Shown: positions 1 to 59,298 of the stretch, one piece after another
Layout of the letters: each line of letters starts with the position of its first letter
Position numbering within the stretch: position 1 is the first letter of the stretch
Assembly (NCBI GenBank): GCA_964600085.1
Contig: CAZRHU010000002.1
Coordinates: forward strand, 1 to 59,298
Direction of reading: 5' to 3'
DNA length: 59,298 nucleotides
From: an uncultured Candidatus Saccharibacteria bacterium
Lineage (GTDB): Bacteria; Patescibacteriota; Minisyncoccia; JACQLN01; CAZPCT01
The notes under the pieces: model-generated
Databases searched by the model: none
Told to the model about the DNA's origin: nothing
The model's input: the letters and a program-made list of their open reading frames with translations, nothing else
Made by a program: the position numbers and the translations under genes

Positions 1-102
1 AAGGAGTCATTCGACCGGACAGGTCCAGTCACCCGGTCATTCGACCGGACAGGTTTGACCGGACAGGTTTGACCGGACAGGTTTGACCCCTCGGGAGGGG
101 TT
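1..102 (-). repeat. GC-rich tandem-repeat promoter-upstream module, copy A (cut by window edge; its promoter end would lie left of position 1)
   Basis: 14-mer GACCGGACAGGTTT in tandem at 43-56, 57-70 and 71-84, plus degenerate copies and GTCAYYC octamers. These are followed by hairpin GACCCCTCGGGAGGGGT (85-101). Same family as 2129-2194 and 58695-58828. Confidence 0.8.
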
Positions 103-112
103 GTTTGGCCTC

Positions 113-141
113 TTAAAAACACTCAGTTTATACGCTATAAT
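113..141 (+). promoter_or_regulatory. candidate sigma70-type promoter of pilB (TTAAAA-N17-TATAAT)
   Basis: TTAAAA at 113-118, 17-nt spacer, TATAAT at 136-141. The ATG at 149 lies 7 nt after the -10 box, so the mRNA may be leaderless. Confidence 0.45.
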
Positions 142-148
142 ACGAAGT

Positions 149-1813
149 ATGGATAATTCACAAGATGTAGCTAAAAAAAGAGAAGAAAAGCTTCTTGAGG
201 CTAAAGAAGAAGCTCAAGAATCGGAGGCTCAGAGAAAAGCCCAAAAGATAGGAGTTCCCTACCTCGACTTAAAGATGGTTCCTATTGATAGAGATAATTT
301 AACTTTGGTTTCTCTTAAAGAAGCAGAGAGAGCAGGACTGGGAATTGTTAGAAAAAATAAAAAAGAATTAAGGGTTGGTGTCGTTGATATAGAAAACGAA
401 GAAGCAAAACAAATAATAGAACGTCTGGAAAAACAAGGTTTTAAAGTTAAGATTTTTTTAATTTCTCCTCCATCGCTGAGAAAGATTTTAAAAGAATATG
501 AAAAAGTTCCTCTTCAATTTAAGAAAAAAGAGGTCTCTGGACAAGTAGATATAGAAAAATACTTTAAAAAAGGGGGGATTAAAAACCTCTCTGATCTTAG
601 AAAAATAGTAAAGAGTCCTAATGAGGAAACAAGCGAATTATTAGATGTTCTCTTGAGCGCTGCTCTTCTTTTAGACGCCTCCGATATACACGTTGAGCCT
701 CAAGAAAGTAAAGTTGAAGTTCGTTTAAGAATGGATGGAGTTCTTCAAGAAGTGGGAAGTATATCAGAGGAGAGTTATAAACTTCTCTTATCTAGAGTAA
801 AGCTGGTATCAGGTATAAGAATAAATGTTGTAGATATACCTCAAAATGGTCGCTTTACTGTCAGAACTCCTGATTACGAAGCTGAGAGTCGTGTTTCTAT
901 TCTACCTGGCGCCTATGGTGAGTATATAGTCATAAGACTCTTAAATCCTAAGGCGGTTAAGTTAGAGGTTAAAGATCTAGGAATAAGAGAAGAGATATGG
1001 AAAGATATTAAGGAAGAAATAGAAAAACCTAATGGTATAGTCTTGGTAACAGGGCCAACAGGATCAGGCAAAACAACAACCCTCTACGCCTTCTTAAAAC
1101 ACCTCCTAAGACCAGCGGTAAAGATAATCACCCTTGAAGACCCTATTGAGTATCACCTTGAGGGTGTCTCTCAATCCCAAGTTGAACCAGAAAAGGATTA
1201 CACCTTTGATTCAGGCATGCGTTCATCTTTAAGACAAGACCCCGATATAATTTTAGTCGGAGAGATAAGAGATGCAGAAACCGCCCAAACAGCTCTCCAA
1301 GCCTCTTTAACAGGTCACTTCGTCTTCTCTACCCTTCATACTAACGATGCTCCGGGCGCCATACCTCGATTTTTAGACTTAAACGCAAAACCAAAAATAT
1401 TATCGGCCGCCCTTAATGCTGTGATTGCTCAGCGACTAGTAAGAAGATTGTGCTCTGAGTGTAAAGAGCCCAGAAAATTAAAGGGAGAGGAAAAAGAAGC
1501 TATAAAGAAGGAGTTGTCACACCGCAAAGATTTAATAGAAAAGATAGAAGACGAAGAGTTTAATATTTATAAACCAAAAGGCTGTTCAAAGTGTTCAGAG
1601 ACGGGTTATAAAGGAAGGGTTGGTATTTTTGAGGTTTTAAGGGTTACAAAAAAGATTGAAGAGCTTATAAATCAGAACCCTTCTAGACAAGAAGTTTTAA
1701 ACCTAGCAAAAAAGGAGGGGTTTTTAAGTATGTATCAAGACGGCTTAGCTAGAGTTGTTGAGGGAATAACCACCATAGAAGAAGTAGAGAGGGTGGCTCA
1801 AGCTTTAGATTAA
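149..1813 (+). CDS. pilB: GspE/PilB-family type II/IV secretion (type IV pilus assembly) ATPase
   Basis: Walker A GPTGSGKTTT, Asp box, Walker B DPDIILVGEIRD, His box GHFVFSTLHTND and a tetracysteine CSEC..CSKC motif. The N-terminal T2SSE_N-like region starts at MDNSQDV. The TTG start at 83 in the ORF track lies inside the repeat module and is rejected. Confidence 0.9.
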   Translation: MDNSQDVAKKREEKLLEAKEEAQESEAQRKAQKIGVPYLDLKMVPIDRDNLTLVSLKEAERAGLGIVRKNKKELRVGVVDIENEEAKQIIERLEKQGFKVKIFLISPPSLRKILKEYEKVPLQFKKKEVSGQVDIEKYFKKGGIKNLSDLRKIVKSPNEETSELLDVLLSAALLLDASDIHVEPQESKVEVRLRMDGVLQEVGSISEESYKLLLSRVKLVSGIRINVVDIPQNGRFTVRTPDYEAESRVSILPGAYGEYIVIRLLNPKAVKLEVKDLGIREEIWKDIKEEIEKPNGIVLVTGPTGSGKTTTLYAFLKHLLRPAVKIITLEDPIEYHLEGVSQSQVEPEKDYTFDSGMRSSLRQDPDIILVGEIRDAETAQTALQASLTGHFVFSTLHTNDAPGAIPRFLDLNAKPKILSAALNAVIAQRLVRRLCSECKEPRKLKGEEKEAIKKELSHRKDLIEKIEDEEFNIYKPKGCSKCSETGYKGRVGIFEVLRVTKKIEELINQNPSRQEVLNLAKKEGFLSMYQDGLARVVEGITTIEEVERVAQALD

Positions 1814-1822
1814 TAAAAATAC

Positions 1823-1848
1823 AAAAAAGCGCTGGTAAGCGCTTTTTT
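1823..1848. terminator. bidirectional intrinsic terminator
   Basis: AAAAAAGCGC-TGGTAA-GCGCTTTTTT: a hairpin flanked by an A-run and a T-run. It serves pilB (+) and the convergent RNA (-). Confidence 0.75.
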
Positions 1849-2092
1849 CTTTTCTTTCTATTTTTCTCTAACTCCACCTATAAGCCTATAGACAATTCTC
1901 TAGTTTGACCTAGAGAACCCTAAGTCTTGGGAAACACAGGGAGGAGAATGCTCCGAGGATAAGTTCAGTTTAAAGGCCGAAGCCAAAAAACCAATCCGTC
2001 CTAAATCTAAGAGAAAACTCCTGTTATCTATAGGCCTATAAGAAGAGCTTAAAGAGAAGAACAAAAAAGTACAGTACCCCTCCAATACGTAC
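1849..2092 (-). ncRNA. orphan structured RNA of unknown class (rod-like, possibly 6S-like)
   Basis: Own TTGACA promoter and terminator. A 16-bp closing helix pairs 1877-1892 with 2027-2042. It has two G-U wobbles on the minus-strand RNA but C-A mismatches on the plus strand. Internal hairpins include GGC-UUCG-GCC and CUCUAG..CUAGAG. The 61-aa ORF there has no SD and is implausible. Confidence 0.5.
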
Positions 2093-2099
2093 TATCTAA

Positions 2100-2128
2100 A
2101 GGTTAATCTATTATTTTACTCTTGTCAA
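2100..2128 (-). promoter_or_regulatory. promoter TTGACA-N17-TAACCT, fused to repeat module B
   Basis: Reverse complement of 2123-2128 is TTGACA, the spacer is 17 nt, and the reverse complement of 2100-2105 is TAACCT. The upstream flank GGATGACCGGATGACCCC-TTGACA is identical to the one at 58811-58834. Confidence 0.55.
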
Positions 2129-2194
2129 GGGGTCATCCGGTCATCCAGTCACCCAGTCATCCAGTCATTCGACCGGACGGGTTCGACCCCTTAA
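2129..2194 (-). repeat. GC-rich tandem-repeat promoter-upstream module, copy B
   Basis: Minus strand reads GGGGTCGAACCCGTCCGGTCGAATGACTGGATGACTGGGTGACTGGATGACCGGATGACCCC, followed by TTGACA. It has one 14-mer unit plus five GGATGACY-like octamers. Confidence 0.8.
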
Positions 2195-2239
2195 AGAGAA
2201 GTTATCTGTTTTTTTACTAAATATATAAAATCAACTCTT

Positions 2240-2268
2240 TTAAAATTTATTCTGTGGAAAACTATAAT
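2240..2268 (+). promoter_or_regulatory. candidate ruvB promoter (TTAAAA-N17-TATAAT)
   Basis: TTAAAA at 2240-2245, 17-nt spacer containing TGTGGAAAA, TATAAT at 2263-2268. Same architecture as the pilB promoter. Confidence 0.45.
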
Positions 2269-2291
2269 TTTGTGGTAAAGTAAAAAGAGAT

Positions 2292-3305
2292 ATGGCTGAA
2301 GAAAGAGAAGTAAAACCAAAACAAAGCGAAGAAGATAAGGTTTTAGATCAAACGCTGAGGCCCCATCTTTTAAAAAATTATATCGGTCAAGAACAAATAA
2401 AAGAAAACTTGGCTATCTTTTTATCGGCTGCCCAAAAGAGAAAAGAATCCCTAGAACACGTTCTTCTCCACGGTCCAGCTGGACTAGGAAAAACCACTCT
2501 AGCTTATATAATATCTAGAGAATTAGGTGTAAATATAACCACCACCTCGGGACCGGCTATAGAAAGAGTTGGCGACCTAGCTTCTATCTTAACCAATCTC
2601 AACGACGGAGACGTTCTCTTTATAGATGAAATACATAGAATAAATCGCACAATTGAAGAAGTGCTCTATCCGGCAATGGAAGATTTTATCTTCGATATAA
2701 TTATAGGCAAGGGCCCTTCGGCTAGAACTGTTCAACTACAACTCCCCCGCTTCACCTTAATAGGAGCAACCACTAGAGCAGGGTTGTTAAGTTCTCCTTT
2801 TAGAAGTCGTTTTGGCGCCACTTATCATCTTGATTTTTATAATGATAAAGATATAGAAGCGATTTTGAGCAGGTCTTCTAAAATTTTAAATGTAAAAACT
2901 GATAAAAAAGCTATAGAAATAATTGCTGGGCGTTCTAGACAAACGCCTCGAGTAGCCAACCGCCTCTTAAAGAGGGTGCGCGATTATTCCCAAGTAAAAT
3001 CCAACGGAGAGATAAACAAGGAGATTGCCTCAGTGGCTCTTAGTATGTTAGAAGTTGACCAAAAAGGATTAGAAAAAATGGATAGAAAGATCTTAGAAAC
3101 TATTATAAAAAAATTCAACGGTGGTCCCGTTGGAATTCAAGCTTTAGCTGCCTCCGTTGGAGAGGGACGGGACACAATCTTAGATGTTTACGAACCCTAC
3201 CTTCTTCAGGCCGGTCTTATAATCAGAACCCCTAAAGGAAGAGAGGTGACTAACATTGCCTATAAGCACCTATCCTTAGTTCAGTCGCAAGAAAAGTTGG
3301 TATAA
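2292..3305 (+). CDS. ruvB: Holliday junction branch-migration helicase RuvB
   Basis: AAA+ Walker [12 protein letters not shown], Walker B LFIDEIH, sensor motifs, and full-length collinearity with the RuvB family. Confidence 0.95.
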
Positions 3306-3337
3306 GATTAAATAAAACCCCGGTAGCGCTAAAATTT

Positions 3338-3553
3338 TTAAAACCCCATCAACCTTGCCACTGCGTACGCCGAAACACCCAGACCAAAAGGATATACTAT
3401 GAAGAGCCAGATATAAGAAAACCAGTTAGCATTACTTGGATTTTTTATAAAATCAAACCAACTTAACAATCCTACCTTTAAAGCAAAAAAATTAAAAATT
3501 AACGCCCCCACAAGAATTCCTATTCCTAAAATGAATATTTTTAATACTTCCAT
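3338..3553 (-). CDS. small two-TM membrane protein, unknown function
   Basis: 71-aa ORF with two hydrophobic helices, located downstream of the terminator at 3571-3598. Confidence 0.45.
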   Translation of the reverse strand: MEVLKIFILGIGILVGALIFNFFALKVGLLSWFDFIKNPSNANWFSYIWLFIVYPFGLGVSAYAVARLMGF

Positions 3554-3570
3554 AATTATATTATAACATC

Positions 3571-3598
3571 AAAAAGCCCCGCTGTGTGCGGGGCTTAT
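3571..3598 (-). terminator. intrinsic terminator
   Basis: Minus strand AGCCCCGC-ACACA-GCGGGGCU followed by UUUUU. Confidence 0.7.
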
Positions 3599-3600
3599 TA

Positions 3601-3675
3601 CTAGATGAAATAAAGAAAAATCGCTAGACCCATGAGGATAAAAACGCCGAAAACATCTCTTGTTTTAACGTTCAT
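3601..3675 (-). CDS. 24-aa hydrophobic mini-protein (MNVKTRDVFGVFILMGLAIFLYFI)
   Basis: Not in the ORF track because it is under 60 aa. SD-like AAGGAAAGGA lies 6 nt upstream of the ATG. It has a single TM helix after a charged N-terminus. The stop abuts the terminator, and the ORF is co-oriented 30 nt downstream of the 149-aa membrane protein. Confidence 0.35.
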   Translation of the reverse strand: MNVKTRDVFGVFILMGLAIFLYFI

Positions 3676-3704
3676 AAAACATCCTTTCCTTGGGTAATTT
3701 ATTT

Positions 3705-4154
3705 TTATCTTCTTGAGATTTTTTTTGAAAACCTCTTAATTTCATCAAAAACGATTAGAAAGATCAAGACAGCTATAAAGAGAATGACCACAAAATAGAA
3801 TACGAAAAGTGTCGTTTCGTACCTATGCGCTTCGATCGCTAGAGCTAGATTTGTATAACCAAACCTATTTAGGAAGAAAGCGCTCCAGTGAGCAATAATT
3901 GGTAAGAGACAATAGATGGTCCATCCCCAGAAAAAAACTTTTATCATAAGAGAGGGTTGATAGCCACGACCTCTGTGGGGATCAAAAAACCCAGCTAAAG
4001 AGGCTAGAAAAAGCCAGACCAACAAGAAAATAGGAGAAATCATAACAACAGATGGCCAATTAGTCACGCTCCAACCCGCTAAAAAACAATACGGGATAGA
4101 GAAGACCACGCCAACCAAGAGATAGAATAGGGCTAATAAAGCTCCACCAAGCAT
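3705..4154 (-). CDS. polytopic membrane protein, unknown function
   Basis: Five or so hydrophobic helices. The start is moved to MLGGALL (ATG at 4152-4154) because AAGGAGG lies 4-5 nt upstream. Confidence 0.6.
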   Translation of the reverse strand: MLGGALLALFYLLVGVVFSIPYCFLAGWSVTNWPSVVMISPIFLLVWLFLASLAGFFDPHRGRGYQPSLMIKVFFWGWTIYCLLPIIAHWSAFFLNRFGYTNLALAIEAHRYETTLFVFYFVVILFIAVLIFLIVFDEIKRFSKKISRR

Positions 4155-4242
4155 TTTTCCTCCTTTGTAAGAGAACAAAAACAACTCATTAACTACCTCT
4201 TAAATATCATATTGTATACATAATGTCAATAAAATACGAGAC

Positions 4243-5103
4243 CTATCGTTGGGCATTTTTTGGCTCTTTAGGTTTAAAAATATTTTGGAGTGATCGACTT
4301 ACTGCTAAAAAAACAGGGTTGCCACTCTTATCCCAGCTTAATTCTCTTCTTAATTCTATTTTTGTTTTAGTAATACTTTTTATTTTATTTAAAGTTTCTT
4401 TGTAGGCCTCTGCTAAGTTTTCCTGCCCATTTTCGAGAGCAAATTTTCTAAACGTTTCTAGTTGTAGCTGGATTTGGTCCAGAATTAAAAGTTGGACCGG
4501 ATGACAATAGAGAGCATCGTTGTCTCTTTCCATCCAGAGATCGGTTAGCTCTTGTAGAGTTTGAAAATCTACTCCCACAACTACTCTCGGAGTTTTATCT
4601 AACCCTCCTTCTTTAGGGTTGAAATACTTAAGACCCGTTAGACGACCCTCTTCTATCTCTCTCTTTATCCTCTCTAATTTCTCGGTAACAGTATTACTAT
4701 AAGTGACGTCAATAGCTAGCGCTAAGTGGGAAGGGTCTTCTTTAGGGGGATTAAATTCTATAATTTCATCAACGCCATTAACTATATCATCGTATCGCGA
4801 CGCCTTAAAAGTCATCGCGTCTGGACCAAGCCAGTCGCTCAACTCAGCTTGGGTGTGAAAAATAGCTTCAAAAATTAAGCTGTGTTTTTGCGACCTCTCG
4901 TCTTCAGGTAAACTTCTTTCTTTAAAACTCGTTTCTCTACGATCTACATAAGCTAAATCACGTTCTAATTCTTCTCTGCCATAAAAATTTTCGAAATCAG
5001 TCATTTTTATAGCGTCTTCTCTAAGTTCTTTCTCAGCCTTTTCAAAAGCTTTTTCGAAATCAGCTTCTTTAAAGGCTTTGTTTTCTATTTTCTCAAAACC
5101 CAT
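4243..5103 (-). CDS. hypothetical acidic cytoplasmic protein
   Basis: 286-aa ORF with no recognisable motif, 15 nt downstream of the PBP1A gene on the same strand. Confidence 0.6.
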   Translation of the reverse strand: MGFEKIENKAFKEADFEKAFEKAEKELREDAIKMTDFENFYGREELERDLAYVDRRETSFKERSLPEDERSQKHSLIFEAIFHTQAELSDWLGPDAMTFKASRYDDIVNGVDEIIEFNPPKEDPSHLALAIDVTYSNTVTEKLERIKREIEEGRLTGLKYFNPKEGGLDKTPRVVVGVDFQTLQELTDLWMERDNDALYCHPVQLLILDQIQLQLETFRKFALENGQENLAEAYKETLNKIKSITKTKIELRRELSWDKSGNPVFLAVSRSLQNIFKPKEPKNAQR

Positions 5104-5117
5104 AGGTCTTTTATTAT

Positions 5118-7532
5118 TTAAGGAATTATTATTTTCCTTAAAGCCTCTTTGAAAACGAATAAACTTTCTCCATAAATATGGATTTTTATAGTATGCTCTC
5201 CAGAAGAAACACCGAGGGGCAAGCTGTAATTTAAGATGTAATTTGGACCCGGCCCTTCTATAACTCCTATTAATTTGTCATTAAAGAAAAATTCAACTTT
5301 CTTTAACTCTTCTTCTGATTTAGCGTTTACCTCTATAGTAAAACCGGTTGAATCCACTTCCTCGTTTTCCTCTGGTGACAGTATTGAGATAGAGGTGTTG
5401 GAAGAATAACCGTCTTGCCACCAATCACTAACTGCTTTCTCCCAATTTTTAAACTGAATATCTTTTTTAGATGGTGGAGCTCCGAGAGGATCGTTTTTAT
5501 CAATATAATAGAGAATACTATGAACATCGCCGTCCACCACATATTGACCGCTGAGAATAGGTTTAGATCTCTCGACTGGTTGAGGAGGGGTAAAGCTTTC
5601 TTTTGGTAAATCTAAAACCTCAAAGGCCTTTAATAAAAACTCTCGCCACATAGGAGAAGCTACAACTACTCCCGGTTTATTGTTTATGGGCGAATTATCG
5701 TTGTTCCCAGCCCAAACGCCAACAGCTAATGAGGGAGTATAACCCACGGTCCAACCGTCTCTAAACTCGTTTGTGCTACCGGTTTTAGCAGCCACATCTC
5801 TATCACTAAAAGCTAAGGGGCTTGAAGGTCCAAAGACGGGGGTTCGGGCTATATTGTCAGATAAGATATCGGATATTTGTCTAGTTATCTCTGCGTCTAA
5901 AACTTGGGTTGATTTGTCTTCAAATTTTTCTATAACTTCTCCCTCGCCATCTTCTATCTTTAAAATTGAAACGATTTCTTGCCTAACACCCTCGTTAGCA
6001 AATACACCAAAGGCGGAGGTTATATCTAATAAACGAACCTCCCCCCCACCAAGAACCAACGACAGACCAAAACGAGAGCGGTCTTTTAGCGTGGTAATCC
6101 CCATATCTTGAGCGGTGTCTATAGAGTCGTCAATGCCCGCCAAATAAAGAGTTTTTACTGCCGGAATGTTTATAGAATTAGCTAAAGCTGATCTAAGGGT
6201 GACGGGACCTCTAAAAGTTCCATCAAAGTTTCCTGGCCGATAACACTCTGCCCCGGGATATTCCGGATGACTAAAACTATCGCAACTTGGGTTAAATTCT
6301 GTTGAAAGATCAAAGACAATAGTTTTATCTGTGTACCCCTCTTTAAAAGCGGTGGCATAGATAAAGGGTTTAAAAGCAGAGCCCGGCTGTCTTCCTCTAA
6401 GACTTACATTTACATGGGGTTCAAATTTACAACTAATGCCGGGAGTACACCCCTCTGGTAGTGGGTCAGCAAAATAATCTTTTGAACCAACCATAGCTAA
6501 AATCTGACCTGTTTTAGGGTCTATAGCAACAAGAGAAGCGTTGTAAGCCCCTAGATGCTGGTTTTCTTCTACTCTTTTCTTAACGATCTCTTCAGCGGCC
6601 TCTTGGAGTTCTGAATCAATAGTGCTGATCACTTTTAAACCGGCTTGGGAAAGATAATCTTCACCATATTTTTCTTCTAAAATTTCTCTTACATAAAAAA
6701 TAAAGTGGGGAGCGTCTATAGAGGTTCTAACTTTACTAAAATCTAACTCTTCATCTCTAGCCTCCTCCTCTTCTTCGGGGGTTATAAAACCCATGTTTTT
6801 CATCATTCTTAGGGTTAGATTTCTTCTAAAAATAAGCTCGTCCTTATGAGAGCCGTAAGGAGAATAATAAGTTGGGGCTTTAGGAAGAGAAGCTAAGAGA
6901 GCTGATTCTGAAAGAGTAAGTTCTTGGGCATGTTTTGAAAAGAATGTTTGAGCCGCCGCTTCTATGCCATAAGCATTAGAACCGTAAGGTATTTGGTTTA
7001 AATAAAAACCGAGAATTTCATCTTTTTCATATTTTCTTTCGAGCTCTAAGGCTAAAATAGCTTCTTTTATTTTTCTAGTTAGAGTTCTTTCTGGAGAAAG
7101 TATAGAATTTTTAATAAACTGTTGAGTTATAGTGGAGGCCCCTCTCAACCTATCCCCTTTTAAACCGCTTATAAGAGCTGTGATAACAGCTCTTATGTCA
7201 ACTCCCGGATGGCTGTAAAAGTTTTGGTCCTCAATAGCAATTGTTGCGTTTTTAACACTTTTAGGAATGCTAGAAAAAGGAATAACTGTTCTCTTTTCTT
7301 CGCCGTGAATATCATAAAGAACAACCTCCCCGGTTCGATCATATATCTTTGTTGACTGGGTTATCTGGCGCTGATCTATACGACTAGGGTCTGGTAGATC
7401 TTTAGCAAAAAAAAGAAATATCCCCACCCCAAAAATAAAAAAAATTAAAATAAAAATTCCAACTATTTTTAGAATAGCGCTCAGTCCTCCTTTAAAGATT
7501 TTATTTTTTTGATAGTTTTTTCTCCTTGGCAT
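5118..7532 (-). CDS. class A penicillin-binding protein (GT51 transglycosylase plus transpeptidase) with C-terminal beta-sandwich extension
   Basis: N-terminal TM anchor, GT51 motifs EDQNFYSHPGVD and RKIKE, and transpeptidase motifs SAFKP (SxxK) and KTGST (KTG). Confidence 0.9.
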   Translation of the reverse strand: MPRRKNYQKNKIFKGGLSAILKIVGIFILIFFIFGVGIFLFFAKDLPDPSRIDQRQITQSTKIYDRTGEVVLYDIHGEEKRTVIPFSSIPKSVKNATIAIEDQNFYSHPGVDIRAVITALISGLKGDRLRGASTITQQFIKNSILSPERTLTRKIKEAILALELERKYEKDEILGFYLNQIPYGSNAYGIEAAAQTFFSKHAQELTLSESALLASLPKAPTYYSPYGSHKDELIFRRNLTLRMMKNMGFITPEEEEEARDEELDFSKVRTSIDAPHFIFYVREILEEKYGEDYLSQAGLKVISTIDSELQEAAEEIVKKRVEENQHLGAYNASLVAIDPKTGQILAMVGSKDYFADPLPEGCTPGISCKFEPHVNVSLRGRQPGSAFKPFIYATAFKEGYTDKTIVFDLSTEFNPSCDSFSHPEYPGAECYRPGNFDGTFRGPVTLRSALANSINIPAVKTLYLAGIDDSIDTAQDMGITTLKDRSRFGLSLVLGGGEVRLLDITSAFGVFANEGVRQEIVSILKIEDGEGEVIEKFEDKSTQVLDAEITRQISDILSDNIARTPVFGPSSPLAFSDRDVAAKTGSTNEFRDGWTVGYTPSLAVGVWAGNNDNSPINNKPGVVVASPMWREFLLKAFEVLDLPKESFTPPQPVERSKPILSGQYVVDGDVHSILYYIDKNDPLGAPPSKKDIQFKNWEKAVSDWWQDGYSSNTSISILSPEENEEVDSTGFTIEVNAKSEEELKKVEFFFNDKLIGVIEGPGPNYILNYSLPLGVSSGEHTIKIHIYGESLFVFKEALRKIIIP

Positions 7533-7620
7533 TTTCGCTTCGTTCTAATTTTTAGACCTCTAATATTATTAGTTATTCTACCTAACTATTAAACTTTGTA
7601 AAACACGCACAAATTCTGTT

Positions 7621-8841
7621 ATGCTTATAGATATGAATAAAGAAATAGACAAAATACTAGAACGCGGGGTTATAGCTGAAGTGCTACCAACAAAAAAGGG
7701 TTTTAAAAAAGCTCTTTTAGGAGATAAAAAATTAAAATTTTATCTCGGAATAGACCCCACAGCAGCTTCTATTCACCTGGGGCACGCTCAAAATATAATG
7801 CTCTTAGAAGATTTTAGATCTCTAGGTCATGAGGCTATTCTTTTAATTGGTGATTTCACAGCTAGAATTGGAGATCCTTCGGGGATGACAAGTGCCCGAA
7901 AACCTCTCTCTTTGAACGAGATAAGAAAAAATGTAGAAGAAATAACTAAAAATATAGACAATATAATCGGTATTAAAAAAAAGAAAAATCCAGCCAAGCT
8001 TTTATTTAATAGCCAGTGGTTGGAAAAATTAAATTTTGAAGAGGTTTTAAGTCTAAGCTCAAACTTTACTGTTCAGCAAATGATAGAGAGGGATATGTTT
8101 AGAAAAAGAATAGAGGATAAAAGACCAATTTTTTTAAATGAGTTTTTTTACCCTCTTATGCAGGGGTACGACTCTGTGGCTATGAATGTAGATGCGGAGA
8201 TAGGGGGAACAGACCAAACCTTTAATATGCTAGCCGGTAGAACTCTTTTAAGAAAATTAAAAAATAAAGAAAAATTTATTATTACTACAAATTTAATTCA
8301 AAACCCTAAAACCGGGGAGCTGATGTCTATGAGTAAAGGGACTGGTGTTTTTGTAAATTCCCCGCCTAAAAAAATGTTTGGCGAGGTAATGGCCCAGCCT
8401 GATGAAATAATATCGGTCTTATTTAAAAGCAACACCAGAGTTCCTTTAGAAGAAATAAAAGAAACGGAAAAGAGAGTGAAAGAAGGTGGAGAAGAAGTTA
8501 GAGATATAAAAATGAGATTGGCTGAAGAAATAGTTTCTATTTTTTACTCTTCCGAGAAAGCTTGTAAGGTAAAAGAAGAGTATAAAAGAACATTTTCTAA
8601 AAAGAAGCTACCTCGAGATATAAAATTAAAAAAACACCCCCTAAGAAGAGATGCCCTTTTAAATATTGTTTGGAAATCTAATCTAGTTTCTTCTAAGACA
8701 GAAGCTCGTAGATTGATAAAAGATGGAGCTGTTGAGATTAACGGAGAGAAAATAAAGGAAGAAAAAAAAGAAATAGACTTGACCAACGGGATAATTTTAA
8801 AAATCGGGAAACATCGATTTTTAAAATTAGAATCAGAATAA
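7621..8841 (+). CDS. tyrS: tyrosyl-tRNA synthetase
   Basis: HIGH motif (IHLGHAQ), KMSKS-like LMSMSKG and a C-terminal S4 domain. The start could instead be the ATG at 7633. Confidence 0.9.
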   Translation: MLIDMNKEIDKILERGVIAEVLPTKKGFKKALLGDKKLKFYLGIDPTAASIHLGHAQNIMLLEDFRSLGHEAILLIGDFTARIGDPSGMTSARKPLSLNEIRKNVEEITKNIDNIIGIKKKKNPAKLLFNSQWLEKLNFEEVLSLSSNFTVQQMIERDMFRKRIEDKRPIFLNEFFYPLMQGYDSVAMNVDAEIGGTDQTFNMLAGRTLLRKLKNKEKFIITTNLIQNPKTGELMSMSKGTGVFVNSPPKKMFGEVMAQPDEIISVLFKSNTRVPLEEIKETEKRVKEGGEEVRDIKMRLAEEIVSIFYSSEKACKVKEEYKRTFSKKKLPRDIKLKKHPLRRDALLNIVWKSNLVSSKTEARRLIKDGAVEINGEKIKEEKKEIDLTNGIILKIGKHRFLKLESE

Positions 8842-8862
8842 AAGTTTTAAAAAAACTAATTT

Positions 8863-8888
8863 AAAAGCCCCCTTTGCTGGGGGCTTTT
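8863..8888. terminator. bidirectional intrinsic terminator
   Basis: AAAAGCCCCC-TTTGCT-GGGGGCTTTT, between the convergent tyrS and acidic ORF. Confidence 0.75.
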
Positions 8889-8889
8889 A

Positions 8890-9087
8890 CTAAAATTCGT
8901 CGTCTTCTTCGTCTTCCTCATTCTCATCTTCCTCATCTTCATCTAAATCATCCGTGTCTTCGTCTATGTCATCGTCGTCCCCGTAATCATCGTCGCTGTC
9001 TTCATCTACAACATCCACATCCTCTTCTTCGTCTATATCATCCATATTTAAAACCTCTTCTTCGTAAATCATTTTATCGTTGGTCAT
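8890..9087 (-). CDS. hyper-acidic 65-aa protein (about two thirds Asp/Glu)
   Basis: MTNDKMIYEEEVLNMDDIDEEEDVD... The stop lies 1 nt from the bidirectional terminator. The antisense His/Arg/Leu-rich ORF (8874-9125) is the mirror image and less plausible. Confidence 0.5.
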   Translation of the reverse strand: MTNDKMIYEEEVLNMDDIDEEEDVDVVDEDSDDDYGDDDDIDEDTDDLDEDEEDENEEDEEDDEF

Positions 9088-9212
9088 GGTTTTTTATTAA
9101 GTATTATTTTAAAACGACCTTTTGATAGGTGTTGAAATTATTATAATCGTAAAAAAAAGAGTGTCAACCCTTTATTTATATTCTTGTCCACATAAAAGTT
9201 TAAAAAAATAAA

Positions 9213-9704
9213 CTAAGCCTTTTTAGGGGTGTTGTTAAAATAGATTTCTCCAGCAGCGCAAACAGCAATTGCTAAGGCATCGGCTGCGTCATCCGGCTTG
9301 GGTTCTTCTTTTAAATTTAAAATTAATTTGACCATTTTTTGAACTTCTTTTTTATCAGCTTGACCGTGAGTGCTAATCGAACGCTTTACTTCGTTGGGTG
9401 TATAATTTTTTACCACAACACCCCTTTTTAAAGCCGCTAATTTAATCACCCCCCTTGCTTCACTAACAGCCATGGCTGTTTTTTTATTTTTACTAAAAAA
9501 AACTTTTTCTATCGAAACAACGTCTGGATTTTCTTTTTTTAAAATTTCTTCTATTTTTTTATAAATCTCTAGAATTCTTTTTTCTTCTTCTTCTTTTTCT
9601 AAAAAAATACAACCATAGTTTTTAGAAAACAGCTGTTTTTTTTTCTTTTCTATCACCCCAAAACCTATTCTGGTAGTTCCTGGATCAATACCCAATATAA
9701 CCAT
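9213..9704 (-). CDS. ruvC: crossover junction endodeoxyribonuclease RuvC
   Basis: ILGIDPGTTRIGFGVIE N-terminus and RNase H-like catalytic acidic residues, including the C-terminal DAADALAIA. Confidence 0.9.
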   Translation of the reverse strand: MVILGIDPGTTRIGFGVIEKKKKQLFSKNYGCIFLEKEEEEKRILEIYKKIEEILKKENPDVVSIEKVFFSKNKKTAMAVSEARGVIKLAALKRGVVVKNYTPNEVKRSISTHGQADKKEVQKMVKLILNLKEEPKPDDAADALAIAVCAAGEIYFNNTPKKA

Positions 9705-9709
9705 ACTTA

Positions 9710-10255
9710 TTACTTGTTATTAGCTAGTGGTTTTTGATTGGTAAAAATTTCTTGAACGTCTTCTTGTTCTTTTAAGACCAGGATGAGTTTGTGTAAATTA
9801 TTATTATCCTTTTCTGATAACTCAATTGGAAATTTAGGACTCCCGTCGTCTTTAAATTGCCACCTAACACTATCTGTTTCTGTGAGGTTTGATAAATTTT
9901 TTGATAAAGCGTGCTTTATTTCAGAGACGGTCCTGTTTTTATTATCAGTAAAAGTTTTTATAAGAACAGCCACTCCACCCGGGCCGTAAGCCCCGTACCA
10001 AGCCTCTTCTACGTTAGAGGCCTCTTTTTCTTCACCGCTTCCTTTTTTAATAGCTTTTTCGATATTAAGGTTGGGCATATTTATCGACCTAGCCTCTTCT
10101 ATAATAGAACGAAGCTCGTGATTTGTTTCGGGGTCTGAACCCTTCTTAGCAGCCACCTCTATAGCTTTAGTAAGTTTGCTAAAAACTTTCCCCTTTTTTG
10201 TGTCGGAAACTTCCTTTTTCCTTTTTATTTTTGACCACTTATTATGACCGGCCAT
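9710..10255 (-). CDS. yebC: YebC/PmpR-family transcriptional regulator (short form)
   Basis: MAGHNKWSKIKRKK.. and YGPGGVA motifs. At 181 aa it appears to lack about 60 aa of the middle/third domain compared with E. coli YebC as recalled. Confidence 0.8.
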   Translation of the reverse strand: MAGHNKWSKIKRKKEVSDTKKGKVFSKLTKAIEVAAKKGSDPETNHELRSIIEEARSINMPNLNIEKAIKKGSGEEKEASNVEEAWYGAYGPGGVAVLIKTFTDNKNRTVSEIKHALSKNLSNLTETDSVRWQFKDDGSPKFPIELSEKDNNNLHKLILVLKEQEDVQEIFTNQKPLANNK

Positions 10256-10544
10256 GAATTTTGAATTTAATTTTTTTAATTTTATTTTTTTTAAGAACCC
10301 TGTTTAATCTTTCTTTTATTTTCTTTTCATAAAGTTTTAAGTTAGCGGCCTCTGAAGAGGATTCGCAACCTAAACAAAGACTTCCTTTTTTTAAAGATAT
10401 TAATTTAATTTTATTAGAGTTGATATTAAGGTTTTCACAAGCGCTACCCCAAGCTTCCTCTAATAAAATTAAGTCTCCTTTGTTTTTACTATGAAGACGC
10501 TCGGCACTTTTTAATAATACGTCTTTTAAAGAAATAAAACTCAT
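10242..10544 (-). CDS. DUF721/DciA-like small protein
   Basis: 100 aa, positioned directly downstream of dnaN as in many bacteria. The pattern W..A......S....L..G.L.L.C.SS..A..L resembles DUF721. Family assignment is from memory only. Confidence 0.5.
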   Translation of the reverse strand: MSFISLKDVLLKSAERLHSKNKGDLILLEEAWGSACENLNINSNKIKLISLKKGSLCLGCESSSEAANLKLYEKKIKERLNRVLKKNKIKKIKFKIHGRS

Positions 10545-10547
10545 AAA

Positions 10548-11663
10548 TTAAACCCTTATGGGCATCACTACATAAATATAAGAGTTGTCTTCGGGAGATT
10601 TAATTAGAACGGGTTTGGTTTCTTCTGTGAATTTAATTAATACCTTATCATCTTCAACTTGTTGTAATCCTTCTAATAAATATCTCCAATTAAAACTTAT
10701 TTCTATATCGTCTCCCTCTAGCTCTGTTTTTATACTAGATGAATTCTCTCCCAAATCGGGATCGCTAGCATAAGCTTTTAGGTTGGCTTTTTTACCATCG
10801 CCATCAATAGATATTTTAATGTCGTTTATTCGGCTCGACATTAAACTTACCAAACGTATCGTTTTTATAAGTTCGTTTTTATTTAATAAGATCTCTGTTT
10901 TAAATTTAGAAGGAATAAAATTATCATAATTAGGATAACTTCCTTCTATTAATCGCGATGTTAGTTCGTTTTGTTGTGTTTTAAAAGCAACTTGATTATT
11001 ATCTACACTTACCTCTACTTCATTTTTTCCGGATATTAATCTTGTTAATTCAGAGGCTGCTCGTTGAGGAAGAATAAAAGAAAAGTCTAAATTTTTATAA
11101 TTTTTATCTAAGAGTATTCTCTTTTCCGCCAAGCGAAAACTGTCTGTTGAAACAAGTTTTAAGTCTTGATTATTTTTTTCTTTTTTAAAAAGAACTCCTG
11201 TTATCTCTGGCCTGGTCTCTGAAGAAGATGTAAAAGGTATGATTTGGTTTAATGCTTGAAGTAGATCTTGAGCCTTAATTTTTATAGAGTTTCTTTTTTG
11301 GACTTTTGGAATTATAGGAAAATCTTTTGATGTTTGTCCTTTTAATTCTCCTTTATAATTACCAGAAGATATTAATAGGGTTGTACCTTTTTTAGATGTT
11401 AATTCTATATTATCCCCTGATAAATTACTTATAATTCCTGACAAAACTTTAGCGGGAACCGTTATCTCTCCACTTTCTTTTACTTTACAAGAAAACCAAG
11501 AGTGGATACCGATTTCTAAATTAGTAGAAGATAAAAATAAATTACTATCTTCTGTTTTTATTAAGATGTTATTTAAAATCGGTAGAGTTAGATTTTTAGT
11601 AATAACTCTTTCATTGTTTTCCACCGCTTTTTTTAATTTTTCATAAGTACAAATTAATTTCAT
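10548..11663 (-). CDS. dnaN: DNA polymerase III beta sliding clamp
   Basis: 371 aa with three-domain clamp collinearity, immediately downstream of dnaA. Confidence 0.9.
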   Translation of the reverse strand: MKLICTYEKLKKAVENNERVITKNLTLPILNNILIKTEDSNLFLSSTNLEIGIHSWFSCKVKESGEITVPAKVLSGIISNLSGDNIELTSKKGTTLLISSGNYKGELKGQTSKDFPIIPKVQKRNSIKIKAQDLLQALNQIIPFTSSSETRPEITGVLFKKEKNNQDLKLVSTDSFRLAEKRILLDKNYKNLDFSFILPQRAASELTRLISGKNEVEVSVDNNQVAFKTQQNELTSRLIEGSYPNYDNFIPSKFKTEILLNKNELIKTIRLVSLMSSRINDIKISIDGDGKKANLKAYASDPDLGENSSSIKTELEGDDIEISFNWRYLLEGLQQVEDDKVLIKFTEETKPVLIKSPEDNSYIYVVMPIRV

Positions 11664-11878
11664 ATATTTAATTTATTGTTATTATTAAAGAGTATTTTTT
11701 TGGGGATAAAACTATTAATCTTAATATTCTAGAGACTTTTAAAGATTAAGTGGTAGGGAAAAGTTGTTTAAAAAGTATTTATTAAAACTTAAAACTTAAT
11801 GGATAAAAAACATTTTTTAAAAAAGAAAATTATTTTTCATTTTTTATTAGATGTTTTTCCCCAAAAAATTAACAACTT
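11664..11878. promoter_or_regulatory. dnaA-dnaN intergenic AT-rich region with DnaA-box variants (oriC candidate)
   Basis: TGGGGATAA at 11701-11709 (rc TTATCCCCA), ATGGATAAA at 11809-11817, and TTTTCCCCA at 11855-11863, surrounded by long A/T tracts. Confidence 0.45.
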
Positions 11879-13240
11879 TTAATTAAAAAGCCTACTCTTT
11901 ATAAGATCTATTTCTTCGTTGAAATTTTCATTATTTTTAATTTCTTTCTCTATTTTATTACAAGCGTGCATAACCGTTGTATGGTCTCTTCCGCCAAACT
12001 TTTCTCCTATATACGGATAAGAGTTCTTAAGCTCTCTTCTTATTAAATACATACAAATTTGCCTCGGTCTCACAATCTCTCTTTTTCGGGATTTATTAAT
12101 AAGATCCTCTTCTTTAACATCATAAAAACTAGAAACAATTCTTATTATATTTTTAGTGTTTATTTTAGCTTTACTTTTTTGATTTAAACTAAGGAGACTT
12201 CTAACCCTCTCCACTGAGGGAGTTTTACCTGTTAGGTGGGTTGTCGCCACAACCTTATTTAAAGCTCCCTCTAACTCTCTTATATTAGAAGAAACCGTAT
12301 TAGCTATAACACCAAGAATCTCATCGTCAACTCCATAGCTTTTCTCTTCTACCTTTGTTTTTAAGATGGCTAACCTTGTTTCGTAGTCGGGCGCTGATAT
12401 ATCAGCTATCATCCCCCCTTCAAAACGTGAACGAAGTCTTTCCTCAAGAGTTGGTATTGCTTTTGGTGGCCTATCCGAGGATAGGACGATCTGTTTATTT
12501 CTTCCGTGAAGATCGTTAAAGGTGTGAAAAAACTCTTCCTGAGTTTTTTCTTTTCCAGATATAAATTGGACGTCATCCAGTATTAAAAGATCTACTTTTC
12601 TATAATCATTTTTAAATTCCTCGGTGCCCTTTTTTGATATAGCTGACACAAGATCCCTAGTAAACTTTTCTGAGCTTACATATTTTATTTTCTTTTGGGG
12701 ATTGTTGGTTTTTATATAATTTCCAACAGCCTGTAAAAGGTGTGTTTTTCCTAAACCGACCCCACCGTATATAAATAAAGGGTTGTAAGTTTTACCCAAG
12801 TTTTCACTAACGGAAACAGAGGCGGCATGAGCTAGTTCGTTAGAAGACCCAACCACAAACGATTCAAAGGTGTATTTAGGATTAAGGTTGGTTTCTTTAT
12901 CTGTATCTACTTCCGCGAAGTTTAACTGGTTTTCTAAGGCAGCGGTGTCCACCTCTTTCTTTTTTGTTTTCTTTTCTCTTATCGCCAACTCTTCTTGGGG
13001 TTTTATGATAAATTTTATATCTTTTGTGTCAGAGGTTATATTTCTTAACGACTTTAAAACAAGTCGGTTATATTTTTTTTCTAACCACTCTTTAGTGAAG
13101 GTGTTTGGGACAGCTAGAACAACAACACCATTCTTTTTCGAGATAATAGATGTATTTTTAAACCATGTAATAAAATTAGCCCTCGATATAGATAGTTCTA
13201 TTTCAGCTAAAGCTGACTGCCAAAGTTCTTCTTTGTCCAT
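11879..13240 (-). CDS. dnaA: chromosomal replication initiator DnaA
   Basis: Walker A GGVGLGKTHLL, Walker B LLILDDVQF, sensor and arginine finger motifs, and a C-terminal box-binding HTH (GGRDHTTVMHA). Confidence 0.95.
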   Translation of the reverse strand: MDKEELWQSALAEIELSISRANFITWFKNTSIISKKNGVVVLAVPNTFTKEWLEKKYNRLVLKSLRNITSDTKDIKFIIKPQEELAIREKKTKKKEVDTAALENQLNFAEVDTDKETNLNPKYTFESFVVGSSNELAHAASVSVSENLGKTYNPLFIYGGVGLGKTHLLQAVGNYIKTNNPQKKIKYVSSEKFTRDLVSAISKKGTEEFKNDYRKVDLLILDDVQFISGKEKTQEEFFHTFNDLHGRNKQIVLSSDRPPKAIPTLEERLRSRFEGGMIADISAPDYETRLAILKTKVEEKSYGVDDEILGVIANTVSSNIRELEGALNKVVATTHLTGKTPSVERVRSLLSLNQKSKAKINTKNIIRIVSSFYDVKEEDLINKSRKREIVRPRQICMYLIRRELKNSYPYIGEKFGGRDHTTVMHACNKIEKEIKNNENFNEEIDLIKSRLFN

Positions 13241-13466
13241 GGTTTTATTTTATTTAAAATAAAGTAGGGTTTAGGTTATCCCCATAAAGTTCAGAGGTAT
13301 TATAGCACAGCTAAAAATAGAGAAAAAACACCCCAAAAAAGTGAAATAGGTGTGGAAAAGCTGTTGACTATATGCTAACCTAAAGTCCTTTAAAAAATCA
13401 AACAAGACAATAGATTAATTTGTTTTTTTTTGCTAGAATTAACTAGTTAATATAAATACTGTTCTT
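13241..13466. promoter_or_regulatory. dnaA/rpmH divergent intergenic region with DnaA-box variants and promoters
   Basis: TTATCCCCA at 13276-13284, TGTGGAAAA at 13351-13359 (rc TTTTCCACA), TTGACT at 13364-13369 and TGCTAGAAT at 13430-13438. Confidence 0.45.
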
Positions 13467-13616
13467 ATGCCTAAATCAAAAGCTTTAACCTACAACCCAA
13501 AAAAAAAGAAGAGAAAGAGAGCGCACGGCTTTAGAAAAAGATCTTCTTCTCCAACCGGTCGTCGAGTTTTAAAGAATCGACGAAAAAAGAAAAGAAATAA
13601 TCTAACCCCTAAATAA
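13467..13616 (+). CDS. rpmH: 50S ribosomal protein L34
   Basis: Hand translation gives MPKSKALTYNPKKKKRKRAHGFRKRSSSPTGRRVLKNRRKKKRNNLTPK. It is absent from the ORF track (under 60 aa) and sits in the canonical position upstream of rnpA. Confidence 0.9.
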   Translation: MPKSKALTYNPKKKKRKRAHGFRKRSSSPTGRRVLKNRRKKKRNNLTPK

Positions 13617-13628
13617 GCCGGGCTTTTA

Positions 13629-13961
13629 ATGCTCTCTCAAAAAAATAAAATAAAAGATAAAGATTTAATCTCCTTAATTTTTAATAAGGGCGAATTTAAA
13701 AAAACTCGTCTTTTTAATTTATATATTCTTAAACTTTCTCCACCTCGACAATTTCTTGTTGTTGTTAGTAAAAAGCTTCAAAGAAGAGCGATAAAAAGGA
13801 ATCTTATAAAGAGAAGGGTTTATAATACTATAAACAATAATATAGATAGTTTTAAAAAAAATGTTAAAGTTATATTAATAGCTAAAGAAGGTCTTCTAAA
13901 TGAAACCGCTCAAAGTATTAAAAAAGATTTAAAAGATTTATTTATAGATGATAAAAGTTAA
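13629..13961 (+). CDS. rnpA: RNase P protein component
   Basis: 110-aa basic protein between rpmH and yidD, with an RNR-like basic motif (RRAIKRNLIKRR). Confidence 0.8.
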   Translation: MLSQKNKIKDKDLISLIFNKGEFKKTRLFNLYILKLSPPRQFLVVVSKKLQRRAIKRNLIKRRVYNTINNNIDSFKKNVKVILIAKEGLLNETAQSIKKDLKDLFIDDKS

Positions 13962-14217
13962 AAAGATACTAATATTTTTTATAAATATTTACCAAAAAAT
14001 TTTTTCTCCCCAAAAAGGGTTTTTAAAATTTTTATTTAACTCTCCTATACTAAACATCTACGGCAACATCCATCTGGGTTGTCGTTTTTATCCCACCTGT
14101 TCCGAGTATACTAAAAAAAGTATAGAAAAATATCCCATCTCGAAAGCTTTAAAACTTTCTCTTAAAAGAATATCTAAGTGTCACATCCTTAAGGATGGGG
14201 GTGTCGACGAAATATAA
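13948..14217 (+). CDS. yidD: membrane protein insertion efficiency factor YidD
   Basis: CRFYPTCSEY motif. Overlaps rnpA by 14 nt. Confidence 0.9.
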   Translation: MIKVKKILIFFINIYQKIFSPQKGFLKFLFNSPILNIYGNIHLGCRFYPTCSEYTKKSIEKYPISKALKLSLKRISKCHILKDGGVDEI

Positions 14218-14218
14218 A

Positions 14219-15001
14219 ATGATAACAGCTTTTTTTCATACAATTCTAACCCAACCACTATTTAATATACTGGTTTTTCTCTATAACACAGTTGCTTTTG
14301 GTGACTTTGGGTTGGCGGTTATCTTTATAACAGTTCTTATAAGGTTGATTTTATGGCCCCTGTCTTATAAGGCTATTAGGGCCCAGCGGGATATTCAGGT
14401 AATACAGCCCAAGGTAAAAGAGATTCAAAATAAATATAAAAATAATAAAGAAGAGCAGACAAAAGCCCTTTTAGAATTATATAAAGAAAACAAAGTCAAC
14501 CCACTCGGTGGATGTTTGCCCGTTTTAGTACAGTTACCTATTTTAATCGGTCTTTATAGTGTTTTGTTGAAGGGCTTGAATCCAGAATATCTTCAAAACC
14601 TCTACTCTTTTATAGATAATCCAGAAATTATAAACCCGAGCTTTTTAGGTATTCTTGATCTTTCTTCTAAGAGCGCGGTTCTTGCTTTAATAACGGGTGT
14701 TTTGCAATTTTTCCAATCTAAAATGATAATGCCCGGCGTTGGTCTTAGAGATAAGGTTAAAAAGGGTCCCGAGGCCATAGGTCAAATGGTTACCAAGCAG
14801 ACGGTCTATTTTCTACCCGTTGTAACCATCTTTATTGCCTGGAGCCTTCCTGCCGGACTTCCTCTTTACTGGTCAACCACCACCCTCTTTACAATTTTCC
14901 AACAATTTATTATAATGAGAACTCAAAATGGGAAAGAGAGAGGAAATAAAAAAAATAGTCGAGGAGACGATGGGCTTATTAGATCCCAAGGGAAAGATTG
15001 A
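14219..15001 (+). CDS. yidC: YidC/Oxa1-family membrane insertase (short form)
   Basis: Conserved core GCLPVLVQLPILIGLY and LPAGLPLYW. The start is uncertain (14195 or 14219). Confidence 0.85.
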   Translation: MITAFFHTILTQPLFNILVFLYNTVAFGDFGLAVIFITVLIRLILWPLSYKAIRAQRDIQVIQPKVKEIQNKYKNNKEEQTKALLELYKENKVNPLGGCLPVLVQLPILIGLYSVLLKGLNPEYLQNLYSFIDNPEIINPSFLGILDLSSKSAVLALITGVLQFFQSKMIMPGVGLRDKVKKGPEAIGQMVTKQTVYFLPVVTIFIAWSLPAGLPLYWSTTTLFTIFQQFIIMRTQNGKERGNKKNSRGDDGLIRSQGKD

Positions 15002-15383
15002 GCTTAAAGAAGATGCTGAAAAGCTCAGGATTAATTTTAATACAGAAGAAGCCGGAATACTTATTGGAAAAGGGGGAGGCAATTTAAGGGCTCTTCAACA
15101 CCTATTACTACTTGTTGTTTCAAGGAGAATGGGTTTAATTTTTAAGCCCGGGTCATTTGTTTTTGATGTTAATAATTACCACAAAGATAGAGAAAGATAT
15201 CTCGTAGCTTTAGCCAAAAACACAGCCCAAGAGGTGATAGATAGAAGGCGTTCTAAAGAGCTTCAACCAATGCCTGCTTCAGAGAGACGCATCGTCCACG
15301 TTACCCTTGCTGATTATAGCGGGATAAAAACAGAGAGCGTTGGCCAGAGAGATGAAAGGAGGGTGATTATAGGGACGGATTAA
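14928..15383 (+). CDS. jag: Jag/KhpB-like RNA-binding protein (KH plus R3H domains)
   Basis: GILIGKGGGNLRALQ (KH GxxG) and a C-terminal R3H-like ERRIVHVTL. The 74-nt overlap with yidC makes the start uncertain. Confidence 0.8.
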   Translation: MGKREEIKKIVEETMGLLDPKGKIELKEDAEKLRINFNTEEAGILIGKGGGNLRALQHLLLLVVSRRMGLIFKPGSFVFDVNNYHKDRERYLVALAKNTAQEVIDRRRSKELQPMPASERRIVHVTLADYSGIKTESVGQRDERRVIIGTD

Positions 15384-15420
15384 GAAACTAAGAAAATAAG
15401 AAATTCAAAATTGAGTACCA

Positions 15421-15447
15421 AAAAAACTCCCCGGCGGGGAGTTTTTT
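15421..15447. terminator. bidirectional intrinsic terminator
   Basis: AAAAAACTCCCC-GGC-GGGGAGTTTTTTT. Confidence 0.8.
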
Positions 15448-15456
15448 TGGTGAGAA

Positions 15457-15960
15457 CTAAAGGCCTAGTGCTGGTTTAGCGCCTGTTCCTATCATTCTAA
15501 CAACATAAGTGTCTGAATCACAGGCTAAAAAGGGAACGTTGGCTGGCGGAGGTAGTTTTTTAAGCCCTTCGATAATAGGTTTAGTAACGGTCTTAGACCA
15601 GGTTAATCCTAGAGACCACTCAAACATACTAATAGGTTTAAATTCATAAACCTTAGTTGGAGAAAATAATTCTAAAATATCGCTAATACCTGGTATTTTA
15701 CCAAGAATTCCACCTGACATATCATCGGCACTTATCACATAAGCCTCTACTGGAACAGGGTTGCCGACTTTAATTTTTTTAAAAGGACAACCCGCTCCGG
15801 GTGGGATTATTAATTTTATTTTTCCACCAAAGGGCTTACCTCCCACACTAAGGTCATCAACAGGACCTATGGCCGAGGTTGTGTTGGTTAAGAAGAAAAC
15901 AAAACCCAAAACCAGGATTAGTATTAGAGAGAAAGTTGTTAATTTTAATTTATGAATCAT
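15457..15960 (-). CDS. T4SS-like operon, last gene: N-terminally anchored or secreted protein, unknown
   Basis: 167 aa with an N-terminal TM/signal segment. Its start overlaps the upstream stop by 4 nt (15957-15960). Confidence 0.6.
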   Translation of the reverse strand: MIHKLKLTTFSLILILVLGFVFFLTNTTSAIGPVDDLSVGGKPFGGKIKLIIPPGAGCPFKKIKVGNPVPVEAYVISADDMSGGILGKIPGISDILELFSPTKVYEFKPISMFEWSLGLTWSKTVTKPIIEGLKKLPPPANVPFLACDSDTYVVRMIGTGAKPALGL

Positions 15961-17081
15961 TTTAGTTTTAGACGATATAAGTTATTATTTATTTTATCTA
16001 CAAAGAGAAGATAATCTTCATTTTTTGTTAACTTTAATATTGTAGCGTTTCCAAGAGGGGCTCTCTCAACCAACTCGGTGAATCCACTCTCTAAATTAAT
16101 CTTAATAATCCTAGAGTTTTGGGTGGTCAATTTTTCTTTATAATACTCATCTGGCATTATTAAACTAGAAACAGCAGAGCTTATAGTAGAGCAGAATATA
16201 TATCTATCATCTTGCGAAAAAACACACCTCTCTGGAACCGTGGAGATATCCACTAGCTTTTGTTCTCTATCATCTAAAAGAATCTGGTTTATCTTGTAAT
16301 CTCTTCCATCTCTATTTGTTTCTGAAAAGATCGCTCTCTCTCCGTTTATTGAAACTAAAACCTCTATTCCGTTTTTAGAGCCCAGGATACGAGTTAGATT
16401 TTTTGTTCTTGTGTTTAATAAATAAAACACTCCCGGGGCCAACCCCGAAGGTTTTGTTGTTAAAATTAGGGTATTAGTATTCAACCACTTTACTTTTAGA
16501 TCGGGCACAGGAGAACTGTAAATATTTATATCACCCTCTTTAGAAGAAAGAATAACCACACTACCCTCCTCTGACGGCAGAGTGTAGGTTAGTTCATTAT
16601 TTAAAGAAAAGCTCACACTTATTATATCTTTTGGCAGACTAGATATTCTCTTGCTTATTAAGTCGAAACTAATCCAACGATTACCACCCCCTTCTGTATT
16701 TACTAGAGCTACCAACTCTTCTTTATTTGGATTAAAGAAGGCCTTTAAAATTTTTCCAGAAGAAATATTGGCTACCTCTTGAGTAGAGGCGTCTAAGAGG
16801 TTTGTCTCGTTAATAATTCCATCTCTATTTACTGATAAAATTATATTATTAAAAACATAGTAACCAACAACTTCTTTAGCTATTTGAATTAATTCATCTT
16901 CAGGGCCAACCTCATCAATGGCATTAGTGTTGTCTGTATCTGCTGAAAGAGGGCCAGAGTCGTTAGTGTTGTTCGTTGTGTTGCCACTATTTCCTGTGAA
17001 GAATAAGTTATAAATTAAAAGACCAACAAATATAATTGCTAAGATTGCTATTACTATTATGATTATTTTTTTACGAGACAT
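15957..17081 (-). CDS. T4SS-like operon: bitopic protein with Asn/Thr-rich linker and large extracytoplasmic beta-rich domain, unknown
   Basis: 374 aa with an N-terminal TM (IIIIVIAILAIIFVGLLIY), then low complexity, then repetitive beta-strand-like segments. Confidence 0.6.
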   Translation of the reverse strand: MSRKKIIIIVIAILAIIFVGLLIYNLFFTGNSGNTTNNTNDSGPLSADTDNTNAIDEVGPEDELIQIAKEVVGYYVFNNIILSVNRDGIINETNLLDASTQEVANISSGKILKAFFNPNKEELVALVNTEGGGNRWISFDLISKRISSLPKDIISVSFSLNNELTYTLPSEEGSVVILSSKEGDINIYSSPVPDLKVKWLNTNTLILTTKPSGLAPGVFYLLNTRTKNLTRILGSKNGIEVLVSINGERAIFSETNRDGRDYKINQILLDDREQKLVDISTVPERCVFSQDDRYIFCSTISSAVSSLIMPDEYYKEKLTTQNSRIIKINLESGFTELVERAPLGNATILKLTKNEDYLLFVDKINNNLYRLKLK

Positions 17082-17104
17082 GTTGAAATAAGTGTTTTAT
17101 TAGT

Positions 17105-17746
17105 TTAATTATCTTCAGGCTTAAAGCAACACATATCTACGCTGGGATATTCGGCGCCTAATGGTTCTAGTCCTCTAGCTTCACATAAGTTATCAGGAAC
17201 TCCTCGCCATCCTGTACCCAATCTACTACAAGCTTGTTGCCCGGGCCCACTCTGAATCCACTGGTAATTTCCATTTTCTCCCACAATTTCGCACACTCCG
17301 CTTACACATTCGTAATGGTTACTACCACAGTCGGAATTAGAAGAGCAGGAAGTACCTAAAACTCCGGGGTCTTCTGTGTATTTATTAATACTCGGAGTTC
17401 TTAAATTAGTTAAGTCCGGATTTATAGTGTTTAAAAGAAGAACGGAACCGGCTATTATTACTATACCTATGACCGCTCCCCATATCATTTCTTTTGCCTC
17501 TTTAATCTTTTCAGTAGCTCCTGAGGTCATCCAAACAATGCCGGCGTATATTAAGGTTCCTACTGCCGCTATAGAGGTGACGCCCAACATTAGATAAAAA
17601 ATATACTCAATCCAACCGGCTGGCCCTCCCCCCGGCGAAGCTTCGTTAATTGGAGGGTAGTAAACCTCTAACCCCTTGGCCACAATAGGTAGCGCTAGCG
17701 AAAAGAAAAGGATAAAGATTAAAGTTTTATATGTTTTCTTGCTCAT
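17105..17746 (-). CDS. VirB2/TrbC-like T4SS pilin candidate with Cys-rich C-terminal domain
   Basis: A signal peptide is followed by two hydrophobic helices separated by a short charged loop (..IYAGIVWMTSGATEKIKEAKEMIWGAVIGIVIIAG..NTINPDL). A roughly 90-aa tail carries 10 Cys. Confidence 0.5.
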   Translation of the reverse strand: MSKKTYKTLIFILFFSLALPIVAKGLEVYYPPINEASPGGGPAGWIEYIFYLMLGVTSIAAVGTLIYAGIVWMTSGATEKIKEAKEMIWGAVIGIVIIAGSVLLLNTINPDLTNLRTPSINKYTEDPGVLGTSCSSNSDCGSNHYECVSGVCEIVGENGNYQWIQSGPGQQACSRLGTGWRGVPDNLCEARGLEPLGAEYPSVDMCCFKPEDN

Positions 17747-18465
17747 CTGTTTTTTGTTATATATAGACTCGTTGAAGCGCCACCTCTTTCTCCAAGATTT
17801 CCGCGGTTCTCAACACCTAAACTTAGCCTTTTTCTTATCTTTGTAGCTGTTTCACTGCTTATATTTAAATTTAAAGCGTTAGAATTTTTATCTACAGAAA
17901 CTCTTTTTCCGTCAAACATCCAAGAGAAGAACAGTTCACTTAAAGAAGAAACGTTAAAATAAAAAGGTTTAGCTTCTATTGTTTTTACTTCTCCTGGTTT
18001 TGAGACAACCTCCTCCCCCACAAATCTTTCGTCTTCATATAAAATAACACTAGGAGAAACGGTGGGCACTTCTATAAAAACTCTACTAGTTAGATCGTTA
18101 TAAATATTTCTAACCTCTAATTCTATTTTATGAGTAAAGTTCGGTATAACGTCTTCAGTTTGAAAAGTAAAAGTATTATTTCCTATACTAACCTTGTTTG
18201 CTCCTCCACCCCAAGAAGAAGAATCGTTTATAGACCAAGAAAACTCCAAGTTTGCTCTATTTTGAGTTGGGGTAAGGGCTATTAATTCTAAAACACTTCC
18301 TTTCGTGGGCAGGGCTTTTCCTTCATAGTCCGCGGGGATAAACGTATTTGTGCCCCAAACAACATCAACAACAAAATTATTTTCTAGAGCTTTTACTTCT
18401 TGGGCTCCGCCCAAGAAGACTAAGAAAGAAAACGCTAATAATAATACTTTAGTAAAAAATTTCAT
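17743..18465 (-). CDS. T4SS-like operon: secreted beta-sandwich-like protein, unknown
   Basis: 240 aa with a cleavable-looking signal peptide. Overlaps the downstream gene by 4 nt. Confidence 0.6.
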   Translation of the reverse strand: MKFFTKVLLLAFSFLVFLGGAQEVKALENNFVVDVVWGTNTFIPADYEGKALPTKGSVLELIALTPTQNRANLEFSWSINDSSSWGGGANKVSIGNNTFTFQTEDVIPNFTHKIELEVRNIYNDLTSRVFIEVPTVSPSVILYEDERFVGEEVVSKPGEVKTIEAKPFYFNVSSLSELFFSWMFDGKRVSVDKNSNALNLNISSETATKIRKRLSLGVENRGNLGERGGASTSLYITKNR

Positions 18466-18469
18466 ATTT

Positions 18470-18802
18470 TTAAGTAGCTTTTTTTAGGGCTTTAAGCGGT
18501 ATTTTTTCTGTTACTTTATGTCTTAGATAAATAGCTATAACCATTAAGGTAAAGGGTGGAAGAATTTGTAAGATAGGAATTATCTCTACTATCATACTAA
18601 CACTTCCTCCAATTGCTCCCTTAAGACCCAATCCATTAAAGGCAAGCCACAACCAAAGAGAAAGAGAAAAAACGAACATTAAGACCGGGTTAAAAACTTG
18701 TCCAATAAAAGGTATTAAACTAATAAAGAAGCTGGCAGCATCAGCTAAAATAGCTGTTGTGAGCATAAATATAAATGTTGTTTTAGATAATTTTCCGTCC
18801 AT
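18470..18802 (-). CDS. T4SS-like operon: small 3-4 TM membrane protein, unknown
   Basis: 110 aa, almost entirely hydrophobic, with 4-nt gaps to its neighbours. Confidence 0.6.
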   Translation of the reverse strand: MDGKLSKTTFIFMLTTAILADAASFFISLIPFIGQVFNPVLMFVFSLSLWLWLAFNGLGLKGAIGGSVSMIVEIIPILQILPPFTLMVIAIYLRHKVTEKIPLKALKKAT

Positions 18803-18806
18803 AGTA

Positions 18807-20582
18807 TTAACCTAATTCTCTTTTAGCTTTTTCTATTTCTAGTATTTGAGCGGGGTCGGATGTTATAACCTGATCCTCGGTGTAAGAAGCAACAACTTTT
18901 ATAGCTGCTCTCTTTAAGCCCGCAAAAAATATTCCTTCACCAACATTAGACTCTAAAAGCAATAGCTTTTCTTCCTCAGTAAGGTTAAATGTTTTTTGAA
19001 CTATGTCTATAGCTGCCGGCGATTGTTTTAATAAGAGCTGAATAGAAGAGTTGGTAACAATCGGTTTGCCGTAGGCTGATTTCATAAAATCTTCCACATC
19101 TTGGGTTATGGTAGAAAGACCTAAAAAGTATTTTCTTCCTCTTTTAGCGATAGAAAAAAGAAACTCGGCCGCTTCTTTATGTTGCATCATCCACCAAGCT
19201 TCATCTACTACCATTATTCTCTTCTTTAATTTTCTTCTAACACGATTCCAGACATAGTGAAGAAGAATATACATAGCTATAGGTCTTAATTCTGGCTCAA
19301 GGTCGCGAATACTAAAGGCCACGAGATTGTTATTGAGAGCAACATTAGTAGGGTTGTTTAAGAAGCCGGAGTATGATCCAGAAACAAACTTTTCTAAGCG
19401 AGTAGCTAAGCTATCAGCTCCTTCCATATTTTTCAAGACTGTATAGAGATCACCGATCACGGGAGGTGTTTTTCCTTGCCAGTCAGAAGAGGTGGTAATA
19501 TCTTTTGAAGCGTATGTTTCATTTAAGGCCTTATCTATAATTGCCTCTTCTTCTGGTGTTAAGTCACCTAACATAACTTTTAAAAGTCCTGTTAGCTGTA
19601 TTATATGAGAGCGCAGAACCTCGGCCGGGTTATCGTCGTCGGGTATTTCCGGAAGATCAAAAGGATTAATATGGTGCGATGAAGTAAGAGATATATTTAC
19701 ATGAGTTCCCCCAACTACATCTGTTAAGTATTTATACTCGTTTTCTGGGTCTATAATTATAACTTCAGTCCCAAGCATTAAAGAACGCAAGACCTCTAAT
19801 TTAACGGCGTAACTCTTTCCAGCTCCTGATTTAGCAAATATAACGGCATTAGCATTCTCTAAAGAAAATCTATCAAAAAGGACAAGAGAGTTATTGTGGC
19901 GGTTTATACCGTAGAGAACCCCCTTATTCGAAGTTAAGTCCGCTGACACAAAAGGAAAGAAGCTGGATAGTGGCCCAGAATTAAAGCCGTTGTATATCTC
20001 TAATCGATCCCAGTTAATTGGGAGATTGGATCGAAATCCCTGTTCTTGTTGAAAAGATGCTTTTTTAGCATAGACTAGTTTTGACTCTAAGATTGTTGTA
20101 ATATCATTCTCTATCTCATTGAGCTCATCTTTATTGGATCCATAAAACGTTATATAAAGACCAGCCTCAAAAAATCTCTCAACTCCTTGTTGAAGCTTGT
20201 CTCTTAATTTTTCTACGTCTTTGTAAGCGGTTTCTAAAACCGGATCTCTAACAAACCCCTTCTCTTCTTTTTCGCTAACCTGAGCGCCTATCTGGGCAAC
20301 TTTTTTCTGTAATTTTTTTAAGACCTCACCACTATTTACTGGTCTTATAAAGAGGGATATATCCATCTTCTTATCAAGATTTATCACCGGAGAAAACCAA
20401 GAAACGGAAAGGTATCTAGGATAAACAGCTATAAATAAAGTCCGGATCATTTTGTCACCCACCTTTAATTGGGATGGCTCTATTTGCATACCGGCGGGAG
20501 CTAAAAGATCAACAAGAGAACTCTCTCTGGATTTTTCTTCTTTCTTCTTATCTTTTTCGTCTTTTAAAAATGGAATATCCAT
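18807..20582 (-). CDS. virB4: VirB4-like T4SS ATPase, middle plus C-terminal ATPase part
   Basis: Walker A AKSGAGKSYAVK and Walker B IMVVDEAW. The segment preceding them (LKVGDKMIRTLFIAVYPRYLSVSWFSPVI..DISLFIRP) matches the conserved VirB4/TrsE middle region. Confidence 0.8.
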   Translation of the reverse strand: MDIPFLKDEKDKKKEEKSRESSLVDLLAPAGMQIEPSQLKVGDKMIRTLFIAVYPRYLSVSWFSPVINLDKKMDISLFIRPVNSGEVLKKLQKKVAQIGAQVSEKEEKGFVRDPVLETAYKDVEKLRDKLQQGVERFFEAGLYITFYGSNKDELNEIENDITTILESKLVYAKKASFQQEQGFRSNLPINWDRLEIYNGFNSGPLSSFFPFVSADLTSNKGVLYGINRHNNSLVLFDRFSLENANAVIFAKSGAGKSYAVKLEVLRSLMLGTEVIIIDPENEYKYLTDVVGGTHVNISLTSSHHINPFDLPEIPDDDNPAEVLRSHIIQLTGLLKVMLGDLTPEEEAIIDKALNETYASKDITTSSDWQGKTPPVIGDLYTVLKNMEGADSLATRLEKFVSGSYSGFLNNPTNVALNNNLVAFSIRDLEPELRPIAMYILLHYVWNRVRRKLKKRIMVVDEAWWMMQHKEAAEFLFSIAKRGRKYFLGLSTITQDVEDFMKSAYGKPIVTNSSIQLLLKQSPAAIDIVQKTFNLTEEEKLLLLESNVGEGIFFAGLKRAAIKVVASYTEDQVITSDPAQILEIEKAKRELG

Positions 20583-20589
20583 AATGTTT

Positions 20590-21252
20590 TTATTCTGGTT
20601 GTTTTTCTTCTTCCCCGGTGGCTAATAATTGTTCAAAGTTATCTTGCTTTAAGGTTGTGTCTGGGTTATATAGGCTGTGGTAGAGCTCAACTAACTCTCT
20701 ATCTCTTAAAGGAATAGCTCTTAAACTCATTTGAGAAAGAAGATTTATTATTCTACTCATTCTTAATTCTAATTCTTCTACCGCTTCTTCCATCTCTAGA
20801 TCTTTCTTCTTTTTTTTATCCTCTTTACCCGGAACTATCTTTTCTAACCAACCCTTCTTTTTTACGATGGACATATCGTAAGGAACTACTATGTAAAAAA
20901 ACTTAGACATAATATTAGACAACTCTATCAACTCATCTACAAAATCTAGATACTCGGAGGTCTGAATTTTTAAAAGTTCATTATCTTGCTCTCCCTGTTT
21001 TTCTTTAAGGAAAGAAAAATACTCACTAAGGTTTAAGGGTCGTGAATGGATGATAATTTGAGTTGTAAAATCCAGAGAATTTAAAAGGTTTTGGAAAGAG
21101 TTTATAATCGCTTTTTTCTCATCGTTAGATTTTAAGCTAAAGTTTAACGATGAAACCATTAGAACACCCCTAAAGTTGCCGTTTTTTAACACAACGGTTC
21201 CATTTCTTATCTCTTTAACATCTACAAATTGATGGGTTGATTGTTCAGACAT
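20590..21252 (-). CDS. VirB4 N-terminal domain encoded as a separate ORF
   Basis: VDVKEIRNGTVVLKNGNFRGVLMVSSLNFSLKSNDEKKAIINSFQNLLNSLDFTTQIII resembles the N-terminus of Gram-positive VirB4/PrgJ/TcpF proteins. 220 plus 591 aa equals a typical VirB4 length. Seven nt and a frame change separate the two ORFs. Confidence 0.6.
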   Translation of the reverse strand: MSEQSTHQFVDVKEIRNGTVVLKNGNFRGVLMVSSLNFSLKSNDEKKAIINSFQNLLNSLDFTTQIIIHSRPLNLSEYFSFLKEKQGEQDNELLKIQTSEYLDFVDELIELSNIMSKFFYIVVPYDMSIVKKKGWLEKIVPGKEDKKKKKDLEMEEAVEELELRMSRIINLLSQMSLRAIPLRDRELVELYHSLYNPDTTLKQDNFEQLLATGEEEKQPE

Positions 21253-21255
21253 AAT

Positions 21256-21543
21256 TTAATGTTTATTCTTTTTTTTCCAGTGATATTCTTGGGGTTTAAA
21301 AGCAAAACCTATTAGAGATGTTAAGTATCTAGGTAAGCTCATTCCTCCTATCTTAACGAAGGCAAGAGAGAAAGCAACTACAGCTATAGGGATAGAAACA
21401 GTAATGGCGTAAACCAACCTAAAGAGAAAAAAAGATATAAATACAAGAGCGCCTCCCCCGGCCAAGTATAAAAATTGTTTAATAGTAAAGGGGCCTACTA
21501 TCTTGTCTTCAACGTCTATAAATTGTGGAACTTGGTAACGCAT
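21256..21543 (-). CDS. PrgI/VirB3-like small membrane protein
   Basis: 95 aa. The YQVPQFIDVEDKIVGPFTIKQFLYL motif followed by two TM helices is typical of PrgI-like proteins. It sits immediately upstream of virB4, as in virB3-virB4 and prgI-prgJ. Confidence 0.55.
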   Translation of the reverse strand: MRYQVPQFIDVEDKIVGPFTIKQFLYLAGGGALVFISFFLFRLVYAITVSIPIAVVAFSLAFVKIGGMSLPRYLTSLIGFAFKPQEYHWKKKNKH

Positions 21544-21557
21544 AATTTTTTAAAAAA

Positions 21558-22208
21558 TTAATCTCTAGGTTTTTCTCTACGAGGAGGTATTTTAGATAGG
21601 TCTATTGTTCTGCCATTCCATACTCCTTTTTTGGTGGGTTGGGAAGTCATTGTGGCTTGGGTGGAATCTTCCTCGTTCTCTTTTAATTTATTTATAAGAT
21701 CTTCCTTTCTCTTTTTGGCGACATCTTCTTTATTCTCGGTTTCTATCTCTGGTTCCACGATTACTGGCTTTGGTTCTTCTTCAGGAATAGGTTTTGGTTC
21801 TGGGGTCTTATTTTTATTTACCACATCTTCTGACTTTAAGTCGTGAACTAGTAATAAACTTTCTCTTACAGGTTGAAATATCTGTTCATTTATATCTCCA
21901 GCCAGTAGAGATGCTTTTTGAATGTCTATATTTAAAGCTTTAGAGAGCTCTTCTATAAAGTCGCTTACTTTTATTACTCCCAACATTACTAAGCCAATAA
22001 CTCTAGCGACACCGCTTACGCTTTCGTCAGGCAAGCCGTTTTTAGTTTTAACGATATTCCAAACTTTACTACTAGTCTCTTCCGAGATCATTGTTTCTCT
22101 AAGGTCTTTAGGGAGTTGGTAATACAAGGCAACTCTCTCTCTTACCAGAGGACTTTCTATCTGACTTATGTCGTCTAATTGTTGGGGTGTTAAAGTTTGC
22201 GTCTTCAT
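21558..22208 (-). CDS. T4SS-like operon: soluble protein with Glu/Lys/Pro-rich tail, unknown
   Basis: 216 aa with no TM segment. Confidence 0.55.
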   Translation of the reverse strand: MKTQTLTPQQLDDISQIESPLVRERVALYYQLPKDLRETMISEETSSKVWNIVKTKNGLPDESVSGVARVIGLVMLGVIKVSDFIEELSKALNIDIQKASLLAGDINEQIFQPVRESLLLVHDLKSEDVVNKNKTPEPKPIPEEEPKPVIVEPEIETENKEDVAKKRKEDLINKLKENEEDSTQATMTSQPTKKGVWNGRTIDLSKIPPRREKPRD

Positions 22209-22229
22209 AGTGTTCTTTTAAATTTGTTT

Positions 22230-24191
22230 TTATAGATCTATTTCCTTAGTCCCGGATTCAGCCTGCCAGTCCTCGGTATCTTCTCTATCTCTCATCGCTT
22301 GGTGTCCCGGACTTCCTTGAAGGTGCTCCTGAAGTTTTTTAGGCATCCTATCTAAATTTTCATCTAACAGAGTCAATAATTGGCCATGCCTTTTTGAATT
22401 TTCTTCTAAAGATTTATTAATATGAGCTGTTGTAAATCTTTTATCGGCAAACCTATCTACCACTATCTCTTGAATCACGTCATCTTCAAAGGCATTATCA
22501 CTAAGTGTTTTAGCAAATTCGGTTGGTTTAGACGGCATTACATTTTCTATTATGAACTTCTTAATTTCTTCTCGTTCCTCTCTGTTGTCTTTTGATAATC
22601 CAGTAAGACCCTTCCAAGCAGCTTGATCTTTTTCACTTATTCTAGGGTTTGAGGCCAATTCTTTCTGAACTTCTTTTTCCATAGCCCAGTGAGGCACGGA
22701 TTTTAGAATATCTTTTATATCAGCCCCAGAGTTAATAACGTCAGGCAGGTGTTTTTTATCACCCTCTTCTAATTTTCCTTTCTCGGCTAGTAATTTTAAG
22801 GCCTCTACCCTCTCCGCTCTCCCTTTTCGTGTAGTTACGGTTTGATTAACTTTCTGTCTTAGGGCTGTTGGGTCTCCTTTTATTTTTTCTACTTCTTTAG
22901 AGGCCTCTTTTAGGGTTTCTTGTTCTTTTTTATAGGTGTGACCAGGACCGCCCGCCATTTTTCCAATAACTGGTAACCCCTCTGTTTTTTTCCGAAAAGC
23001 TATTTCTTTTTCAGATATCTTTTCGCCTACTGGCGTTCTTTCAAGAATCTCCCCAGTTCTTTTTACTGCTTTACGGGGTGACTTTGCTAAATACTTTCCC
23101 CCTGTCTTCATCTTACCTAGAGACCAATTTTTAGCTTTATCGCTCCAGTTTTTTGCCATACCAGCTCCTGCCAAGCCCCATTTTTGAGACGTTATAAGGC
23201 CGAAGAAGAGAATAAACAGGACGGTTAAGTACTGTAGAAAAAGAGTGATGTTTTGAAATGGCTCTCCTCCTCTCTTAGTTAATTCTCCCGATATCTCTGG
23301 AGCATTGCCAAACAATGATTCGCCAAACCCTAAACCAGTCAAGAGAGCTAAGTATATAAAAAAACCAAAGATGGCTGGGAAAAACGCCCACTTTAAGAAA
23401 TTATCCCACCACCCCGACCAGATTTTTTTAGTATCGGGTAATATATAAGACGCCCAAGCAAATGGTGCTAATATAAGCAAAACCCAGAGATAAATAATTC
23501 TAAATATCATTATTAAAGCCATGGCGAAAAGGAGAAAAGCCACTATGATGACAAAAATTAAATTCATTACTCCACGAATAAGAATGTTTATGTCGTCACT
23601 AGCTGTTTCTCCTTCAGGGTCTATTGTGTTGTATTTAGGAATATTAAATGTGTTGCTTATAGCTAAAGCAGCTTGAATATTATCTCCTACGTTTACAACC
23701 TCCCCCTTTTCGTTAACAGCTCCCGCTGAAGTAAAGAATAAACCCACATCATTTCCCATATCTATAAAGACACCTCCTATTACTAAGCTGAAGTTTATTA
23801 ATAGAGCTATTAGTATGAATTTAGGAAGAAGTTTTTTAACACCATAATTATCTAATTTTAAAATAGTAGCCAATCCGATATACAAGAGTATAAGTATAAA
23901 GAACATATTAGCTACGTCTCTTGATATTGCCCAACCTTCGTTTACTAAAGGATTATTCATAAACTCTCCAGCACTGTAAGACCAGTTAACCAAAGCTCCA
24001 GCTATAGGTAAAAGTACGGCCCCAAAGAAGTTTGCTAAAAAGTGAATAAACCAACCGACTGGTGAAATTAGAGCATCACCCACAAAACCAGTAATAGGAT
24101 TAGCTTTAGCAAAGTGGATTGGAACTAAAAGACCTCCCCCAATTGTGAATAGGGACAGAAGTAAAACATTATATTTATTTCTATATTCCAT
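22230..24191 (-). CDS. VirB6/TrbL-like polytopic membrane protein with hydrophilic C-terminal domain
   Basis: 653 aa. Six or more TM helices occupy the first 340 aa or so, followed by a charged C-terminal half. Size, topology and position match VirB6/TrbL/PrgH-type channel subunits. Confidence 0.55.
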   Translation of the reverse strand: MEYRNKYNVLLLSLFTIGGGLLVPIHFAKANPITGFVGDALISPVGWFIHFLANFFGAVLLPIAGALVNWSYSAGEFMNNPLVNEGWAISRDVANMFFILILLYIGLATILKLDNYGVKKLLPKFILIALLINFSLVIGGVFIDMGNDVGLFFTSAGAVNEKGEVVNVGDNIQAALAISNTFNIPKYNTIDPEGETASDDINILIRGVMNLIFVIIVAFLLFAMALIMIFRIIYLWVLLILAPFAWASYILPDTKKIWSGWWDNFLKWAFFPAIFGFFIYLALLTGLGFGESLFGNAPEISGELTKRGGEPFQNITLFLQYLTVLFILFFGLITSQKWGLAGAGMAKNWSDKAKNWSLGKMKTGGKYLAKSPRKAVKRTGEILERTPVGEKISEKEIAFRKKTEGLPVIGKMAGGPGHTYKKEQETLKEASKEVEKIKGDPTALRQKVNQTVTTRKGRAERVEALKLLAEKGKLEEGDKKHLPDVINSGADIKDILKSVPHWAMEKEVQKELASNPRISEKDQAAWKGLTGLSKDNREEREEIKKFIIENVMPSKPTEFAKTLSDNAFEDDVIQEIVVDRFADKRFTTAHINKSLEENSKRHGQLLTLLDENLDRMPKKLQEHLQGSPGHQAMRDREDTEDWQAESGTKEIDL

Positions 24192-25146
24192 TTATTAAAA
24201 CATCACTTACCCAGATGCTTATTATTGCTCCCACCACCTCATAAAAAGTGTCAGCGTTTTGGACCAAGTGATCAACCTCTGCTCCAACAGCTCTATTAAC
24301 TTGGTCCGATATGTTTATACCAGGAGTTATGGTTATTAGGTCCTCTGGTGGACAAGTAGAGATGTCGCCACCACTTATACATTTTTGCTGTGGTCTATAA
24401 CCTTGATAAGCTACAACCTGCGTTTCTTCTGCTTGTAGTGCTTCTCCCTGGCGCAGTATCTGTTCGTCTCTAGTTTCTAACCAAAAACCCAATTCGTTAT
24501 TAGATGATTCGTGAAATCTTATCCATCTATCCCAGCTACCACTTCTAAAATCATCAAAAAATCTCTCAATAGCTTGGGATTGAATATTTATAGCATCGGT
24601 TAGAGAACAAGCAAAAGGGGAAGATCTATACCACCGCGGTAATGAGTTGTGGAGTATTATCTCGAATTGGGGCCTAAAAGGTGTGCAGATATCTACACCT
24701 ATAACTTCTTCAACAAAACTGGCAGCGGTTACATCAACTGTACGTTTAAACTCCTCCTTAAAATTTTCTATAAATTTATCGGTGTCTCTAACAAAGTCTC
24801 GAATATCATTAGCAAGAGCTATAATAAGAGCTCTCTTAAGCTCTTGTGAGTAGCAATGTTTTTGGTTGTCTTTTTCTCTAGGAATATCCGTTTCTACTGT
24901 TACAGGGACACTGTCACTACCAAGCCCCACATCTATACCTAAATCAAAAAAATCTCCTCCTAAGTCTCCTAACCAATTATCCATAAGGCCTGTAAGTCCA
25001 TCCATCACCAAGCACTTCGCAGCACCAGCAGCAAAATCGTCTAATAAAACAGCCTCTACCTCTTGAGCACGAAAAAAGAAAGTAGAGGTTAGAGAAGATA
25101 TAACCAGAATTACAACAATTACTTTTTGGATTTTAGAATAAATCAT
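24181..25146 (-). CDS. T4SS-like operon: secreted or anchored protein, unknown
   Basis: 321 aa with an N-terminal hydrophobic segment. Overlaps the downstream gene by 11 nt and the upstream gene by 4 nt. Confidence 0.6.
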   Translation of the reverse strand: MIYSKIQKVIVVILVISSLTSTFFFRAQEVEAVLLDDFAAGAAKCLVMDGLTGLMDNWLGDLGGDFFDLGIDVGLGSDSVPVTVETDIPREKDNQKHCYSQELKRALIIALANDIRDFVRDTDKFIENFKEEFKRTVDVTAASFVEEVIGVDICTPFRPQFEIILHNSLPRWYRSSPFACSLTDAINIQSQAIERFFDDFRSGSWDRWIRFHESSNNELGFWLETRDEQILRQGEALQAEETQVVAYQGYRPQQKCISGGDISTCPPEDLITITPGINISDQVNRAVGAEVDHLVQNADTFYEVVGAIISIWVSDVLINGI

Positions 25147-25904
25147 TCTAAAGACTTTTTTATATCGCGGAAATAATTCGTAATTTCTATACCCAGATCC
25201 TGGATCTTATCAGCGGCTGCTATAACTAATATGCCACGCACATTATCCTCTTCCTTTTTAAGAAAACCGCTTTCTATAAAAGCTTGGATGGCTGAAGAAA
25301 AAACTAATAATTTTTTATGGAACTCTACATACTCAACTGGAACCTCTAATTTTCTCGATGCTTCATCCCCAGCTTGAACCAACTTAACAACATTTTCTAA
25401 TCTCCCCCTCTCTTTAAGAGTGACAGATAACGGATCAGAGACCATTAGGGTTTCTTGCCAAGCTCCAAGCAAAACCAAAACCTCTTTTGTTATTTTTTTA
25501 ACATAAGTTTTTTTATCAGCTAGTATCTGTAGGTTTAAATCTTTATCTTTTATCTCTGGAAAAATTGATTGTATTTCTTTTTCCAAAAGAGGTGAAATTT
25601 CCTCCATAATCTCTTTACTTTCTAGATTCTCTTTATTTATTTCTCCAGAAGCAATCTTTTCAGATAAAAAGAATAAGAAGCTGTCTGTCGACGAATTCTT
25701 TTCAGAACCAGAGATAAAATCTAATTCTTTTAATATTTCGTTAGTTGAAGATTGATAAGGAATAGAATCGATATTCTCGCTCCATTGAACCTGCCCTTCA
25801 CTTGTTTCACTCTTGAGCACTAAAAAACCGCCGATAAAAACACCGGCGATAAGAAACACCACTCCGCTAATAGACAAAATTATTTTCCCCCTCCGATTGT
25901 TCAT
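25143..25904 (-). CDS. T4SS-like operon, first gene: bitopic membrane protein, unknown (VirB8-like topology only)
   Basis: 253 aa with a single N-terminal TM. A 280-nt AT-rich intergenic region lies upstream. Confidence 0.6.
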   Translation of the reverse strand: MNNRRGKIILSISGVVFLIAGVFIGGFLVLKSETSEGQVQWSENIDSIPYQSSTNEILKELDFISGSEKNSSTDSFLFFLSEKIASGEINKENLESKEIMEEISPLLEKEIQSIFPEIKDKDLNLQILADKKTYVKKITKEVLVLLGAWQETLMVSDPLSVTLKERGRLENVVKLVQAGDEASRKLEVPVEYVEFHKKLLVFSSAIQAFIESGFLKKEEDNVRGILVIAAADKIQDLGIEITNYFRDIKKSLE

Positions 25905-26184
25905 AAATTAAATTTATATCTAGCTTTATTATAACATCTAACAGCTCTATTTTTTAAGTAAGGTTTGAGGGGTTTTGATTTAATCTTTTAACAAGTTTTC
26001 CCCTTTAATTTATTAAAGTTTAAGGGGTTAAAATTCAGATAATATAAACCTAAAATTTTCTTTAAAAAAATAAAGAAAATAAAAATAAGGTCCATCAACC
26101 TTAATAAAAAGTAACACTCCTTTCTTTTTTATTTTTTATTTAGAAATTTTATTATCCATTATTTAGAAGGATTACCAATGTTTT

Positions 26185-27018
26185 TTAAGGTTGCTTTTTA
26201 AACTTTAGAGAGTTATAAATCTTAAGCCAGTCTTCTTTTTTTATCTCATGAGCTCTAATTCTCGGACTTAAATCTAGTAGTTTTAACTCTTTTTCTAATT
26301 CTGACTTATCCACAGACTCTAACTCTAAAAGATTATTTAATAAAGTTTTTCTTGGTTGTCTAAAACTCTTTTTTAAAAAATTTATAAAATTATTTTTGTC
26401 TTTTATTCTATTTGCTTTAATGGGCTTGATTTCTATAATTGCCGAGTCAACTTTTGGTTCTGGCCAAAAATTCTCTTTTTTTATAATTGTTTTTAAGCTA
26501 GCTCTTCCTAAAAACGAAATCGTCGTAGAAAGAAAATTAGACTTTGGAGGTGTGGCAACTATTCTCTCCGCTACTTCTTTTTGAATTGTGAGGACGATTG
26601 ATTTGGGAAGGTTTTTCGTTAAGAGAAATTTTCTTATAATAGGTCCGGTGATGTAGTAAGGGATGTTTCCAACAACCTTGTAAGGTTGTTGGAGTTCTTC
26701 TTGGTTAAAGTTCAAGATGTCACCCTCTACAACTTTAAAGTTATTTTTTTCTTTAAATTTACTCTTTAATACCTTTACAAAATTTCCATCTTTTTCTACG
26801 GCGATTATTCTACTTCCCCTTTTTAAAATTTCATCAGTTAAATTTCCTGGACCAGGACCTATTTCTAATATTGTTTCACTTGGCGACACTTCAATCAAAT
26901 CAGCTATTTCTTCTATAAATTTTTTATTAACTAAAAAATTTTGACCCTTATATTTAGAAGGTTTTAACATTTTTTCTGCGAGTAATTTTTTTATCTCTTT
27001 TTCTAGATCTTTTTCCAT
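26185..27018 (-). CDS. rsmA: 16S rRNA (adenine1518/1519-N6) dimethyltransferase
   Basis: GQNFL motif and SAM-binding EIGPGPGNLT. Confidence 0.9.
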   Translation of the reverse strand: MEKDLEKEIKKLLAEKMLKPSKYKGQNFLVNKKFIEEIADLIEVSPSETILEIGPGPGNLTDEILKRGSRIIAVEKDGNFVKVLKSKFKEKNNFKVVEGDILNFNQEELQQPYKVVGNIPYYITGPIIRKFLLTKNLPKSIVLTIQKEVAERIVATPPKSNFLSTTISFLGRASLKTIIKKENFWPEPKVDSAIIEIKPIKANRIKDKNNFINFLKKSFRQPRKTLLNNLLELESVDKSELEKELKLLDLSPRIRAHEIKKEDWLKIYNSLKFKKQP

Positions 27019-27025
27019 ATTAAAC

Positions 27026-28978
27026 TTAAGACTCTAGATTAATTATATCTTCATCGTAGCAGGTGTTATCTTTAAAAGAAATTAATTTAATAGGAATATC
27101 AGCTACAAATCTTGATGGTATATTAACTTGAGTTGAGCCAAATAACGTTCTTTGTTTGGTGAAGGTTAAGTAGGCCACGTCTTTGGCTCTCGTGATACCC
27201 ACGTAACACAACCGCCTTTCTTCTTCTAACTGTTGAAGCTCTGAAAAACTTCTAGAGTGTGGAAGCAGTCCCTCCTCACAGCCGGTTATAAACACAACAG
27301 GATACTCTAAACCTTTTACTGAATGAAGGGTCATTAAATTTATAAATTCTCCGTTACTACTTATCTCATCGCTAGGCGAAAGAAGAGCTATTTCTTCTAA
27401 GAAGCTTTCCAGCGCTTCTTTTGGCGGTAGTTCATTAAATTTTTGGGCTACTCCAACGAACTCTCTAACATTCTCCCAACGAGATTCTCCCTCAACTGTT
27501 CCGTCATTTATATATTTTTTATATTTCGTCTTTTTTAATACTAACTCAATAGTTTCACTTAAAGTTTTTTTACTAGATTCTTCTCTAAGAAAATCCAATA
27601 GAGAAGAGAACTTCTCTACTCTTTTACTGTTTCGATTCTTTTTATTATCCTTATCTGAATCTATTATATATTGAAGAGTTACTTCTCCAATACCTCTAGG
27701 CGGGGTGTTGGCCACCCTTCTTAAAGAAACGTAGTCTCTCGGATTTTTTATCAATCTTAAATAAGCAATAATATCTTTTATCTCTCTTCTTTCATAAAAT
27801 TTCACAGAACCAATTATCTTATAAGGTAGCCCCGAAGAAACTAGCAACTCTTCAAGAACTCTTGATTGGGCATTAGTGCGATAAAGAATAACGATATCAC
27901 CCAGAGATTTTATTGGAGATTTTCTATCTTTTAGTAAGCGTTCTATTTCTTCAACTACGAATGCGGCTTCTTTGCTCTCTGTGCTACTCTTTACAACTTT
28001 TATTTTTTCTCCCTCCTTTTTTCTAGTCCACAGTCTTTTATCTGTTCTTTGGGTATTTTTTTCTATCATCGCTTGAGCAGCGTTAAGGATATTTTGGGTG
28101 GAGCGATAGTTTTCTTCTAAAGTTACCACTCTTGCTTCGGGCCAATCTTTTTTAAAGTTTAATATATTACGGAAATCAGCGCCTCTAAACATATATATAG
28201 ATTGCCAATCATCACCCACTACGCATATATTTTTATGGTTTGAAGACAGCTTTTTTAGGAGCGTGTACTGGGCGTGGTTTGTGTCTTGATATTCATCAAC
28301 GAGTATATACTTAAATCTATCCTGGTATTTTTTTAGAACGCCCGGATATTTTTCAAACACCTTTATTGGCAGTAATAAAAGATCATCAAAATCCAGAGCA
28401 TTAATTTCTTTTAATCTCTTTTCATATATCTGATAAATTTTAGCCACAACTCTAGAATAAAAGTCTTCGGCATTTAACACATATTCTTCCGGGTCAACTA
28501 ATTCGTTTTTTTGCATAGAGATGGTTGAGAGAACTCCTCCCGGTTGAAAATTACTACCAGGAACGTCTTCTCTCTTCATTATTTCTTTAACCAGGGCTCT
28601 CCTATCTTTTTCGTCATAAATAATAAAGTCGCCAGATCTTCCCAAAAGGCCAATTTCTTTTCTTAATATTTTTGCTCCTAAGGCGTGGAAAGTTCCCATT
28701 TCGGGCTTTCCTCTATAAACAACCCCCTTTTTATTAAAAGAAATTTTTTTTAAAAGATTAAAAACTCTTTCTTTCATCTCGTTAGCAGCTCTATTGGTAA
28801 AGGTTATTGCCAGTATATTTTCGGGAGGAACTCCCTCTCCTATAAGGTAGCTTATTCTATGAGTAAGAGCCCTGGTTTTACCAGAACCAGCTCCGGCAAT
28901 AATAAGAAGAGGCCCTTCTTTTGTTTGGACGGCTTTTTTTTGTTCTCTATTTAAGTCTTTAAGAATTATTTCTTTCAT
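27026..28978 (-). CDS. pcrA: UvrD/PcrA-type superfamily 1 DNA helicase
   Basis: Motif I AGAGSGKTRALTHR, motif II VDEYQDTN, motif III VGDDWQSIY and motif VI VGITRAKD. Confidence 0.9.
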   Translation of the reverse strand: MKEIILKDLNREQKKAVQTKEGPLLIIAGAGSGKTRALTHRISYLIGEGVPPENILAITFTNRAANEMKERVFNLLKKISFNKKGVVYRGKPEMGTFHALGAKILRKEIGLLGRSGDFIIYDEKDRRALVKEIMKREDVPGSNFQPGGVLSTISMQKNELVDPEEYVLNAEDFYSRVVAKIYQIYEKRLKEINALDFDDLLLLPIKVFEKYPGVLKKYQDRFKYILVDEYQDTNHAQYTLLKKLSSNHKNICVVGDDWQSIYMFRGADFRNILNFKKDWPEARVVTLEENYRSTQNILNAAQAMIEKNTQRTDKRLWTRKKEGEKIKVVKSSTESKEAAFVVEEIERLLKDRKSPIKSLGDIVILYRTNAQSRVLEELLVSSGLPYKIIGSVKFYERREIKDIIAYLRLIKNPRDYVSLRRVANTPPRGIGEVTLQYIIDSDKDNKKNRNSKRVEKFSSLLDFLREESSKKTLSETIELVLKKTKYKKYINDGTVEGESRWENVREFVGVAQKFNELPPKEALESFLEEIALLSPSDEISSNGEFINLMTLHSVKGLEYPVVFITGCEEGLLPHSRSFSELQQLEEERRLCYVGITRAKDVAYLTFTKQRTLFGSTQVNIPSRFVADIPIKLISFKDNTCYDEDIINLES

Positions 28979-29040
28979 TTCTATTTGATTTTACGCTAAA
29001 AGATCTTCTTAGACAAAAAATACTGCTGTGGAAACCCCCC

Positions 29041-29069
29041 TTGACGATTTTAAAAACTGGCATTAGTAT
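29041..29069 (+). promoter_or_regulatory. candidate promoter TTGACG-N17-TAGTAT
   Basis: TTGACG at 29041-29046 and TAGTAT at 29064-29069, upstream of the LysM-M23 gene. Confidence 0.45.
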
Positions 29070-29304
29070 ATAATCGTATCTTCTAAAGGGTACACTTTTG
29101 TCTTTTTAGAATTAATACAAAAAAACGATAGGAGGGTTAAAAACCTTTATTTTAAACCATTTTTCGCGCGGTTTTATAAAGAAATATCCTATTAGTATTA
29201 AGATAAAATATAAATCTATTAAAAGTCTGCTTTTATTCGTTAAAAAGCAGAAGCTGTTTTTTTGGAGCAGGTTTAGTAAAAAGGGGCTTTCCATACCTCT
29301 TTTT

Positions 29305-30336
29305 ATGCTTTTAGGGTTATCTTTAGCAGTTGCTGGTCTTCTTAATATTCAAGATCCGACTCTTTCTAACTCAGAAAACGTTATAGAAGACCTGTCTGAT
29401 AGTGGTTTTTATTCTAAATTTTCCTCTTTATATCCCCAATTTCAGGGAGCAATTTTATTTTTAGGGGAAAAAACAACTCAGAAAGAGATTAACGCCGGTG
29501 GTCCGGAAAATATCGATGATTCCTTTGAATTAGCTACTGTTGGAGGAAGTTCTCTTTTGTCTAAGGGTCAGGTTTTAACCATAGCCCCCACCGCATCAAC
29601 TCTAACAAGAGAAGCTCTCACCTTTAAATATAAGGTTGCTAAGGGAGACACTCTGTCCAGTATAGCCAGTGATTTTGGAGTCTCTCTAGAAACTATTTTT
29701 TGGGCTAATAATATGAATTCTCGCTCTATTATTAAACCGGGAGATGAAATAACAATCCTTCCTATTGATGGTGTAACTCACGTGGTTAAAAGGGGGGATA
29801 CTGTTGAATCTATTACTCGGCTCTACAGGGCCGAAGTCAATGATGTTTTATCTTTTAATAGCCTTAATAGGGAGAGCATTATAAGAATAGGAGATGTTTT
29901 AATTATACCGAATGGTAAACCGCGTAGCGTTTCTCCAAGTCGGGCAAATTATACTACCCCCCTACACTCGCTTATTGATTTAACAGGTTATTTTAGTGTT
30001 CCCGCCCAAGGTCGTCTTACTCAAGGCCTTCATCCCTATAATGCTGTCGATATTGGCGGAAGAGATTTCTGTAACACTCCAATTTATGCTTCTGCTAACG
30101 GTAGAGTTATTAAAGCTGTTTCTAGTGGTTGGAATGGTGGTTATGGAAAATTTATTAAGCTATCTCATCCCAACGGAACGGTAACTCTTTATGCTCACAA
30201 TTCAGAGCTATTAGTTTCTTCCGGCGACCAGGTAACTCAAGGAGAAGTTATTGCTCTTATGGGCGATACCGGTAATACAACCGGTTGTCATGTTCACTTC
30301 GAGGTTCGTGGCGCCAGAAATCCATTTGGCGGATAG
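29305..30336 (+). CDS. LysM-LysM-M23 peptidoglycan endopeptidase
   Basis: Two LysM repeats (YKVAKGDTLSSIA.., HVVKRGDTVESIT..) and M23 motifs HPYNAVD and GCHVHFE. The reading frame is open back to 29131 with a basic plus hydrophobic N-terminal-like sequence but no ATG/GTG/TTG, so the true start is unresolved. Confidence 0.85.
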   Translation: MLLGLSLAVAGLLNIQDPTLSNSENVIEDLSDSGFYSKFSSLYPQFQGAILFLGEKTTQKEINAGGPENIDDSFELATVGGSSLLSKGQVLTIAPTASTLTREALTFKYKVAKGDTLSSIASDFGVSLETIFWANNMNSRSIIKPGDEITILPIDGVTHVVKRGDTVESITRLYRAEVNDVLSFNSLNRESIIRIGDVLIIPNGKPRSVSPSRANYTTPLHSLIDLTGYFSVPAQGRLTQGLHPYNAVDIGGRDFCNTPIYASANGRVIKAVSSGWNGGYGKFIKLSHPNGTVTLYAHNSELLVSSGDQVTQGEVIALMGDTGNTTGCHVHFEVRGARNPFGG

Positions 30337-30404
30337 TAAAAATTTAATAAATTACCACAAACAACAGGATAAAAGTGTAATATTAGGTGTTACACTTTTT
30401 TATT

Positions 30405-31931
30405 TTAATCTTCTTTCTGTCCTACTCTAAACTGCAGAGCTTCAGATAGATGCTTCGGTAAAATTTCGTCGTGCTGGTCTAAATCAGCTATTGTTCGGGC
30501 TATCTTCAATACTCGATGATAGGCTCTAGCCGAAAGTCCATAACGTTCTACGGCCAATCTCATTAAACCACCTCCCTCTTTAGAAATAGCGGAAAAATTT
30601 TTAATATCTTTTAAGCCCATCTCGCTGTTTAGAGAATATCCAAAACTTCTAAAACGATCGCTTTGAATTATTCTCGCTCTTTCTACTCTTTGTCTAATAA
30701 CCTCAGACGGTTCTGCAGACTCATCTGACGATAATTTATCATAATCAACCCTCGGAACATTTATATGGAGATCTATTCTATCTAATAGTGGGCCCGACAG
30801 TTTTTTTCTATACCTTTCTATTTGGTAGGGCGTACAGAGACAGGATTTTTTTGGGTCGTTTAAAAATCCACAAGGGCAAGGATTCATAGTGGCTATTAGC
30901 ATAAACTTTGCAGGAAAAGTTAATGTTCCTTGCACCCTGGAAATAGTAACTATTCCATCTTCAAGGGGTTGACGAAGACTTTCTAAAACAGATCGGTTAA
31001 ACTCTGGAAATTCGTCTAAAAACAAAACTCCTCGATGAGCGAGTGTTATCTCTCCTGGTTTAGGTATTGATCCTCCTCCCACGAGAGCGGCGGTAGAAGC
31101 TGAGTGGTGGGGCGTTCTGAAGGGTCTTTTAGTAATAACGGGCCTATTTCCAGTTGTCAGACCAGCTACCGAAAATATTTTTGTTACTTCTAGTATTTCT
31201 AACAGCTCCATTTTAGGCAAAACAGATACGAGGGCTCTAGATAAAAGTGTTTTACCCGATCCCGGGGGTCCAGACATAAGAATATTATGTCCTCCAGAAG
31301 CAGCTATCTCTAAAGCTCTCTTCACATTTTCTTGGCCTTTAATATAGCTAAAATTAGTAGCCCCGCCCTCCTTGTTTAGTTGTGGTATCTGATGGGGTGT
31401 AGCTTCTAAAATATTTTCTTCTAATAAGTGTTCTAAAATTTCCCGGAGACTTTTTACTGCTAAAACTTTAAGTCCTTTTACTAGAGATGCTTCTAATCTA
31501 TTTTCCCAAGGAACAAATATTTCTTCAAAACCTTTCTCTCTGGCCATTATTGCTGTGGGGAGAATACCATTAACGGGCCTAACTTTACCATCTAACGATA
31601 GTTCGCCCACAAAAATTTTATTTTTAGGATCAAAAAAAATCTGACCAGAGGCCAGAAGATAGGATAAAGCTATTGGTAGATCATACTTCGGCCCTTCTTT
31701 CTTTAGGTTGGCCGGAGCAAGGTTTACAACCACTCTTTGATTAGTTCTTTTTGGCGGTATAAGATTTGAATTTTTAATAGCTGAACCAACTCTTTCTTTT
31801 GACTCTTCTACTGCCTTATCGGGTAATCCAACGATAGAAAAATTATGAAGACCCCGAGAAAGATCAACTTCTACTTCTACTGGGTAAGAATCTAGACCAA
31901 CCAGTGTCGTTGAAAATATCTTAGCAGGCAC
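30405..31931 (-). CDS. comM: YifB/ComM-family Mg-chelatase-like AAA+ protein
   Basis: Lon-protease-like N-terminal domain, Walker A GPPGSGKT and Walker B LFLDEFPEF, with a C-terminal Mg_chelatase_C-like region. Confidence 0.9.
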   Translation of the reverse strand: MPAKIFSTTLVGLDSYPVEVEVDLSRGLHNFSIVGLPDKAVEESKERVGSAIKNSNLIPPKRTNQRVVVNLAPANLKKEGPKYDLPIALSYLLASGQIFFDPKNKIFVGELSLDGKVRPVNGILPTAIMAREKGFEEIFVPWENRLEASLVKGLKVLAVKSLREILEHLLEENILEATPHQIPQLNKEGGATNFSYIKGQENVKRALEIAASGGHNILMSGPPGSGKTLLSRALVSVLPKMELLEILEVTKIFSVAGLTTGNRPVITKRPFRTPHHSASTAALVGGGSIPKPGEITLAHRGVLFLDEFPEFNRSVLESLRQPLEDGIVTISRVQGTLTFPAKFMLIATMNPCPCGFLNDPKKSCLCTPYQIERYRKKLSGPLLDRIDLHINVPRVDYDKLSSDESAEPSEVIRQRVERARIIQSDRFRSFGYSLNSEMGLKDIKNFSAISKEGGGLMRLAVERYGLSARAYHRVLKIARTIADLDQHDEILPKHLSEALQFRVGQKED

Positions 31932-31945
31932 AAATATTTTAGAGA

Positions 31946-32290
31946 TTACTTAGAATGTTTTAGACAGGTAGTTGTCTCAGGTTTTGCTCTTAAGCGCTCA
32001 AGAGGGATTTCTTCTCCTCCCACTTCACAGATCCCATAAGATCCATCCTCTATTCTCTTTAAAGCTTTTTCTATCTCTTTTAGTCTTTCTTCTAAAGTTT
32101 CTTCAAGAGGAACGTTGGTAGCGTATTCAGCTACCTCGTGAGCGTTGTCATCCCACTCATCTCCAATGTCTTCATATTTAGCTTTCCAGTCTCCCTCTAC
32201 TTTTTCAGCAAAAGAGGATAACTCTTTTTCGAGCTGTTTTTTCTTTTCTTCTAGCTTACTTTTTAATTCTTCTAAAATCTTTTTATCCAT
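31946..32290 (-). CDS. DksA/TraR-like coiled-coil protein with degenerate zinc finger
   Basis: Coiled-coil N-terminus. The C-terminal YGICEVGGEEIPLERL..TTCLKH keeps only one Cys of each CxxC pair. Confidence 0.55.
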   Translation of the reverse strand: MDKKILEELKSKLEEKKKQLEKELSSFAEKVEGDWKAKYEDIGDEWDDNAHEVAEYATNVPLEETLEERLKEIEKALKRIEDGSYGICEVGGEEIPLERLRAKPETTTCLKHSK

Positions 32291-32561
32291 ATTTCTATTT
32301 TATTCTATAAGCTATTAAAAAACAAATCCTCATTAGTTATAACTAAATATTGAGCTAAATCGTTTTTAACAAAACTACCCCATTCTAATTTTGCGAGCGT
32401 GACAGAAGGGCAAAGCGCTTTGCCCACAAAAGGATAGACCTATTCGGTCCTCGTGCTTTATGAGGGCTTAGTCGTCTTATTACATTAGTTTATTTTTCAC
32501 ATTAAAATTAAAACAGGGTTAATATTTGTATCTAATCGCCAAGACTCTTTAGATAAATATT

Positions 32562-32588
32562 AAAAAAAAGCTGCCCGGAGCCAGGCAG
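32562..32588 (-). terminator. intrinsic terminator (minus strand)
   Basis: Minus strand CUGCCUGGCUCCGGGCAGC followed by U8 (A-run at 32562-32569 on the plus strand). Confidence 0.7.
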
Positions 32589-32880
32589 TTTATATGTTTT
32601 ACAAACAGCCTCTGCGGGCAGCTAGGTATCCTAGGATACAGGCTTTCGATGAAAGTAACCTGTGTTTCCCAATGAAGAAAGAACAAAGATTGACCTCTTC
32701 TACCTAAGGGGCTAGAAAAGATCGGTAAGAACTAGTTGAGGTGGGTACAAGAAAATTCATAAACGGCTTAGCAATGGCCGTGAAATCTTGTCTTAAGTAG
32801 TTTTTATCCCTCCAAAGGCTCTAGTTGAGCCAAAACTTACTTAAACCATTCAAGGTTACAGTAGTTTTATTAAAGAACTA
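32589..32880 (-). ncRNA. candidate structured RNA or long 3' UTR of unknown class
   Basis: About 290 nt with no credible ORF. GC-richer hairpins include ACAGGCUUUCGAUGAAAGUAACCUGU and GUAUCCUAGGAUAC. It ends at a strong terminator. Strand and class are uncertain. Confidence 0.3.
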
Positions 32881-33045
32881 ATGCTTTCTATTGTCTTTGC
32901 CCGAGACGATAGAATACTAATCCTCAAACTCTCCCATTTTAGGGTGAAAGAACTAGAACTGAGCAACAAAGAGTTTGATGACTACTTTTATTTTCGCACA
33001 GCCACTCCACAAGTCAAGCACAAAAAAGAAACAATTTTTCCACAA

Positions 33046-33567
33046 CTAAATCACAGAACTAGGTTTGGGCGGGTAATATTCTATTCTTTCTTTTTCTAAA
33101 TTAATAACAGATCCTTCTAGTTTTTCTAGATTATTTTTCACATATTTAGTTAGTAGCAATCTAGAAAAAAACTCTAATAAAGGGGCTGTTAAAGTTACCT
33201 CAAGAAAAAACTCTATTATTTTTTGGGTTTTACTCAAAGCACGTTTCCGGTAAAATTTTTGGAGATCAATCCAATTAACCGTTTTTTCTTTATTGATACT
33301 AGATTCGTCTAAAGATAAATTAAAACAAAAACAACCAGTTCTTTTAGAACGACTTCTTCGTCTTCCTAAAAAACTAGTCGTTAAAACTAATAAAACTCTA
33401 TTTAACCAAACTCTGTTTTTCTTTGAAACTACAATCAGGTCTATATCACTTCGGGGGTTTTGAGTTCCTCTAGCCAAAGATCCGGTTAAATAAAAACCTC
33501 TAGTAAAAGGCACTATTCTCATATAGGGTAAATGCCTTTTTATTGTTTTTAGGTTTTTCCCCTCCAT
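33046..33567 (-). CDS. Pol-beta-superfamily nucleotidyltransferase domain protein
   Basis: GSLARGTQNPRSDIDLIVV (GS..DxD) signature near the N-terminus. 173 aa. Confidence 0.7.
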   Translation of the reverse strand: MEGKNLKTIKRHLPYMRIVPFTRGFYLTGSLARGTQNPRSDIDLIVVSKKNRVWLNRVLLVLTTSFLGRRRSRSKRTGCFCFNLSLDESSINKEKTVNWIDLQKFYRKRALSKTQKIIEFFLEVTLTAPLLEFFSRLLLTKYVKNNLEKLEGSVINLEKERIEYYPPKPSSVI

Positions 33568-33587
33568 CTTTCTTCTATTTTAATCTT

Positions 33588-34739
33588 CTATTTTAGAGAG
33601 TTTATAGCAGAATACATAGAAGTTTTAGATGTTGTTATAACGAGAGTGTTTCTCTCAAGAATATAATCAATTGTTGCTGTGTTAATAGGAAAGTTTCTAT
33701 AACGAATCGGAACGCCTTGATAGGAAGCATTTAAGAAGGCTCCATTAGTAACATTTGTTTCTGCTAGTATAAGAGGTTCGAGGTCTGTTGCCATAGCGCT
33801 CTCCCAACTTCTAAGAATTCCATTTATCTCTGTCGAGCTGTTTGTCTCAAGAGCTAAGCCTAAACGACCGCCATAACAATTTGTAATTGTGGAATTTACT
33901 TCTTGGCACGTAGAACGATCAAATGAATTTTCTGGGTAGTAGAAGAGATCATAATTACCAGTAAGGTTGTTTGTTATTTCCTGAGGAATCCTTAGCCCTA
34001 AGAGTGATATTAATTCTGCTAAATCAACAACCTCTTTATTTTGATTTCCGTTGTAAATAAGAACCAATCTCGTGATAGAGTTTTTTAGAAAAGAAGCATC
34101 AATTAAATTGTTTATCTTATTTTTAAACTCTACTGAAGAAATATTATCTAAAGATATCTCTCTATAAGTGTTGTTGTAAGTTAAAAGGGGTGAGGGTATC
34201 TCCGGGGTAACAATATCCGGCTCTTCTTCTGGTTCAGGTAAATTTTCTTCTGGAGCTGGAAGAAAATCTTCCGGCGTTGTGGCTGGTTCGGGCTCTGCTT
34301 TAATAAAGAACCACCATATTTCACCGAATATAAACAAGACAATAACAATAGCTAAAACAGATAGTAAAACCAGCCTCTTTTTTCCTCCCCCTCTTCTAGG
34401 TGGTTTGGACGGTAACTCGCGGGGATTTTTTAGCTTTTCATTCACTCTCTTTTTTTCAGTATTTAAACCAATAGGAGCGGGGGCTTTTTGCTCTGCTCTA
34501 GGAGAAAGAAACTCTCCTTTTTTGGGTAGAGGTCTAGGCTTGGGAGGAAGTGGCGGTAATTCTCTATTTTCTTTTTTTGGTTCAGACATATTTATTTTTT
34601 GGGGCTCATCATCTTTTTTTGGGGAATCAAACTCTATGGGCACGTTAGATGGAGCCGACTCGCTCTTTCCACTTTCTAAATCTTTTTTCATAGATCTTAT
34701 TTGATAATTAGATTTTTGTGATTGTGGGTCTTGAGACAT
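33588..34739 (-). CDS. bitopic membrane protein with Pro/Lys-rich cytoplasmic N-terminus, unknown
   Basis: 383 aa with a central TM (LVLLSVLAIVIVLFIFGEIWWFFI) and an extracytoplasmic C-terminal domain. Confidence 0.6.
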   Translation of the reverse strand: MSQDPQSQKSNYQIRSMKKDLESGKSESAPSNVPIEFDSPKKDDEPQKINMSEPKKENRELPPLPPKPRPLPKKGEFLSPRAEQKAPAPIGLNTEKKRVNEKLKNPRELPSKPPRRGGGKKRLVLLSVLAIVIVLFIFGEIWWFFIKAEPEPATTPEDFLPAPEENLPEPEEEPDIVTPEIPSPLLTYNNTYREISLDNISSVEFKNKINNLIDASFLKNSITRLVLIYNGNQNKEVVDLAELISLLGLRIPQEITNNLTGNYDLFYYPENSFDRSTCQEVNSTITNCYGGRLGLALETNSSTEINGILRSWESAMATDLEPLILAETNVTNGAFLNASYQGVPIRYRNFPINTATIDYILERNTLVITTSKTSMYSAINSLK

Positions 34740-34829
34740 ATTTTTATTTATATGTATAAGGTTTATCTTTACTTTAAATTATATCGGTTATTGTCGATAA
34801 ATTAAAGTCATCCAATTTTAAAGGTCTTT

Positions 34830-36956
34830 TTAAGATTTGTCAGTTTTCTTCTTTGAGTGGAACTCTTTCATTGTAAGATCAATTCTTCCTTCGTTGTCTA
34901 TTTTCTTAACTCTTACTTTAACCTTATCTCCCACCTTAACAATATCTTCTACTTTGTTTACATGCCAAGGAGCAAGTTCGGATACGTGAATTAAGCCCTG
35001 TTTCCCGGGTAAGAATTCTACAAAAGCTCCAAAGTCTAATATTTTTACAACTCTTCCTTCATAAACTTCTCCAGGTTCAACCTCATGAGTTATTTTTTCT
35101 ACCCACTCTAAAGCTTTCTCGGCTGAACCAGCTTCTCCATTTTCCGAAGTTATAAATATTTGACCATCATCATCTATATCAATAGAAGCCCCCGTCTCTT
35201 CGGTTATCTGGTTTATGATTTTACCCCCAGGTCCTATTATCTCACCAATTTTTTTAGGGTCTATCTTTATAGTCATTACTCTTGGAGCGTGGTCAGAAAG
35301 ATTTTTTCTAGATTCCGATATGGTTTTATTCATAACTGCTAAAATTTCTAATCGGGCTTTTTTAGCCTGCTCTAAAGCGTCTTCTAATATTTTAATAGTT
35401 ACACCAAAAACTTTTACATCCATCTGCAAGGCGGTGATTCCATTCTCAGTTCCCGCCACTTTAAGATCCATATCTCCGTGGTGATCTTCCGGTCCTTGAA
35501 TATCTGTTAAGATAGAATATTCTTTTTCTGGTGATTTGGGGTCTTTAGCCATTAATCCCATAGCTATACCCGCTACAGCGCTGGAGATGGGCACTCCTGC
35601 GTCCATTAGGGCTAAAGAAGATCCACAGACAGAAGCCATGGATGTAGAACCGTTAGAAGAGAGTATCTCAGTAACTATTCTAATTGTATAAGGGAAATCT
35701 TCTCTTGAAGGAATAACAGGAGATACCGCTTTTTCCGCTAATGCTCCGTGCCCAATCTCTCTGCGACCTGTAAACATTTTTCCAGTTTCTCCAGTTGAAA
35801 AAGGAGGAAAGTTATAGTGGTGCATAAATCTCTTTTTACCAATAAACTCCATCGTTTCTAAAGATTGTTCTAATCCGGGAGCCCCAAGAGTTAAAATAGA
35901 TAAAGCTTGAGTAGCTCCCCTTTCAAACAATCCAGTTCCATGAGTGCGTGGTAAAACACCCACTCTAGAAGAGAGCAGTCTTACCTGGTCTAATTCTCTT
36001 CTGTCTGGTCTCTTTTTTTCTTCTAAGACGTTTTCATGAATAACGTCCGAAAGCTTATCTTCAAAAAGAATATCAGCCTCTCCTCTAACCCCTTCTTTAT
36101 CTGAAAATTTTTCAATTAAGGTCTCGATAACCTCACCCTTAAGGTCTTTCACCTTTTTTAGAGTAGGGTCTTCATCTAAGACCTTCTTAAGTCGATCTTT
36201 CTTCAAAATGTTTTCCATCTCGCTCTTTAATTCTTCATCAGCTTGAGGCATTTCATCAACTACCTTTTCTTCACCTATCTCTTTTCTTATCCTCTCTTGG
36301 AAACTTATAATCTCATCTATCTCTTTTTGAGCTGTTTTTATTGCTTTAATAATTATCTCTTCTGAAACTTCATTAGAGCTGGCTTCTATCATATTTATGA
36401 AACCAGACGGCCCAGATAAAACTATATCTAAAGACGAACTCTTTCTTTCTTTATAGGTTGGGTTGACGATAAGCCCTGATTCATCTTCAGAAACTCTTAC
36501 GGCGCCAATAGGGCCGTTCCATGGAATATTAGAAATAGTTAAAGCCGCTGAGACTGCAGCAAGAGCAGGAATATCCGGATCATTTTCTCCATCAAAAGAA
36601 AGATTGGTAACGACAACTTGAACATCTCTTCTTAAACGCTTATTGAAAAGAGGCCTTATGGTTCTATCTATAAGTCGGCCCGTTAAGACTGCTTCATCTG
36701 TTGGTCTTCCTTCTCTCTTTATCCAACGAGAACCCTTTATCATTCCGGCGGCATAAAATTTCTCATCAAAATCAACAGAGAGAGGAAAGTAACTCATCCC
36801 CTCTTTTTTCGATTCACTCATAACAACCGTAGCCAAAACTACGGTTTCTCCATATTGAGCTTTCACGGCGCCACTGGCTTGACCGGCCAACTCTCCTGTT
36901 TCTAATACTAATTTCTTTCCACCAAACTCTAACTCAAATTTTTTTAATTCTCTCAT
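34830..36956 (-). CDS. pnp: polyribonucleotide nucleotidyltransferase (PNPase)
   Basis: Two RNase PH domains followed by KH (GPGGKIIN) and S1 domains. 708 aa. Confidence 0.95.
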   Translation of the reverse strand: MRELKKFELEFGGKKLVLETGELAGQASGAVKAQYGETVVLATVVMSESKKEGMSYFPLSVDFDEKFYAAGMIKGSRWIKREGRPTDEAVLTGRLIDRTIRPLFNKRLRRDVQVVVTNLSFDGENDPDIPALAAVSAALTISNIPWNGPIGAVRVSEDESGLIVNPTYKERKSSSLDIVLSGPSGFINMIEASSNEVSEEIIIKAIKTAQKEIDEIISFQERIRKEIGEEKVVDEMPQADEELKSEMENILKKDRLKKVLDEDPTLKKVKDLKGEVIETLIEKFSDKEGVRGEADILFEDKLSDVIHENVLEEKKRPDRRELDQVRLLSSRVGVLPRTHGTGLFERGATQALSILTLGAPGLEQSLETMEFIGKKRFMHHYNFPPFSTGETGKMFTGRREIGHGALAEKAVSPVIPSREDFPYTIRIVTEILSSNGSTSMASVCGSSLALMDAGVPISSAVAGIAMGLMAKDPKSPEKEYSILTDIQGPEDHHGDMDLKVAGTENGITALQMDVKVFGVTIKILEDALEQAKKARLEILAVMNKTISESRKNLSDHAPRVMTIKIDPKKIGEIIGPGGKIINQITEETGASIDIDDDGQIFITSENGEAGSAEKALEWVEKITHEVEPGEVYEGRVVKILDFGAFVEFLPGKQGLIHVSELAPWHVNKVEDIVKVGDKVKVRVKKIDNEGRIDLTMKEFHSKKKTDKS

Positions 36957-36964
36957 TTTATTTT

Positions 36965-37471
36965 TTATTTCTTAAGCAGAAACTTTTTACCCTTCCCTAT
37001 GTCGGTAAAGTCATCAGCTACGTCTTCTAATTTTCCCGAAGCACTCTTTTGAAAAGCCATAACCTCTACTTGAAGACCTCGATTATACTTTAGATATTCA
37101 ACCAGAGGTATAAAATCACCGTCGCCAGTAACAAGAACAATGGCATCTAATTGATCTGCTAGTCTGGCGGCATCTACAGCTATTCCTACGTCCCAGTCTC
37201 CTTTTTTTACTCCTCCGGGAAAGATCTGTAGATCTTTAACACGCATCTCTATACCTATTCTGGTTAAGGCATCAAAAAAAGCTCTCTCTTCCTCGGTCTC
37301 TGTTCGGACAACGTAAGCAATTGTTCTTATTAATTTTCTATTTCCAACTGCTTGTTTTAAAACTTCTTTAAAATTAACCCTAGCTCCATAGAGGTGCTTA
37401 GCTGAGTGGTATAGGTTTTGAACGTCAATTAAAACGCCAACTCTTTGTTCTTTATGTTTAACTACGGACAT
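36965..37471 (-). CDS. NYN/LabA-like (DUF88) putative ribonuclease
   Basis: VGVLIDVQNLYHSAK and VLVTGDGDFIPLV motifs. Located between rpsO and pnp. Confidence 0.75.
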   Translation of the reverse strand: MSVVKHKEQRVGVLIDVQNLYHSAKHLYGARVNFKEVLKQAVGNRKLIRTIAYVVRTETEEERAFFDALTRIGIEMRVKDLQIFPGGVKKGDWDVGIAVDAARLADQLDAIVLVTGDGDFIPLVEYLKYNRGLQVEVMAFQKSASGKLEDVADDFTDIGKGKKFLLKK

Positions 37472-37477
37472 AATTAA

Positions 37478-37526
37478 CTTTTAGCTTTCAGCTATCAGCT
37501 TCTGAAAAATTATTAAAAGCTAAAAG
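37478..37526 (-). promoter_or_regulatory. long intergenic hairpin between rpsO and the NYN gene
   Basis: 11-bp stem CUUUUAGCUUU / AAAGCUAAAAG enclosing an inner AGCUGAUAGCU hairpin. The position is analogous to the rpsO-pnp leader hairpin of other bacteria. Confidence 0.5.
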
Positions 37527-37540
37527 CCGGAAACTGATTT

Positions 37541-37810
37541 TTATTTCTTTAATCCTAGATTCTTAACAATCTTAGTATATCTTTTTTCGTCGTCTTTTTT
37601 TAGAAACTCAAGAAGTTTTTTACGACGAGACACCATCTTTAAAAGACCCCGACGGGAGTGGTTGTCTTTGGGGTGTTTTTTTAGATGCTTGGCTAATTGT
37701 TCAATTTCTTTAGTTATAAGAGCGATTTGAACATCAGCTGATCCAGTATCTTTTTTATGAACCTGGTTTTCAGATATTATTTTATTTTTTTGTCTTATCT
37801 TTAAAGCCAT
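37541..37810 (-). CDS. rpsO: 30S ribosomal protein S15
   Basis: 89 aa. GSADVQIALITKEIEQLAKHLKKHPKDNHSRRGLLKMVSRRKKLLEFL matches the S15 family. Confidence 0.95.
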   Translation of the reverse strand: MALKIRQKNKIISENQVHKKDTGSADVQIALITKEIEQLAKHLKKHPKDNHSRRGLLKMVSRRKKLLEFLKKDDEKRYTKIVKNLGLKK

Positions 37811-37902
37811 ATTTTTACTTTTTATAGTTACTTTATAGTATCACTAATGTCGTTTTTGGGCAAGATTATATATTTTGCGACGTATGATGTATAATAGTAT
37901 AT

Positions 37903-38838
37903 ATGCTAAAAAATCTTTTAAAAGACTATCTTGATTACTTAGAGATAGAAAAAAATCGTTCTATAAAGACGGTTGAGAACTATAAAAGATACCTCAGTCA
38001 TTTCTTAGATTGGGCTAAGGTCTCTAAGCCCAGAGAGATAAACGACGATTTGGTTCGGAAGTATAGAATATATTTAAATAGGGAGGGAGGAAGAGATAAA
38101 AAACCCCTAAAGAAAATAACCCAGAACTACTATATTATAGCTTTGAGGGGGTTTTTAAAATACTTAACCAAGAGAAAGATGGATTCTTTAGCTCCCGAAA
38201 GAGTAGAACTCGCCAAGACCTCAGAGAGAGATATAGATTTTTTAGAAGTAGAAGAAGTGGAAAGATTATTATCTTCTCCAGACACTACTAACTTGAGAGG
38301 TCTTCGCGATAAGGCGATATTAGAGACTCTCTTCTCTACCGGGCTCAGAGTCTCAGAGATTTGCGGTTTAGACAGGGACTCAATAAATTTTAAACGCAAT
38401 GAATTTTCTATTAGGGGTAAGGGTGATAAGGTAAGAGTTGTTTTTTTATCTGAAAGAGCTAAAAAAGCGCTAAAGGAATATCTAGACAAAAGAATTGACA
38501 TTGATGAAGCTTTGTTTATAAGAGTGTTAAGAGGTAATTCTTTCGGCGAAGGGTCTTCTTCATCAGATCTTCGATTAACACCCCGTTCTATTCAGCGTCT
38601 AATAAAAAAATATGCCACCAAGGCCGGATTAATAAAAGACATTCATCCTCACACCTTAAGACATAGTTATGCCACCGATCTTTTACGAAATGGTGCTGAT
38701 CTTCGCTCTGTCCAAGCTTTACTGGGACATTCTAATATTACCACTACTCAAATTTATACCCACGTTACAGACAAGCAGCTCCGCGAAGTTCACCAAAGGT
38801 TTCATAGTAAAAAAAGAAAAATTAATAACTCTAACTAA
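37903..38838 (+). CDS. xerC: XerC/XerD-type tyrosine recombinase
   Basis: N-terminal SAM-like domain. Catalytic residues are present: R (TGLRVSE), HTLRHSYAT and [15 protein letters not shown]. Confidence 0.85.
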
Positions 38839-39826
38839 GCCCCATTGCTCTCTTGGCATCCCCCAAAGTTTTTTGAGCTTCTCTTCGAGCTTTTTTTGTT
38901 CCCTCAAATAAAATTTTGTTAATTATTTCTGGCTCTTTTTCTAACTCTACTCTCCTTTTCCTTATTGGATCCAGGAAAGAATTTATACTCTTGGCTAATT
39001 TTTCTTTTACCTCGACGTCTCTAATACTTCCTTCTCGATATCTTTTTTTAAGGTCTTTTAGTTCTTCTTTATCAGAATTAAAAGATTCGTGGTATATAAA
39101 CACGGGATTGCCCTCTACCTTCCCCGGCTCATCACCGTGAATTCGATTGGGGTCCGTGTACATTTTTGAAACTTTTTTTTCCACTTCTTCTTTTGAGTCG
39201 GATAAGTATATAGCGTTATTTAGAGATTTAGACATTTTAGCTTTACCATCCGTTCCAACTAAGGTTCCCGACTCTTTTGGTATTAAGGAATTTGGTTCAG
39301 GAAAAGTCTCGCCATATAATCTGTTAAAATTTCTGGTTATTTTTCTAGCCAACTCAATATGGGATTCTTGATCTTTTCCAACGGGCACGAGATTAGCTTT
39401 TACCATTAGTATATCGGCGGTTTGAAGAACGGGGTAAGACAACAATCCTAGAGAGGGATTTTTTATATTATTATCCCGCATAACATCTTTTAACGTGGGA
39501 ATGCGCTCAACTTCACTAGTAGAGATAACCATAGATAGCAAGAGCGAAAGATATGCTACTTCTGGAACCTCGGATTGAATGTAAAAAGTGACCTTGTTGG
39601 GGTCCAAGCCAACAGATAGATAATCTATGATCATCTGATGACTATACATTTTTATCTTTTCCACCTCTTGCTTATTCGGCTTGGTGGTTAAAGAATGAAT
39701 GTCAGCAACTAAAACAAACATCTCATACTCTTCTTGGAGTTTTATGCGATTTTTGAGTGTTCCTATATAATGACCTAGATGAAGCAGGCCTGTCGGTCTG
39801 TCACCTGTAAGTATTCTTTTTTTCAT
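38831..39826 (-). CDS. trpS: tryptophanyl-tRNA synthetase
   Basis: HIGH-type LHLGHYIG and a KMSKS motif. 331 aa. Confidence 0.95.
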
Positions 39827-39850
39827 ATTTTATTTTTTAATTTATCTATG

Positions 39851-39922
39851 TGCTCCCGCTAGGATTCGAACCCAGAATTCGACGTCCGAAGCGTCGCGTG
39901 ATATCCGTTTCACCACAGGAGC
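39851..39922 (-). tRNA. tRNA-Arg (anticodon UCG)
   Basis: Hand-folded cloverleaf with acceptor GCUCCUG/CGGGAGC, anticodon loop CUUCGGA and T-loop UUCGAAU. Confidence 0.85.
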
Positions 39923-40000
39923 TAGAAAATTTACAACTATTGCTTTTTATATCGTATCCTGCTAACTTCTTATGGTCAATTATAACTCTTTTTTAAGGTA

Positions 40001-40029
40001 TTGACAACCATATAGATTTATGATAGAAT
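40001..40029 (+). promoter_or_regulatory. promoter TTGACA-N17-TAGAAT
   Basis: TTGACA at 40001-40006 and TAGAAT at 40024-40029. A leader hairpin plus T-run follows at 40033-40062. Confidence 0.55.
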
Positions 40030-40077
40030 AAAGCTATTCCTGGTAAGACGGGAATTTTTTTATTAATTAAGATAAAT

Positions 40078-40623
40078 ATGCGTAATTATTGGTCAAAAAC
40101 ACTAATATTACTAGTAATATTCAACATATTACTAACCCCTGCGTTTGCTTTAGCCAGTGAGGAAACCAGTTTTTTTGCTAGTATCGGCAGTCTCTTAAGG
40201 GGAGGTTTTATTATTAATAATCTCTTTAAGTTTTCAGAAGAGAGTAGTAATATTCCCACAGTTCAGTTTAATGCTTTAGTAGCCCAAAATAAACCAGGTC
40301 TTGCTTATACTCCACTGTCGGACAACTATGACGTTTTCACAGTTACCATAACTGCCTATTCTTCTAGTGTAGACGAGACTGATGATACGCCCTTTATAAC
40401 TGCTTCTGGTAGTAGAACGCGTGATGGTGTGGTTGCTGCTAACTTTTTACCTTTTGGAACCAGGGTTAAAATTCCCGAACTCTTCGGCGATAAAACTTTT
40501 ATTGTTGAGGATAGAATGCATAGACGTTTCTCTGATCGTATGGATATATGGTTTCCTTCTAAATGGGAGGCTAAACAATTTGGTCGCCAAACAGCTCAAA
40601 TTATTGTCTTTAACGAAGGATAA
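40078..40623 (+). CDS. 3D-domain (MltA/RlpA-like double-psi barrel) cell-wall protein
   Basis: Signal/TM N-terminus. VTITAYSSSVDETDDTPFITASGSRTRDGVVAAN..GTRVKIP..FIVEDRM matches the 3D domain with its three conserved Asp. Confidence 0.8.
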   Translation: MRNYWSKTLILLVIFNILLTPAFALASEETSFFASIGSLLRGGFIINNLFKFSEESSNIPTVQFNALVAQNKPGLAYTPLSDNYDVFTVTITAYSSSVDETDDTPFITASGSRTRDGVVAANFLPFGTRVKIPELFGDKTFIVEDRMHRRFSDRMDIWFPSKWEAKQFGRQTAQIIVFNEG

Positions 40624-40632
40624 ACACAAAAA

Positions 40633-40665
40633 ACAATACGACCCCCGGGGTCGTATTGTTTTTTG
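40633..40665 (+). terminator. intrinsic terminator
   Basis: ACAATACGACCCC-CGGGGTCGTATTGT followed by TTTTT. Confidence 0.8.
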
Positions 40666-40704
40666 TGGACTAGCTCTTTTTGTTTTGATATTATTTCTTT
40701 ACAA

Positions 40705-40779
40705 GTCCCCGTAGTTCAATGGATAGAACGAGAACCTCCTAAGTTCTAGATCTAGGTTCGACTCCTAGCGGGGACACCA
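40705..40779 (+). tRNA. tRNA-Arg (anticodon CCU), CCA encoded
   Basis: Acceptor GUCCCCG/CGGGGAC, anticodon loop CUCCUAA, T-loop UUCGACU, 3' ACCA. Confidence 0.85.
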
Positions 40780-40807
40780 AGACTAAATACATGTTATTAT
40801 TAATTAT

Positions 40808-41137
40808 ATGGAAACCATCTCTTTTGAGGATTTTAAAAAATTAGATATTCGGATAGGAGTCATAGTTTCTGCCGAAAAGATAGAGGGCACAGATAAACTT
40901 CTAAAGCTTACGGTTGATCTGGGTGACAAAGATCACAGAGTGGTAGTAGCCGGAATAGCTAAGAGCCACAGCCCAGAAGATTTAAGGGGCAAACAGATTC
41001 CTATGGTTGTTAACCTGGAACCAAGAAAATTAAGGGGAGTTGAAAGTCAGGGTATGATCTTAGCAGCTGTTGTAGATGGAAAAGCTGTTTTATTAAGCCC
41101 CGATAACGATGTTCCACAAGGAACAAAAGTAAGTTAA
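40808..41137 (+). CDS. tRNA-binding (EMAP/CsaA/YgjH-like) OB-fold protein
   Basis: FKKLDIRIGVIVSAEKIEGTDKLLKLTVDLG..VVAGIA..NLEPRKLRGVESQGMILA is typical of the tRNA_bind domain. Confidence 0.85.
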   Translation: METISFEDFKKLDIRIGVIVSAEKIEGTDKLLKLTVDLGDKDHRVVVAGIAKSHSPEDLRGKQIPMVVNLEPRKLRGVESQGMILAAVVDGKAVLLSPDNDVPQGTKVS

Positions 41138-41198
41138 CCAGTTTCATTAAAACAAATTGTTTTTATGTTTTAATGCTTTAATGTTTTTGTAAGATATT

Positions 41199-42272
41199 AT
41201 GCACAATCAAGCGACACCTAATTCTAACCCAGTGGTAAACGCTATTAAAAAGGTACAGAACTCTGTGGTTAGTGTTGTGGTTACTAAAGAGATCCCAGAC
41301 GATTTATTAAAAAAATTACCTCTTACTAATCCTAGTGGCTTACCTTTTCCACAAGTGCCGAAACAAGATAGGGAAAATAAAATACCTCATGACCACGAAA
41401 GAGTTCAGGTGGGTGGTGGTTCTGGTTTTATAATCTCAAAAGACGGTTTAATTCTAACCAATAAACACGTTGTTCGTGATCCAACCGCTACTTATTCAGT
41501 TGTTTTGAATAGTGAGAATGTTTTACCCGCTAAGATAATATCCAGGGATCCAATAAACGACATAGCCGTCTTAAAGATAGAATCAGAAGAAGATCTTCCG
41601 GTAGCTCCTTTAGGATCTTCTTCTAGTCTTCAGCTTGGCGACACTCTTATTGCTATTGGTAATGCTCTTGGCACTTTTAGAAACACTGTTTCAGTCGGCG
41701 TTGTCTCTGGTCTTTCTCGTTTTCTATCTGCTCACGATGGCATTGCTGGAACAGTCGCTCATCTTCGAGGATTGATACAGACGGATGCCGCTATAAATCC
41801 AGGTAATTCGGGCGGGCCCTTGGTTGGAGTAGATGGCAAAGCGGTCGGCATTAGTGTGGCTACTGTTATGGGAGCAGAAAATATAGGTTTTGCCATACCC
41901 ATAGATTCTGCCAAGAAAGATCTAGAAGATATTAAAAAGTACGGTTATATTAGAAAACCCTTCTTGGGTGTTCGCTATCTCATCTTAAATGAAAAAATTA
42001 AAGACCGCTTGGGTTTAGAAATAGAAAAGGGCGCTTATATAATCGCTGAAGATGTCCCTGGGGATGAGGCGGTTGTAGAAGGAAGTCCGGCGCACAAGGC
42101 TGGACTTAGAGAAGAAGATATAATCATAGATTTTAATGGTCAAAAGATAGATGAAAAGATAACTCTCCAAGATGTTTTAGAGAAGTGCGAAGTGGGTCAA
42201 GAAGTAAAAGTGAGGTTTTTAAGAAAAGGACAAGAAGACGAGGTTACTATTAAATTAACAGAGCGAACTTAA
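41199..42272 (+). CDS. htrA: HtrA/DegP-family serine protease with one PDZ domain
   Basis: Catalytic H (TNKHVV), D (NDIAVLKI) and S (GNSGGPL), with a C-terminal PDZ. No signal or TM is seen at the annotated N-terminus. Confidence 0.9.
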   Translation: MHNQATPNSNPVVNAIKKVQNSVVSVVVTKEIPDDLLKKLPLTNPSGLPFPQVPKQDRENKIPHDHERVQVGGGSGFIISKDGLILTNKHVVRDPTATYSVVLNSENVLPAKIISRDPINDIAVLKIESEEDLPVAPLGSSSSLQLGDTLIAIGNALGTFRNTVSVGVVSGLSRFLSAHDGIAGTVAHLRGLIQTDAAINPGNSGGPLVGVDGKAVGISVATVMGAENIGFAIPIDSAKKDLEDIKKYGYIRKPFLGVRYLILNEKIKDRLGLEIEKGAYIIAEDVPGDEAVVEGSPAHKAGLREEDIIIDFNGQKIDEKITLQDVLEKCEVGQEVKVRFLRKGQEDEVTIKLTERT

Positions 42273-42280
42273 TCTGAAGA

Positions 42281-42315
42281 AAAAAACTCCCCCGCTGAAG
42301 GCGGGGGAGTTTTTA
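42281..42315. terminator. bidirectional intrinsic terminator
   Basis: AAAAAACTCCCCCGC-TGAA-GGCGGGGGAGTTTTT. Confidence 0.8.
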
Positions 42316-42331
42316 TTTTCTAGAACTCAGA

Positions 42332-42718
42332 TTAAGCTGTTGGCGGTGTTGGCGGTGTTGCCGGGCCAGTCATTTGGTTTTTCTTACCGAATCCTGCCCA
42401 AAGACCCCACAAGCCAGCTACCAAGTGTACAACATTAGCTACTAGACCATTGTCTAGGGTTATAGCGTCCATAACTCCTGGCAGAATAAATCCTAGAAGA
42501 CCACCAAGAACAAAGATGACGCCAAACCACTGAGCGTATTTTTTGGTACCTTTTCCAGCGAAACCAAGCCAGACACCTAAAATACCAGCGACAATAAACA
42601 ACCAGGTCTGAAGAGCGCCAGCGCTTAGGGCGATACCAAGAAAACTGCCGGTAAAGAGGCCAATAATACCCCAAATAAGTAGAATTACACCGACAATTAC
42701 TGCATATGTTTTAGCCAT
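42332..42718 (-). CDS. four-TM membrane protein, GC-rich gene, unknown
   Basis: 128 aa, Gly/Leu/Trp-rich helices and a Pro/Thr C-terminal tail. Markedly higher G+C than its surroundings. Confidence 0.65.
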   Translation of the reverse strand: MAKTYAVIVGVILLIWGIIGLFTGSFLGIALSAGALQTWLFIVAGILGVWLGFAGKGTKKYAQWFGVIFVLGGLLGFILPGVMDAITLDNGLVANVVHLVAGLWGLWAGFGKKNQMTGPATPPTPPTA

Positions 42719-42847
42719 TAATACGTTGGTTTAGAAATTAATAATAAGAGCTCTTAAATAAAAGGTCGACCTTTTATTACCTTAATTATACCAAAGATGA
42801 AGAAATTTATCTTTTTTATGTATTGTGAATAACTTTATAATAAAAAT

Positions 42848-42871
42848 CGCCTCCGTCAGCTGACGGAGGCG
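42848..42871 (-). terminator. intrinsic terminator
   Basis: Perfect palindrome CGCCTCCGTCAGCTGACGGAGGCG, followed on the minus strand by AUUUUUAUUAU. Confidence 0.8.
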
Positions 42872-42884
42872 AAGAAGAGAACTA

Positions 42885-43058
42885 CTACTTATTCTTATAT
42901 TTTTCTTTGAGGCTCTCGATAGCGTTGAGCACATCAAGATCAAATACGGTGCCATCAATAGGATCCTCAACGAGAATTGCGAGAAAAAACTGCTTGAGCA
43001 TCTCTAAGCGAGTGTAGCGAGTTACATCAAGTGTAACCCTTTCGCGTTGGAAGGTCAT
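42885..43058 (-). CDS. 57-aa protein of unknown function (second gene of GC-rich cassette)
   Basis: MTFQRERVTLDVTRYTRLEMLKQFFLAILVEDPIDGTVFDLDVLNAIESLKEKYKNK. It starts 10 nt after the upstream stop and is followed by the terminator. Confidence 0.5.
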   Translation of the reverse strand: MTFQRERVTLDVTRYTRLEMLKQFFLAILVEDPIDGTVFDLDVLNAIESLKEKYKNK

Positions 43059-43068
43059 TTGTCTTTCT

Positions 43069-43482
43069 TTACATTCCCGAGAATTCGTCGAGGAAGTCAA
43101 AGATGGTCGGTGGTCTTTGATTTGACCATACCACCTGCCAATTTTCTCTGATTCCGACGATCTCTTCCCATACGTTGAATTCTTCGCGCAGAGAAACCCA
43201 GAAGATATCCATTATAAGATCTGCGTAGATCTTGAAGCGAAAGGCCTCTAAGGCTTTCACCTTACCTTCATCTGTATTTAGACCAGCGTACTTAGCCGCA
43301 ATTAAAACTTCCTCGGTTTTTCGACGATAGAGACGTCCTAAACCGAATAGCTTACGGCATCTTTCATCTTCAACGACACCAACAACGTGGTCACCATCTT
43401 CGATTTCGAAGTGGGGGTGGCCCAGCTCAGCAAGTTGGTAGTTGTCGAGCCTTTGCTGGATGGAATCCAGTAGAGTAGACAT
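43069..43482 (-). CDS. 137-aa protein of unknown function (first gene of GC-rich cassette)
   Basis: The start is reset to MSTLLDS because GGAGGAG lies 6 nt upstream. No motif recognised. G+C and codon choice are atypical for the window. Confidence 0.6.
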   Translation of the reverse strand: MSTLLDSIQQRLDNYQLAELGHPHFEIEDGDHVVGVVEDERCRKLFGLGRLYRRKTEEVLIAAKYAGLNTDEGKVKALEAFRFKIYADLIMDIFWVSLREEFNVWEEIVGIRENWQVVWSNQRPPTIFDFLDEFSGM

Positions 43483-43530
43483 ACTTCTCCTCCTTTTGGC
43501 TTGTTTTGAGTTACAAAAGAACTTTTGGTT

Positions 43531-43559
43531 ATGATATAAAAAACAGTGGAATATGTCAA
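43531..43559 (-). promoter_or_regulatory. promoter TTGACA-N17-TATCAT for the two-gene cassette
   Basis: Reverse complement of 43554-43559 is TTGACA; reverse complement of 43531-43536 is TATCAT. Confidence 0.55.
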
Positions 43560-43598
43560 TACCTCTACACAACACGTCGAGAGAGGCTGATTTACAAA

Positions 43599-43627
43599 CA
43601 AAGCGCAACATCGGGTGTTGCGCTTTG
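43599..43627 (-). terminator. intrinsic terminator of the NYN gene
   Basis: CAAAGCGCAACA-N5-TGTTGCGCTTTG (12-bp arms), followed on the minus strand by a U-rich tract (UUUGU). Confidence 0.65.
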
Positions 43628-43655
43628 CAAAGATAAGGTTAGAATTTATTTTATA

Positions 43656-44231
43656 TTAGTTAAGTAATGTCGGCTCCTTAAATTGATCTATGTCTTCGGG
43701 GGCTAGTAATCTAGAGAAATCAGCAACCTTTTGCATTCCCAATGACGGCGAGTGAGAAAAACCAACATATTCAATTCTTTTATTTCTATACTTAATATAT
43801 TTTAATGCAGGGATAAGGTCTGTATCGGAACTTACTATAATTGCTGTATCGTAAAAATCATCGACAGCACCAATTACTAGGTCAACGGCAATTTTTACAT
43901 CTGTGCCCTTTTCTCTAATCTTTCCTCTATCATACATAACCCTGCCTCTCTTTATTATAAATCCTTCATTTTCTATTTTTGCTAGAAATTTCTGTTGACC
44001 CCTGACTATTCGTTTACTTTTTTCTTTACCATCCAGATTTCTTGCGATACCAACATAATATCTTTTAGATGTTAGATTTCTTTTCTTAACTAAAAAATCT
44101 ATAAATTTACTGTGATCAAACTTGGTACCTTTCGGGAATTCTATCTCTTTGTCCTTTAAATATCTAAAGAAGTTATTACCATCTATATAAACGGCCACTT
44201 TTTCTTTTTGTTTTCTTATAAACTTTTTCAT
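43656..44231 (-). CDS. NYN/LabA-like (DUF88) putative ribonuclease, second paralog
   Basis: VAVYIDGNNFFRYLK and AIIVSSDTDLIPALKYI motifs. Confidence 0.75.
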   Translation of the reverse strand: MKKFIRKQKEKVAVYIDGNNFFRYLKDKEIEFPKGTKFDHSKFIDFLVKKRNLTSKRYYVGIARNLDGKEKSKRIVRGQQKFLAKIENEGFIIKRGRVMYDRGKIREKGTDVKIAVDLVIGAVDDFYDTAIIVSSDTDLIPALKYIKYRNKRIEYVGFSHSPSLGMQKVADFSRLLAPEDIDQFKEPTLLN

Positions 44232-44361
44232 TATGACAATATTATATCATAAAACAAAAGAAAACTGCCCTTGCTTATACAAGCAGGGACAGTGATCATA
44301 ATAACTACAGTTTATATCTTTAATATCAACCTGTCAATCCTCTATACTACATATCGAGCTG

Positions 44362-44436
44362 GGTGGATGAGGGGTCTCGAACCCCCAACCTTCGCTGCCA
44401 CAGAGCGACGCTCTAACCAGTTGAGCTACATCCACC
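44362..44436 (-). tRNA. tRNA-His (anticodon GUG) with encoded G-1
   Basis: 8-bp acceptor GGUGGAUG/CAUCCACC including G-1:C73, and anticodon loop CUGUGGC. Confidence 0.85.
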
Positions 44437-44555
44437 ATAAGCTTCGTCTTTGACGAAGAAAGTTAAAATTACAAACTAAAAAATTCAGACAAATCTAAAA
44501 TCCTAAATACAAAATATCAAACCAGCGATAAAAAACAAGGGCTGGTTAATTAATC

Positions 44556-44804
44556 TTATTCTTCCATCTTATATACTACAGAACTGTCAGGGGCTTTCTC
44601 TGTTACCTCAAGACCGATAACATCACCCTTTTTAGCTTCTTCAACTTTGTCGTGCTCTATTTGCATCGACTTCACCTCTTGTTCAAAGTCGTGAGTTCCT
44701 CCTTGTATCTTTATTTTATCTCCAACCTTGATAGAGCCAGAAAGTTTTATAATGGCGACGTTAATTTTACCGTAGTAGTGGGTTACTTTACCTATTTCTT
44801 TCAT
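44556..44804 (-). CDS. small beta-barrel protein resembling EF-Tu domain 2
   Basis: 82 aa. GKVTHYYGKINVAIIKLSGSIKVGDKIKIQG....GDVIGLEV is a pattern seen in translation-factor domain II-like stand-alone proteins. Confidence 0.5.
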   Translation of the reverse strand: MKEIGKVTHYYGKINVAIIKLSGSIKVGDKIKIQGGTHDFEQEVKSMQIEHDKVEEAKKGDVIGLEVTEKAPDSSVVYKMEE

Positions 44805-44879
44805 AGTTATGAGTTATGAATTAAGAATCAGTAATTATGAGCCGACCTTTTAAAAATTGTAAATTGATAATTCTTCTAG

Positions 44880-44951
44880 TACCCCGAGAGGGAATCGAAC
44901 CCCCATCCGCGGCTTAGAAGGCCGCTGTTCTATCCGTTGAACTATCGGGGC
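44880..44951 (-). tRNA. tRNA-Arg (anticodon UCU)
   Basis: Acceptor GCCCCGA/UCGGGGU (G1-U72), anticodon loop CUUCUAA, T-loop UUCGAUU. Confidence 0.8.
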
Positions 44952-45023
44952 GGATGCTTGTTTTATACCAAAATCTAGCTTTAAAGTAAATAAAGATATA
45001 CTTATTGTGATAAAATAAAATTA

Positions 45024-45422
45024 ATGCCAAAGAAAAAAACAAAAGAGATTTTAAATTCTGATGTTTGGACCGTTTTCCTATTTTCACTTCCTATTGGAGC
45101 AGCTTTTTACTATGGCTTGTATATTTTTGGTGGCCTTATAACTCTCTCTACTATCTCCTCTTTATTTTTTCACCTCTCAGGAGAGAAAAAATACTATCTT
45201 CAAGACAGAATATTGGCCACTACGGTTATTTTAGGGAACGTAATATTCTGTATCGCTGGTGGTTTCAGACCGCTAAAGTATCTCTTGGCAGTTGTGATTT
45301 TTTCTTTTTTGGCTATTTATTACTACAATAAAGGAGAGATAAATTATACTCGCGATCATGCTCTATGGCACCTTTTTGGAGCTCTTATAACACTTTCGTG
45401 TATAATGATTTATGTAATTTGA
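45024..45422 (+). CDS. four-TM membrane protein, unknown
   Basis: 132 aa with four hydrophobic helices. Confidence 0.55.
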   Translation: MPKKKTKEILNSDVWTVFLFSLPIGAAFYYGLYIFGGLITLSTISSLFFHLSGEKKYYLQDRILATTVILGNVIFCIAGGFRPLKYLLAVVIFSFLAIYYYNKGEINYTRDHALWHLFGALITLSCIMIYVI

Positions 45423-45465
45423 GTTAATACTTGACTTGAGTTATTGTAAAAGCTAATATCAGAAC

Positions 45466-45730
45466 ATGGCTAAAGAGATAACAAAAAAAGACTTAAAAGA
45501 AACAACCTCAACTATAATTGAGGCGATGGACTTTCGATTTAAGAGAATGGAAAAAAGAATGGGTTCTTTTGAAGAAAAGTTAGATAATCTAGCAACTCTA
45601 CTAAATAAATTTCTGAAACGTTTTACTGATTTTGAGGACGAATTTACTATATTGAAATATATTGAAAGCAGAAGTTAGAGAATTAAAAAAAGTCATTAAA
45701 GATAAATTGGGCGTAGAGATAAAAACTTAA
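45466..45730 (+). pseudogene. small coiled-coil protein gene disrupted by a 10-bp tandem duplication
   Basis: TATATTGAAA occurs at 45648-45657 and again at 45658-45667. Deleting one copy fuses ..EFTILK to AEVRELKKVIKDKLGVEIKT, ending at 45730, 4 nt before the cupin gene. Confidence 0.5.
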
Positions 45731-45734
45731 AAGC

Positions 45735-46094
45735 ATGACAGGCTACATAAAAGATATAGAAAAAGAAACAAAAGAAAACGATAACTTTAGGAAGGTTCTC
45801 TTTACCGGCTCTAATTCACAGTTAGTGGTTATGAGCTTAAAGCCGGGTGAAGATATAGGGTTGGAAGTTCATGAAGGTCACGATCAATTTATAAGAATAG
45901 AAGAGGGAGAAGGTAAAGCCATTCTTAGCGAAGAAGAATACGATATTAAAGACGATTGGGCTATAGTTGTTCCTAGCGGAGTAAAACATAATATTACTAA
46001 CACATCCGAAGATAAAGATATGAAGCTGTACACTGTTTACTCTCCCCCGGAACATCCGGAAGGAACAATCCAAGCAACAAAAAACTCCTCATAA
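45735..46094 (+). CDS. cupin-domain protein
   Basis: 119 aa. GLEVHEGHDQFIRIEEG and VVPSGVKHNITN are the two cupin motifs. Confidence 0.8.
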   Translation: MTGYIKDIEKETKENDNFRKVLFTGSNSQLVVMSLKPGEDIGLEVHEGHDQFIRIEEGEGKAILSEEEYDIKDDWAIVVPSGVKHNITNTSEDKDMKLYTVYSPPEHPEGTIQATKNSS

Positions 46095-46106
46095 AGGAGT
46101 TTTTTG
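46079..46106. terminator. bidirectional intrinsic terminator
   Basis: AAAAACTCC-TCATAA-AGGAGTTTTTT, overlapping the cupin stop. Confidence 0.7.
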
Positions 46107-46125
46107 TTTTAGTGCTTATTACTCA

Positions 46126-47676
46126 TTAAAAATTAGATACCAGACTTTCCCCCTCCATGTCTGAAGGAATTTTTATTTCCAAAAACTCTAAAATAGTTGC
46201 GGTTACATCGGGTAGAATACCCACAACCTCCGTGTTTAACTGAGCTTCTCTTTCTAATTTAAACTTGTTTCCAACTATATAGAAAGGAACAGGGTTTTTA
46301 GAGTGTTCTGTGAGCTTGTCTCCACTATTCACCTCCATCATCTCCTCAGCATTTCCATGATCAGCTGTGACTATAGCTACTCCATCTGTCTCCAAGAGGG
46401 CTTCCAGGACCTTGCCTACTGCTGTATCGACCACCTCTACTCCTTTTATGGCGGAACTCATATCTCCCGTGTGACCTATCATATCAGCGTTGGCAAAGTT
46501 AGCTAAAATAAAGTCAAATCTATTAGATTTTATTGCTCTGCACAACTCCTCAGATATTTCCAAAGCTCTCATCTCTGGTTTTTCTGAAAAAAAGTGGTCG
46601 GAATTTGATGGAATTAATTTTCTCTTTTCTCCCTTGACCTCTAATTCTCTTCCTCCATTAAAGAAGTAAGTTACGTGGGCGTATTTTTCCGTTTCTGCTA
46701 TTTTAAGTTGAGTTTTTTTTGCTCTAGATATTAACTCTGAAAGAGAATTTTTTATTTTTTTAGGTGGAAAGGCGATATTAGCAACGGTTTCTTTTTCGTA
46801 TTCCACCATACTAACAAAATAAAGATTATTTATTTTAGGTAATTTAAGTTCTGTTTTTTCTGGCTCTGTAAAAGCTCTGGTTATCTCTCGGGCCCGATCC
46901 TCTCTAAAATTAAAGAATATAACAGAATCATTTTCTTTTATTAAACCCGGTTCTTCTCCAGGGTTTTTAATAATAACTGGCTCCATAAACTGATCTGTAA
47001 CACCTTCTCTATATTTATTTTCTAGCGCTGAAACCGGATCTTTTACTAAATATCCTTCACCCTTCACTAATAATTTCCAGGCTCTGTCTATTCTCTCCCA
47101 GTTATTATTCCTATCCATAGCGTATTTACGACCTATTAAGGTACTTAGTTTTATATGTATGTTTTTGGAAATATCTTTTTGGAGTCGTTTTATCAACTCT
47201 ACACCCTCTTTTGGAGGACTATCTCTTCCGTCTAAGAATAAATGAAGAAAGACCCTCTCAACTTTCTCTTTTTTTACAAATTCTACAAGAGAATTTAAGT
47301 GTTCCGTCCTAGAATGAACACTTCCGCTCCCCAGAAGACCCATTATATGCAGCGAAGATGAAAATCTTCTTGTGTGCTCAACGGCCTTTTTAAATTCTTT
47401 ATTTTCGTAAAAAGAGCCATTTTCTATACAGTGACTTATCCTTACTGCTGGTTGGTATTGTATTTGGCCTGTTCCTAAACTTATGTGTCCTACTTCAGAA
47501 TTTCCAGGTTCTTCCCAAGGGAGTCCAACGCTAATTCCCGAAGCCTGTAAGAGCCCCGATGGGAAATTTTTACCAAGCGTATCTATGTTTGGAGTTTTTG
47601 CTTGAAGAATAGCATTACCTCTGATTTGTTCTTTATAACCCCAACCATCCAAAATTATTAAAACAACAGGTTTCAT
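46126..47676 (-). CDS. gpmI: 2,3-bisphosphoglycerate-independent phosphoglycerate mutase
   Basis: LIILDGWG N-terminus, catalytic Ser region GNSEVGH, and C-terminal ADHGNAE. Confidence 0.9.
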   Translation of the reverse strand: MKPVVLIILDGWGYKEQIRGNAILQAKTPNIDTLGKNFPSGLLQASGISVGLPWEEPGNSEVGHISLGTGQIQYQPAVRISHCIENGSFYENKEFKKAVEHTRRFSSSLHIMGLLGSGSVHSRTEHLNSLVEFVKKEKVERVFLHLFLDGRDSPPKEGVELIKRLQKDISKNIHIKLSTLIGRKYAMDRNNNWERIDRAWKLLVKGEGYLVKDPVSALENKYREGVTDQFMEPVIIKNPGEEPGLIKENDSVIFFNFREDRAREITRAFTEPEKTELKLPKINNLYFVSMVEYEKETVANIAFPPKKIKNSLSELISRAKKTQLKIAETEKYAHVTYFFNGGRELEVKGEKRKLIPSNSDHFFSEKPEMRALEISEELCRAIKSNRFDFILANFANADMIGHTGDMSSAIKGVEVVDTAVGKVLEALLETDGVAIVTADHGNAEEMMEVNSGDKLTEHSKNPVPFYIVGNKFKLEREAQLNTEVVGILPDVTATILEFLEIKIPSDMEGESLVSNF

Positions 47677-47729
47677 AGTTAGTTAAAAGTTACAGTTATT
47701 ATTATAACATTTCTTTTTACTTTTAATTT

Positions 47730-47758
47730 TTGACACAGCTGGATTTTATTGCTAAGTT
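47730..47758 (+). promoter_or_regulatory. candidate promoter TTGACA-N17-TAAGTT upstream of rny
   Basis: TTGACA at 47730-47735 and TAAGTT at 47753-47758. It leaves a leader of about 135 nt. Confidence 0.4.
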
Positions 47759-47900
47759 TAATTACGGATTTATTAATTATTTGTTAATTAAGAGTTGTCT
47801 AAAGGGCAACAAAGATTGTTGATAAGCTTATTTTAAGAAGATGGTTTTTAAACTAGAAAGCACTTAGCAAAAAGAAACTTTATGACGACTCGTAGGAAAT

Positions 47901-49424
47901 ATGAACAACTTAATACTCATAGCGACACTAGGCTTAGCTGTGGGCCTGGTTCTTGGTTACTTTATAAGGCAAATTATTGCCAAACAGCGAGCGGGGAGCT
48001 TAGAAGCTCGTCTTCAGAAAGCCGCCGAAAAAACTAAGACGGAGGCAAAAGAGCATTTACTAGAGGCAAAAAACAAGGCCGTCCAGATACTAGAGGACGC
48101 CAAAAAACAAGAAAGAGAAAGACAAGCTAACCTCTCTAAAATAGAAGAGCTTCTTTTGAAGCGCGAGGAGGGTATAGATAAAAAAACCAAAGAAGTAGAA
48201 GAAAAGGAAAAAACATTGGACGAGAGCTATAAAAAGACAGAAGAGTTGAATAAAGATCTAGAAGAAGCTAAGGAAAAAAAGCTAGAAGAACTTCAGAACC
48301 TCTCGGGTCTTTCGAGAGAGAGAGCTAAAGAAGAGCTTTTAAATTTGATTAAAAAAGAAAACGAAGAACTTCTTTTAAAAGAGTTTCATAATCTAGAAAG
48401 AGAAGGTAAAGAAAAGTTAGACAAGAGAGCAAAAGAAATTCTTTCGTCTTCTTTACAGAGGTATTCCGGTTCTGTTGTTTCGGAAGTTACTACCAGTTAT
48501 GTTGATTTACCTTCGGAAGAATTAAAAGGAAAGATAATTGGTAAAGAGGGTCGAAATATCAAGGCCTTGGAGAGGCTAACAGGTGTCGATGTTGTTGTCG
48601 ATGAAACGCCAGATTCGGTTATGATTTCTAGCTTCGATCCTATTCGTCGTCAAATAGCAAAAGTAGCTCTAGAGACCTTGATAAAAGATGGTAGAATTCA
48701 GCCCGCAAAAATTGAAGAAGCAGTAGCCGATGCTAGAGATGCTATTAATGAAAAAATAAAAGAGGCGGGCGAAGCCGCTGTTTACGATGTTGGTATTACC
48801 GGATTAGATCCTCGTTTAGTTCAATTATTAGGTCGTTTAAGGTATCGAACCAGCTTTGGTCAAAATATGCTTCTTCACTCTATAGAGGCTGCCCATATAG
48901 CCGGAATGTTAGCCAGCGAATTAGGGGCCGATGTACAGGTTTCAAAAAAAGGAGCCCTATTTCATGATATTGGAAAAGCTATAGATCATGAAGTTCAAGG
49001 CACTCACGTTGAAATAGGTCGTAGAATACTGGATAAATTTGGAGTTGATGAAAGTGTTATAAAGGCAATGCAGTCTCATCATAATGATTATCCTTACGAA
49101 ACTACGGAAGCAATTATTGTTCAGGTGGCTGAATCTATATCTGCTGCTAGGCCGGGCGCTAGAAAAGACACCGTGGAGGCCTATTTGAAGCGTTTAGAAG
49201 ATATAGAGAAAATAGTCTCCTCATTTAATGGGGTGGATAAGTCTTATGCTATTCAAGCCGGTAGAGAAGTGAGGGTTTTTGTTAAACCAGAAAAAATAAG
49301 CGATTTAGAAATGCACCAGTTAGCTGGCAGAATAGCTAAACAGCTAGAGACAGAGCTTAAGTATCCCGGAGAAATTAAAGTTAATGTTATTAGAGAATCC
49401 CGAGCGATTGAATATGCTAAGTAG
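47901..49424 (+). CDS. rny: ribonuclease Y
   Basis: N-terminal TM, long coiled coil, KH domain (GKIIGKEGRNIKALE) and HD domain (LFHDIGKA). Confidence 0.95.
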   Translation: MNNLILIATLGLAVGLVLGYFIRQIIAKQRAGSLEARLQKAAEKTKTEAKEHLLEAKNKAVQILEDAKKQERERQANLSKIEELLLKREEGIDKKTKEVEEKEKTLDESYKKTEELNKDLEEAKEKKLEELQNLSGLSRERAKEELLNLIKKENEELLLKEFHNLEREGKEKLDKRAKEILSSSLQRYSGSVVSEVTTSYVDLPSEELKGKIIGKEGRNIKALERLTGVDVVVDETPDSVMISSFDPIRRQIAKVALETLIKDGRIQPAKIEEAVADARDAINEKIKEAGEAAVYDVGITGLDPRLVQLLGRLRYRTSFGQNMLLHSIEAAHIAGMLASELGADVQVSKKGALFHDIGKAIDHEVQGTHVEIGRRILDKFGVDESVIKAMQSHHNDYPYETTEAIIVQVAESISAARPGARKDTVEAYLKRLEDIEKIVSSFNGVDKSYAIQAGREVRVFVKPEKISDLEMHQLAGRIAKQLETELKYPGEIKVNVIRESRAIEYAK

Positions 49425-49540
49425 TTGGTGTGGTTGCGTAAAAATAGGCATTTTTGCTATTATATATAGCGTAAATAGCTAGTTTTAGCTTTTGTTCTAA
49501 AAGGTCGATAGTGGTTAAGAGTAAAAAATGAAATAATTTT

Positions 49541-49813
49541 ATGACAAAAACAGACCTAATCGACGCAATTGCTGCTAAGGTCGGCAAGCCAAAGACCGAA
49601 GTTGGGGAGACTGTTGACGCTATTGTCGACACCATCACCCAAAAAATGGTTGAAGGTGAAGATGTTAATATTACAGGCTTTGGCATCTTCAAGGCTTCTC
49701 ATCGAAAAGCTCGTCAGGGTGTAAACCCTCGCACCGGTGAGAAGATTCAAATTGAAGCTCGTAATGTTCCTAAGTTTCGACCTTCAAAGACCTTAAAAGA
49801 CGCAGTTAAGTAA
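49541..49813 (+). CDS. hup: HU-family DNA-binding protein
   Basis: MTKTDLIDAIA..GFGIFKASHRKARQGVNPRTGEKIQI. Confidence 0.95.
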   Translation: MTKTDLIDAIAAKVGKPKTEVGETVDAIVDTITQKMVEGEDVNITGFGIFKASHRKARQGVNPRTGEKIQIEARNVPKFRPSKTLKDAVK

Positions 49814-49822
49814 AAAATACTT

Positions 49823-49863
49823 TCAATTAAAACAGCTCTCGTATTTGGGAGCTGTTTTAATTG
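49823..49863 (+). terminator. intrinsic terminator of hup
   Basis: CAATTAAAACAGCTC-N9-GGAGCTGTTTTAATTG. Confidence 0.75.
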
Positions 49864-49899
49864 ACCCTATTCTTTGATACTGTTAGAATTAATCAGCGT

Positions 49900-49924
49900 T
49901 AACGGGCTATAGCCCGTTAGAGAT
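49900..49924. repeat. palindrome / left inverted repeat flanking the GIY-YIG gene
   Basis: AACGGGCTATAGCCCGTT is a perfect palindrome (49901-49918). 49907-49924 is the exact reverse complement of 50181-50198. 49900-49912 is a direct copy of 50186-50198. Confidence 0.85.
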
Positions 49925-50188
49925 ATGTCTATGTGGTATGTTTATGTAATTAAAAGTAAAATAGATGAATGGTATACAGGCTCTACGAAAGATTTGCAAA
50001 AAAGAATTTTAAAGCATAATTCAGGAAAGAATAAATCCACAAAACATGGTGTTCCTTGGAAATTAATTTATTATGAAGGAAGTTTAAATAAAAAAGATGC
50101 GAGAGCTCGCGAAAAGTATTTAAAATCCGGCATGGGTAAACGGTTTATTAAAAATCGTTTAAAATTCTTTTTTGACGAGCATCTCTAA
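49925..50188 (+). CDS. GIY-YIG nuclease-domain protein (UPF0213-like)
   Basis: WYVYVIKSKIDEWYTGSTKDLQKRILKHN..ARAREKYLKS gives the GIY..YxG..R..H..E pattern. 87 aa. The stop codon directly abuts tRNA-Pro. Confidence 0.85.
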   Translation: MSMWYVYVIKSKIDEWYTGSTKDLQKRILKHNSGKNKSTKHGVPWKLIYYEGSLNKKDARAREKYLKSGMGKRFIKNRLKFFFDEHL

Positions 50189-50198
50189 CGGGCTATAG
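50181..50198. repeat. right inverted repeat (overlaps ORF stop and first 10 nt of tRNA-Pro)
   Basis: ATCTCTAACGGGCTATAG is the reverse complement of 49907-49924. Confidence 0.85.
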
Positions 50199-50262
50199 TG
50201 TAATGGCAGCACGAGACGTTTGGGACGTTTTAGTCCCGGTTCGAGTCCGGGTAGCCCGACCA
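50189..50262 (+). tRNA. tRNA-Pro (anticodon UGG), CCA encoded
   Basis: Acceptor CGGGCUA/UAGCCCG, anticodon loop UUUGGGA, T-loop UUCGAGU, 3' ACCA. Confidence 0.85.
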
Positions 50263-50277
50263 TAAAAACATTTTGAG

Positions 50278-50988
50278 ATGGCTCAAAAAATACTGGAGGT
50301 AAAAAATTTAAATATTAAATTGGGCGGGGAAGATATTATAAAAGATCTCTCTTTTGAAGTAGAAGAAGGGGATGTTTTTACTATCTTAGGGCCTAATGGC
50401 GCCGGTAAGACCACTCTCTTTAGAGCTTTATTGGGAATGGTTCCTTATACAGGGGAGATTATTTGGTCGGAAGAAAAAGATAATAGAAGACCTAAGATGG
50501 GTTATATCCCAGAACGTCTATCTAGAGAGAAATTTAGAGAAGCTCCTGTATCAACTAAAGAATTTTTTAGATTTAAAAACTCTTCAGACAGAGAGATATT
50601 AGAAATTCTTAAAGAAGTAGGATTGAGTAAAAAAGTTCTCAATAAGTCGCCAGCCGATCTTTCTTCGGGTCAGTTTCAAAGAGTTTTAGTTGCCTGGAGT
50701 TTAATAGGAGATCCGAGAATTCTTCTTTTTGATGAGCCGACTAGTGGTATTGATATTAAAGGAGAAGAAGCGGTTTATTCTCTTTTAGGTAAGATTTGGA
50801 AGAAAGAGAATATGAGCGTTTTTCTAATCAGTCATGATTTAAACATTGTCCACAAACACTCGAATAAAGTTCTCTGTTTAAATAAGAAGAAAATCTCTTT
50901 AGGGTCGCCCAAAGAGATGCTAACGTCAGAAGTCTTAAAAAAGCTTTATGGTAGCGATATAAAATTTCATTTACATCACCACAGCTGA
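50278..50988 (+). CDS. ABC transporter ATP-binding protein (metal/ZnuC-like)
   Basis: Walker A GPNGAGKTT, signature LSSGQFQR, Walker B LLFDEPTSGID and a His-rich C-terminus (HLHHHS). Confidence 0.85.
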   Translation: MAQKILEVKNLNIKLGGEDIIKDLSFEVEEGDVFTILGPNGAGKTTLFRALLGMVPYTGEIIWSEEKDNRRPKMGYIPERLSREKFREAPVSTKEFFRFKNSSDREILEILKEVGLSKKVLNKSPADLSSGQFQRVLVAWSLIGDPRILLFDEPTSGIDIKGEEAVYSLLGKIWKKENMSVFLISHDLNIVHKHSNKVLCLNKKKISLGSPKEMLTSEVLKKLYGSDIKFHLHHHS

Positions 50989-50990
50989 TT

Positions 50991-51764
50991 ATGGACAATC
51001 AACTAGTTTTAAGTTTAATAACAGCTATATTTATCGGAGGAGTTGCTGGTTATATCGGCTCTCTTATGATAACTAAAAAAATGGCTTTAGTGGGGGGACC
51101 TCTGGGGCATCTTGCTCTCCCCGGGGCAGCTCTAGGTCTGCTTTATAACTTTAATGTTTTTTGGGGAGCTTTAGGAACAATAATATTGGGAGCTGTTATT
51201 ATTTGGCTTTTAGAGATCAGAACTAAACTTCCAATTGAGGCTTTAACAGGCCTGGTTTTCGCAGCTGGCGTGGCTTTTAGTTTTTTAGTTTTGCCGATGA
51301 CTCAAGCAGAAGAAGCTTTAATAGGAGACATTACAAAAATAAACCTTTTAGATTTAATTTTAGCCATAGTCTTAGGAACTATTGTTTTCTTGATTATTAA
51401 GAAGATTTATTCTAAGATGGTTTTGGCTAGTATTTCAGAAGAGATGGCTAGAGCAGAAAAAATCGATATTAAAAAATACAATTTAATTTATTTAGCCGCT
51501 GTTGCTGTGGTTGTTGCTCTTGAAGTAAAGATAGTTGGTGGCTTGCTAACAGTTGCTATGTTGGTTATTCCAGCCTCAGCATCGAATAATTTCAGTAAGA
51601 ACCTTTCTCAATACTCTCTAGGGGCTCTAATTATCGGAGTTGTTACTGCTGTTTTAGGTGTGTTAATCTTTAGTTCTACCGGCTTGCCGGCTGGTCCCCT
51701 AGTAATTCTTTCTGGTGTTGTTATATTTCTAATTTCCTTACTTTTTAAAGTTAAAAGATCTTAA
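50991..51764 (+). CDS. ABC-3 family metal-transport permease (ZnuB/MntB-like)
   Basis: 257 aa with 7-8 TM helices, 2 nt downstream of the ATPase. No substrate-binding protein gene is adjacent. Confidence 0.75.
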   Translation: MDNQLVLSLITAIFIGGVAGYIGSLMITKKMALVGGPLGHLALPGAALGLLYNFNVFWGALGTIILGAVIIWLLEIRTKLPIEALTGLVFAAGVAFSFLVLPMTQAEEALIGDITKINLLDLILAIVLGTIVFLIIKKIYSKMVLASISEEMARAEKIDIKKYNLIYLAAVAVVVALEVKIVGGLLTVAMLVIPASASNNFSKNLSQYSLGALIIGVVTAVLGVLIFSSTGLPAGPLVILSGVVIFLISLLFKVKRS

Positions 51765-51767
51765 AAA

Positions 51768-51842
51768 GCGGGTATCGTATAGTGGCTATTATATCTGCCT
51801 TCCAAGCAGAGGACACGGGTTCGACTCCCGTTACCCGCTCCA
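51768..51842 (+). tRNA. tRNA-Gly (anticodon UCC), CCA encoded
   Basis: Acceptor GCGGGUA/UACCCGC, anticodon loop CUUCCAA, discriminator U, 3' CCA. Confidence 0.85.
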
Positions 51843-51846
51843 TACC

Positions 51847-51875
51847 AAAAAAAACACCCACGGGGGTGTTTTTTT
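51847..51875. terminator. bidirectional intrinsic terminator (copy 1 of a 30-nt identical element)
   Basis: AAAAAAAACACCC-ACGG-GGGTGTTTTTTT. Confidence 0.8.
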
Positions 51876-51894
51876 GAGGAGACAAGGTGAAAAA

Positions 51895-53679
51895 TTACCA
51901 ACTACCACCACCTCCGCCGCCAGAACCGCCGCCGGAAAAACCTCCACTGCTGAAACCGCTACTAGAACCTGATCTCGGAGAACTAATATTAAAAACATGA
52001 TTGAAAGAGTTATTAAATACAATCATATTTTTTACAAGATCGTGACTATTAAATCTTGACGAGGTTGAATCTTCATACCAACTTGGTGTTTTTTGGTATA
52101 CGTTTTCAAACTTGTTTGCCCACTTATCTTCAACGCCCAAAACCATAGCGTAAGCCAGAAATTTTTCAAAAATTTCTGGCTCTAATTTCGGAGCATTAAG
52201 AAGTTCCAACTTATCTTTTTCAGTTAATTGTAAAAACTCTCTAAATCCTAATATTTTCTTTAGCGTAGACATTCCAAGAGATGTTAGTTTATTGGTTTGT
52301 TTAGCCAATAAAACAGAAAAAAAGATTACCAAAGCAGTAATAATAAAAACAATCAAGAATCCGATTTTACTCATAAATAGCAAAGATATTAGAAATCCTA
52401 CAAAGAAAGTGATTATTAAAATCGATAATGCGATTTTTATTTTTTTATATTTTTTATCAATCTCTTTTTTAAAATAGCCATTATTTTTTAACTTTTCTTC
52501 TACATCATCCTTTATTTCTTCAATATTAGAATGAAAGCTTGTTCTCTCATCTTCTAGGTCACTAAGCTTAACGCTTTCTCTGTTGCTGAATAATAAATCA
52601 AAAATTATTTTATCCACAGAATTAAGTGGTCTGTTGTTATTTTTCGTTTTTACTATTTCAAAGTCGTTTTTATCAGGAAGAAAACGAATTTTTTTAGTAA
52701 TGTATTTAATTTTTATAAATCCTCTTACAGCTAAGTCTATAATTATTGAAGATACATCTGTTGTGTCAACTTGACGATCTAATATTGTTCCAACCTCAAT
52801 GGGCGATAAATTACTTGGTGGGTCGTATGAAACAATAATGGGTTCTCCTCTTAACCTTCTTGGAATAACTGGTCTTGGGTTCTTTTTCCTGTTTTTATAA
52901 ATTAGAGACAGAATGATGATCATAATTAGAATAATAAGAGGAAGAAAAGCGACTAGTATGAAAAATTTGTTAGAGTTCGAATTTTCTGGTTCAACATATA
53001 CGTTCTGCACATATGTTGGAGGAAAACCAACCACAATGGTTAATCCTTCTCCCACATCAAGAGGCTTAGTGGTTTTATATTCTACAGCTGAATTATTATG
53101 GCTGAAAGTACAACTTTTGTTATTTTCCCCATAAAGTCCAGTGAAACACCTTGTCATGACATCGGGAATCATGGGGTCTGGAAGAATTACTTTAACGCTT
53201 CCAGATAATATTTCCACGGGCCAATCATTTCCTGTAGCATTCCAATACAGCTCATCATGATCTTCAAATTCTCTAATTGCGTTGTAGGCCTTGTAACTAA
53301 TAACATAATTATTTGGACCTGTTATTAATTTATTTGGGTCACCTATTTTGATGGTTAGTATGTTATTTGAAAGAGATGTGACGTATGAGTAAGGATTGCC
53401 TTCTTCATCTGTAACATTGAGAACTTCAACAATTAAGGTTGGACCGTCGGCAGGTTTTAGAGGTATCTTTCTAAAGATGCCGTGCCCCGGATTCTTTTTA
53501 AAGTCATAGACTATATTTTCAATAACATCAATAGATCCATCTTCCTGAATAGTTATACCAACCCCAAAATTCTTTATCAATTCACTTTCTGCCTTAACTG
53601 TTTTTGCTAAACCAAAAAAAGCCAACAAAAACAGAGCAATAAACAACCCTGTGCTGACTTTTTTATTTGTGAGAAACAT
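51895..53679 (-). CDS. DUF2207-like membrane protein with Gly-rich C-terminus
   Basis: Signal peptide, large extracytoplasmic N-domain, three TM segments and a C-terminal SSGGFSGGGSGGGGGGSW. It is paired with lemA, as is usual for this family. Confidence 0.75.
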   Translation of the reverse strand: MFLTNKKVSTGLFIALFLLAFFGLAKTVKAESELIKNFGVGITIQEDGSIDVIENIVYDFKKNPGHGIFRKIPLKPADGPTLIVEVLNVTDEEGNPYSYVTSLSNNILTIKIGDPNKLITGPNNYVISYKAYNAIREFEDHDELYWNATGNDWPVEILSGSVKVILPDPMIPDVMTRCFTGLYGENNKSCTFSHNNSAVEYKTTKPLDVGEGLTIVVGFPPTYVQNVYVEPENSNSNKFFILVAFLPLIILIMIIILSLIYKNRKKNPRPVIPRRLRGEPIIVSYDPPSNLSPIEVGTILDRQVDTTDVSSIIIDLAVRGFIKIKYITKKIRFLPDKNDFEIVKTKNNNRPLNSVDKIIFDLLFSNRESVKLSDLEDERTSFHSNIEEIKDDVEEKLKNNGYFKKEIDKKYKKIKIALSILIITFFVGFLISLLFMSKIGFLIVFIITALVIFFSVLLAKQTNKLTSLGMSTLKKILGFREFLQLTEKDKLELLNAPKLEPEIFEKFLAYAMVLGVEDKWANKFENVYQKTPSWYEDSTSSRFNSHDLVKNMIVFNNSFNHVFNISSPRSGSSSGFSSGGFSGGGSGGGGGGSW

Positions 53680-54236
53680 TAAAAAGATACTTTTACCAAT
53701 TCTTTTTCACTTTCTTCTGCCCCAAAAAAATCTGATTTCTTGAAACTAAACAGGGTAGCGATAATATTGGTTGGGAATACTTGGATAGTGTTATTCAGTT
53801 CTCTTGTTGCAGCGTTGTAGTATCGTCTTGCTGACTCGATATCATTTTCAACTGTAGACAGCTCATCTTGTAGCTTTTGGAAATTTTTTGATGATTTTAA
53901 ATCTGGATAGTTTTCAGCAACCGCAAAGAGATTTTTTAAAGCACCAGTCAATGAATTCTCTGCTTTGGCTCTTTTTTCCACATCCCCTTTTTGGTTTATA
54001 GCTTCAGTTCGTGCTTTGGTAACTTTTTCGAGAATTGATGCCTCGTAATCCTTATAGCCCTTAACAGTTTCTACAAGATTAGGAATCAAGTCGTAGCGTT
54101 TTTTGAGCTGGACGTCTATATCTGCCCAAGCATTTTTAACTCGATTATTCTTCTTTATTAGTGAGTTAAACGCAATTACAATCCAAATAATTATAATAAC
54201 TCCGATTCCAATCAATATTAAATAAGTTAAAGGCAT
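53679..54236 (-). CDS. lemA: LemA family protein
   Basis: N-terminal TM then [27 protein letters not shown]..YYN, typical of LemA. Confidence 0.9.
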   Translation of the reverse strand: [185 protein letters not shown]

Positions 54237-54301
54237 AGTTTTTAAGTTTAACTAATATTAAGATTATTATATCAATTTTAGAAAATTGTGACTAGATAAT
54301 C

Positions 54302-54329
54302 AAAAAAACACCCACGGGGGTGTTTTTTT
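54302..54329. terminator. bidirectional intrinsic terminator (copy 2 of identical element)
   Basis: AAAAAAACACCCACGGGGGTGTTTTTTTGA is identical over 30 nt to 51848-51877. Confidence 0.8.
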
Positions 54330-54344
54330 GATTTAAATTTCCAA

Positions 54345-54953
54345 TTATTTCTTTTTGGTTTTCTTACTCTTCTTGTCGGGGTAGATTATCTCATCTACCA
54401 CTCCATATTTTTGGGCTTCTTCTGATGTCATCCAAAAATCTCGATCGGTGTCTTTTCCTATTCTAGATAAAGATTGACCTGTATGTTTAGCTAAAATTTT
54501 ATTCAATCTCTCTTTTAGATTTACTATGTGTTTTGCGGAGATCTCTATTTCTGTGGCCTGTCCCTCGGCTCCACCCATTACCTGGTGTATAAGCACTTCC
54601 GAATTAGGCAAGGCAAACCTCTTCTTCTTAGCTCCAGACGCTAAGAGTAGAGCTCCCATAGAAGCGGCGATGCCGACGCAGAATGTTTGGATGTCACACT
54701 TCACATGTTGCATGGTGTCGTAGATAGCCATTCCGGCTGTAACTGATCCGCCCGGACTGTTTATGTAAAGATAGATATCTTTTTTAGGATCTTCGCTTTC
54801 CAAGAATAAGAGCTGAGCAATAACCGTGTTAGCTACAGCGTCTGTAATAGGGCCACCGACGAAGATTATTCTTTCTTTAAGAAGGCGAGAATAAATGTCA
54901 TAAGCCCTCTCTCCTCTGTGAGTTTTTTCTATTACCGTTGGAATTAATTGCAT
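54345..54953 (-). CDS. clpP: ATP-dependent Clp protease proteolytic subunit
   Basis: Catalytic Ser (GIAASMGA), His (IHQV) and Asp. The N-terminus [22 protein letters not shown] matches the family. Confidence 0.95.
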
Positions 54954-54961
54954 GTCTTTAG

Positions 54962-56242
54962 TTATGATTTTATAATATTTTTTTCTAAAAATTCAAAGAC
55001 CTTTTCATTTCTAACTATACTCTGCACATAATTACTAAGAGCTTCTAGATCAACATCTTTAGAATCTTTAATATCTGGAGCTCCATTGATTATTTCTTGA
55101 GTTTTAGCTTCAACCTCTTCTTTAGATGCGGATATATTTTCCTTTTTTCCTATCTCTCTTAAGACCAAAGCAGACCTAACTCTTTTCTCAGCCTGATCTC
55201 TCCACTCTTTTCTAAGGTCTTCCTTTTTCTTTTTTAAGTGAGTTAAGTAATTTTCTTCATCTATATTCATTTTAGCTAAAGAAGATGAGAATTCTCCTTC
55301 CATCTTGTTGAGTTCTGCCTCTACTAATCCTTCGGGAATGTCCATAGAGCTATCTTTGACTATGGTCTCGACTATGTTGAGACGTGTTTTTTCTTTCTCT
55401 CTCTTCTTCTTCTCTTCTTCAAGCCCTTCTCTAACGTTATTTTTCAAATCTTCTAGAGATTGGAACTTGCCTAACTTTTTAGCAAACTCATCATTTATCT
55501 CGGGCAGTTCTACCTCTTGCACGTTTATCATTTTTACCTCAAAGTTCAGTTTTTTTCCAGCTATGTTTTTTTGGTGGTAGTCTTCCGGAATAGATACAAA
55601 AAACTCTTTTTCCTCTCCTTCTTTTAAGCCCTCTAACTTTTCCTCAAACCCCGGTATAAAGTGTTCCTCACCAATTATTAAGGGGTGTTGTTTGCTCTCT
55701 CCTCCTTCAATGGGCGCTCCATTTAAAGTAGCTTTAAAGTCAATTTCCACACGATCTCCCTTCTTGGCGGGTCTGTTGGCGTTTGAATAGTCTGCTCTTG
55801 ATTTTTGTAGTGTTTCTAGAGCTTTTTCTACTTCTTTTTCTTCTACTTTTACTTCTGCCGGTTTTATTTTTATGTTTTTATAATCTCCTAACTTTACTTC
55901 AGGCATAACAGAAACAATAGCTTTATACACAAGAGGATTTCCAGGCGCTGTCTTTAGGGGTTCTATTTGGGGTTGAGAAATTACCTCTAATTTTTCTTCC
56001 ATCGCTACTTTAGCGAACGATTCTTTAATTGCTGTGTCCACAACCTCTTTGAAGAATTTTTCTTTTCCAAGGTGGTTTTCTAATATTTCTGGGGGAACAC
56101 TTCCTTTGCGAAAACCTTTTACCTCTAGAGATTGCGAAAGCCTTTGGGCTGTTTTTTTCTTATACACTTCTAATTCTTCGGTTGATAATTCTACCTTTAT
56201 CTCTACTTGTGATTTTGGAAGGTCTTTTATTTCTTTAGTCAT
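54962..56242 (-). CDS. tig: trigger factor
   Basis: N-terminal ribosome-binding GFRKGSVP motif, a central FKBP-like domain and a C-terminal arm. Sits upstream of clpP. Confidence 0.9.
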
Positions 56243-56271
56243 AGTTTGTTAGTTGGTGTTTAGTGTTAAGA

Positions 56272-57669
56272 CTAATCTTCTTTTTTATCATCTAACTTTT
56301 CTTTATTATTATCTTCTTCATCTTCATCTTCATTCTTATCCGTATCGCTTTCCTCTTCCTCTTCCTCTTCCTCTTCCTCTACCCCTGCCTCTATTTCTGC
56401 CTCTTCTCCTTTCTCTTCCTCGGGAGTTGTTGAGGGGTTGCTTTCCGCGACAGCTTCCTCAATTTCTTTTTTGTGTTCTTCTTCGCTTACACCCTCTTCT
56501 TCTAATAACTTCTCAGCTCCTCTGACATCTATTTTCCAGCCGGTAAGTTTAGCGGCCAGGCGGACGTTCTGTCCTCTTCTTCCAATAGCTAATGATAATT
56601 GATCTTCACTAACATCTACAACAGCAGTATGATTTTCTTCATCCAGATCTACATTAAGAACCTTTGCTGGCGATAGAGCGTTGGCGATAAAGTTTTCAGG
56701 GTCTTCTTCCCAAGCTGTAATGTCTATATTTTCGCCTCCCAGCTCACTAATTACAGCGCTAACCCTGATTCCTTTTTGTCCCACACAAGAGCCAACTGGA
56801 TCAACTCCTTCTTCGTTTGAAGAAACGGCTATTTTAGTTCTTGAGCCGGCCTCCCTAGCTATTGATTTTATCTCTACAATACCAGAAGCTATCTCTGGAA
56901 CCTCAAGTTCGAACAACTTAGAAACAATTCGTGGGTGACGTCTTGATAAAACTATGGCTGGTCCCCTAGAGTCCTTTTCTACTCTCACAACATAAACTCT
57001 TATTCTTTGTCCAGAGCGGTACCTTTCGTGAGGAATTTGTTCTTCTGGAAAAATAACACCGGTACTTCTACCTATATCAAGGTGCACCACCCCTCTTTCT
57101 ACTCTCTGGACTATTCCGGAAACAATATCTCCTTCCTTTTCTTTAAATTCTTCAAAAACAGCGTTTCTTTCAGCTTCTCTTATCCTTTGAATTACAACCT
57201 GTTTAGCTGTTTGAGCAGCGATTCTTCCAAAATCCTCTTTTGTTTCTAACGGCAGAACCAACTCTTCTCCTGCTTTAATATCCTTTTTTTCTTTTTTAGC
57301 GTCTTGAATCATCATGTGTCTCTTAGGATTGAAACGTACTTTTTTTATTTCTTCCTCCTCCTCTTCTTCTTGGGGCTCTTCTTTTTCTTTTTTATCATCA
57401 GAATCTTTTTCTCTTTTTTCTTCCATTTCTTTCAACTCGTTTTCAGAATAGATCATATCTTTATCAACCACTAGAAAAACCTGGGAAAATTCGGCTTTTC
57501 CTGTCTCTTCATTAAACTCTGCTCTTATATTTTCTCCTCTTTCTCCGTAATCTTTTTTATAAGCAGCAGCTAAGGCCTGTTCAATAATATCTGTAACCTC
57601 TTCCTTAGAGATGCCTTTTTCCTCAGCTATCTGGTCCATAGCCGATAGAAATTCTTTTATATTTATCAT
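56272..57669 (-). CDS. nusA: transcription termination/antitermination factor NusA with acidic insertion and acidic tail
   Basis: N-terminal domain, S1 and KH1/KH2 (GQKGIRV, GRRGQNVRLA). There is an acidic roughly 40-aa insert after the N-terminal domain and a roughly 90-aa Glu/Asp-rich C-terminus. Confidence 0.9.
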   Translation of the reverse strand: MINIKEFLSAMDQIAEEKGISKEEVTDIIEQALAAAYKKDYGERGENIRAEFNEETGKAEFSQVFLVVDKDMIYSENELKEMEEKREKDSDDKKEKEEPQEEEEEEEIKKVRFNPKRHMMIQDAKKEKKDIKAGEELVLPLETKEDFGRIAAQTAKQVVIQRIREAERNAVFEEFKEKEGDIVSGIVQRVERGVVHLDIGRSTGVIFPEEQIPHERYRSGQRIRVYVVRVEKDSRGPAIVLSRRHPRIVSKLFELEVPEIASGIVEIKSIAREAGSRTKIAVSSNEEGVDPVGSCVGQKGIRVSAVISELGGENIDITAWEEDPENFIANALSPAKVLNVDLDEENHTAVVDVSEDQLSLAIGRRGQNVRLAAKLTGWKIDVRGAEKLLEEEGVSEEEHKKEIEEAVAESNPSTTPEEEKGEEAEIEAGVEEEEEEEEEESDTDKNEDEDEEDNNKEKLDDKKED

Positions 57670-57866
57670 ATGTCTATTGTTTATCTTTTTTATTATCTAC
57701 ACCCTGTATTCTCTTAATCTTAATGACCTGAATATTTTATTAGGAAGATTAAGATTGTATTATATTCTTAAAAGAATAGCCCGCTTCTTAGCGGACCATA
57801 ATCAAGTAAAACAATCTTGAAAAAAGTCTAGCAGATAGAGATATGGGTGTCAAGCGAGGGTGGTTT

Positions 57867-58523
57867 TTAAGAAAAATAAACAGCTTTTTCTATGTGTTCT
57901 ATCTTAGCTCTACCTGTGTTTTTATCCAATATAATTCCAATTACGTCAATCTGCCAATCAATATTATTAGGTAATTTTTTATGAGATAAGTAAAGTTGAC
58001 AAGAACGCATTAATCTTTTTTGCTTTGAGTAAGTCACTTGTTCTTCCGGCCTCATTATATTTGAGCTCATTGTTTTAACCTCAACAAAGACAATCTTCTC
58101 TCTGAATGCATGTATTGAGCTTTGTTGAATTGTTCTACGTGGAACAATTAGTTTGTTTTTGCTAAAAATAGATTTTAATTTATTCCATATTGTTCTACGT
58201 GCTTGTCTGTTCCGTAGGCGGGGAACATTTTGATCTTTTTTCTCATTTTCTAGCTTTCTATTTTTCTCCATAATTGTTCCACGTGGAACAATTCGATCTT
58301 TTTTCTCAATTTTTAATTTTCTATTTTTCTCCATAATTGTTCCACGTGCCTGCCCGTTCCGTAGGTGGGGAACAATATCTTCTTTTTTAGAGCAAATAAT
58401 GTCAATTTCTCCCCATTTTCGACGAAAATTTCTATCAATTATCTTGTAACCTTTTCTTTCTAGGTGTTTTGAGGCTATTTCTTCTCCCCAAGCCCCAATT
58501 TTTATATTTGAACTGTTTCCCAT
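57867..58523 (-). CDS. yraN: YraN/UPF0102 PD-(D/E)xK nuclease-fold protein carrying a roughly 95-aa repeat insertion
   Basis: GAWGEEIASKHLERKGYKII..RKWGEIDII and VFVEVK..QKRL..IDWQIDVIGI match YraN. The normal spacing of about 5 aa between the D and ExK motifs is replaced by IVPRGTI/IVPHLRNGQARGTI repeats. Confidence 0.8.
   Translation of the reverse strand: MGNSSNIKIGAWGEEIASKHLERKGYKIIDRNFRRKWGEIDIICSKKEDIVPHLRNGQARGTIMEKNRKLKIEKKDRIVPRGTIMEKNRKLENEKKDQNVPRLRNRQARRTIWNKLKSIFSKNKLIVPRRTIQQSSIHAFREKIVFVEVKTMSSNIMRPEEQVTYSKQKRLMRSCQLYLSHKKLPNNIDWQIDVIGIILDKNTGRAKIEHIEKAVYFS
58138..58385. repeat. four palindromic repeat units (two short, two long) plus a duplicated 45-nt spacer, in frame inside yraN
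   Basis: Short units AATTGTTC(C/T)ACGTGGAACAATT lie at 58138-58159 and 58282-58303. Long units ATTGTTCYACGTGC(C/T)TG(C/T)C(C/T)GTTCCGTAGG(C/T)GGGGAACA lie at 58199-58238 and 58345-58385. Confidence 0.85.
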
Positions 58524-58594
58524 TTTTTCTTTTTATTGATTTATCAACTCACAGTCGATCCACTGAAGGTTGATAATTTTTTATTTTCTCTTAA

Positions 58595-58636
58595 AATTGT
58601 TCCACGTGCCTGCCCGCTCCGTAGGTGGGAACAATT
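58595..58636. repeat. fifth copy of the long palindromic unit, intergenic
   Basis: AATTGTTCCACGTGCCTGCCCGCTCCGTAGGTGGGAACAATT, 72 nt upstream of the yraN start. Confidence 0.85.
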
Positions 58637-58694
58637 TTAAAAATCAATAACTCTATAATTTTTAAGGTTATATAATCTATTATCTTGAGACACT

Positions 58695-58828
58695 GAACCT
58701 GTCCGGTCGAACCTGTCCGGTCGAACCTGTCCGGTCGAACCTGTCCGGTCGAATGACCGGATGACTGGATGACTGGATGACCCCTCAAGAGGGGTCGAAC
58801 CTGTCTGGTCGGATGACCGGATGACCCC
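58695..58828 (+). repeat. GC-rich tandem-repeat promoter-upstream module, copy C
   Basis: GAACCTGTCCGGTC x4 (58695-58750), GAATGACCGGATGACTGGATGACTGGATGACC, hairpin GACCCCTCAAGAGGGGTC (58779-58796), a further 14-mer, then GGATGACCGGATGACCCC abutting TTGACA. Confidence 0.85.
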
Positions 58829-58857
58829 TTGACAACTTATCATTTTATTGATATAAT
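58829..58857 (+). promoter_or_regulatory. consensus sigma70 promoter TTGACA-N17-TATAAT
   Basis: TTGACA at 58829-58834, 17-nt spacer, TATAAT at 58852-58857. Confidence 0.75.
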
Positions 58858-58906
58858 AGAACACATAGTTCCAATTTTGTCCAAAATGCTTTAACAAGGA
58901 GAAATT

Positions 58907-59101
58907 ATGAACAAGACTGAGATCGTCCCAACTTCTTCTGTCTCTCACTCAAATCGCTCCAAGCTCTTTCCTCGGCGCTGTGCCCCAACTCAGGTCGAGG
59001 CGCAGAGAAGAGAAGAGGTGGACTGGTCCTTCGGTCGGCGAGCCGGTCGGGTCAAGAAGTTTGATCCTCATGCCAACATGCTGGAGATCTCCAGGGCCTG
59101 A
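58907..59101 (+). CDS. 64-aa basic protein of unknown function in a GC-rich mini transcription unit (could instead be a non-coding RNA)
   Basis: AAGGAG lies 7 nt upstream of the ATG. The unit sits between a consensus promoter and a 15-bp-stem terminator. Hand count of 58981-59040 gives 38/60 G+C, and codon usage (GTC, CTC, CGC, CTG, AAG) is unlike neighbouring genes. Confidence 0.45.
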   Translation: MNKTEIVPTSSVSHSNRSKLFPRRCAPTQVEAQRREEVDWSFGRRAGRVKKFDPHANMLEISRA

Positions 59102-59123
59102 CGGACAAGTACCATTTTCTGAC

Positions 59124-59169
59124 GGAGCTCCGATCCGCCAACTGGCGGATCGGAGCTCTTTTCTTTTTT
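59124..59169 (+). terminator. strong intrinsic terminator
   Basis: GAGCTCCGATCCGCC-AACT-GGCGGATCGGAGCTC followed by TTTTCTTTTTT. Confidence 0.85.
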
Positions 59170-59176
59170 AATACTT

Positions 59177-59206
59177 TTGCTAATCTGTTACTATATATTA
59201 TATAAT
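59177..59206 (+). promoter_or_regulatory. candidate tRNA promoter TTGCTA-N18-TATAAT
   Basis: TTGCTA at 59177-59182 and TATAAT at 59201-59206, about 20 nt upstream of the tRNA. Confidence 0.45.
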
Positions 59207-59225
59207 TGTATTTCAGAAATACAAT

Positions 59226-59297
59226 GCGCCTGTAGCTCAATGGTAGAGCGCTAAGCTTATACCTTAGTGGTTCTAGGTTCGAGTCCTAGCGGGCGCA
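59226..59297 (+). tRNA. tRNA-Ile with genomically encoded UAU anticodon
   Basis: Acceptor GCGCCUG/CGGGCGC, D-arm GCUC-AAUGGUA-GAGC, anticodon stem CUAAG/CUUAG with loop CUUAUAC, and T-arm CUAGG-UUCGAGU-CCUAG. The window ends 1 nt after the discriminator. Confidence 0.75.
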
Positions 59298-59298
59298 C

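Follow-up and report, generated by a model that had tools for sequence, protein, structure and literature searches.

What is encoded in the 478-nt gap between pilB (83–1813, plus strand) and ruvB (2292–3305, plus strand) of this bacterium? The organism is a member of the candidate phyla radiation, within its Parcubacteria/Minisyncoccia group, and no species representative has a RuvB more than 72% identical to its own. The genomes of bacteria in this radiation are about 1 Mb in size, and few regulators have been recognised in them. A sequence-only reading of the window—the whole 59,298-nt stretch of DNA that was analysed—had placed in this gap an orphan, structured RNA, which might be a 6S-like rod or a novel sRNA. 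The comparative analyses described here indicate that positions 1817–2093 of the minus strand constitute a stand-alone gene for a structured noncoding RNA, with its own predicted sigma-70-type promoter and intrinsic terminator. This RNA belongs to an uncatalogued family, absent from Rfam 15, which keeps a fixed position beside ruvB across the Parcubacteria group.

The transcription unit and its fold

The minus strand of the gap carries the −35 hexamer TTGACA (2123–2128, running from 2128 to 2123), which was read from the sequence and sits at the edge of a repeat module, and, after a 17-nt spacer, the −10 hexamer TAACCT (2100–2105, running from 2105 to 2100), which aligns with the TAAAAT of the relatives and is weaker than their −10 elements. 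At the other end, a bidirectional intrinsic terminator (1823–1848, both strands) with 11 pairs and T-runs on either side is common to the RNA and the convergent pilB. The gap, the promoter and the terminator are thus all present where the sequence-only reading had put them. The predicted primary transcript of about 275 nt (1817–2093, minus strand) takes its start (about 2093, 7 nt past the −10 hexamer) and its 3′ end (the U-run after the terminator) from consensus motifs, and the positions of promoter and terminator are kept in the homologues.

The transcript (1817–2092, minus strand) folds at −106.1 kcal/mol, as compared to −70.1 ± 4.8 kcal/mol for 200 dinucleotide shuffles (z = −7.6). None of the 200 shuffles folds as well, and the plus strand of the same region reaches only −76.8 kcal/mol. 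The 16-bp helix between 1877–1892 (CCTATAAGCCTATAGA) and 2027–2042 (TCTATAGGCCTATAAG) is fully paired, with two G-U pairs among the 16, only as minus-strand RNA; on the plus strand, these two pairs become C-A/A-C mismatches. In the minimum free energy (MFE) fold, the polypyrimidine/polypurine flanks lengthen this helix to about 45 bp. The long rod expected from these flanks and the GGC-UUCG-GCC tetraloop hairpin (GGCUUCGGCC, 1975–1984) were both confirmed, as was the strand dependence of the helix.

The elements of the RNA, all on the minus strand, are arranged in the following manner. A leader hairpin at the 5′ end (2069–2092) is specific to the window and constitutes an insertion relative to the homologues. 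The closing stem, P1, has its family-conserved strands at 2024–2047 (5′ strand) and 1872–1895 (3′ strand), and in the window these are extended to about 2068 and, through a purine-rich tail, to about 1851, respectively. P2 is assigned from the family alignment to 2011–2022 (5′ strand) and 1943–1954 (3′ strand); the MFE fold of the window favours two local hairpins over P2, so that its 5′ strand has a local hairpin as an alternative. The P3 arm (1956–2002) consists of an invariant AGGA/UCCU base, a likewise invariant GGUUUGG/CUGAAC(C) helix with tandem G-U pairs, and a variable tip (UUCG or a variable hairpin), which is the GGC-UUCG-GCC hairpin in the window. The P4 hairpin (1918–1941) presents the loop UGUUUCCCAAGA(C/U)U in invariant alignment columns, and the variable P5 hairpin (1896–1917) is missing from the distant homologues shown. 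The core of the RNA (1850–2100) is unique within the 59-kb window, as determined by a BLAST search with 1800–2295.

Homologues beside ruvB in the Parcubacteria group

In each of the three nearest genomes (L001–L003), an nhmmer search with the window RNA matched the sequence just upstream of ruvB; when these loci were aligned, an invariant block of 19 nt and a conserved promoter emerged. A scan of metagenome contigs that was blind to synteny, with the pattern TTAGGA-N40-70-CCCTGTGTTTCCCAAG, returned 13 loci, every one of them a genuine full-length homologue. A covariance model, R1, was built from 15 sequences. It scores the pattern-scan loci at 136–194 bits and the window copy, itself part of the R1 seed, at 136 bits (E = 2.5e-38); within its clade, the window copy has diverged furthest. 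Moreover, R1 finds 15 distant copies with scores of 11.6–37 bits, in loci labelled Yanofskybacteria, Moranbacteria or other Parcubacteria. Twelve of them have E-values between 6e-9 and 2e-4, and the three weakest are L012 (E = 0.005), L009 (E = 0.08) and L011 (E = 0.19). All 15 lie 60–400 nt upstream of ruvB, and the assignment of the distant matches rests on position and score together. In 478 kb from 62 other ruvB loci, almost all from outside the candidate phyla radiation, R1 gave no significant match (best E = 0.97).

In total, 32 homologous loci were collected, comprising 17 close relatives and 15 distant ones. The RNA is therefore not the orphan that it had seemed, and is one member of a family across the Parcubacteria group. 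The relatives have one copy per locus. An apparent second copy in L082 proved spurious, the regular-expression match there being due to a DnaA box. A scan of viral contigs for the P1 arms yielded two identical phage loci from IMG/VR (L094, 8943–9083; L095, 3306–3446), which contain a nested inverted repeat between a primase-like and a parB-like gene, with 10-nt arms (CTGTAGGCAA/TTGCCTACAG) shared with P1. A phage link was rejected, as the interior is unrelated and R1 does not match these loci, and the sharing of the arms is probably a coincidence.

The promoter, TTGACA (TTGACT in two cases)-N17-TAAAAT (TAGAAT or TAAACT in single cases), stands at the same distance from the RNA in all 16 close homologues, and a promoter of the same kind precedes at least eight of the distant ones. 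Directly 3′ of the RNA, many loci have a G+C-rich hairpin followed by a U-run. Among the 28 loci whose gene context was examined, the RNA adjoins ruvB wherever the flank suffices. With the RNA set forward, ruvB is divergent upstream, and a gene for a PilB/GspE-type ATPase is convergent downstream in most loci; in L013, dnaN replaces the latter as the neighbour of the RNA. The whole unit of promoter, RNA and terminator is inverted in L003 (1074–1256) and L091 (3975–4156), with promoter and structure intact, and pilB, the RNA and ruvB are co-directional there owing to the inversion. This inversion points to an autonomous, trans-acting RNA gene rather than an antisense or leader element.

The neighbouring ATPase gene also varies. 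In L009, L010, L012, L020 and L054, the PilB/GspE ATPase downstream of the RNA has 1000–1100 aa, and the two proteins inspected (from L010 and L020) are tandem duplications with two complete ATPase modules. PilB is tandem-duplicated in the Moranbacteria-type loci.

Covariation and the consensus structure

The consensus structure was derived by RNAalifold from a MAFFT alignment of 15 sequences that was not fitted to structure (A2). It comprises the 23-bp closing stem P1 (A2 columns 4–27 and 169–192), the 11-bp P2, and P3, P4 and P5. In this alignment, 96.2% of cells are paired, as compared to 36–61% when the 3′ partners are slid by 1–3 columns, and compensatory changes occur in 27 of the 61 pairs, as compared to 9–13 for the slid partners. 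None of 500 shuffles reaches any of the observed pairing measures, although the sequences are phylogenetically related and the shuffle statistics overstate their independence. The compensatory pairs cluster in the outer part of P1 (13 of the 23 P1 pairs), in P2 (7 of the 11) and in P5 (4 of the 5).

The window copy contributes changes of its own. In its inner P1, A-U stands in place of the G-C of the relatives, and in P4 the U-G and G-C of the other sequences have given way to U-A and G-U. The 16-bp helix likewise covaries, with A-U and G-U pairs in the window replacing the G-C and U-G pairs of the relatives. Thus, the pilB–ruvB gap of the relatives holds homologues with clear covariation, and the proposal of a stand-alone, structured minus-strand sRNA, about 270 nt long and outside all known families, is borne out by both. 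In addition, many G-U pairs are invariant, for example those at A2 columns 21/175, 30/109, 58/87, 59/86, 115/132 and 120/127. Read from the plus strand, each of these would turn into an A-C mismatch, and the RNA is accordingly assigned to the minus strand.

How far does this structure extend beyond the close clade? In a wide alignment of 20 sequences, P1 and P3 covary again, in 23 of 33 pairs. The distant members, folded singly, adopt the same overall architecture; most of them have an additional 5′ hairpin (P1a), and P5 is absent. The best conserved segments in the whole family are the inner 10 bp of P1 (CUGUAGGCAA/UUGCCUACAG), the UGG/CUG core of P3, and the YCCUC motif. In the outer half of P1, the pairing is kept and the sequence is not. 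The junction of the window's clade has only 0–1 unpaired nucleotides on the 5′ side, between P1 and P2, and its 3′ side forms the hairpins P4 and P5. P4 is a 5-bp stem with a 14-nt loop, UGUUUCCCAAGAUU, inside which RNAalifold adds four weak U-A/G-U pairs. All 15 close-clade sequences share this loop to the letter, except for one position, which differs only in the window. Inspection by eye for tertiary pairing of the P4 loop with P3 or with the internal loop between P2 and P3 found complementarity in some clades and none family-wide.

The 3′ tail between P1 and the terminator differs among the loci. L001, L002, L084, L086 and L087 have two to four copies of (A)CGAAU there, about 7–20 nt apart, and the window tail is instead purine-rich, of the AGAAA type. 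The (A)CGAAU copies may offer a multimeric RNA-binding protein an optional array of binding sites.

Known RNA families and coding potential

At gathering thresholds, the 4227 models of Rfam 15 detected only seven tRNAs in the whole window and nothing in 14 homologous loci. With permissive filters and E ≤ 10, only sRNA models matched in 1750–2300, all on the terminator hairpin, and the L005 and L001 copies gave nothing meaningful. ARAGORN found neither a tRNA nor a tmRNA in 1700–2300. A literature search for an RNA of this kind in Patescibacteria or Parcubacteria, or for lineage-specific noncoding RNAs in the candidate phyla radiation, returned no description. The absence of the family from Rfam 15 agrees with the novel sRNA that had been considered possible.

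The individual classes can be rejected on more specific grounds. 6S RNA models have no match at gathering thresholds, and none at E ≤ 10 when the copies of the window, L005 and L001 are scanned. Moreover, the 6S rod with its large two-strand bubble does not describe the junction, in view of its closed 5′ side, the covarying P2 and the hairpins P4 and P5 on the 3′ side. The 6S-like rod of the earlier proposal has therefore been abandoned in favour of a 3- to 5-way junction at the end of a long closing stem. The scans also sustain the earlier failure to find signatures of RNase P, tmRNA or SRP RNA. The SRP models, which include the GNRA tetraloop and the conserved symmetric loop of domain IV, have no match at E ≤ 10, and the P3 tip is UUCG or variable. 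RNase P RNA has no Rfam match, and the core is only about 180 nt long with no long-range pseudoknot predicted. tmRNA was found by neither ARAGORN nor Rfam. P1, a duplex of 23–26 bp formed from the transcript ends, resembles the a1/a2 duplex of retrons, and this is a resemblance only: no reverse-transcriptase gene is adjacent in any of the 28 loci examined, and a retron noncoding RNA was rejected.

The gap also contains a 61-aa ORF with a TTG start (1900–2085, minus strand), the translation of which the sequence-only reading had held out as a point against the RNA. Its presence in the window is what speaks for a coding function. Among 22 homologues there is no common frame, start or length; the indels are not multiples of three, and the substitutions track base pairing rather than codons. 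Since no ORF is conserved, that of the window is regarded as spurious, and we consider a small-protein gene to have next to no probability.

The repeat module and the DnaA-box-like motifs

Immediately upstream of the promoter, and outside the RNA, lies a repeat module (2128–2195) composed of GGATGACY 8-mers and GGTCGAAC units. Module copies also occur at 1–95 and 58690–58835. In general, the module consists of tandem GGATGACY 8-mers and 14-mers (GGTCGAACCTGTCC) and is bounded by GGGG/CCCC. Does the RNA owe its promoter to this module, as had been supposed? A 25-nt identity at the module edge, including TTGACA, connects the RNA promoter with 58811–58835, and at 58830–58858 the module-edge TTGACA forms TTGACA-N17-TATAAT for a plus-strand gene. 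The sharing of the −35 hexamer with the abutting module therefore holds. The derivation of the promoter from the module does not, as the relatives lack the module at the RNA locus and have TTGACA-N17-TAAAAT at the same place, which indicates that the RNA promoter is ancestral. The −35 hexamer is ancestral in position, and is now common to the RNA promoter and the module. The module itself may be an array of sites for transcription factors, or else a mobile element that carries a promoter. A MITE or dispersed repeat was rejected as the nature of the RNA, the core being single-copy in the 59-kb window; only the upstream module (2122–2190) recurs.

The window contains further repeats. At 58128–58630, there are at least four copies of a 56–63-nt repeat with the palindrome TTGTTCCACGTGGAACAA or a GC-rich hairpin (GTTCCACGTGCCTGCCCGTTCCGTAGGTGGGGAAC), and their irregular spacing (63–260 nt) shows that they are not CRISPR-like. 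In addition, two 30-nt terminator-like hairpins (AAAAAAACACCCACGGGGGTGTTTTTTTGA) at 51848–51877 and 54302–54331, 2.4 kb apart, are 100% identical.

Between the RNA promoter and ruvB, 12 of the 16 close loci (L001, L002, L003, L082–L085, L087–L089, L091 and L093) have DnaA-box-like 9-mers (TTATCCACA, with at most one mismatch). These boxes number one to three per locus, lie 60–210 nt upstream of the RNA core, and are always on the RNA-sense strand; in several loci, a second, weaker box can be seen by eye about 11 nt away. The distant clade has none. The window has only TTTTCCACA at 2253–2261, inside the ruvB promoter, and the repeat module stands where the relatives have boxes. The arrangement suggests that DnaA or another factor may regulate the divergent promoters. 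An oriC was rejected: the boxes are too few, and their absence from the distant clade argues for a regulatory site. The GC skew of the window is uninformative here, as the locus is too close to the window end.

A model for the RNA and its alternatives

Taken as a whole, the data are best explained, in our judgement somewhat more probably than otherwise, by a stable, trans-acting RNA that binds protein. P1 (23–26 bp, and about 45 bp in the window) opens into a junction that carries the long P2–P3 arm, P4, and optionally P1a and P5. The near-consensus promoter, as in housekeeping RNAs, suggests a stable RNA acting in trans, in a structural or protein-binding role. Since its outer part conserves only pairing, P1 would probably protect the ends there or be a site of processing, for example by RNase III. 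Near-perfect duplexes of 23–45 bp are normally cut by this enzyme. The likely recognition surfaces are the inner P1 (CUGUAGGCAA/UUGCCUACAG) and the P3 core, GG...UGG/CUG...YCCUC with its tandem G-U pairs, and the 14-nt P4 loop, near-invariant in the window's clade, would there be a further surface for a partner. We favour protein recognition because the strongest sequence conservation is found inside helices and internal loops and not in a linear seed, this pattern being the one basis for the step to a protein-binding scaffold. Whether the RNA is a housekeeping RNA of the Parcubacteria group—an RNP subunit, a ribozyme, or an unorthodox functional replacement of 6S RNA, at a locus kept since the Yanofskybacteria-, Moranbacteria- and Minisyncoccia-type lineages separated—is a more speculative matter, and we regard it as a possibility of rather low probability.

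The near-invariance of the P4 loop can also be read in another way. The C/U-rich loop UGUUUCCCAAGAUU, possibly with the preceding CUCCC, would be the seed with which a regulatory sRNA pairs to G-rich ribosome-binding sites, as in the RsaE/RoxS-type sRNAs, and the rest of the RNA would be a stabilising scaffold. The identity of the 14 nt throughout the close clade, with a single exception in the window, the often C/U-rich P4 loops of the distant members (CUCCU in L012 and L013, UUCCU in L031), and the stand-alone gene with its own promoter and terminator all agree with this. However, the loop is not kept family-wide (GUUUUGUAAAU in the L005 clade, A/U-rich in L010), the most conserved elements are inside P1 and P3, and an RNA of 180–275 nt with five helices is far more elaborate than typical seed-type sRNAs; hence we deem base pairing with mRNAs unlikely. 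The approximately 180-nt core, the strong housekeeping-type promoter, and the two arms of about 25 bp (P1 and P2–P3) around a central junction recall instead a 6S-like mimic of an open promoter that sequesters the RNA polymerase holoenzyme. Some 6S RNAs reportedly have hairpins in their bubble strands (Barrick et al. 2005). Against such a mimic stand the negative 6S scans of three homologues (E ≤ 10) and, in the window's clade, the closed 5′ junction side and the covariation of P2, which leave neither a single-stranded template strand nor a bubble, and we consider it very unlikely.

The clustering of invariant nucleotides at junctions, internal loops and tandem G-U pairs, together with class-wide conservation at one locus, would also fit a ribozyme or the RNA subunit of a Parcubacteria-specific housekeeping RNP. 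With no pseudoknot or other tertiary covariation detected, a P4 loop and a P5 that are not kept family-wide, and no similarity to any Rfam ribozyme model, the probability of this specific explanation is slight. The fixed position between pilB and ruvB, the sequence conservation of both inner-P1 arms, the DnaA-box-like motifs upstream in close relatives, and the module abutting in the window could all be taken as signs of cis or antisense control of pilB or ruvB, or of an element acting as DNA (an inverted repeat, a MITE, a recombination site or an origin-related site). Yet the unit is inverted in L003 and L091 and is still fully conserved. Moreover, the RNA overlaps neither coding region and is single-copy in the window, the invariant G-U pairs point, with the promoter and terminator, to an RNA from one strand, and the DnaA-like boxes are few and confined to the close relatives. 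We therefore hold a cis-acting or DNA-level role to be highly improbable.

What would the stable, protein-binding RNA that we prefer mean for these bacteria? An elaborate RNA that has a near-consensus promoter and has stayed at one locus throughout a group of class to phylum rank is probably important to them. If it is indeed a housekeeping RNA, then it is one retained in some of the smallest bacterial genomes known. The gap, which would otherwise be left empty or be annotated with the spurious ORF, now has a concrete RNA family that can be modelled, added to Rfam and probed.

Comparison with known systems

How does the RNA compare with the systems that it resembles? Like 6S RNA (ssrS; RF00013 and related models), it stands alone behind a strong promoter, measures about 180 nt and has ends that pair into a long closing stem, and a second long arm follows past a central discontinuity. 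In contrast to 6S RNA, this discontinuity is a covarying multi-helix junction and not an open bubble, the window's clade lacks a single-stranded 5′ bubble strand that could template a product RNA, and there is no covariance-model similarity. With the retron msr-msd RNAs, it shares the long closing duplex of the transcript ends around several hairpins, but not the adjacent reverse-transcriptase gene.

The Y RNAs and YrlA, which are associated with Ro60, also have a long terminal stem made from both ends, a conserved segment within a helix, and a variable upper module. They differ from the new RNA in that the latter has no Rfam match, no tRNA-like module (as judged by ARAGORN on the window) and no adjacent rsr (Ro) gene, its flanks being ruvB and mostly pilB-type genes. 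The raiA motif RNA and the larger HEARO, ROOL and GOLLD RNAs are multi-stem, covariation-supported, lineage-restricted classes of unknown function. All of these are in Rfam and none was matched, and the new RNA is distinguished from them by its occurrence in Parcubacteria, strictly as a single copy by ruvB. Like them, it is defined only by comparative analysis, and it is a new family within this familiar kind of orphan structured bacterial noncoding RNAs.

Follow-up and report, generated by a model that had tools for sequence, protein, structure and literature searches.

A 12-gene operon encoding a relaxase-less, origin-proximal T4SS of the Patescibacteria type

Much of bacterial diversity belongs to the Patescibacteria, of which every cultivated member depends on a host cell. 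To our knowledge, no T4SS other than theirs is essential to its carrier, and we know of no pilus or transported substrate observed for any of these systems. Relaxase-less chromosomal T4SS adjoining dnaA, dnaN, rnpA and ksgA have been published (Wang et al. 2023, PMC10633639; Quinonero-Coronel et al. 2025, PMC12102498; a 2025 FEMS review, PMC12857230), with the same architecture, absence of relaxase and origin-proximal context described in 2,407 Patescibacteria assemblies (PMC12102498). Relaxases were present in just 103 of 3,035 genomes, VirD4-like genes occurred in most Patescibacteria genomes but were mostly distant from virB4, and Southlakia could dispense with its T4CP homologue (PMC12102498). 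By Tn-seq, the T4SS and pilin array of Southlakia epibionticum are essential for epibiotic growth on its host, this Saccharimonadia species being the only one in which essentiality has been shown (PMC10633639). Since deletion of comEC abolished competence in Southlakia without affecting viability, this essentiality is not exerted through interaction with ComEC (PMC12857230). A pilus or conduit has already been hypothesized for the Patescibacteria T4SS (PMC12857230).

The locus described here is a relaxase-less, origin-proximal Patescibacteria (CPR) T4SS and, as such systems have been described as near-universal in these ultrasmall bacteria, represents a new example of a known system. In the window (the whole stretch of DNA analysed, 59,298 nucleotides), the block at 15457-25904 consists of 12 close-set ORFs (g1 to g12), all intact, closely coupled and on the minus strand, with successive gaps of -4, -11, 21, 14, 3, 7, 4, 4, -4, 23 and -4 nt. 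The initial annotation had listed 12 co-directional ORFs with overlaps or gaps of less than 25 nt, and all were recovered at the same positions, the computed gaps ranging from -11 to 23 nt. The arrangement is operon-like, running from a promoter-like site to a hairpin terminator. The putative promoter (25928-25957, minus strand; TTAAAA-18-TATAAT with a TG extension), a consensus match located about 25 nt ahead of the first codon of g1, has the top sigma-70-like score (10/12) in the region 15000-26400. The hairpin (15417-15451) has a 16-bp stem, of which 7 pairs are GC, and is flanked by T-runs on either side. It lies 6 nt past g12 and resembles a strong bidirectional intrinsic terminator that the operon has in common with jag, a gene convergent to it; the initial annotation had likewise placed the operon end near the jag terminator. 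As also claimed earlier, the GC content of the block equals that of its flanks.

A pattern scan for VirB4 relatives in GTDB species genomes yielded at least 591 candidate stretches, of which the best 80 were analysed. The VirB4 proteins of these best 80 loci share 57-75% identity, and each locus retaining its flanks has housekeeping neighbours of the Patescibacteria type; plasmid VirB4s, from Firmicutes and Actinobacteria, share only 28-36% identity. Based on identity and neighbourhoods, the window VirB4 appears to group with those of Patescibacteria and to stand apart from the other MPF classes. The lineage of the window is Paceibacteria-like. Many loci, L010, L014-L019, L029, L032 and L033 among them, have the order uvrD-ksgA-g1-g2-g3-g4-g5-g6-g7-g8-g9-g10-g11-(jag)-yidC-rnpA-dnaA-dnaN. 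Synteny, which the initial annotation had proposed to examine, was found, together with conservation, for most of the ORFs it could not assign. In relatives the block lies on neither plasmids nor ICEs; many Patescibacteria genomes have it at this housekeeping site, between ksgA and jag/yidC/dnaA. ComM is encoded near the block in the window, and several relatives also show synteny between comM and the block.

The g7 gene (18807-20582) encodes a 591-aa VirB4 ATPase of the monoderm CD1110/MPF_FATA type, comprising the middle and C-terminal P-loop domains. The protein matched NCBIfam conju_CD1110 (E 2.3e-111, 373 bits, above the cutoff of 325) and Pfam P-loop_TraG (E 6.8e-25), and shares 23% identity over 506 aa with PrgJ of pCF10. 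The Walker A (GAGKSYAV) and Walker B (VVDEAW) motifs were both found, as in the earlier VirB4 call, and are invariant within the family, with residues G253, G255, K256, S257, D460 and E461 conserved in all of 26 homologues. Membership in FtsK/HerA was ruled out, the CD1110 score marking g7 as a genuine VirB4. The adjacent g6 (20590-21252, 220 aa), whose nature the initial annotation missed, is by its matches the split-off, TrsD-like N-terminal domain of VirB4. It matched the N-terminal part of NCBIfam VirB4_plasma (E 6.3e-15), CD1110 (E 1.8e-6) and TrsD (E 1.6e-4), shares 43% identity over 209 aa with residues 8-215 of a fused 797-aa relative, and contains no hydrophobic segment in its hydrophobicity profile. 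Its equivalent is a separate ORF in 77 of the 80 loci and is fused in L076. A TrsD-like protein encoded beside virB4, as is g6, is a trait of the Patescibacteria-clade T4SS.

Three further components belong to known T4SS families. The 95-aa membrane protein g5 (21256-21543) is PrgI/VirB3-like (Pfam PrgI, E 6.4e-13, 49.5 bits, above the cutoff of 27), belongs to a family found in 73 loci and is presumed to anchor VirB4 to the membrane. The g10 product (17105-17746, 213 aa) is a VirB2-type pilin module with a signal peptide and two TM helices, followed by a Cys-rich C-terminal extension of about 100 aa; it matched Pfam T4SS_pilin (E 1e-6, 29.1 bits, above the cutoff of 26.6) and TrbC (E 0.0039). 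T4SS_pilin matches were obtained for 49 of 61 family members, 48 of 60 have a tail of at least 60 aa, and in relatives the pilin module is often joined to a cell-wall hydrolase domain (M15/LAS peptidase, lytic transglycosylase or M23). The polytopic protein g3 (22230-24191, 653 aa), a candidate "extended VirB6", has about 7 hydrophobic segments within residues 7-336 and a hydrophilic C-terminal domain of about 310 aa. Its own matches are below threshold (TrbL_4, E 0.0068; CD3337/EF1877, E 0.0011), apart from a TrbL_3 match on record (precomputed), whereas 7 of 34 members of its family, which is present in 52 loci, match Pfam TrbL/VirB6 (best E 6.7e-10); a VirB6-like identity is therefore supported through family membership and not by its own score. 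Accordingly, of the four components recognized in the initial annotation, VirB4, PrgI/VirB3 and the VirB2-type pilin were borne out by profiles and the VirB6-like protein through its family. The ORFs besides these four number eight, not seven as counted there, and the signal or TM segments ascribed to all of them are lacking in g6 and, as regards an N-terminal signal, in g4.

Among the accessory proteins, g1 (25143-25904, 253 aa) is a bitopic membrane protein with an N-terminal TM segment (residues 5-34) and a helical ectodomain. It had no match in Pfam, NCBIfam or PDB, and a direct protein search returned itself alone; an iterated HMM recovered positional homologues in 29 related loci. Bacterial TSP3 Ca-binding repeats occur in 16 of 27 g1 homologues and are missing from g1 of the window. 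The product of g2 (24181-25146, 321 aa) is a secreted, mainly helical, Cys-containing protein with hydrophobic N- and C-termini, the latter a TM helix. It had no Pfam or PDB match and its AF2 model was unusable (pLDDT 36), but homologues at the same position in 29 loci share the motifs WINxGFxGxPxFV, DFxxGGW, NNPYGAY and TPGS as well as conserved Cys, and the family is conserved and Patescibacteria-specific. The same applies to g8 (18470-18802, 110 aa), a small polytopic membrane protein (3-4 TM helices by hydrophobicity profile) without a match in the Pfam and NCBIfam profile libraries, whose positional homologues lie right behind VirB4 in 49 loci and conserve the motifs A..D..D and E.IP....LP..T. 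The small protein g4 (21558-22208, 216 aa) consists of a conserved helical N-domain of about 100 aa and a disordered tail rich in Pro, Glu and Lys. The N-domain is present in 56 of 80 loci, invariably between the VirB6-like and PrgI genes. With regard to hydrophobicity, g4 has one internal, weakly hydrophobic helix; the protein is probably cytoplasmic or peripheral. It had no Pfam or PDB match, and its single-sequence AF2 model had a pLDDT of 60, with a meaningless fold search.

The 240-aa g9 (17743-18465), a secreted beta-rich protein with an N-terminal signal-like segment, belongs to a family found in 48 loci and probably consists of tandem Ig-like domains, for which the matches are weak (family profile versus Ig-like structures such as Hoc 3shs, E 0.0027; g9 versus PKD_3, E 0.036). 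The g11 protein (15957-17081, 374 aa; family in 51 loci) is anchored in the membrane at the N-terminus (TM residues 1-32) and may be assigned at family level as a TolB-like beta-propeller: a profile of 37 sequences, with the window protein as first row, matched TolB structures (4pwz, E 9.2e-19), while g11 alone had no PDB match. The last gene, g12 (15457-15960, 167 aa), overlaps g11 by ATGA and encodes a small membrane-anchored or secreted protein with an N-terminal TM segment. Its composition is coding-like (GC1>GC2>GC3). Neither the 80 loci, searched up to E<50, nor a scan of metagenomes yielded a homologue, and g11 directly adjoins jag/yidC in relatives; g12 is thus genome-specific. No VirB5-like tip protein was detected here, nor did any operon protein match a VirB8-like NTF2-fold in Pfam, NCBIfam or PDB profiles, the g1 family looking helical and not NTF2-like. 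A homologue of pCF10 PrgL was not detected by hhalign, a comparison that was insensitive because the PrgI positive control also failed. Together, g1, g2, g4, g8, the Ig-like g9 and the TolB-like g11 make up a conserved set of envelope proteins specific to the lineage. Most accessory subunits of this locus are still uncharacterised; what the locus and its relatives add are the putative TolB-like g11, the weakly Ig-like g9, the genome-specific g12 and the pilin-hydrolase fusions.

No VirD4, relaxase, VirB11 or integrase was found in the block or among all window ORFs of at least 400 aa (59 kb), no VirB1-type hydrolase domain (PrgK/CwlT/TrsG) in g1 to g12, and no meaningful direct repeats flanking the block, in agreement with the absences noted initially. 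The nearest tRNA is at 39850, with none adjacent to the block, and a Xer-type recombinase gene (37903-38838) lies 12 kb away. Marks of a mobile element, whether an integrase, att repeats, a tRNA target or a compositional anomaly, were not seen for the block. A gene for a LysM + M23 peptidase (29305-30336, plus strand; Pfam Peptidase_M23, 2.2e-27; LysM, 1.1e-21) is located 3.4 kb upstream, outside the operon. Homologues occur near the block in 12 of the 80 loci, and in L045, L047, L060 and L062 the gene shares the strand of the VirB6-like gene and precedes it by about 100-130 nt. This peptidase is a candidate wall-remodelling partner, analogous to VirB1.

Identity of the block as a Patescibacteria T4SS is almost certain. 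Taken as a whole, we consider it to be a chromosomal, vertically inherited Patescibacteria T4SS, derived from the conjugation machinery of monoderm MPF_FATA and stripped of its DNA-processing parts, with a probability of about 0.75. The genuine VirB4, the housekeeping site and the syntenic ORFs agree with the initial annotation, in which the block was taken for a resident apparatus of the envelope or for contact and not for a conjugative element, a view already published. In F-type systems, pilus biogenesis is supported by VirB4/TraC without VirD4 or VirB11. Since no coupling protein or relaxase was found in the 59 kb, the core output would probably be assembly of a surface structure for interaction with host cells, not conjugation. 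VirB4 hexamers would dock at the membrane via VirB3 and VirB6, pull pilin out of the membrane and polymerise a pilus-like or stalk structure, which the secreted and anchored accessory proteins would bring through the wall to the site of host contact. Such a structure could function in attachment or in penetrating the wall, and might also be a conduit for proteins exported by Sec or for molecules from the host. We give such VirB4-driven pilin assembly for host contact an even chance. More tentatively, and with considerable doubt on our part, g1, g2, g4, g8, the Ig-like g9 and the propeller g11 may form a Paceibacteria-specific wall-spanning and host-contact module, standing in for the diderm VirB7/9/10 core and the Firmicutes LPXTG adhesins, with the pilin as a carrier displaying variable C-terminal domains (Cys-rich here; M15/LAS peptidase, lytic transglycosylase or M23 in relatives). 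If so, the filament itself would deliver wall-cutting activity to the host's or the cell's own wall.

The Sec-type secreted proteins g2, g9 and g12 might also be cargo and not structure, if the block were a T4CP-independent translocator of proteins or effectors into or onto the host bacterium, as are Ptl and Brucella VirB, with the pilin only part of the channel. Wang et al. suggested that the system "may instead export proteins" (PMC10633639), effector systems without T4CP are known (PMC12857230), and the joining of the pilin module to wall hydrolase domains in relatives fits this idea. However, neither an effector-like gene nor a toxin/immunity pair or secretion signal came to light, and the synteny of the conserved secreted proteins between lineages that are very distant fits structural subunits better than cargo. 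We therefore regard a translocator as unlikely. An import device taking up DNA or nutrients from the host, like H. pylori ComB or archaeal Ced, is slightly less probable still. Synthesis of nucleotides, amino acids and lipids is missing in Patescibacteria, for which uptake from the host has been suggested (PMC12857230); comM is close by and syntenic in relatives, and g7 weakly matched the archaeal DNA-import ATPase CedB (E 1.6e-10). That match (40 bits) is far below the cutoff of 700, g7 being much nearer to the conjugative CD1110 VirB4s, and no CedA or ComB-specific subunit (ComB6-10) was detected. As Southlakia tolerates the loss of comEC and competence while its T4SS is essential, what makes the T4SS essential is not the uptake of DNA through ComEC. 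The functional link to PilB and ComM raised in the initial annotation finds no support here.

The CD1110 family of g7 is itself conjugative, and the search for T4CP and relaxase covered 59 kb, with VirD4-like genes lying elsewhere in most Patescibacteria genomes (PMC12102498). The block could on these grounds be a domesticated or decaying ICE remnant, or a mating-pair-formation module using a T4CP and relaxase encoded elsewhere. This is very improbable, given the 12 intact and closely coupled ORFs, the same housekeeping site occupied in many species, the lack of integrase, adjacent tRNA, att repeat or GC anomaly, and the rarity of relaxases and dispensability of the Southlakia T4CP homologue (PMC12102498). 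Purifying selection and synteny also speak against ICE decay.

Conceptually, the locus is not new. It is compact and complete for an example of the Paceibacteria type, with one pilin gene and 11 syntenic genes, and might be of use as a template in structural modelling or heterologous reconstitution. The predicted TolB-like g11, the weakly Ig-like g9 and the pilin-hydrolase fusions provide concrete hypotheses on how a cell wall is crossed.

Among known systems, H. pylori ComB (DNA uptake), Bordetella Ptl and Brucella VirB (protein export) and archaeal Ced (DNA import) are, like the window block, VirB4-centred without coupling protein or relaxase, and are precedents for non-conjugative roles. 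However, ComB, Ptl and Brucella VirB belong to the diderm MPF_T systems and have an outer-membrane core of VirB7/9/10, which is absent in the window, and Ced uses CedA proteins, of which the window has none, the similarity to CedB being marginal. With monoderm MPF_FATA systems (pCF10 PrgD-PrgL/PcfC; locus L082) the block shares the PrgI family and the order VirB6-like, VirB3-like, VirB4, and the split between TrsD and VirB4 is as in TrsC-TrsD-TrsE of pGO1 (PMC12102498). Unlike these conjugative systems, it is not on a mobile element, has a VirB2-type pilin, and lacks a relaxase, VirD4/PcfC, a PrgK-type hydrolase, a detectable PrgL/VirB8 and an LPXTG adhesin. The Patescibacteria-clade T4SS (PMC12102498; Southlakia SEML1_0005-0019, PMC10633639) have in common with the block a VirB4 descended from MPF_FATA, a TrsD-like protein encoded separately, PrgI/VirB3, a VirB2-like pilin, a VirB6-like protein (in the window, as judged from its family) and a chromosomal position by dnaA/dnaN/rnpA/ksgA/rpmH with no nearby relaxase or T4CP; an Ig-like exported protein is encoded near the cluster in Southlakia and probably also in the window. 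In contrast to these systems, the window operon contains no lysozyme gene and no detected NTF2/VirB8-like gene, and where Southlakia has an array of six pilins, it encodes just one, which ends in a Cys-rich tail. The window operon also carries the Paceibacteria-type accessory genes g1, g2, g4, g8 and TolB-like g11, which are unannotated in PMC12102498, and the genome-specific g12.

The operon is real and well delimited. All twelve minus-strand ORFs that the initial annotation had claimed were found, from g1 (25143-25904), first in transcription, to g12 (15457-15960), with gaps of -4, -11, 21, 14, 3, 7, 4, 4, -4, 23 and -4 nt between consecutive ORFs. The top promoter-like match of the region, a predicted TTAAAA-18-TATAAT with a TG extension, lies just 5' of g1 (25957-25928), and a hairpin with a 16-bp stem (15451-15417), which starts 6 nt past g12, is the predicted terminator, also for the convergent jag. 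An independent Logan assembly (run SRR7048227) has these genes too, with identical boundaries, and the base composition of the block was confirmed to be that of its flanks.

The flanks contain housekeeping genes: dnaN, dnaA (11879-13240), rpmH (13467-13616), rnpA, yidD, yidC and jag on one side, and ksgA, a UvrD/PcrA helicase, a LysM+M23 peptidase and ComM on the other. The T4SS operon (within 15383-25904) converges with rpmH-rnpA-yidD-yidC-jag and is oriented alike in relatives. Were oriC at its usual place beside dnaA, transcription of the operon would run toward the origin, head-on to replication. GC skew gave no clear origin signal across the window, and DnaA boxes (26 observed vs 13 expected) do not cluster by dnaA, so that "origin-proximal" is based on gene content only. 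ComM (30405-31931, minus strand) adjoins the M23 gene, and the order comM-M23-uvrD-ksgA-T4SS is seen again in three related loci (L032, L033 and L056; L numbers denote loci with a VirB4 relative). Elsewhere, the window starts with a T2SS/T4P ATPase of the PilB type that has an MshEN domain (83-1813, plus strand) and ends with a tRNA-Ile (59226-59298, plus strand) whose anticodon, TAT (UAU), is uncommon in bacteria; two minus-strand ORFs, 33588-34739 (383 aa) and 4243-5103 (286 aa), have no Pfam match.

Four components had been recognised from the sequence by eye, and three of these assignments held for the window proteins themselves. The ATPase g7 (591 aa) is a true VirB4 rather than FtsK/HerA, scoring 373 bits (cutoff 325) with the NCBIfam model "VirB4-like conjugal transfer ATPase, CD1110 family"; it is also matched by Pfam P-loop_TraG, AAA_10 and DUF87, and its Walker residues are invariant across the family. 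PrgI/VirB3 (g5, 95 aa) scored 49.5 bits (cutoff 27), and the VirB2-type pilin (g10, 213 aa) matches T4SS_pilin with 29.1 bits (cutoff 26.6). The fourth, the VirB6/TrbL claim for g3 (653 aa), stands at the family level, where Pfam TrbL/VirB6 is matched by 7 of 34 syntenic homologues (best E 6.7e-10), whereas g3 itself is below threshold for TrbL_4 and the CD3337/EF1877 VirB6-like model; a precomputed TrbL_3 match is on record. We accept g3 as VirB6-like on these family matches.

The list had left out g6 (220 aa), a VirB4 N-domain. NCBIfam profiles show that it matches TrsD and the N-terminal portion of VirB4 models, and it shares 43% identity over 209 residues with the N-terminus of a 797-aa relative encoded as one fused protein, indicating that VirB4 is split here into g6 and g7, two ORFs 7 nt apart (20582-21252). 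Since the split is kept in 77 of the 80 related loci, it is not a sequencing artefact. A fused VirB4 of 791 aa occurs at L076:788-3160, and the fused form is also seen in many cluster representatives with lengths of 800-900 aa. Profile-profile comparison detected no paralogy among the operon families.

At E<0.001, VirB4 matched 9,846 cluster representatives, and in GTDB genomes, scanned at one per species, at least 591 stretches were confirmed to encode a relative. The best 80 of these, with VirB4 identities of 57-75%, are MAGs of Parcubacteria/Paceibacteria-type lineages, among them Azam-, Kaiser-, Nomura-, Moran-, Lloyd-, Zambryski- and Jorgensenbacteria. Several TPA MAGs titled "uncultured Bdellovibrionales", "Gammaproteobacteria" or "Candidatus Saccharibacteria" (L030, L043, L045, L052, L061, L062, L066, L077, L080 and others) have the same Parcubacteria-type T4SS and neighbourhood at this level of VirB4 identity, and their record names therefore look unreliable. 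When all ORFs of the 80 loci were searched with phmmer and iterated HMMs, homologues were counted for g6 in 78 loci, g5 in 73, g4 in 56, g3 in 52, g10 and g11 in 51 each, g8 in 49, g9 in 48, and g1 and g2 in 29 each. The order uvrD-ksgA-g1-g2-g3-g4-g5-g6-g7-g8-g9-g10-g11-(jag)-yidC-rnpA-dnaA-dnaN was found repeatedly.

For g12 (167 aa), neither the 80 loci (at E<50) nor the metagenome scan yielded a homologue, and at 90% it clusters with no other sequence. It has no positional equivalent in relatives, because g11 there normally abuts jag/yidC. Its codon-position GC pattern (GC1>GC2>GC3) and ATGA coupling to g11 suggest that g12 is a real gene, and the terminator-like hairpin is directly 3' of it.

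Among the accessory subunits, g11 (374 aa) is assigned by family as a TolB-like beta-propeller: a profile of 37 sequences, headed by the window protein, matches TolB structures (4pwz, E 9.2e-19), whereas the window protein alone as query does not. The g9 family gave weak Ig-like matches (Hoc, E 0.0027), and g8 is a short polytopic membrane protein in which acidic and proline motifs are conserved. The g1 family is bitopic and helical. In 16 of 27 g1 relatives compared (including L010, L014-L019, L026, L027, L030 and L043), bacterial TSP3 Ca-binding repeats (DxDxDG) separate the TM helix from the helical domain; g1 of the window does not have them, having lost them or never had them. The g2 family is secreted, with conserved Cys, a C-terminal TM helix and strong motifs, and had no relative in Pfam or PDB. 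Searches of a large protein database returned g1 itself alone for g1 and 3-4 proteins for g2, trimmed family alignments included; in both, the word-index prefilter appears limiting. In g4, a helical, conserved N-domain of some 100 aa is followed by a disordered tail rich in Pro. Structure prediction for g2 and g4 was unsuccessful because alignment depth was too low: the AF2 model of g2 from a 6-sequence alignment (pLDDT 36) was not used, and the single-sequence model of g4 (pLDDT 60), which gave only E>0.1 and TM<0.25 in a PDB fold search, was rejected. Comparison of the accessory-family profiles with single pCF10 PrgC-PcfB sequences by hhalign gave probabilities below 15% throughout and was uninformative, since the PrgI positive control failed too.

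At the g10 position of relatives, 48 of 60 pilin-module ORFs carry tails of at least 60 aa. Eight of these (L028:7429-8199, L029:13628-14437, L032:12799-14124, L033:12826-13674, L045:15084-15941, L049:14765-15799, L054:14616-15692 and L074:7863-9479) have an invariant H-x6-D...H-x-H motif and look like LAS/M15 cell-wall hydrolases, judging from weak Pfam matches to the LAS zinc peptidases Peptidase_M15_4, Hedgehog-N (HH_signal) and VanY; a PDB profile search with them found nothing. Other tails have SLT_3 lysozyme-like domains (L023:16401-17378 and L081:15803-16741) or Peptidase_M23 (L039:3746-5125). The g10 tail of the window is Cys-rich and has no catalytic motif. We found no mention of pilin-hydrolase fusions in the 2025 survey (PMC12102498) or in the literature searched. 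The LysM+M23 peptidase gene (29305-30336, plus strand), two genes from the operon, encodes a candidate VirB1 analogue. It has homologues near the block in 12 of the 80 loci, and in L045, L047, L060 and L062 the homologue is co-directional with the VirB6-like gene and lies about 100-130 nt 5' of it, at the place of g1/g2 in the window.

Starting from this gene content and its conservation, we infer a mechanism in which a VirB4 hexamer (g6 and g7), anchored by way of VirB3 (g5), would sit on a VirB6-like platform formed by g3 and perhaps g8. From there it would pull the VirB2-like pilin (g10) out of the membrane and assemble it into a polymer. The wall-spanning, host-facing part may be built by the secreted or anchored g1, g2, g9, g11 and g12. 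No coupling protein, relaxase or VirB11 was detected among window ORFs of at least 400 aa, in agreement with the initial annotation. As known recruiters of DNA or cytoplasmic substrates are absent and the parts that suffice F-type systems to build a pilus are present, we consider that the core activity is most likely to assemble a surface or contact structure, with a probability of about 0.5.

Protein export without a T4CP is considered unlikely, and import of host DNA or metabolites somewhat more so. True conjugation or an ICE remnant is very improbable: an ICE or plasmid origin was rejected on the flank-like composition, the recurring housekeeping site, the lack of flanking repeats and of an adjoining tRNA (the nearest is at 39850), and the distance of the closest plasmid VirB4s, from Firmicutes and Actinobacteria (28-36% identity). 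The block also has no integrase, as had been noted, most of its unrecognised subunits are conserved, and related blocks were not found on plasmids or ICEs with relaxase and VirD4.

The same system has been described in other Patescibacteria. Wang et al. 2023 (PMC10633639) reported in Southlakia epibionticum an origin-proximal T4SS that resembles Gram-positive conjugative systems and is without a recognisable coupling protein or relaxase; it is essential for epibiotic growth, and it has essential pilin genes. Quinonero-Coronel et al. 2025 (PMC12102498) found VirB4 in 2,417 of 3,035 Patescibacteria genomes, as a monophyletic clade nested in MPF_FATA, with TrsD, PrgI, VirB6 and VirB2-like genes near virB4 and relaxases almost absent. 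A 2025 FEMS review (PMC12857230) lists these T4SSs within the superfamily as a new branch and speculates on a pilus as a conduit. Since system and context match these three papers, the resident, non-conjugative interpretation, which is correct, was already published; what remains novel is the conserved unannotated accessory module and the pilin-hydrolase fusions. PrgJ of pCF10 shares 23% identity with the window VirB4 over 506 aa. The Paceibacteria and Microgenomatia T4SS neighbourhoods, rich in dnaA, dnaN, rnpA, ksgA and rpmH (PMC12102498), are matched exactly by the window, and the operon is a further example of this known, recently reviewed kind of system.

Follow-up and report, generated by a model that had tools for sequence, protein, structure and literature searches.

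The window analysed in this study is a complete NCBI contig of 59,298 nucleotides. Its minus strand carries a yraN (UPF0102) coding sequence at 57867..58523, which was recognised from the ORF listing and a Pfam match to PF02021 (UPF0102/YraN; E=6e-22, 78.2 bits against a cut-off of 23.6) and which encodes a protein of 218 amino acids. The match consists of two stretches separated by an insert that covers approximately residues 43-145 (about 58089-58397). A long insert between the catalytic motifs had been noticed in this protein and was confirmed: 103 residues separate the GEIDI and FVEVK motifs, whereas the median for the 120 closest homologues is 9, the longest spacer being that of the window YraN. 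The catalytic residues D41 and E148-x-K150 are intact and correspond to invariant columns in an alignment of 32 sequences. In the AlphaFold model, pLDDT exceeded 90 for residues 1-50 and 140-218, whereas it was only about 47-57 for the insert, and the best Foldseek match was the UPF0102 protein 3fov (E=2.7e-4, TM 0.80 normalised to the target). Because the core is modelled with confidence, the insert has a low pLDDT and the fold matches a UPF0102 structure, the model indicates that the insert loops out of the PD-(D/E)xK core. According to the model, the UPF0102 fold and the nuclease core are kept despite the insert, which probably forms a disordered loop between the Asp strand and the ExK strand. 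The window protein is thus like other YraN/UPF0102 nucleases in its Pfam match, its D...ExK motifs and its conserved fold, and differs from them in the length (103 residues instead of about 9) and the disorder of the segment between the motifs. The only YraN studied biochemically, that of L. pneumophila, is reported to be a monomer that acts as a nicking and ssDNA endonuclease, its activity showing ‘highly relaxed site specificity’, and YraN has been described as a partner of the ComM helicase that resolves transformation D-loops (bioRxiv 10.1101/2024.02.06.579203).

The insert contains four copies of a palindromic repeat, in two forms, and the reading frame stays open through all of them. The short form had been described as a perfect palindrome. 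This holds for the copy at 58274-58291 (TTGTTCCACGTGGAACAA, read as IVPRGTI) and fails for the copy at 58130-58147 (TTGTTCTACGTGGAACAA, read as IVPRRTI), which has one mismatch. The two long copies in the gene lie at 58190-58228 (TTGTTCTACGTGCTTGTCTGTTCCGTAGGCGGGGAACAT, read as NVPRLRNRQARRTI, with a 21-nt insert at 58202-58222) and at 58337-58375 (TTGTTCCACGTGCCTGCCCGTTCCGTAGGTGGGGAACAA, read as IVPHLRNGQARGTI). The latter is composed of TGTTCCACGTG, an insert CCTGCCCGTTCCGTAGGTGGG of 21 nt (58349-58369) and GAACA. The fifth, long copy that had been reported upstream of the gene was also found, in intergenic DNA at 58597-58634, 73 nt from the yraN ATG, with an insert of 20 nt (58609-58628). 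The spacings between the in-gene copies are 60, 84 and 63 nt, each a multiple of three, and all four sites are in one frame. The intergenic copy measures 38 nt, which is not a multiple of three, against 39 nt for the in-gene long copies; such a difference of one base is expected if the frame constrains the coding copies only.

Tandem Repeats Finder and a repeat-family search identified a tandem duplication at 58222-58348 (63-nt unit, 2.0 copies, 90% identity). Its unit comprises the right arm of a repeat, a 45-nt spacer encoding MEKNRKL(K/E)...EKKD and the left arm of the next repeat, and it accounts for the duplicated 45-nt spacer noticed originally. The repeat-family search also revealed, at a spacing of 144, an older duplication of a 144-nt (short + long) unit. 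A change of C6 to T is common to the short copy at 58130 and the neighbouring long copy at 58190, and each short and long pair shares its base at position 6; therefore the pair was duplicated as a 144-nt unit. The array grew through in-frame tandem duplication of units of 63 and 144 nt.

A search of the contig for the 12-mer of the repeat with up to two mismatches yielded 10 occurrences, compared with 2.2 +/- 1.4 in shuffled sequences, none of 100 of which reached 10. The convincing matches all lie inside one stretch of 500 nt, and no further copy of the repeat or of the 21-nt insert was found outside 58130-58634 in the 59,298-nt contig. The unit had been regarded as a genomic repeat rather than a repeat of the protein; the DNA-level part of this claim stands, but the element is not dispersed, and its occurrence nowhere else, named beforehand as an outcome that would speak against the proposal, was found for the whole contig. 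These results bear on the proposal that a mobile hairpin of the MITE or REP type was inserted repeatedly into yraN, the frame being kept by chance. The units are indeed palindromic, one copy lies in non-coding DNA, and the long form resembles the short form with a foreign hairpin of 20-21 nt inside. However, neither form nor the insert alone was found beyond the 500-nt locus in 59 kb, so that the unit is not a dispersed MITE, local tandem duplication explains the array, and neither a target-site duplication nor a transposase near the locus was found.

Repeat units as candidate parS sites

parS is the 16-bp palindrome at which dimers of ParB (Spo0J) load in order to spread and to recruit SMC, and it is among the most conserved protein-binding DNA sequences of bacteria. 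The core of the perfect short copy, TGTTCCACGTGGAACA (58275-58290), read as V-P-R-G-T in yraN, agrees with TGTTNCACGTGNAACA, the consensus of chromosomal parS, at each of its 14 specified positions (a 16/16 match with 0 mismatches). The consensus was taken from ten sites (PMC7022226 Table 1; also PMC4333373). The core of the other short copy, TGTTCTACGTGGAACA (58131-58146), read as V-P-R-R-T, differs from it by one mismatch, the C6 to T change. Three of the five copies consist of the parS 16-mer interrupted by a GC-rich hairpin of 20-21 nt, and only one copy is both perfect and contiguous. When this insert was excised, all three long forms had 0-1 mismatches to the consensus, the copy at 58190-58228 being a degraded split parS; excision of CCTGCCCGTTCCGTAGGTGGG, which has 21 nt in the gene and 20 nt in the intergenic copy, from the long form yielded the exact 16-mer, as seen for the copy at 58337. 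The window parS has C/G at both variable positions, with the result that all three of its frames are without a stop codon, whereas TGTTTCACGTGAAACA contains TGA in one frame.

The sites within the gene share one frame (V-P-R-G-T) and lie in the loop between the strand of the catalytic Asp and the E-x-K strand. On the basis of the sequence, we consider with good confidence that the repeats represent a series of chromosomal parS sites that lie in frame within yraN and have multiplied through tandem duplications that preserve the frame. A ParB orthologue of the host would be predicted to bind the intact site at 58275 and, more weakly, that at 58131, and to load there. Duplications would survive in multiples of three alone because YraN would have to stay functional, and the encoded peptide would be tolerated in the YraN loop because this loop is presumably disordered and on the surface.

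Sites in and around yraN of other Patescibacteria

The closest homologues of the window YraN are Parcubacteria-type Patescibacteria proteins, and inserts of variable length are present at the matching position in many aligned YraN homologues. The original prediction had named a homologous, non-repetitive domain in relatives as an observation that would speak against a repeat insertion. This came true in part: a homologous insert is present at this position in relatives, and it contains parS and a short shared peptide, (RGT)xxxW[LIF]KxLF. Translated in its three frames, GTTCCACGTGGAAC gives the insert peptides VPRGT, CSTWN and MFHVEQ, as was checked on the DNA of the relatives. In a Sungbacteria MAG (locus L003), parS-like sites occur in yraN in frames 0, 1 and 2 (MFHVEQ, CSTWN and VLRGT), and within the 9-20 kb of this and three further loci (L003-L006) sites with up to two mismatches were found in yraN only. 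The peptide VPRGT is always encoded by GTT CCA CGT GGA ACA in five genomes with GC contents of 37-55%. Altogether, 43 exact parS-encoded peptides were counted in 32 of the 120 closest homologues, against a chance expectation below 1 by rough estimate. More distant YraNs carry VSRET or VTRET, derived from the T/A variants GTTTCACGTGAAAC and TGTTACACGTGAAACT, in another loop, as well as further parS-like sites just outside the gene. The identical 16-mer is found at the yraN locus of relatives with 35-50% protein identity, and variation between lineages is confined to the two positions left unspecified in the parS consensus.

Non-coding DNA carries such copies as well, at 58597 in the window and at the loci L051, L076, L008 and L010. 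Directly upstream of yraN lie five perfect sites at L051 and three at L076, at intervals of about 50-170 nt, an architecture typical of centromeres. At a further locus (L087), three parS-like sites are encoded in a stretch of about 35 aa inserted into the neighbouring CCA-adding enzyme. The position of the sites differs between lineages; the conserved feature is a cluster of parS at the yraN locus, with sites landing in whichever coding loop tolerates them. As judged from these sequences, parS in or next to yraN is a DNA-level trait common to many Patescibacteria.

Another explanation treats the insert as a repeat or low-complexity domain at the level of the protein, the palindromes following from the repetition of a peptide. 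The insert does contain repeated peptides (IVPRGTIMEKNRKL...), and the amphipathic-looking segment W[LIF]KxLF, which occurs in close relatives, is modelled by AlphaFold as a helix at residues 110-120. However, this reading is largely refuted by the occurrence of one 16-mer in three frames, giving unrelated peptides, and by the VPRGT codons, which never vary; the copies in non-coding DNA and the low pLDDT of the insert also argue against it, and we regard it as extremely improbable. Because the 16-mer is used in three frames and the VPRGT codons are invariant, the sequences indicate that the constraint acts on the DNA and not on the peptide. Part of the loop may be under protein-level selection too, since close relatives share the (RGT)xxxW[LIF]KxLF peptide in their inserts (in the window, TIWNKLKSIFSKNK).

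In order to sample the locus without reference to parS, a genome collection with one genome per GTDB species was scanned by YraN peptide motifs alone (KWGEIDI[VI] and KGYx[IV][IL][ED]RN[FY]). The scan gave at least 80 loci, and about 50 Patescibacteria and 20 clearly from other phyla were among the matches listed, which did not include the genome of the window. For the 50 Patescibacteria species among the matches listed, all 11 perfect parS sites lay within 1 kb of yraN (11/11), and no perfect site was found in about 650 kb located farther than 1 kb from the gene. Among the Patescibacteria loci listed, sites with up to one mismatch had a density of 0.49/kb inside yraN and 0.014/kb at 2-5 kb, and beyond 5 kb of yraN their number was zero. 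A motif-free comparison of 8-mers at less than 1 kb and at more than 2 kb from yraN, carried out on the Patescibacteria loci among the matches listed, ranked fragments of parS at the top: TCACGTGA occurred 34 times near and 0 times far, CACGTGAA 87 times near and 3 times far (27 loci), and ACGTGAAA and CGTGAAAC (30 loci) were likewise at the top of the enrichment near yraN. The 20 non-Patescibacteria yraN loci among the matches listed (333 kb) contained no parS site. These data suggest a phylum-wide linkage of parS to the yraN locus that was previously unreported.

A model with ParB alone does not explain why the link to yraN is so tight, and this link would also fit a site used by a yraN-linked factor.

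It had been proposed that the palindrome is a site recognised by the nuclease itself; more broadly, the palindromes could be binding, cleavage or autoregulatory sites of YraN or of a factor associated with it. Sites of this kind would explain why the sequence travels with the gene and is so tightly linked to it across Patescibacteria, much as operators, and parS near parB, adjoin the gene for the protein that binds them. Palindromes are frequent targets of PD-(D/E)xK enzymes, and the copy 73 nt upstream is in the presumed promoter region. Against this, the 16-mer equals the ParB site at each specified position and varies only at the two free positions of the consensus, and YraN has no DNA-reading domain beyond its core of about 120 aa. 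The L. pneumophila enzyme is reportedly monomeric, and its relaxed specificity (bioRxiv 10.1101/2024.02.06.579203) argues against YraN itself reading the palindrome; the yraN loci from other phyla listed above lack the sites. Recognition by YraN or an associated factor is therefore considered very unlikely, and the proposal of a nuclease site was set aside in favour of parS.

Split sites and the candidate ParB partner

Split parS sites are not restricted to the window. At L008 the sequence TGTTCCA is followed by an insert CCTGCC TTGCCGGTA GGCAGG (21 nt) and then by CGTGGAACA, and at L007 a parS is split by an insert of 30 nt. L051 and L076 contain TGTTTCAC, aaaactt (7 nt) and GTGAAACA, located in 45-nt direct repeats that bracket perfect sites. 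Removal of the insert restores the 16-mer at L008, L007, L051 and L076 alike, and inserts in coding DNA are a multiple of three in length. The stem CCTGCC...GGCAGG is common to three lineages. Free-standing CCTGCC-N-GGCAGG hairpins occur at a few other loci as ordinary terminator-like hairpins; therefore the stem is not specific to split parS.

These related hairpins, which split parS at L008 and L007, would favour a mobile element, as would an unrelated ORF on a Bacteroidetes-like contig (L092) in which 25 nt match the hairpin. However, in a metagenome scan the 20-nt hairpin insert of the window gave 2 matches, about the number expected by chance, and neither was in a parS or yraN context. 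Removal of the insert, moreover, leaves an exact 16-mer, and the core of the unit is the parS consensus, present at the same locus in lineages that share 35-50% protein identity and range from 37 to 55% GC. A MITE-like origin, as first suggested, is thus highly improbable: dispersed copies in 59 kb and target-site duplications are missing, and the core matches parS at 16/16 positions.

Folding of the long forms gave only modest hairpins. As DNA, the copy at 58337-58375 had a z of -2.4, and the long forms folded as single strands had z values of -1.3 to -3.8 with neither strand clearly favoured; an explanation by RNA structure was dropped because the single-strand folds are only modest hairpins. 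On the plus strand the repeats score as terminators (hairpin plus T-run) antisense to yraN. These were taken as a by-product of the Lys-rich coding strand, and no plus-strand gene reads into the repeats. An Rfam scan of 57600-59298 detected tRNA only and nothing at the repeats.

A ParB dimer should not span half-sites that lie so far apart, and the split sites would be expected to be poor ParB substrates as duplex. For this reason, the long forms may be either inactivated sites or accessory sites that act as half-sites or depend on structure.

Candidates for the binding protein were sought in the contig. No ParB or ParA motif was detected in six frames, and of ParB, ParA and DnaA only DnaA was found. 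A tblastn search with B. subtilis Spo0J and Soj queries (approximate sequences) against the contig and about 1.2 Mb of related loci gave no match at 1e-5; a weak match of locus L032 to the ParB/ParA queries was discarded as a TrmB-like regulator. Pfam analysis of 20 contig ORFs of ParA/ParB-like size revealed no Par proteins, these ORFs including RuvB, YidC, KsgA, a XerC/D-like recombinase and ClpP. COG1475 is Spo0J/ParB. At the level of the clade, a core-gene table covering 17 Parcubacteria genomes records COG1475 for 13 of them and SMC for 14, and COG1192 (ParA) is missing from this table (PMC4508563 suppl. Table 1). Given the listing of COG1475 and SMC, a ParB partner is present in the clade.

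The absence of COG1192 from that table, which has COG1475 and SMC, implies that the classical ParABS motor may be missing. This would fit sites bound by a ParB paralogue or another factor, such as a Noc-like nucleoid occlusion protein or a transcriptional silencer, in place of the segregation ParB, and the split sites would suggest a second binding mode. The exact parS consensus, however, suggests reading by the helix-turn-helix of the canonical ParB. Noc and other known paralogues of ParB have a recognition sequence different from parS, and ParB and SMC are known to function without ParA in other bacteria. We therefore regard a paralogue or other factor as a very improbable binder of these sites, and a canonical ParB is the preferred reading.

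The dnaA gene (11879..13240, minus strand; GLGKTHL motif in the ORF) lies about 45 kb from the parS cluster. A DnaA-box scan of the contig found no cluster, and because of this oriC could not be placed. The distance of 45 kb is consistent with the usual origin-proximal position of parS, oriC itself not being located.

Known parS systems and implications for Patescibacteria

A parS inside a gene is already known: the B. subtilis site TGTTCCACGTGAAACA lies inside the parB coding sequence (PMC4333373). Window and B. subtilis sites (consensus TGTTNCACGTGAAACA; PMC4333373, PMC7022226) are the same 16-bp palindrome, lie within a CDS and are presumably origin-proximal. Even the frame is the same, V-P-R-E-T in Spo0J by our own translation and V-P-R-G-T in the window. 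In contrast to B. subtilis, the host gene in the window is yraN and not parB, the sites form a multi-copy array that makes a loop of the catalytic core longer by about 94 aa, C/G occupies both variable positions, and a hairpin interrupts three of the five copies.

Arrays of parS clustered near oriC are known from Streptomyces, Corynebacterium and Caulobacter. Myxococcus xanthus has 22 clustered parS sites near oriC (PMC3899335). The Patescibacteria arrays, including the five sites of L051 and the three of L076, are similar in that several close sites make up one centromere region. The known arrays, however, extend over many kb, several genes and intergenic regions, usually around parAB, whereas the Patescibacteria array is tied to one small gene phylum-wide and can sit wholly in an ORF.

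For the split forms, the ParB of Pseudomonas aeruginosa offers a possible role, as it is described as binding half-parS sites (PMC10419367), heptamers of the GTTCCAC/GTTTCAC type that can serve as lone ParB targets. The half-sites described there are dispersed around the genome, whereas in Patescibacteria both halves of a site stay together, separated by 7, 20-21 or 30 nt that form a fixed spacer or a conserved GC-rich hairpin. REP and MITE elements resemble the window unit as short, imperfect palindromes that can form hairpins and are sometimes clustered, but they occur as tens to hundreds of scattered copies, lie mostly between genes and have a lineage-specific sequence, whereas the window unit is found at one locus, is common across the phylum and equals a known protein-binding site.

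Literature searches returned nothing linking YraN with parS or ParB, and no paper tying parS or ParB to Patescibacteria (CPR). New features are the split sites, the conserved association of parS with yraN, and an array that extends a loop of the catalytic core by about 94 residues.

It is conceivable, although we consider it unlikely, that yraN and the Patescibacteria centromere are coupled physically, and perhaps also in function, by more than a historical accident, and that the split sites (7, 20-21 and 30 nt) are a distinct functional class. If this were true, ParB loading or spreading at yraN could control the expression of YraN or tie SMC loading to recombination, and the split sites might be boundaries or roadblocks for sliding ParB clamps, or structure-dependent sites, and not decayed copies. 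Natural split-parS variants would in any event provide material for ParB clamp-loading assays.

For annotation, the peptides VPRGT, CSTWN, MFHVEQ, VSRET and VTRET in YraN proteins should be read with caution, as footprints of a DNA site and not as protein motifs. One stretch of DNA would here serve two roles: a site of an essential type is multiplied within a gene, at the expense of a loop in the protein. Chromosome organisation and segregation are essentially unstudied in the ultrasmall, mostly uncultured Patescibacteria, and a search in and around yraN may provide a centromere marker for their MAGs.

Putative parS sites in and around genes of relatives

Arrays of perfect parS sites, which are putative ParB-loading sites, were found upstream of yraN in two of the Patescibacteria loci fetched for comparison, with five sites in L051 (9316-9790) and three in L076 (1700-2130). 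Both arrays carry 45-nt direct repeats on both flanks. Within each of these repeats, the palindrome ATTGTGtcgCACAAT precedes a parS whose two halves are separated, exactly at the centre, by 7 nt (TGTTTCAC aaaactt GTGAAACA), and the repeats may represent boundary elements. In a third locus (L087), a CCA-adding enzyme gene (7636-9408, minus strand) is divergent from yraN. The encoded enzyme contains an insertion of about 35 amino acids in the nucleotidyltransferase head domain, in which the peptides VSHET, VTRVT, and VTRET correspond to three encoded parS-like sites; a fourth such site is located near the N-terminus.

The closest relatives in the 32-sequence alignment A1 have a short segment in common within their YraN inserts, W[LIF]KxLF, which looks amphipathic and follows a parS-encoded RGT. 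In the window it lies at 58160-58192 (protein residues ~110-120). This segment resembles membrane-targeting helices; its pLDDT is low.

Isolated matches to the repeat

Elsewhere in the window, the site TGTTCCACAAGGAACA (41110-41125), upstream of an HtrA-like protease gene, has parS arms with a non-palindromic centre and two mismatches. One such site per 59 kb is within chance expectation. The hairpin insert, the GC-rich segment splitting parS in the long forms of the window, showed together with its flanks a 25-nt identity (GCCTGCCCGTTCCGTAGGTGGGAAC) to positions 306-335 of the Bacteroidetes-like metagenome contig L092. The match is situated inside an unrelated ORF neighboring a Trp-tRNA-synthetase-like gene and is probably due to chance. 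The five additional flanking matches of L092 beyond the hairpin insert were unexpected.

Gene neighborhood and possible position of the origin

A tandem-repeat region (58695-58826) separates the parS cluster from a perfect TTGACA-17-TATAAT promoter (58829-58857). It is composed of the perfect 14-nt tandem repeat GAACCTGTCCGGTC (x4.2) followed by ATGACTGG (x3.6) and CGGATGAC (x2.1), and contains two repeat blocks in mutually inverted orientation (TCCGGTC gaat GACCGGA), which resemble an array of operators or iterons. The promoter is predicted to drive a 64-aa ORF (58907-59101, plus strand) with a strong terminator (59124-59159). A tRNA-Ile gene with the anticodon TAT (UAU) occupies the extreme end of the contig (59226-59298). 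The usual decoder of AUA in bacteria is a lysidine-modified CAU tRNA, and the UAU anticodon is uncommon.

Other genes of the window include NusA (56272-57669, minus strand), with an extremely acidic C-terminal tail of about 75 amino acids containing Glu and Asp runs, and a XerC/D-type tyrosine recombinase (37903-38838). A minus-strand ORF block mostly without Pfam matches (15457-25904) includes a T4SS-pilin-like protein (17105-17746, minus strand).

Nearly all genes at 3700-39800 and at 51900-58520, as far as yraN, are carried on the minus strand. Between them and the segment at 58900-59298, gene orientation changes in the intergenic DNA at 58.5-58.9 kb, adjoining the parS cluster. GC skew and AT skew are negative over the whole window. 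dnaA and a downstream ORF, presumably dnaN, are located at 10.5-13.2 kb, a region of the window with neither a DnaA-box cluster nor a strand switch of similar extent. The origin may not be adjacent to dnaA.

Follow-up and report, generated by a model that had tools for sequence, protein, structure and literature searches.

The window, by which we refer to the whole 59,298-nt stretch analysed, is a complete contig containing three GC-rich repeat modules, termed here copies A, B, and C. Copy A lies at the contig end, upstream of pilB, and copies B and C occupy divergent spacers, with the genes that an initial annotation had placed on their far sides confirmed as pilB (149–1813), ruvB (2292–3305, RuvB Pfam domains being found on its syntenic counterparts), and yraN/UPF0102 (57867–58523, minus strand), respectively. 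The features of these loci are as follows.

1..104, minus strand: copy A, ACCCCT-CCCG-AGGGGTC, three AAACCTGTCCGGTC, GAATGACC GGGTGACT, GGACCTGTCCGGTC, GAATGACT..., with the contig end cutting its promoter-proximal side
1870..2050, minus strand: core of a structured ncRNA, driven by promoter B and ending at the bidirectional terminator 1823–1848
2100..2128, minus strand: promoter B, TTGACA-N17-TAACCT, the -10 at N17 not being TATAAT
2129..2190, minus strand: copy B, GGGGTC GAACCC GTCCGGTC-GAAT-GACTGGAT, then GACTGGGT GACTGGAT GACCGGAT GACCCC
58695..58750, plus strand: copy C sub-element 1, four exact GAACCTGTCCGGTC 14-mers (TRF, 4.2 copies, 100%)
58743..58762, plus strand: inner hairpin of sub-element 1, GTCCGGTC-GAAT-GACCGGAT
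58751..58782, plus strand: 8-mer array of copy C, GAATGACC GGATGACT GGATGACT GGATGACC, an amplified 3' arm
58779..58796, plus strand: hairpin of copy C, GACCCCT-CAAG-AGGGGTC
58790..58828, plus strand: copy C sub-element 2, a near-canonical unit, AGGGGTC GAACCT GTCTGGTC-GGAT-GACCGGAT GACCCC
58829..58857, plus strand: promoter C, TTGACA (58829–58834), 17-nt spacer, TATAAT (58852–58857), with a TG extended -10
58907..59101, plus strand: gene from promoter C, a putative 64-codon GC-rich ORF (protein or RNA) with an AAGGAG Shine-Dalgarno sequence
59124..59169, plus strand: intrinsic terminator of the C transcription unit, a 16-bp stem and T tract

The initial annotation had dissected copy C down to its promoter, and this anatomy is borne out to the base (58695–58857). 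It had further described copy B as built of the same unit types in other numbers and sharing an end with copy C, which is evident from 25 identical nucleotides (GGATGACCGGATGACCCCTTGACAA, including TTGACAA), and both copies, in like orientation, close with a shared 18 nt that reach exactly up to the -35 box. The three exact 14-mers and the hairpin reported for copy A are likewise present, together with one variant 14-mer, and copy A is 94% complementary to copy C over 65 nt. That the modules are real and mutually related despite unequal unit numbers is supported by the 14-mer, which at up to three mismatches has 12 matches against 1.7 expected (a count reached in none of 100 shuffles), and by the double octamer, with nine matches against 0.03 expected. 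The perfect TTGACA-N17-TATAAT promoter ascribed to all three copies is found at copy C only, with promoter B, which carries TAACCT, absent from the output of our promoter scan. Copy A is truncated at base 1 of the window, itself a complete contig, and hence shows no promoter.

Copy A is an assembly break within a repeat, its location at the contig end being that expected where a multi-copy repeat breaks the assembly. Upstream of pilB, the relatives L009, L010, and L011 carry a divergent lipoprotein-like gene with a TTGACA-N17-TATAAT promoter, and copy A probably faces this promoter just past the contig end; the sequence beyond is predicted to run GGATGACCCC, directly joined to TTGACAA, and then into the lipoprotein-like gene of these relatives. 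The terminal position of copy A, and the tendency of assemblers to collapse or expand tandem arrays, also raise the question of whether short-read mis-assembly created the repeat blocks or their copy numbers. This is hardly credible, with copies B and C embedded in unique, syntenic flanks, each array shorter than a typical read pair, and the same unit present in eight independent assemblies from other studies.

Architecture of the repeat unit

Every module reduces to a single nested-hairpin unit of 40–46 nt, composed of an outer stem, a bulge (GAACCY), and an inner hairpin (GTCCGGTC-GAAT-GACYGGAT), with the outer stem reading GGGGTC...GACCCC in this lineage and CCCGGTC...GACCGGG elsewhere. The 14-mer joins the bulge to the 5' arm of the inner hairpin, and the 8-mer GACYGGAT corresponds to the 3' arm of that hairpin, and the arrays are thus arm-specific tandem amplifications, with 14-mers numbering one to four and 8-mers two to five across A, B, and the two sub-elements of C (C1 and C2). 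Copy B is a single unit with an expanded 8-mer arm, containing one 14-mer-like unit and five octamers. Copy C comprises two hairpin elements arranged tail to head, the four 14-mers of the first being its amplified 5' arm (GAACCT + GTCCGGTC), and each of the 8-mers that follow is able to pair with a GTCCGGTC within these 14-mers. The GACCCCTCAAGAGGGGTC hairpin of copy C is simply the junction at which the end of sub-element 1 (GACCCC) meets the start of sub-element 2 (GGGGTC), an arrangement that recurs in copy A at 85–102. Sub-element 2 holds the fifth 14-mer of copy C (58797–58810, one mismatch), followed by GGATGACCGGATGACCCC at 58811–58828.

A covariance model, R1, was built from 12 units (alignment A4, 46-nt consensus) and gave four significant matches in the window (44.7–61.4 bits), all within the three modules and none elsewhere in the 59 kb contig, which therefore holds four units at three loci. 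These lie at 21–66 in copy A (50.7 bits), 2149–2194 in copy B (44.7 bits), 58727–58772 in sub-element 1 of copy C (61.4 bits), and 58787–58832 in sub-element 2 (58.1 bits), the last being not independent as this unit is among the 12 building sequences of R1.

The 12 units, drawn from nine assemblies, conform closely to the nested-hairpin structure (8+8 bp), with 88.5% of cells paired and six pairs showing compensatory changes, values that none of 500 shuffles reached. Examples of such changes include GTCGGGTC...GACCCGAC in L005, and A-T in place of G-T in L002b. Inner hairpins of the GTCCGGTC-GAAT-GACCGGAT type form the invariant core of the family, with the inner helix 100% paired in the 12 units. 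In preserving base pairing, this covariation points to a hairpin rather than to a duplex recognition site, and thereby counts against the reading of the modules as arrays of protein-binding sites, to which we return below.

The unit in other genomes and its absence from orthologous loci

A scan for the exact 23-mer core identified six loci in GTDB species genomes and two metagenome loci, with no matches among viral contigs. The six genome loci carry Patescibacteria or Saccharibacteria labels, with the addition of two MAGs labelled Gammaproteobacteria, and the eight other assemblies with the unit are for the most part Patescibacteria. The plasmid collection gave no match to the repeats, and the two matches obtained from phage, attributed to chance, fall in coding repeats with periods of 15 (pentapeptide-type) and 18 in place of 14.

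The contexts of these copies are varied. At L001 the unit forms an in-frame insertion of 14 amino acids (RSSGHSTGPQSDRA) in a UvrD helicase, with a gap at this position in the UvrD of the window itself, and at L006 it lies within the gene of a SpoU methylase; in both genes it is antisense to the mRNA. A further copy (L006, 3809–3854) sits inside the loop of a terminator-like hairpin, that of L007 precedes a T8 run, and that of L008, on a metagenome contig of 55% GC, directly follows a stop codon. At L002 (1106–1205 and 3028–3127), L003 (5634–5710), and L005 (1857–1910), the unit adjoins a tRNA gene and is bracketed by a partial duplicate of the tRNA 3' end, with the duplicates at the three loci matching at 16/16, 14/16, and 11/14 nt, and with the unit positioned exactly in the pseudo T-loop at L002 and L005. 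The two 100-nt repeats of L002 flank 1.9 kb, in which no integrase was found, and this tRNA-linked pair resembles the att sites of an integrating element. No tRNA 3'-end duplicates were found beside the modules of the window. None of the copies in other genomes touches a TTGACA box, and with ~2.5 14-mers at L003 and two at L007, arm amplification appears as a trait of the family.

The most common variant, GACTGGAT, forms G-U pairs only on the strand shown, which is the sense strand for the downstream gene at B and C. Together with the terminator-like settings of the L007 and L006b units, and a weak promoter-like site (58570–58597) that reads into copy C, this would be consistent with a module that acts when transcribed, its hairpins serving as a terminator or insulator ahead of the strong promoter, or as a REP/SPRITE-like processing site or stabiliser. 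However, the modules lie between divergent genes, such that no upstream gene reads into them (the gene to the left of copy A being placed from relatives), and no T tract follows them. Furthermore, the unit is antisense to the mRNA in UvrD and SpoU, L002 and L003 carry it in different orientations with respect to the adjacent tRNA, and G-T is the most tolerated mismatch in DNA hairpins also. We consider such a role at the RNA level decidedly unlikely.

The nearest relatives retain the gene order of the window, with identities of 62–63% for PilB and 67–73% for NusA. In their pilB-ruvB spacers both promoter and ncRNA are kept, the promoters reading TTGACA-N17-TAAACT/TACACT in L009 and L010 and TTGACA-N17-TATACT in L011, and the hairpin unit was not found in any of the three. 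The -35 box at locus B is separated from a conserved upstream block by a GC-rich segment that differs in each lineage, with the unit occurring only in the window. Unrelated GC-rich palindromes were observed directly 5' of the ncRNA -35 box in L009 (8780–8822) and L010 (2672–2750), that of L010 reading CCCCTCACCCTTTTTT...AAAAAGGGTGAGGGG and abutting TTGACA, which makes the position 5' of this box an apparent hot spot of hairpin DNA within the clade. At the yraN/nusA loci of L013 and L014, the promoter is retained as cTTGACAAnT...TGATAAnnT, together with the leader, Shine-Dalgarno sequence, GC-rich ORF of 64–74 codons, terminator, and neighbouring tRNA gene, which in the window is tRNA-Ile(TAT), and the 40 nt 5' of their -35 box are 20–28% GC. 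R1 found no significant unit in 76 kb of the loci of the six relatives.

As the relatives keep both promoters and the genes downstream without the unit, the promoters are inherited from an ancestor, the modules being insertions specific to this lineage. The proposed fusion of module and promoter finds no support in these loci, nor in the occurrence of the unit in other genomes without a promoter link. For annotation purposes, both TTGACA promoters are ordinary conserved promoters, driving an unclassified structured ncRNA at B and a small GC-rich gene at C. The former agrees with the suggestion that an RNA promoter lies downstream of the module: the ncRNA between pilB and ruvB (~180 nt) is conserved in L009, L010, and L011, with 17 of its 66 predicted pairs showing compensatory changes across the four sequences, a single-sequence fold of z = -7, and an invariant CUCCCUGUGUUUCCCAAGA stretch. 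It corresponds to no Rfam family. Searches of both loci and of the six relatives' loci against Rfam, at the gathering threshold and at E<=10, returned only tRNAs and noise, with a match to ALIL scoring 21 bits against a gathering score of 50 and attributed to chance.

Origin of the modules and their position at promoters

On balance, we lean towards the modules being copies of a previously undescribed, non-autonomous nested-hairpin repeat of the REP/BIME, BOX, or MITE kind, sporadic in Patescibacteria, with arms expanded by slippage. The mobility of the repeat, the slippage, and its neutral or selfish status are what we infer from these comparisons. In this lineage the unit would have inserted at three intergenic sites, each time abutting a pre-existing strong promoter on the 5' side of its -35 box, and slipped-strand mispairing would have amplified both arms, the 5' arm as 14-mers and the 3' arm as 8-mers, such arm-wise amplification accounting for the differing unit counts per locus. 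The module would thereby replace the DNA at about -36 to -100, which at locus C is A+T-rich and UP-element-like in relatives, and a change in promoter strength or local DNA structure would consequently be expected there as a side effect only, as follows from established knowledge of UP elements and transcription-driven supercoiling. It would also place a strongly hairpin-prone and slippage-prone tract between divergent promoters. A regulatory role of the modules is possible.

The description of the repeat as not a known element stands, with no description found in Rfam, the phage and plasmid collections, or the searched literature, where no paper connects REP or MITE elements, or this sequence, with Patescibacteria. 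REP and BIME sequences of Enterobacteria and Pseudomonas are short, G+C-rich imperfect palindromes that form stem-loops and occur outside genes, singly or in variable mosaic clusters (PMC3184786). The unit described here is similarly a G+C-rich imperfect palindrome that forms a stem-loop and occurs in mosaic clusters. REP sequences typically number tens to hundreds per genome outside genes, and the 59 kb covered here contain four units at three loci. In contrast to REP/BIME, it has no sequence similarity to these, no GT(A/G)G head at its foot, and no RAYT seen on the contig, and its nested hairpin has two arms expanding as direct repeats of different period, with some members in-frame within genes. 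Furthermore, the modules of the window lie in divergent spacers (B and C) or upstream of pilB (A) rather than at 3' ends or in convergent spacers, though elsewhere some copies are found after tRNAs or stop codons.

The BOX elements of Streptococcus pneumoniae are modular, structured, intergenic, and non-autonomous, vary in the number of an internal tandem subunit, and reportedly affect the genes beside them (PMC3184786). Our modules are likewise mosaics with a variable internal tandem subunit, which is an analogy of architecture and not a relation of sequence. The modules come from another group of organisms, and whereas BOX subunits measure about 45–60 nt, theirs measure 14 and 8 nt and form the two arms of a single hairpin. 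A further parallel is offered by GC-rich palindromic selfish elements of A+T-rich genomes, namely the Rickettsia palindromic elements (about 100–150 nt) and the GC clusters of yeast mitochondria, which are found both between genes and in-frame within them, as is the unit in UvrD (L001) and SpoU (L006), though the sequences are unrelated and neither group is known to expand its arms separately in tandem or to abut -35 boxes. The unit also contains GTCGAAC, which resembles the R'' box (RYYYAAC) of an integron attC with one mismatch, but there is neither a GTTRRRY partner nor a cassette array, and the attC, hammerhead, and T-arm readings of the unit amount to loose resemblances by eye.

Several observations count against this reading. 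One is the identical end of B and C at the edge of the -35 box, in a window with only 14 TTGACA sites in 118.6 kb (both strands), which random insertion does not predict and which calls for target preference, gene conversion (between the TTGACAA boxes), or selection. Another is that A, B, and C are all located in divergent promoter regions, with all four units promoter-proximal, whilst the usual places of REP-like elements are convergent spacers and the 3' ends of genes. Additionally, no target-site duplication was found at B, the flanks of which are TTTAA on one side and TTGACA on the other, and the flanks of copy C (CTTGAGACACT to the left and CTTGACAACT to the right) show only a degenerate resemblance as a duplication candidate. 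No RAYT, IS200/IS605 (Y1), or other transposase was found among the 54 ORFs of the contig, with a Xer-like tyrosine recombinase (37903–38838) being the sole recombinase.

The position of the modules is what speaks for an upstream array of protein-binding sites, a possible though not a probable reading, in which the repeated GTCCGGTC and GACYGGAT motifs would bind a protein that activates, represses, or insulates the strong promoters, the module having been recruited for this purpose. Such an array would account for the 25-nt junction at the -35 box, and for the occurrence of the four significant units of the 59 kb upstream of promoters and nowhere else, including copy A, which, to judge from the relatives, also faces a divergent TTGACA-N17-TATAAT promoter. 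Precedents exist in Neisseria, where small repeats, the Correia elements (CREE) and REP2, frequently precede genes and are linked to promoter activity (PMC3184786). Our modules share this promoter-proximal position; however, the Neisseria repeats carry promoter elements, whilst the -35 and -10 boxes here are ancestral and lie outside the repeat. Unlike Correia elements, moreover, our modules show no TA duplication or long terminal inverted repeats; a short (A)GGGGTC...GACCCC(T) of 6–7 bp does bound copy B and sub-element C2, and may represent either terminal inverted repeats or no more than the hairpin's outer stem. Further evidence against a binding array is that the relatives run the same promoters without the module, that copies in other genomes occupy coding sequences, tRNA trailers, and terminator loops and not promoters, and that no candidate regulator was found nearby on the contig. 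Moreover, just two of the eight TTGACA-N16–18-TAnnnT sites in the window carry a module, which also fits the favoured reading.

The initial proposal of an upstream activating element is not borne out by the DNA itself. UP elements are A+T-rich and span -40 to -60, whereas GC makes up 65% (C) and 57% (B) of the 40 nt that precede the -35 box. Other upstream activating sequences consist of phased sites for a known activator; the repeat periods of 14 and 8 nt are out of helical phase, which speaks against a binding array as well. Iterons, with which the array had also been compared, are direct repeats of ~17–22 bp located at a replication origin next to rep or dnaA. The periods of 14 and 8 nt are unlike these, no rep gene lies nearby, and R1 found no unit at dnaA-dnaN (10.5–13.2 kb), leaving the origin region without the repeats.

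On account of the -35 junction of B and C, we retain both the protein-binding array, at the low probability given above, and a reading in which the unit targets promoters. In the latter, which we regard as unlikely, the unit would be a site-specific miniature mobile hairpin that inserts at defined structures or sequences, homing to promoters, or one that has been domesticated as a shared control module. In other Patescibacteria it would target T-loops within duplicates of tRNA 3' ends, and here the 5' edge of TTGACAA -35 boxes. The CCGG-TCGAAT-GA-CCGG core resembles a tRNA T-arm, and a promoter-homing unit may thus be T-arm-derived. Were this to hold, the element would rewire the region upstream of the strongest promoters.

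A change in unit number that turns the downstream genes on and off, the copy-number switch suggested initially, is a very improbable role for the modules. Exact tandem repeats are indeed slippage-prone, and their numbers differ between the loci. In the simple-sequence-repeat promoters of Neisseria and Haemophilus, however, a tandem tract of variable copy number near the promoter lies in the -35/-10 spacer, and classical promoter phase variation depends on repeats that sit within the spacer or on an activator site in phase, other such tracts being placed in the transcribed or coding start. The tract here ends at the 5' edge of the -35 box, outside the core promoter, with a fixed, repeat-free spacer of 17 nt, and gain or loss of 14-mers or 8-mers therefore cannot change the -35/-10 spacing, which makes a switch of the classical form unlikely. 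The nearest relatives for comparison of unit number are, moreover, only 62–73% identical in protein.

Returning to the favoured reading of a hairpin repeat with expanded arms, Patescibacteria have tiny, streamlined genomes, and neither Rfam nor the literature searched yielded an interspersed repeat family described from them. An element of this kind that crosses lineages, is tolerated in-frame within genes, and occurs in pseudo-tRNA T-loops and at -35 boxes would mark DNA mobility in Patescibacteria, and would also be a cause of assembly breaks in MAGs. If the -35 junction stems from targeting or selection, these loci would provide a natural system in which repeat expansion reshapes the upstream regions of consensus promoters.

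The small ORF and neighbouring features

The small ORF downstream of promoter C is positionally conserved, lying at 58907–59101 (plus strand) in the window, 9192–9386 (minus strand) in L013, and 7711–7935 (minus strand) in L014, with a W.FGR.A.R motif as the only shared feature. Its GC3 is 0.63, compared with 0.28 for the genes of the genome. No word-sharing homologue, Pfam family, or BLASTP similarity to its positional counterpart was found, and its single library match is a 373-residue ORF of five tandem repeats with SRSFGRRAGRVHRHGP, with which it shares SFGRRAGRV.

In yraN (57867–58523, minus strand), the UPF0102 domain is split by an insert of ~100 amino acids containing a 63-bp tandem repeat (58222–58348) and palindromes of the GTTCCACGTGGAAC type. 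The exact 14-nt palindrome GTTCCACGTGGAAC is also found inside yraN of L012, L013, and L014, and an interrupted copy of this type lies in the spacer beside copy C (58597–58633). These palindromes look like a second repeat family or a conserved site. At the contig end, 59226–59298 (plus strand) encodes a tRNA-Ile with the anticodon TAT, the unmodified UAU isoleucine anticodon being uncommon in bacteria, and tRNA genes similar to it by sequence identity (77–85%) occupy the same locus in L012, L013, and L014.

Elsewhere on the contig, a 30-nt bidirectional terminator hairpin, AAAAAAACACCCACGGGGGTGTTTTTTTGA, occurs twice in identical form, at 51848–51877 and, 2.4 kb away, at 54302–54331, with a related hairpin at 15421–15450. 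The neighbourhood of the chromosomal origin (10548–15383) comprises dnaN and dnaA, then rnpA, yidC, and a KH/R3H (Jag-like) gene, and a type IV secretion-like cluster with a T4SS pilin and a TraG/VirB4-like ATPase extends from ~15.4 to 25.9 kb.
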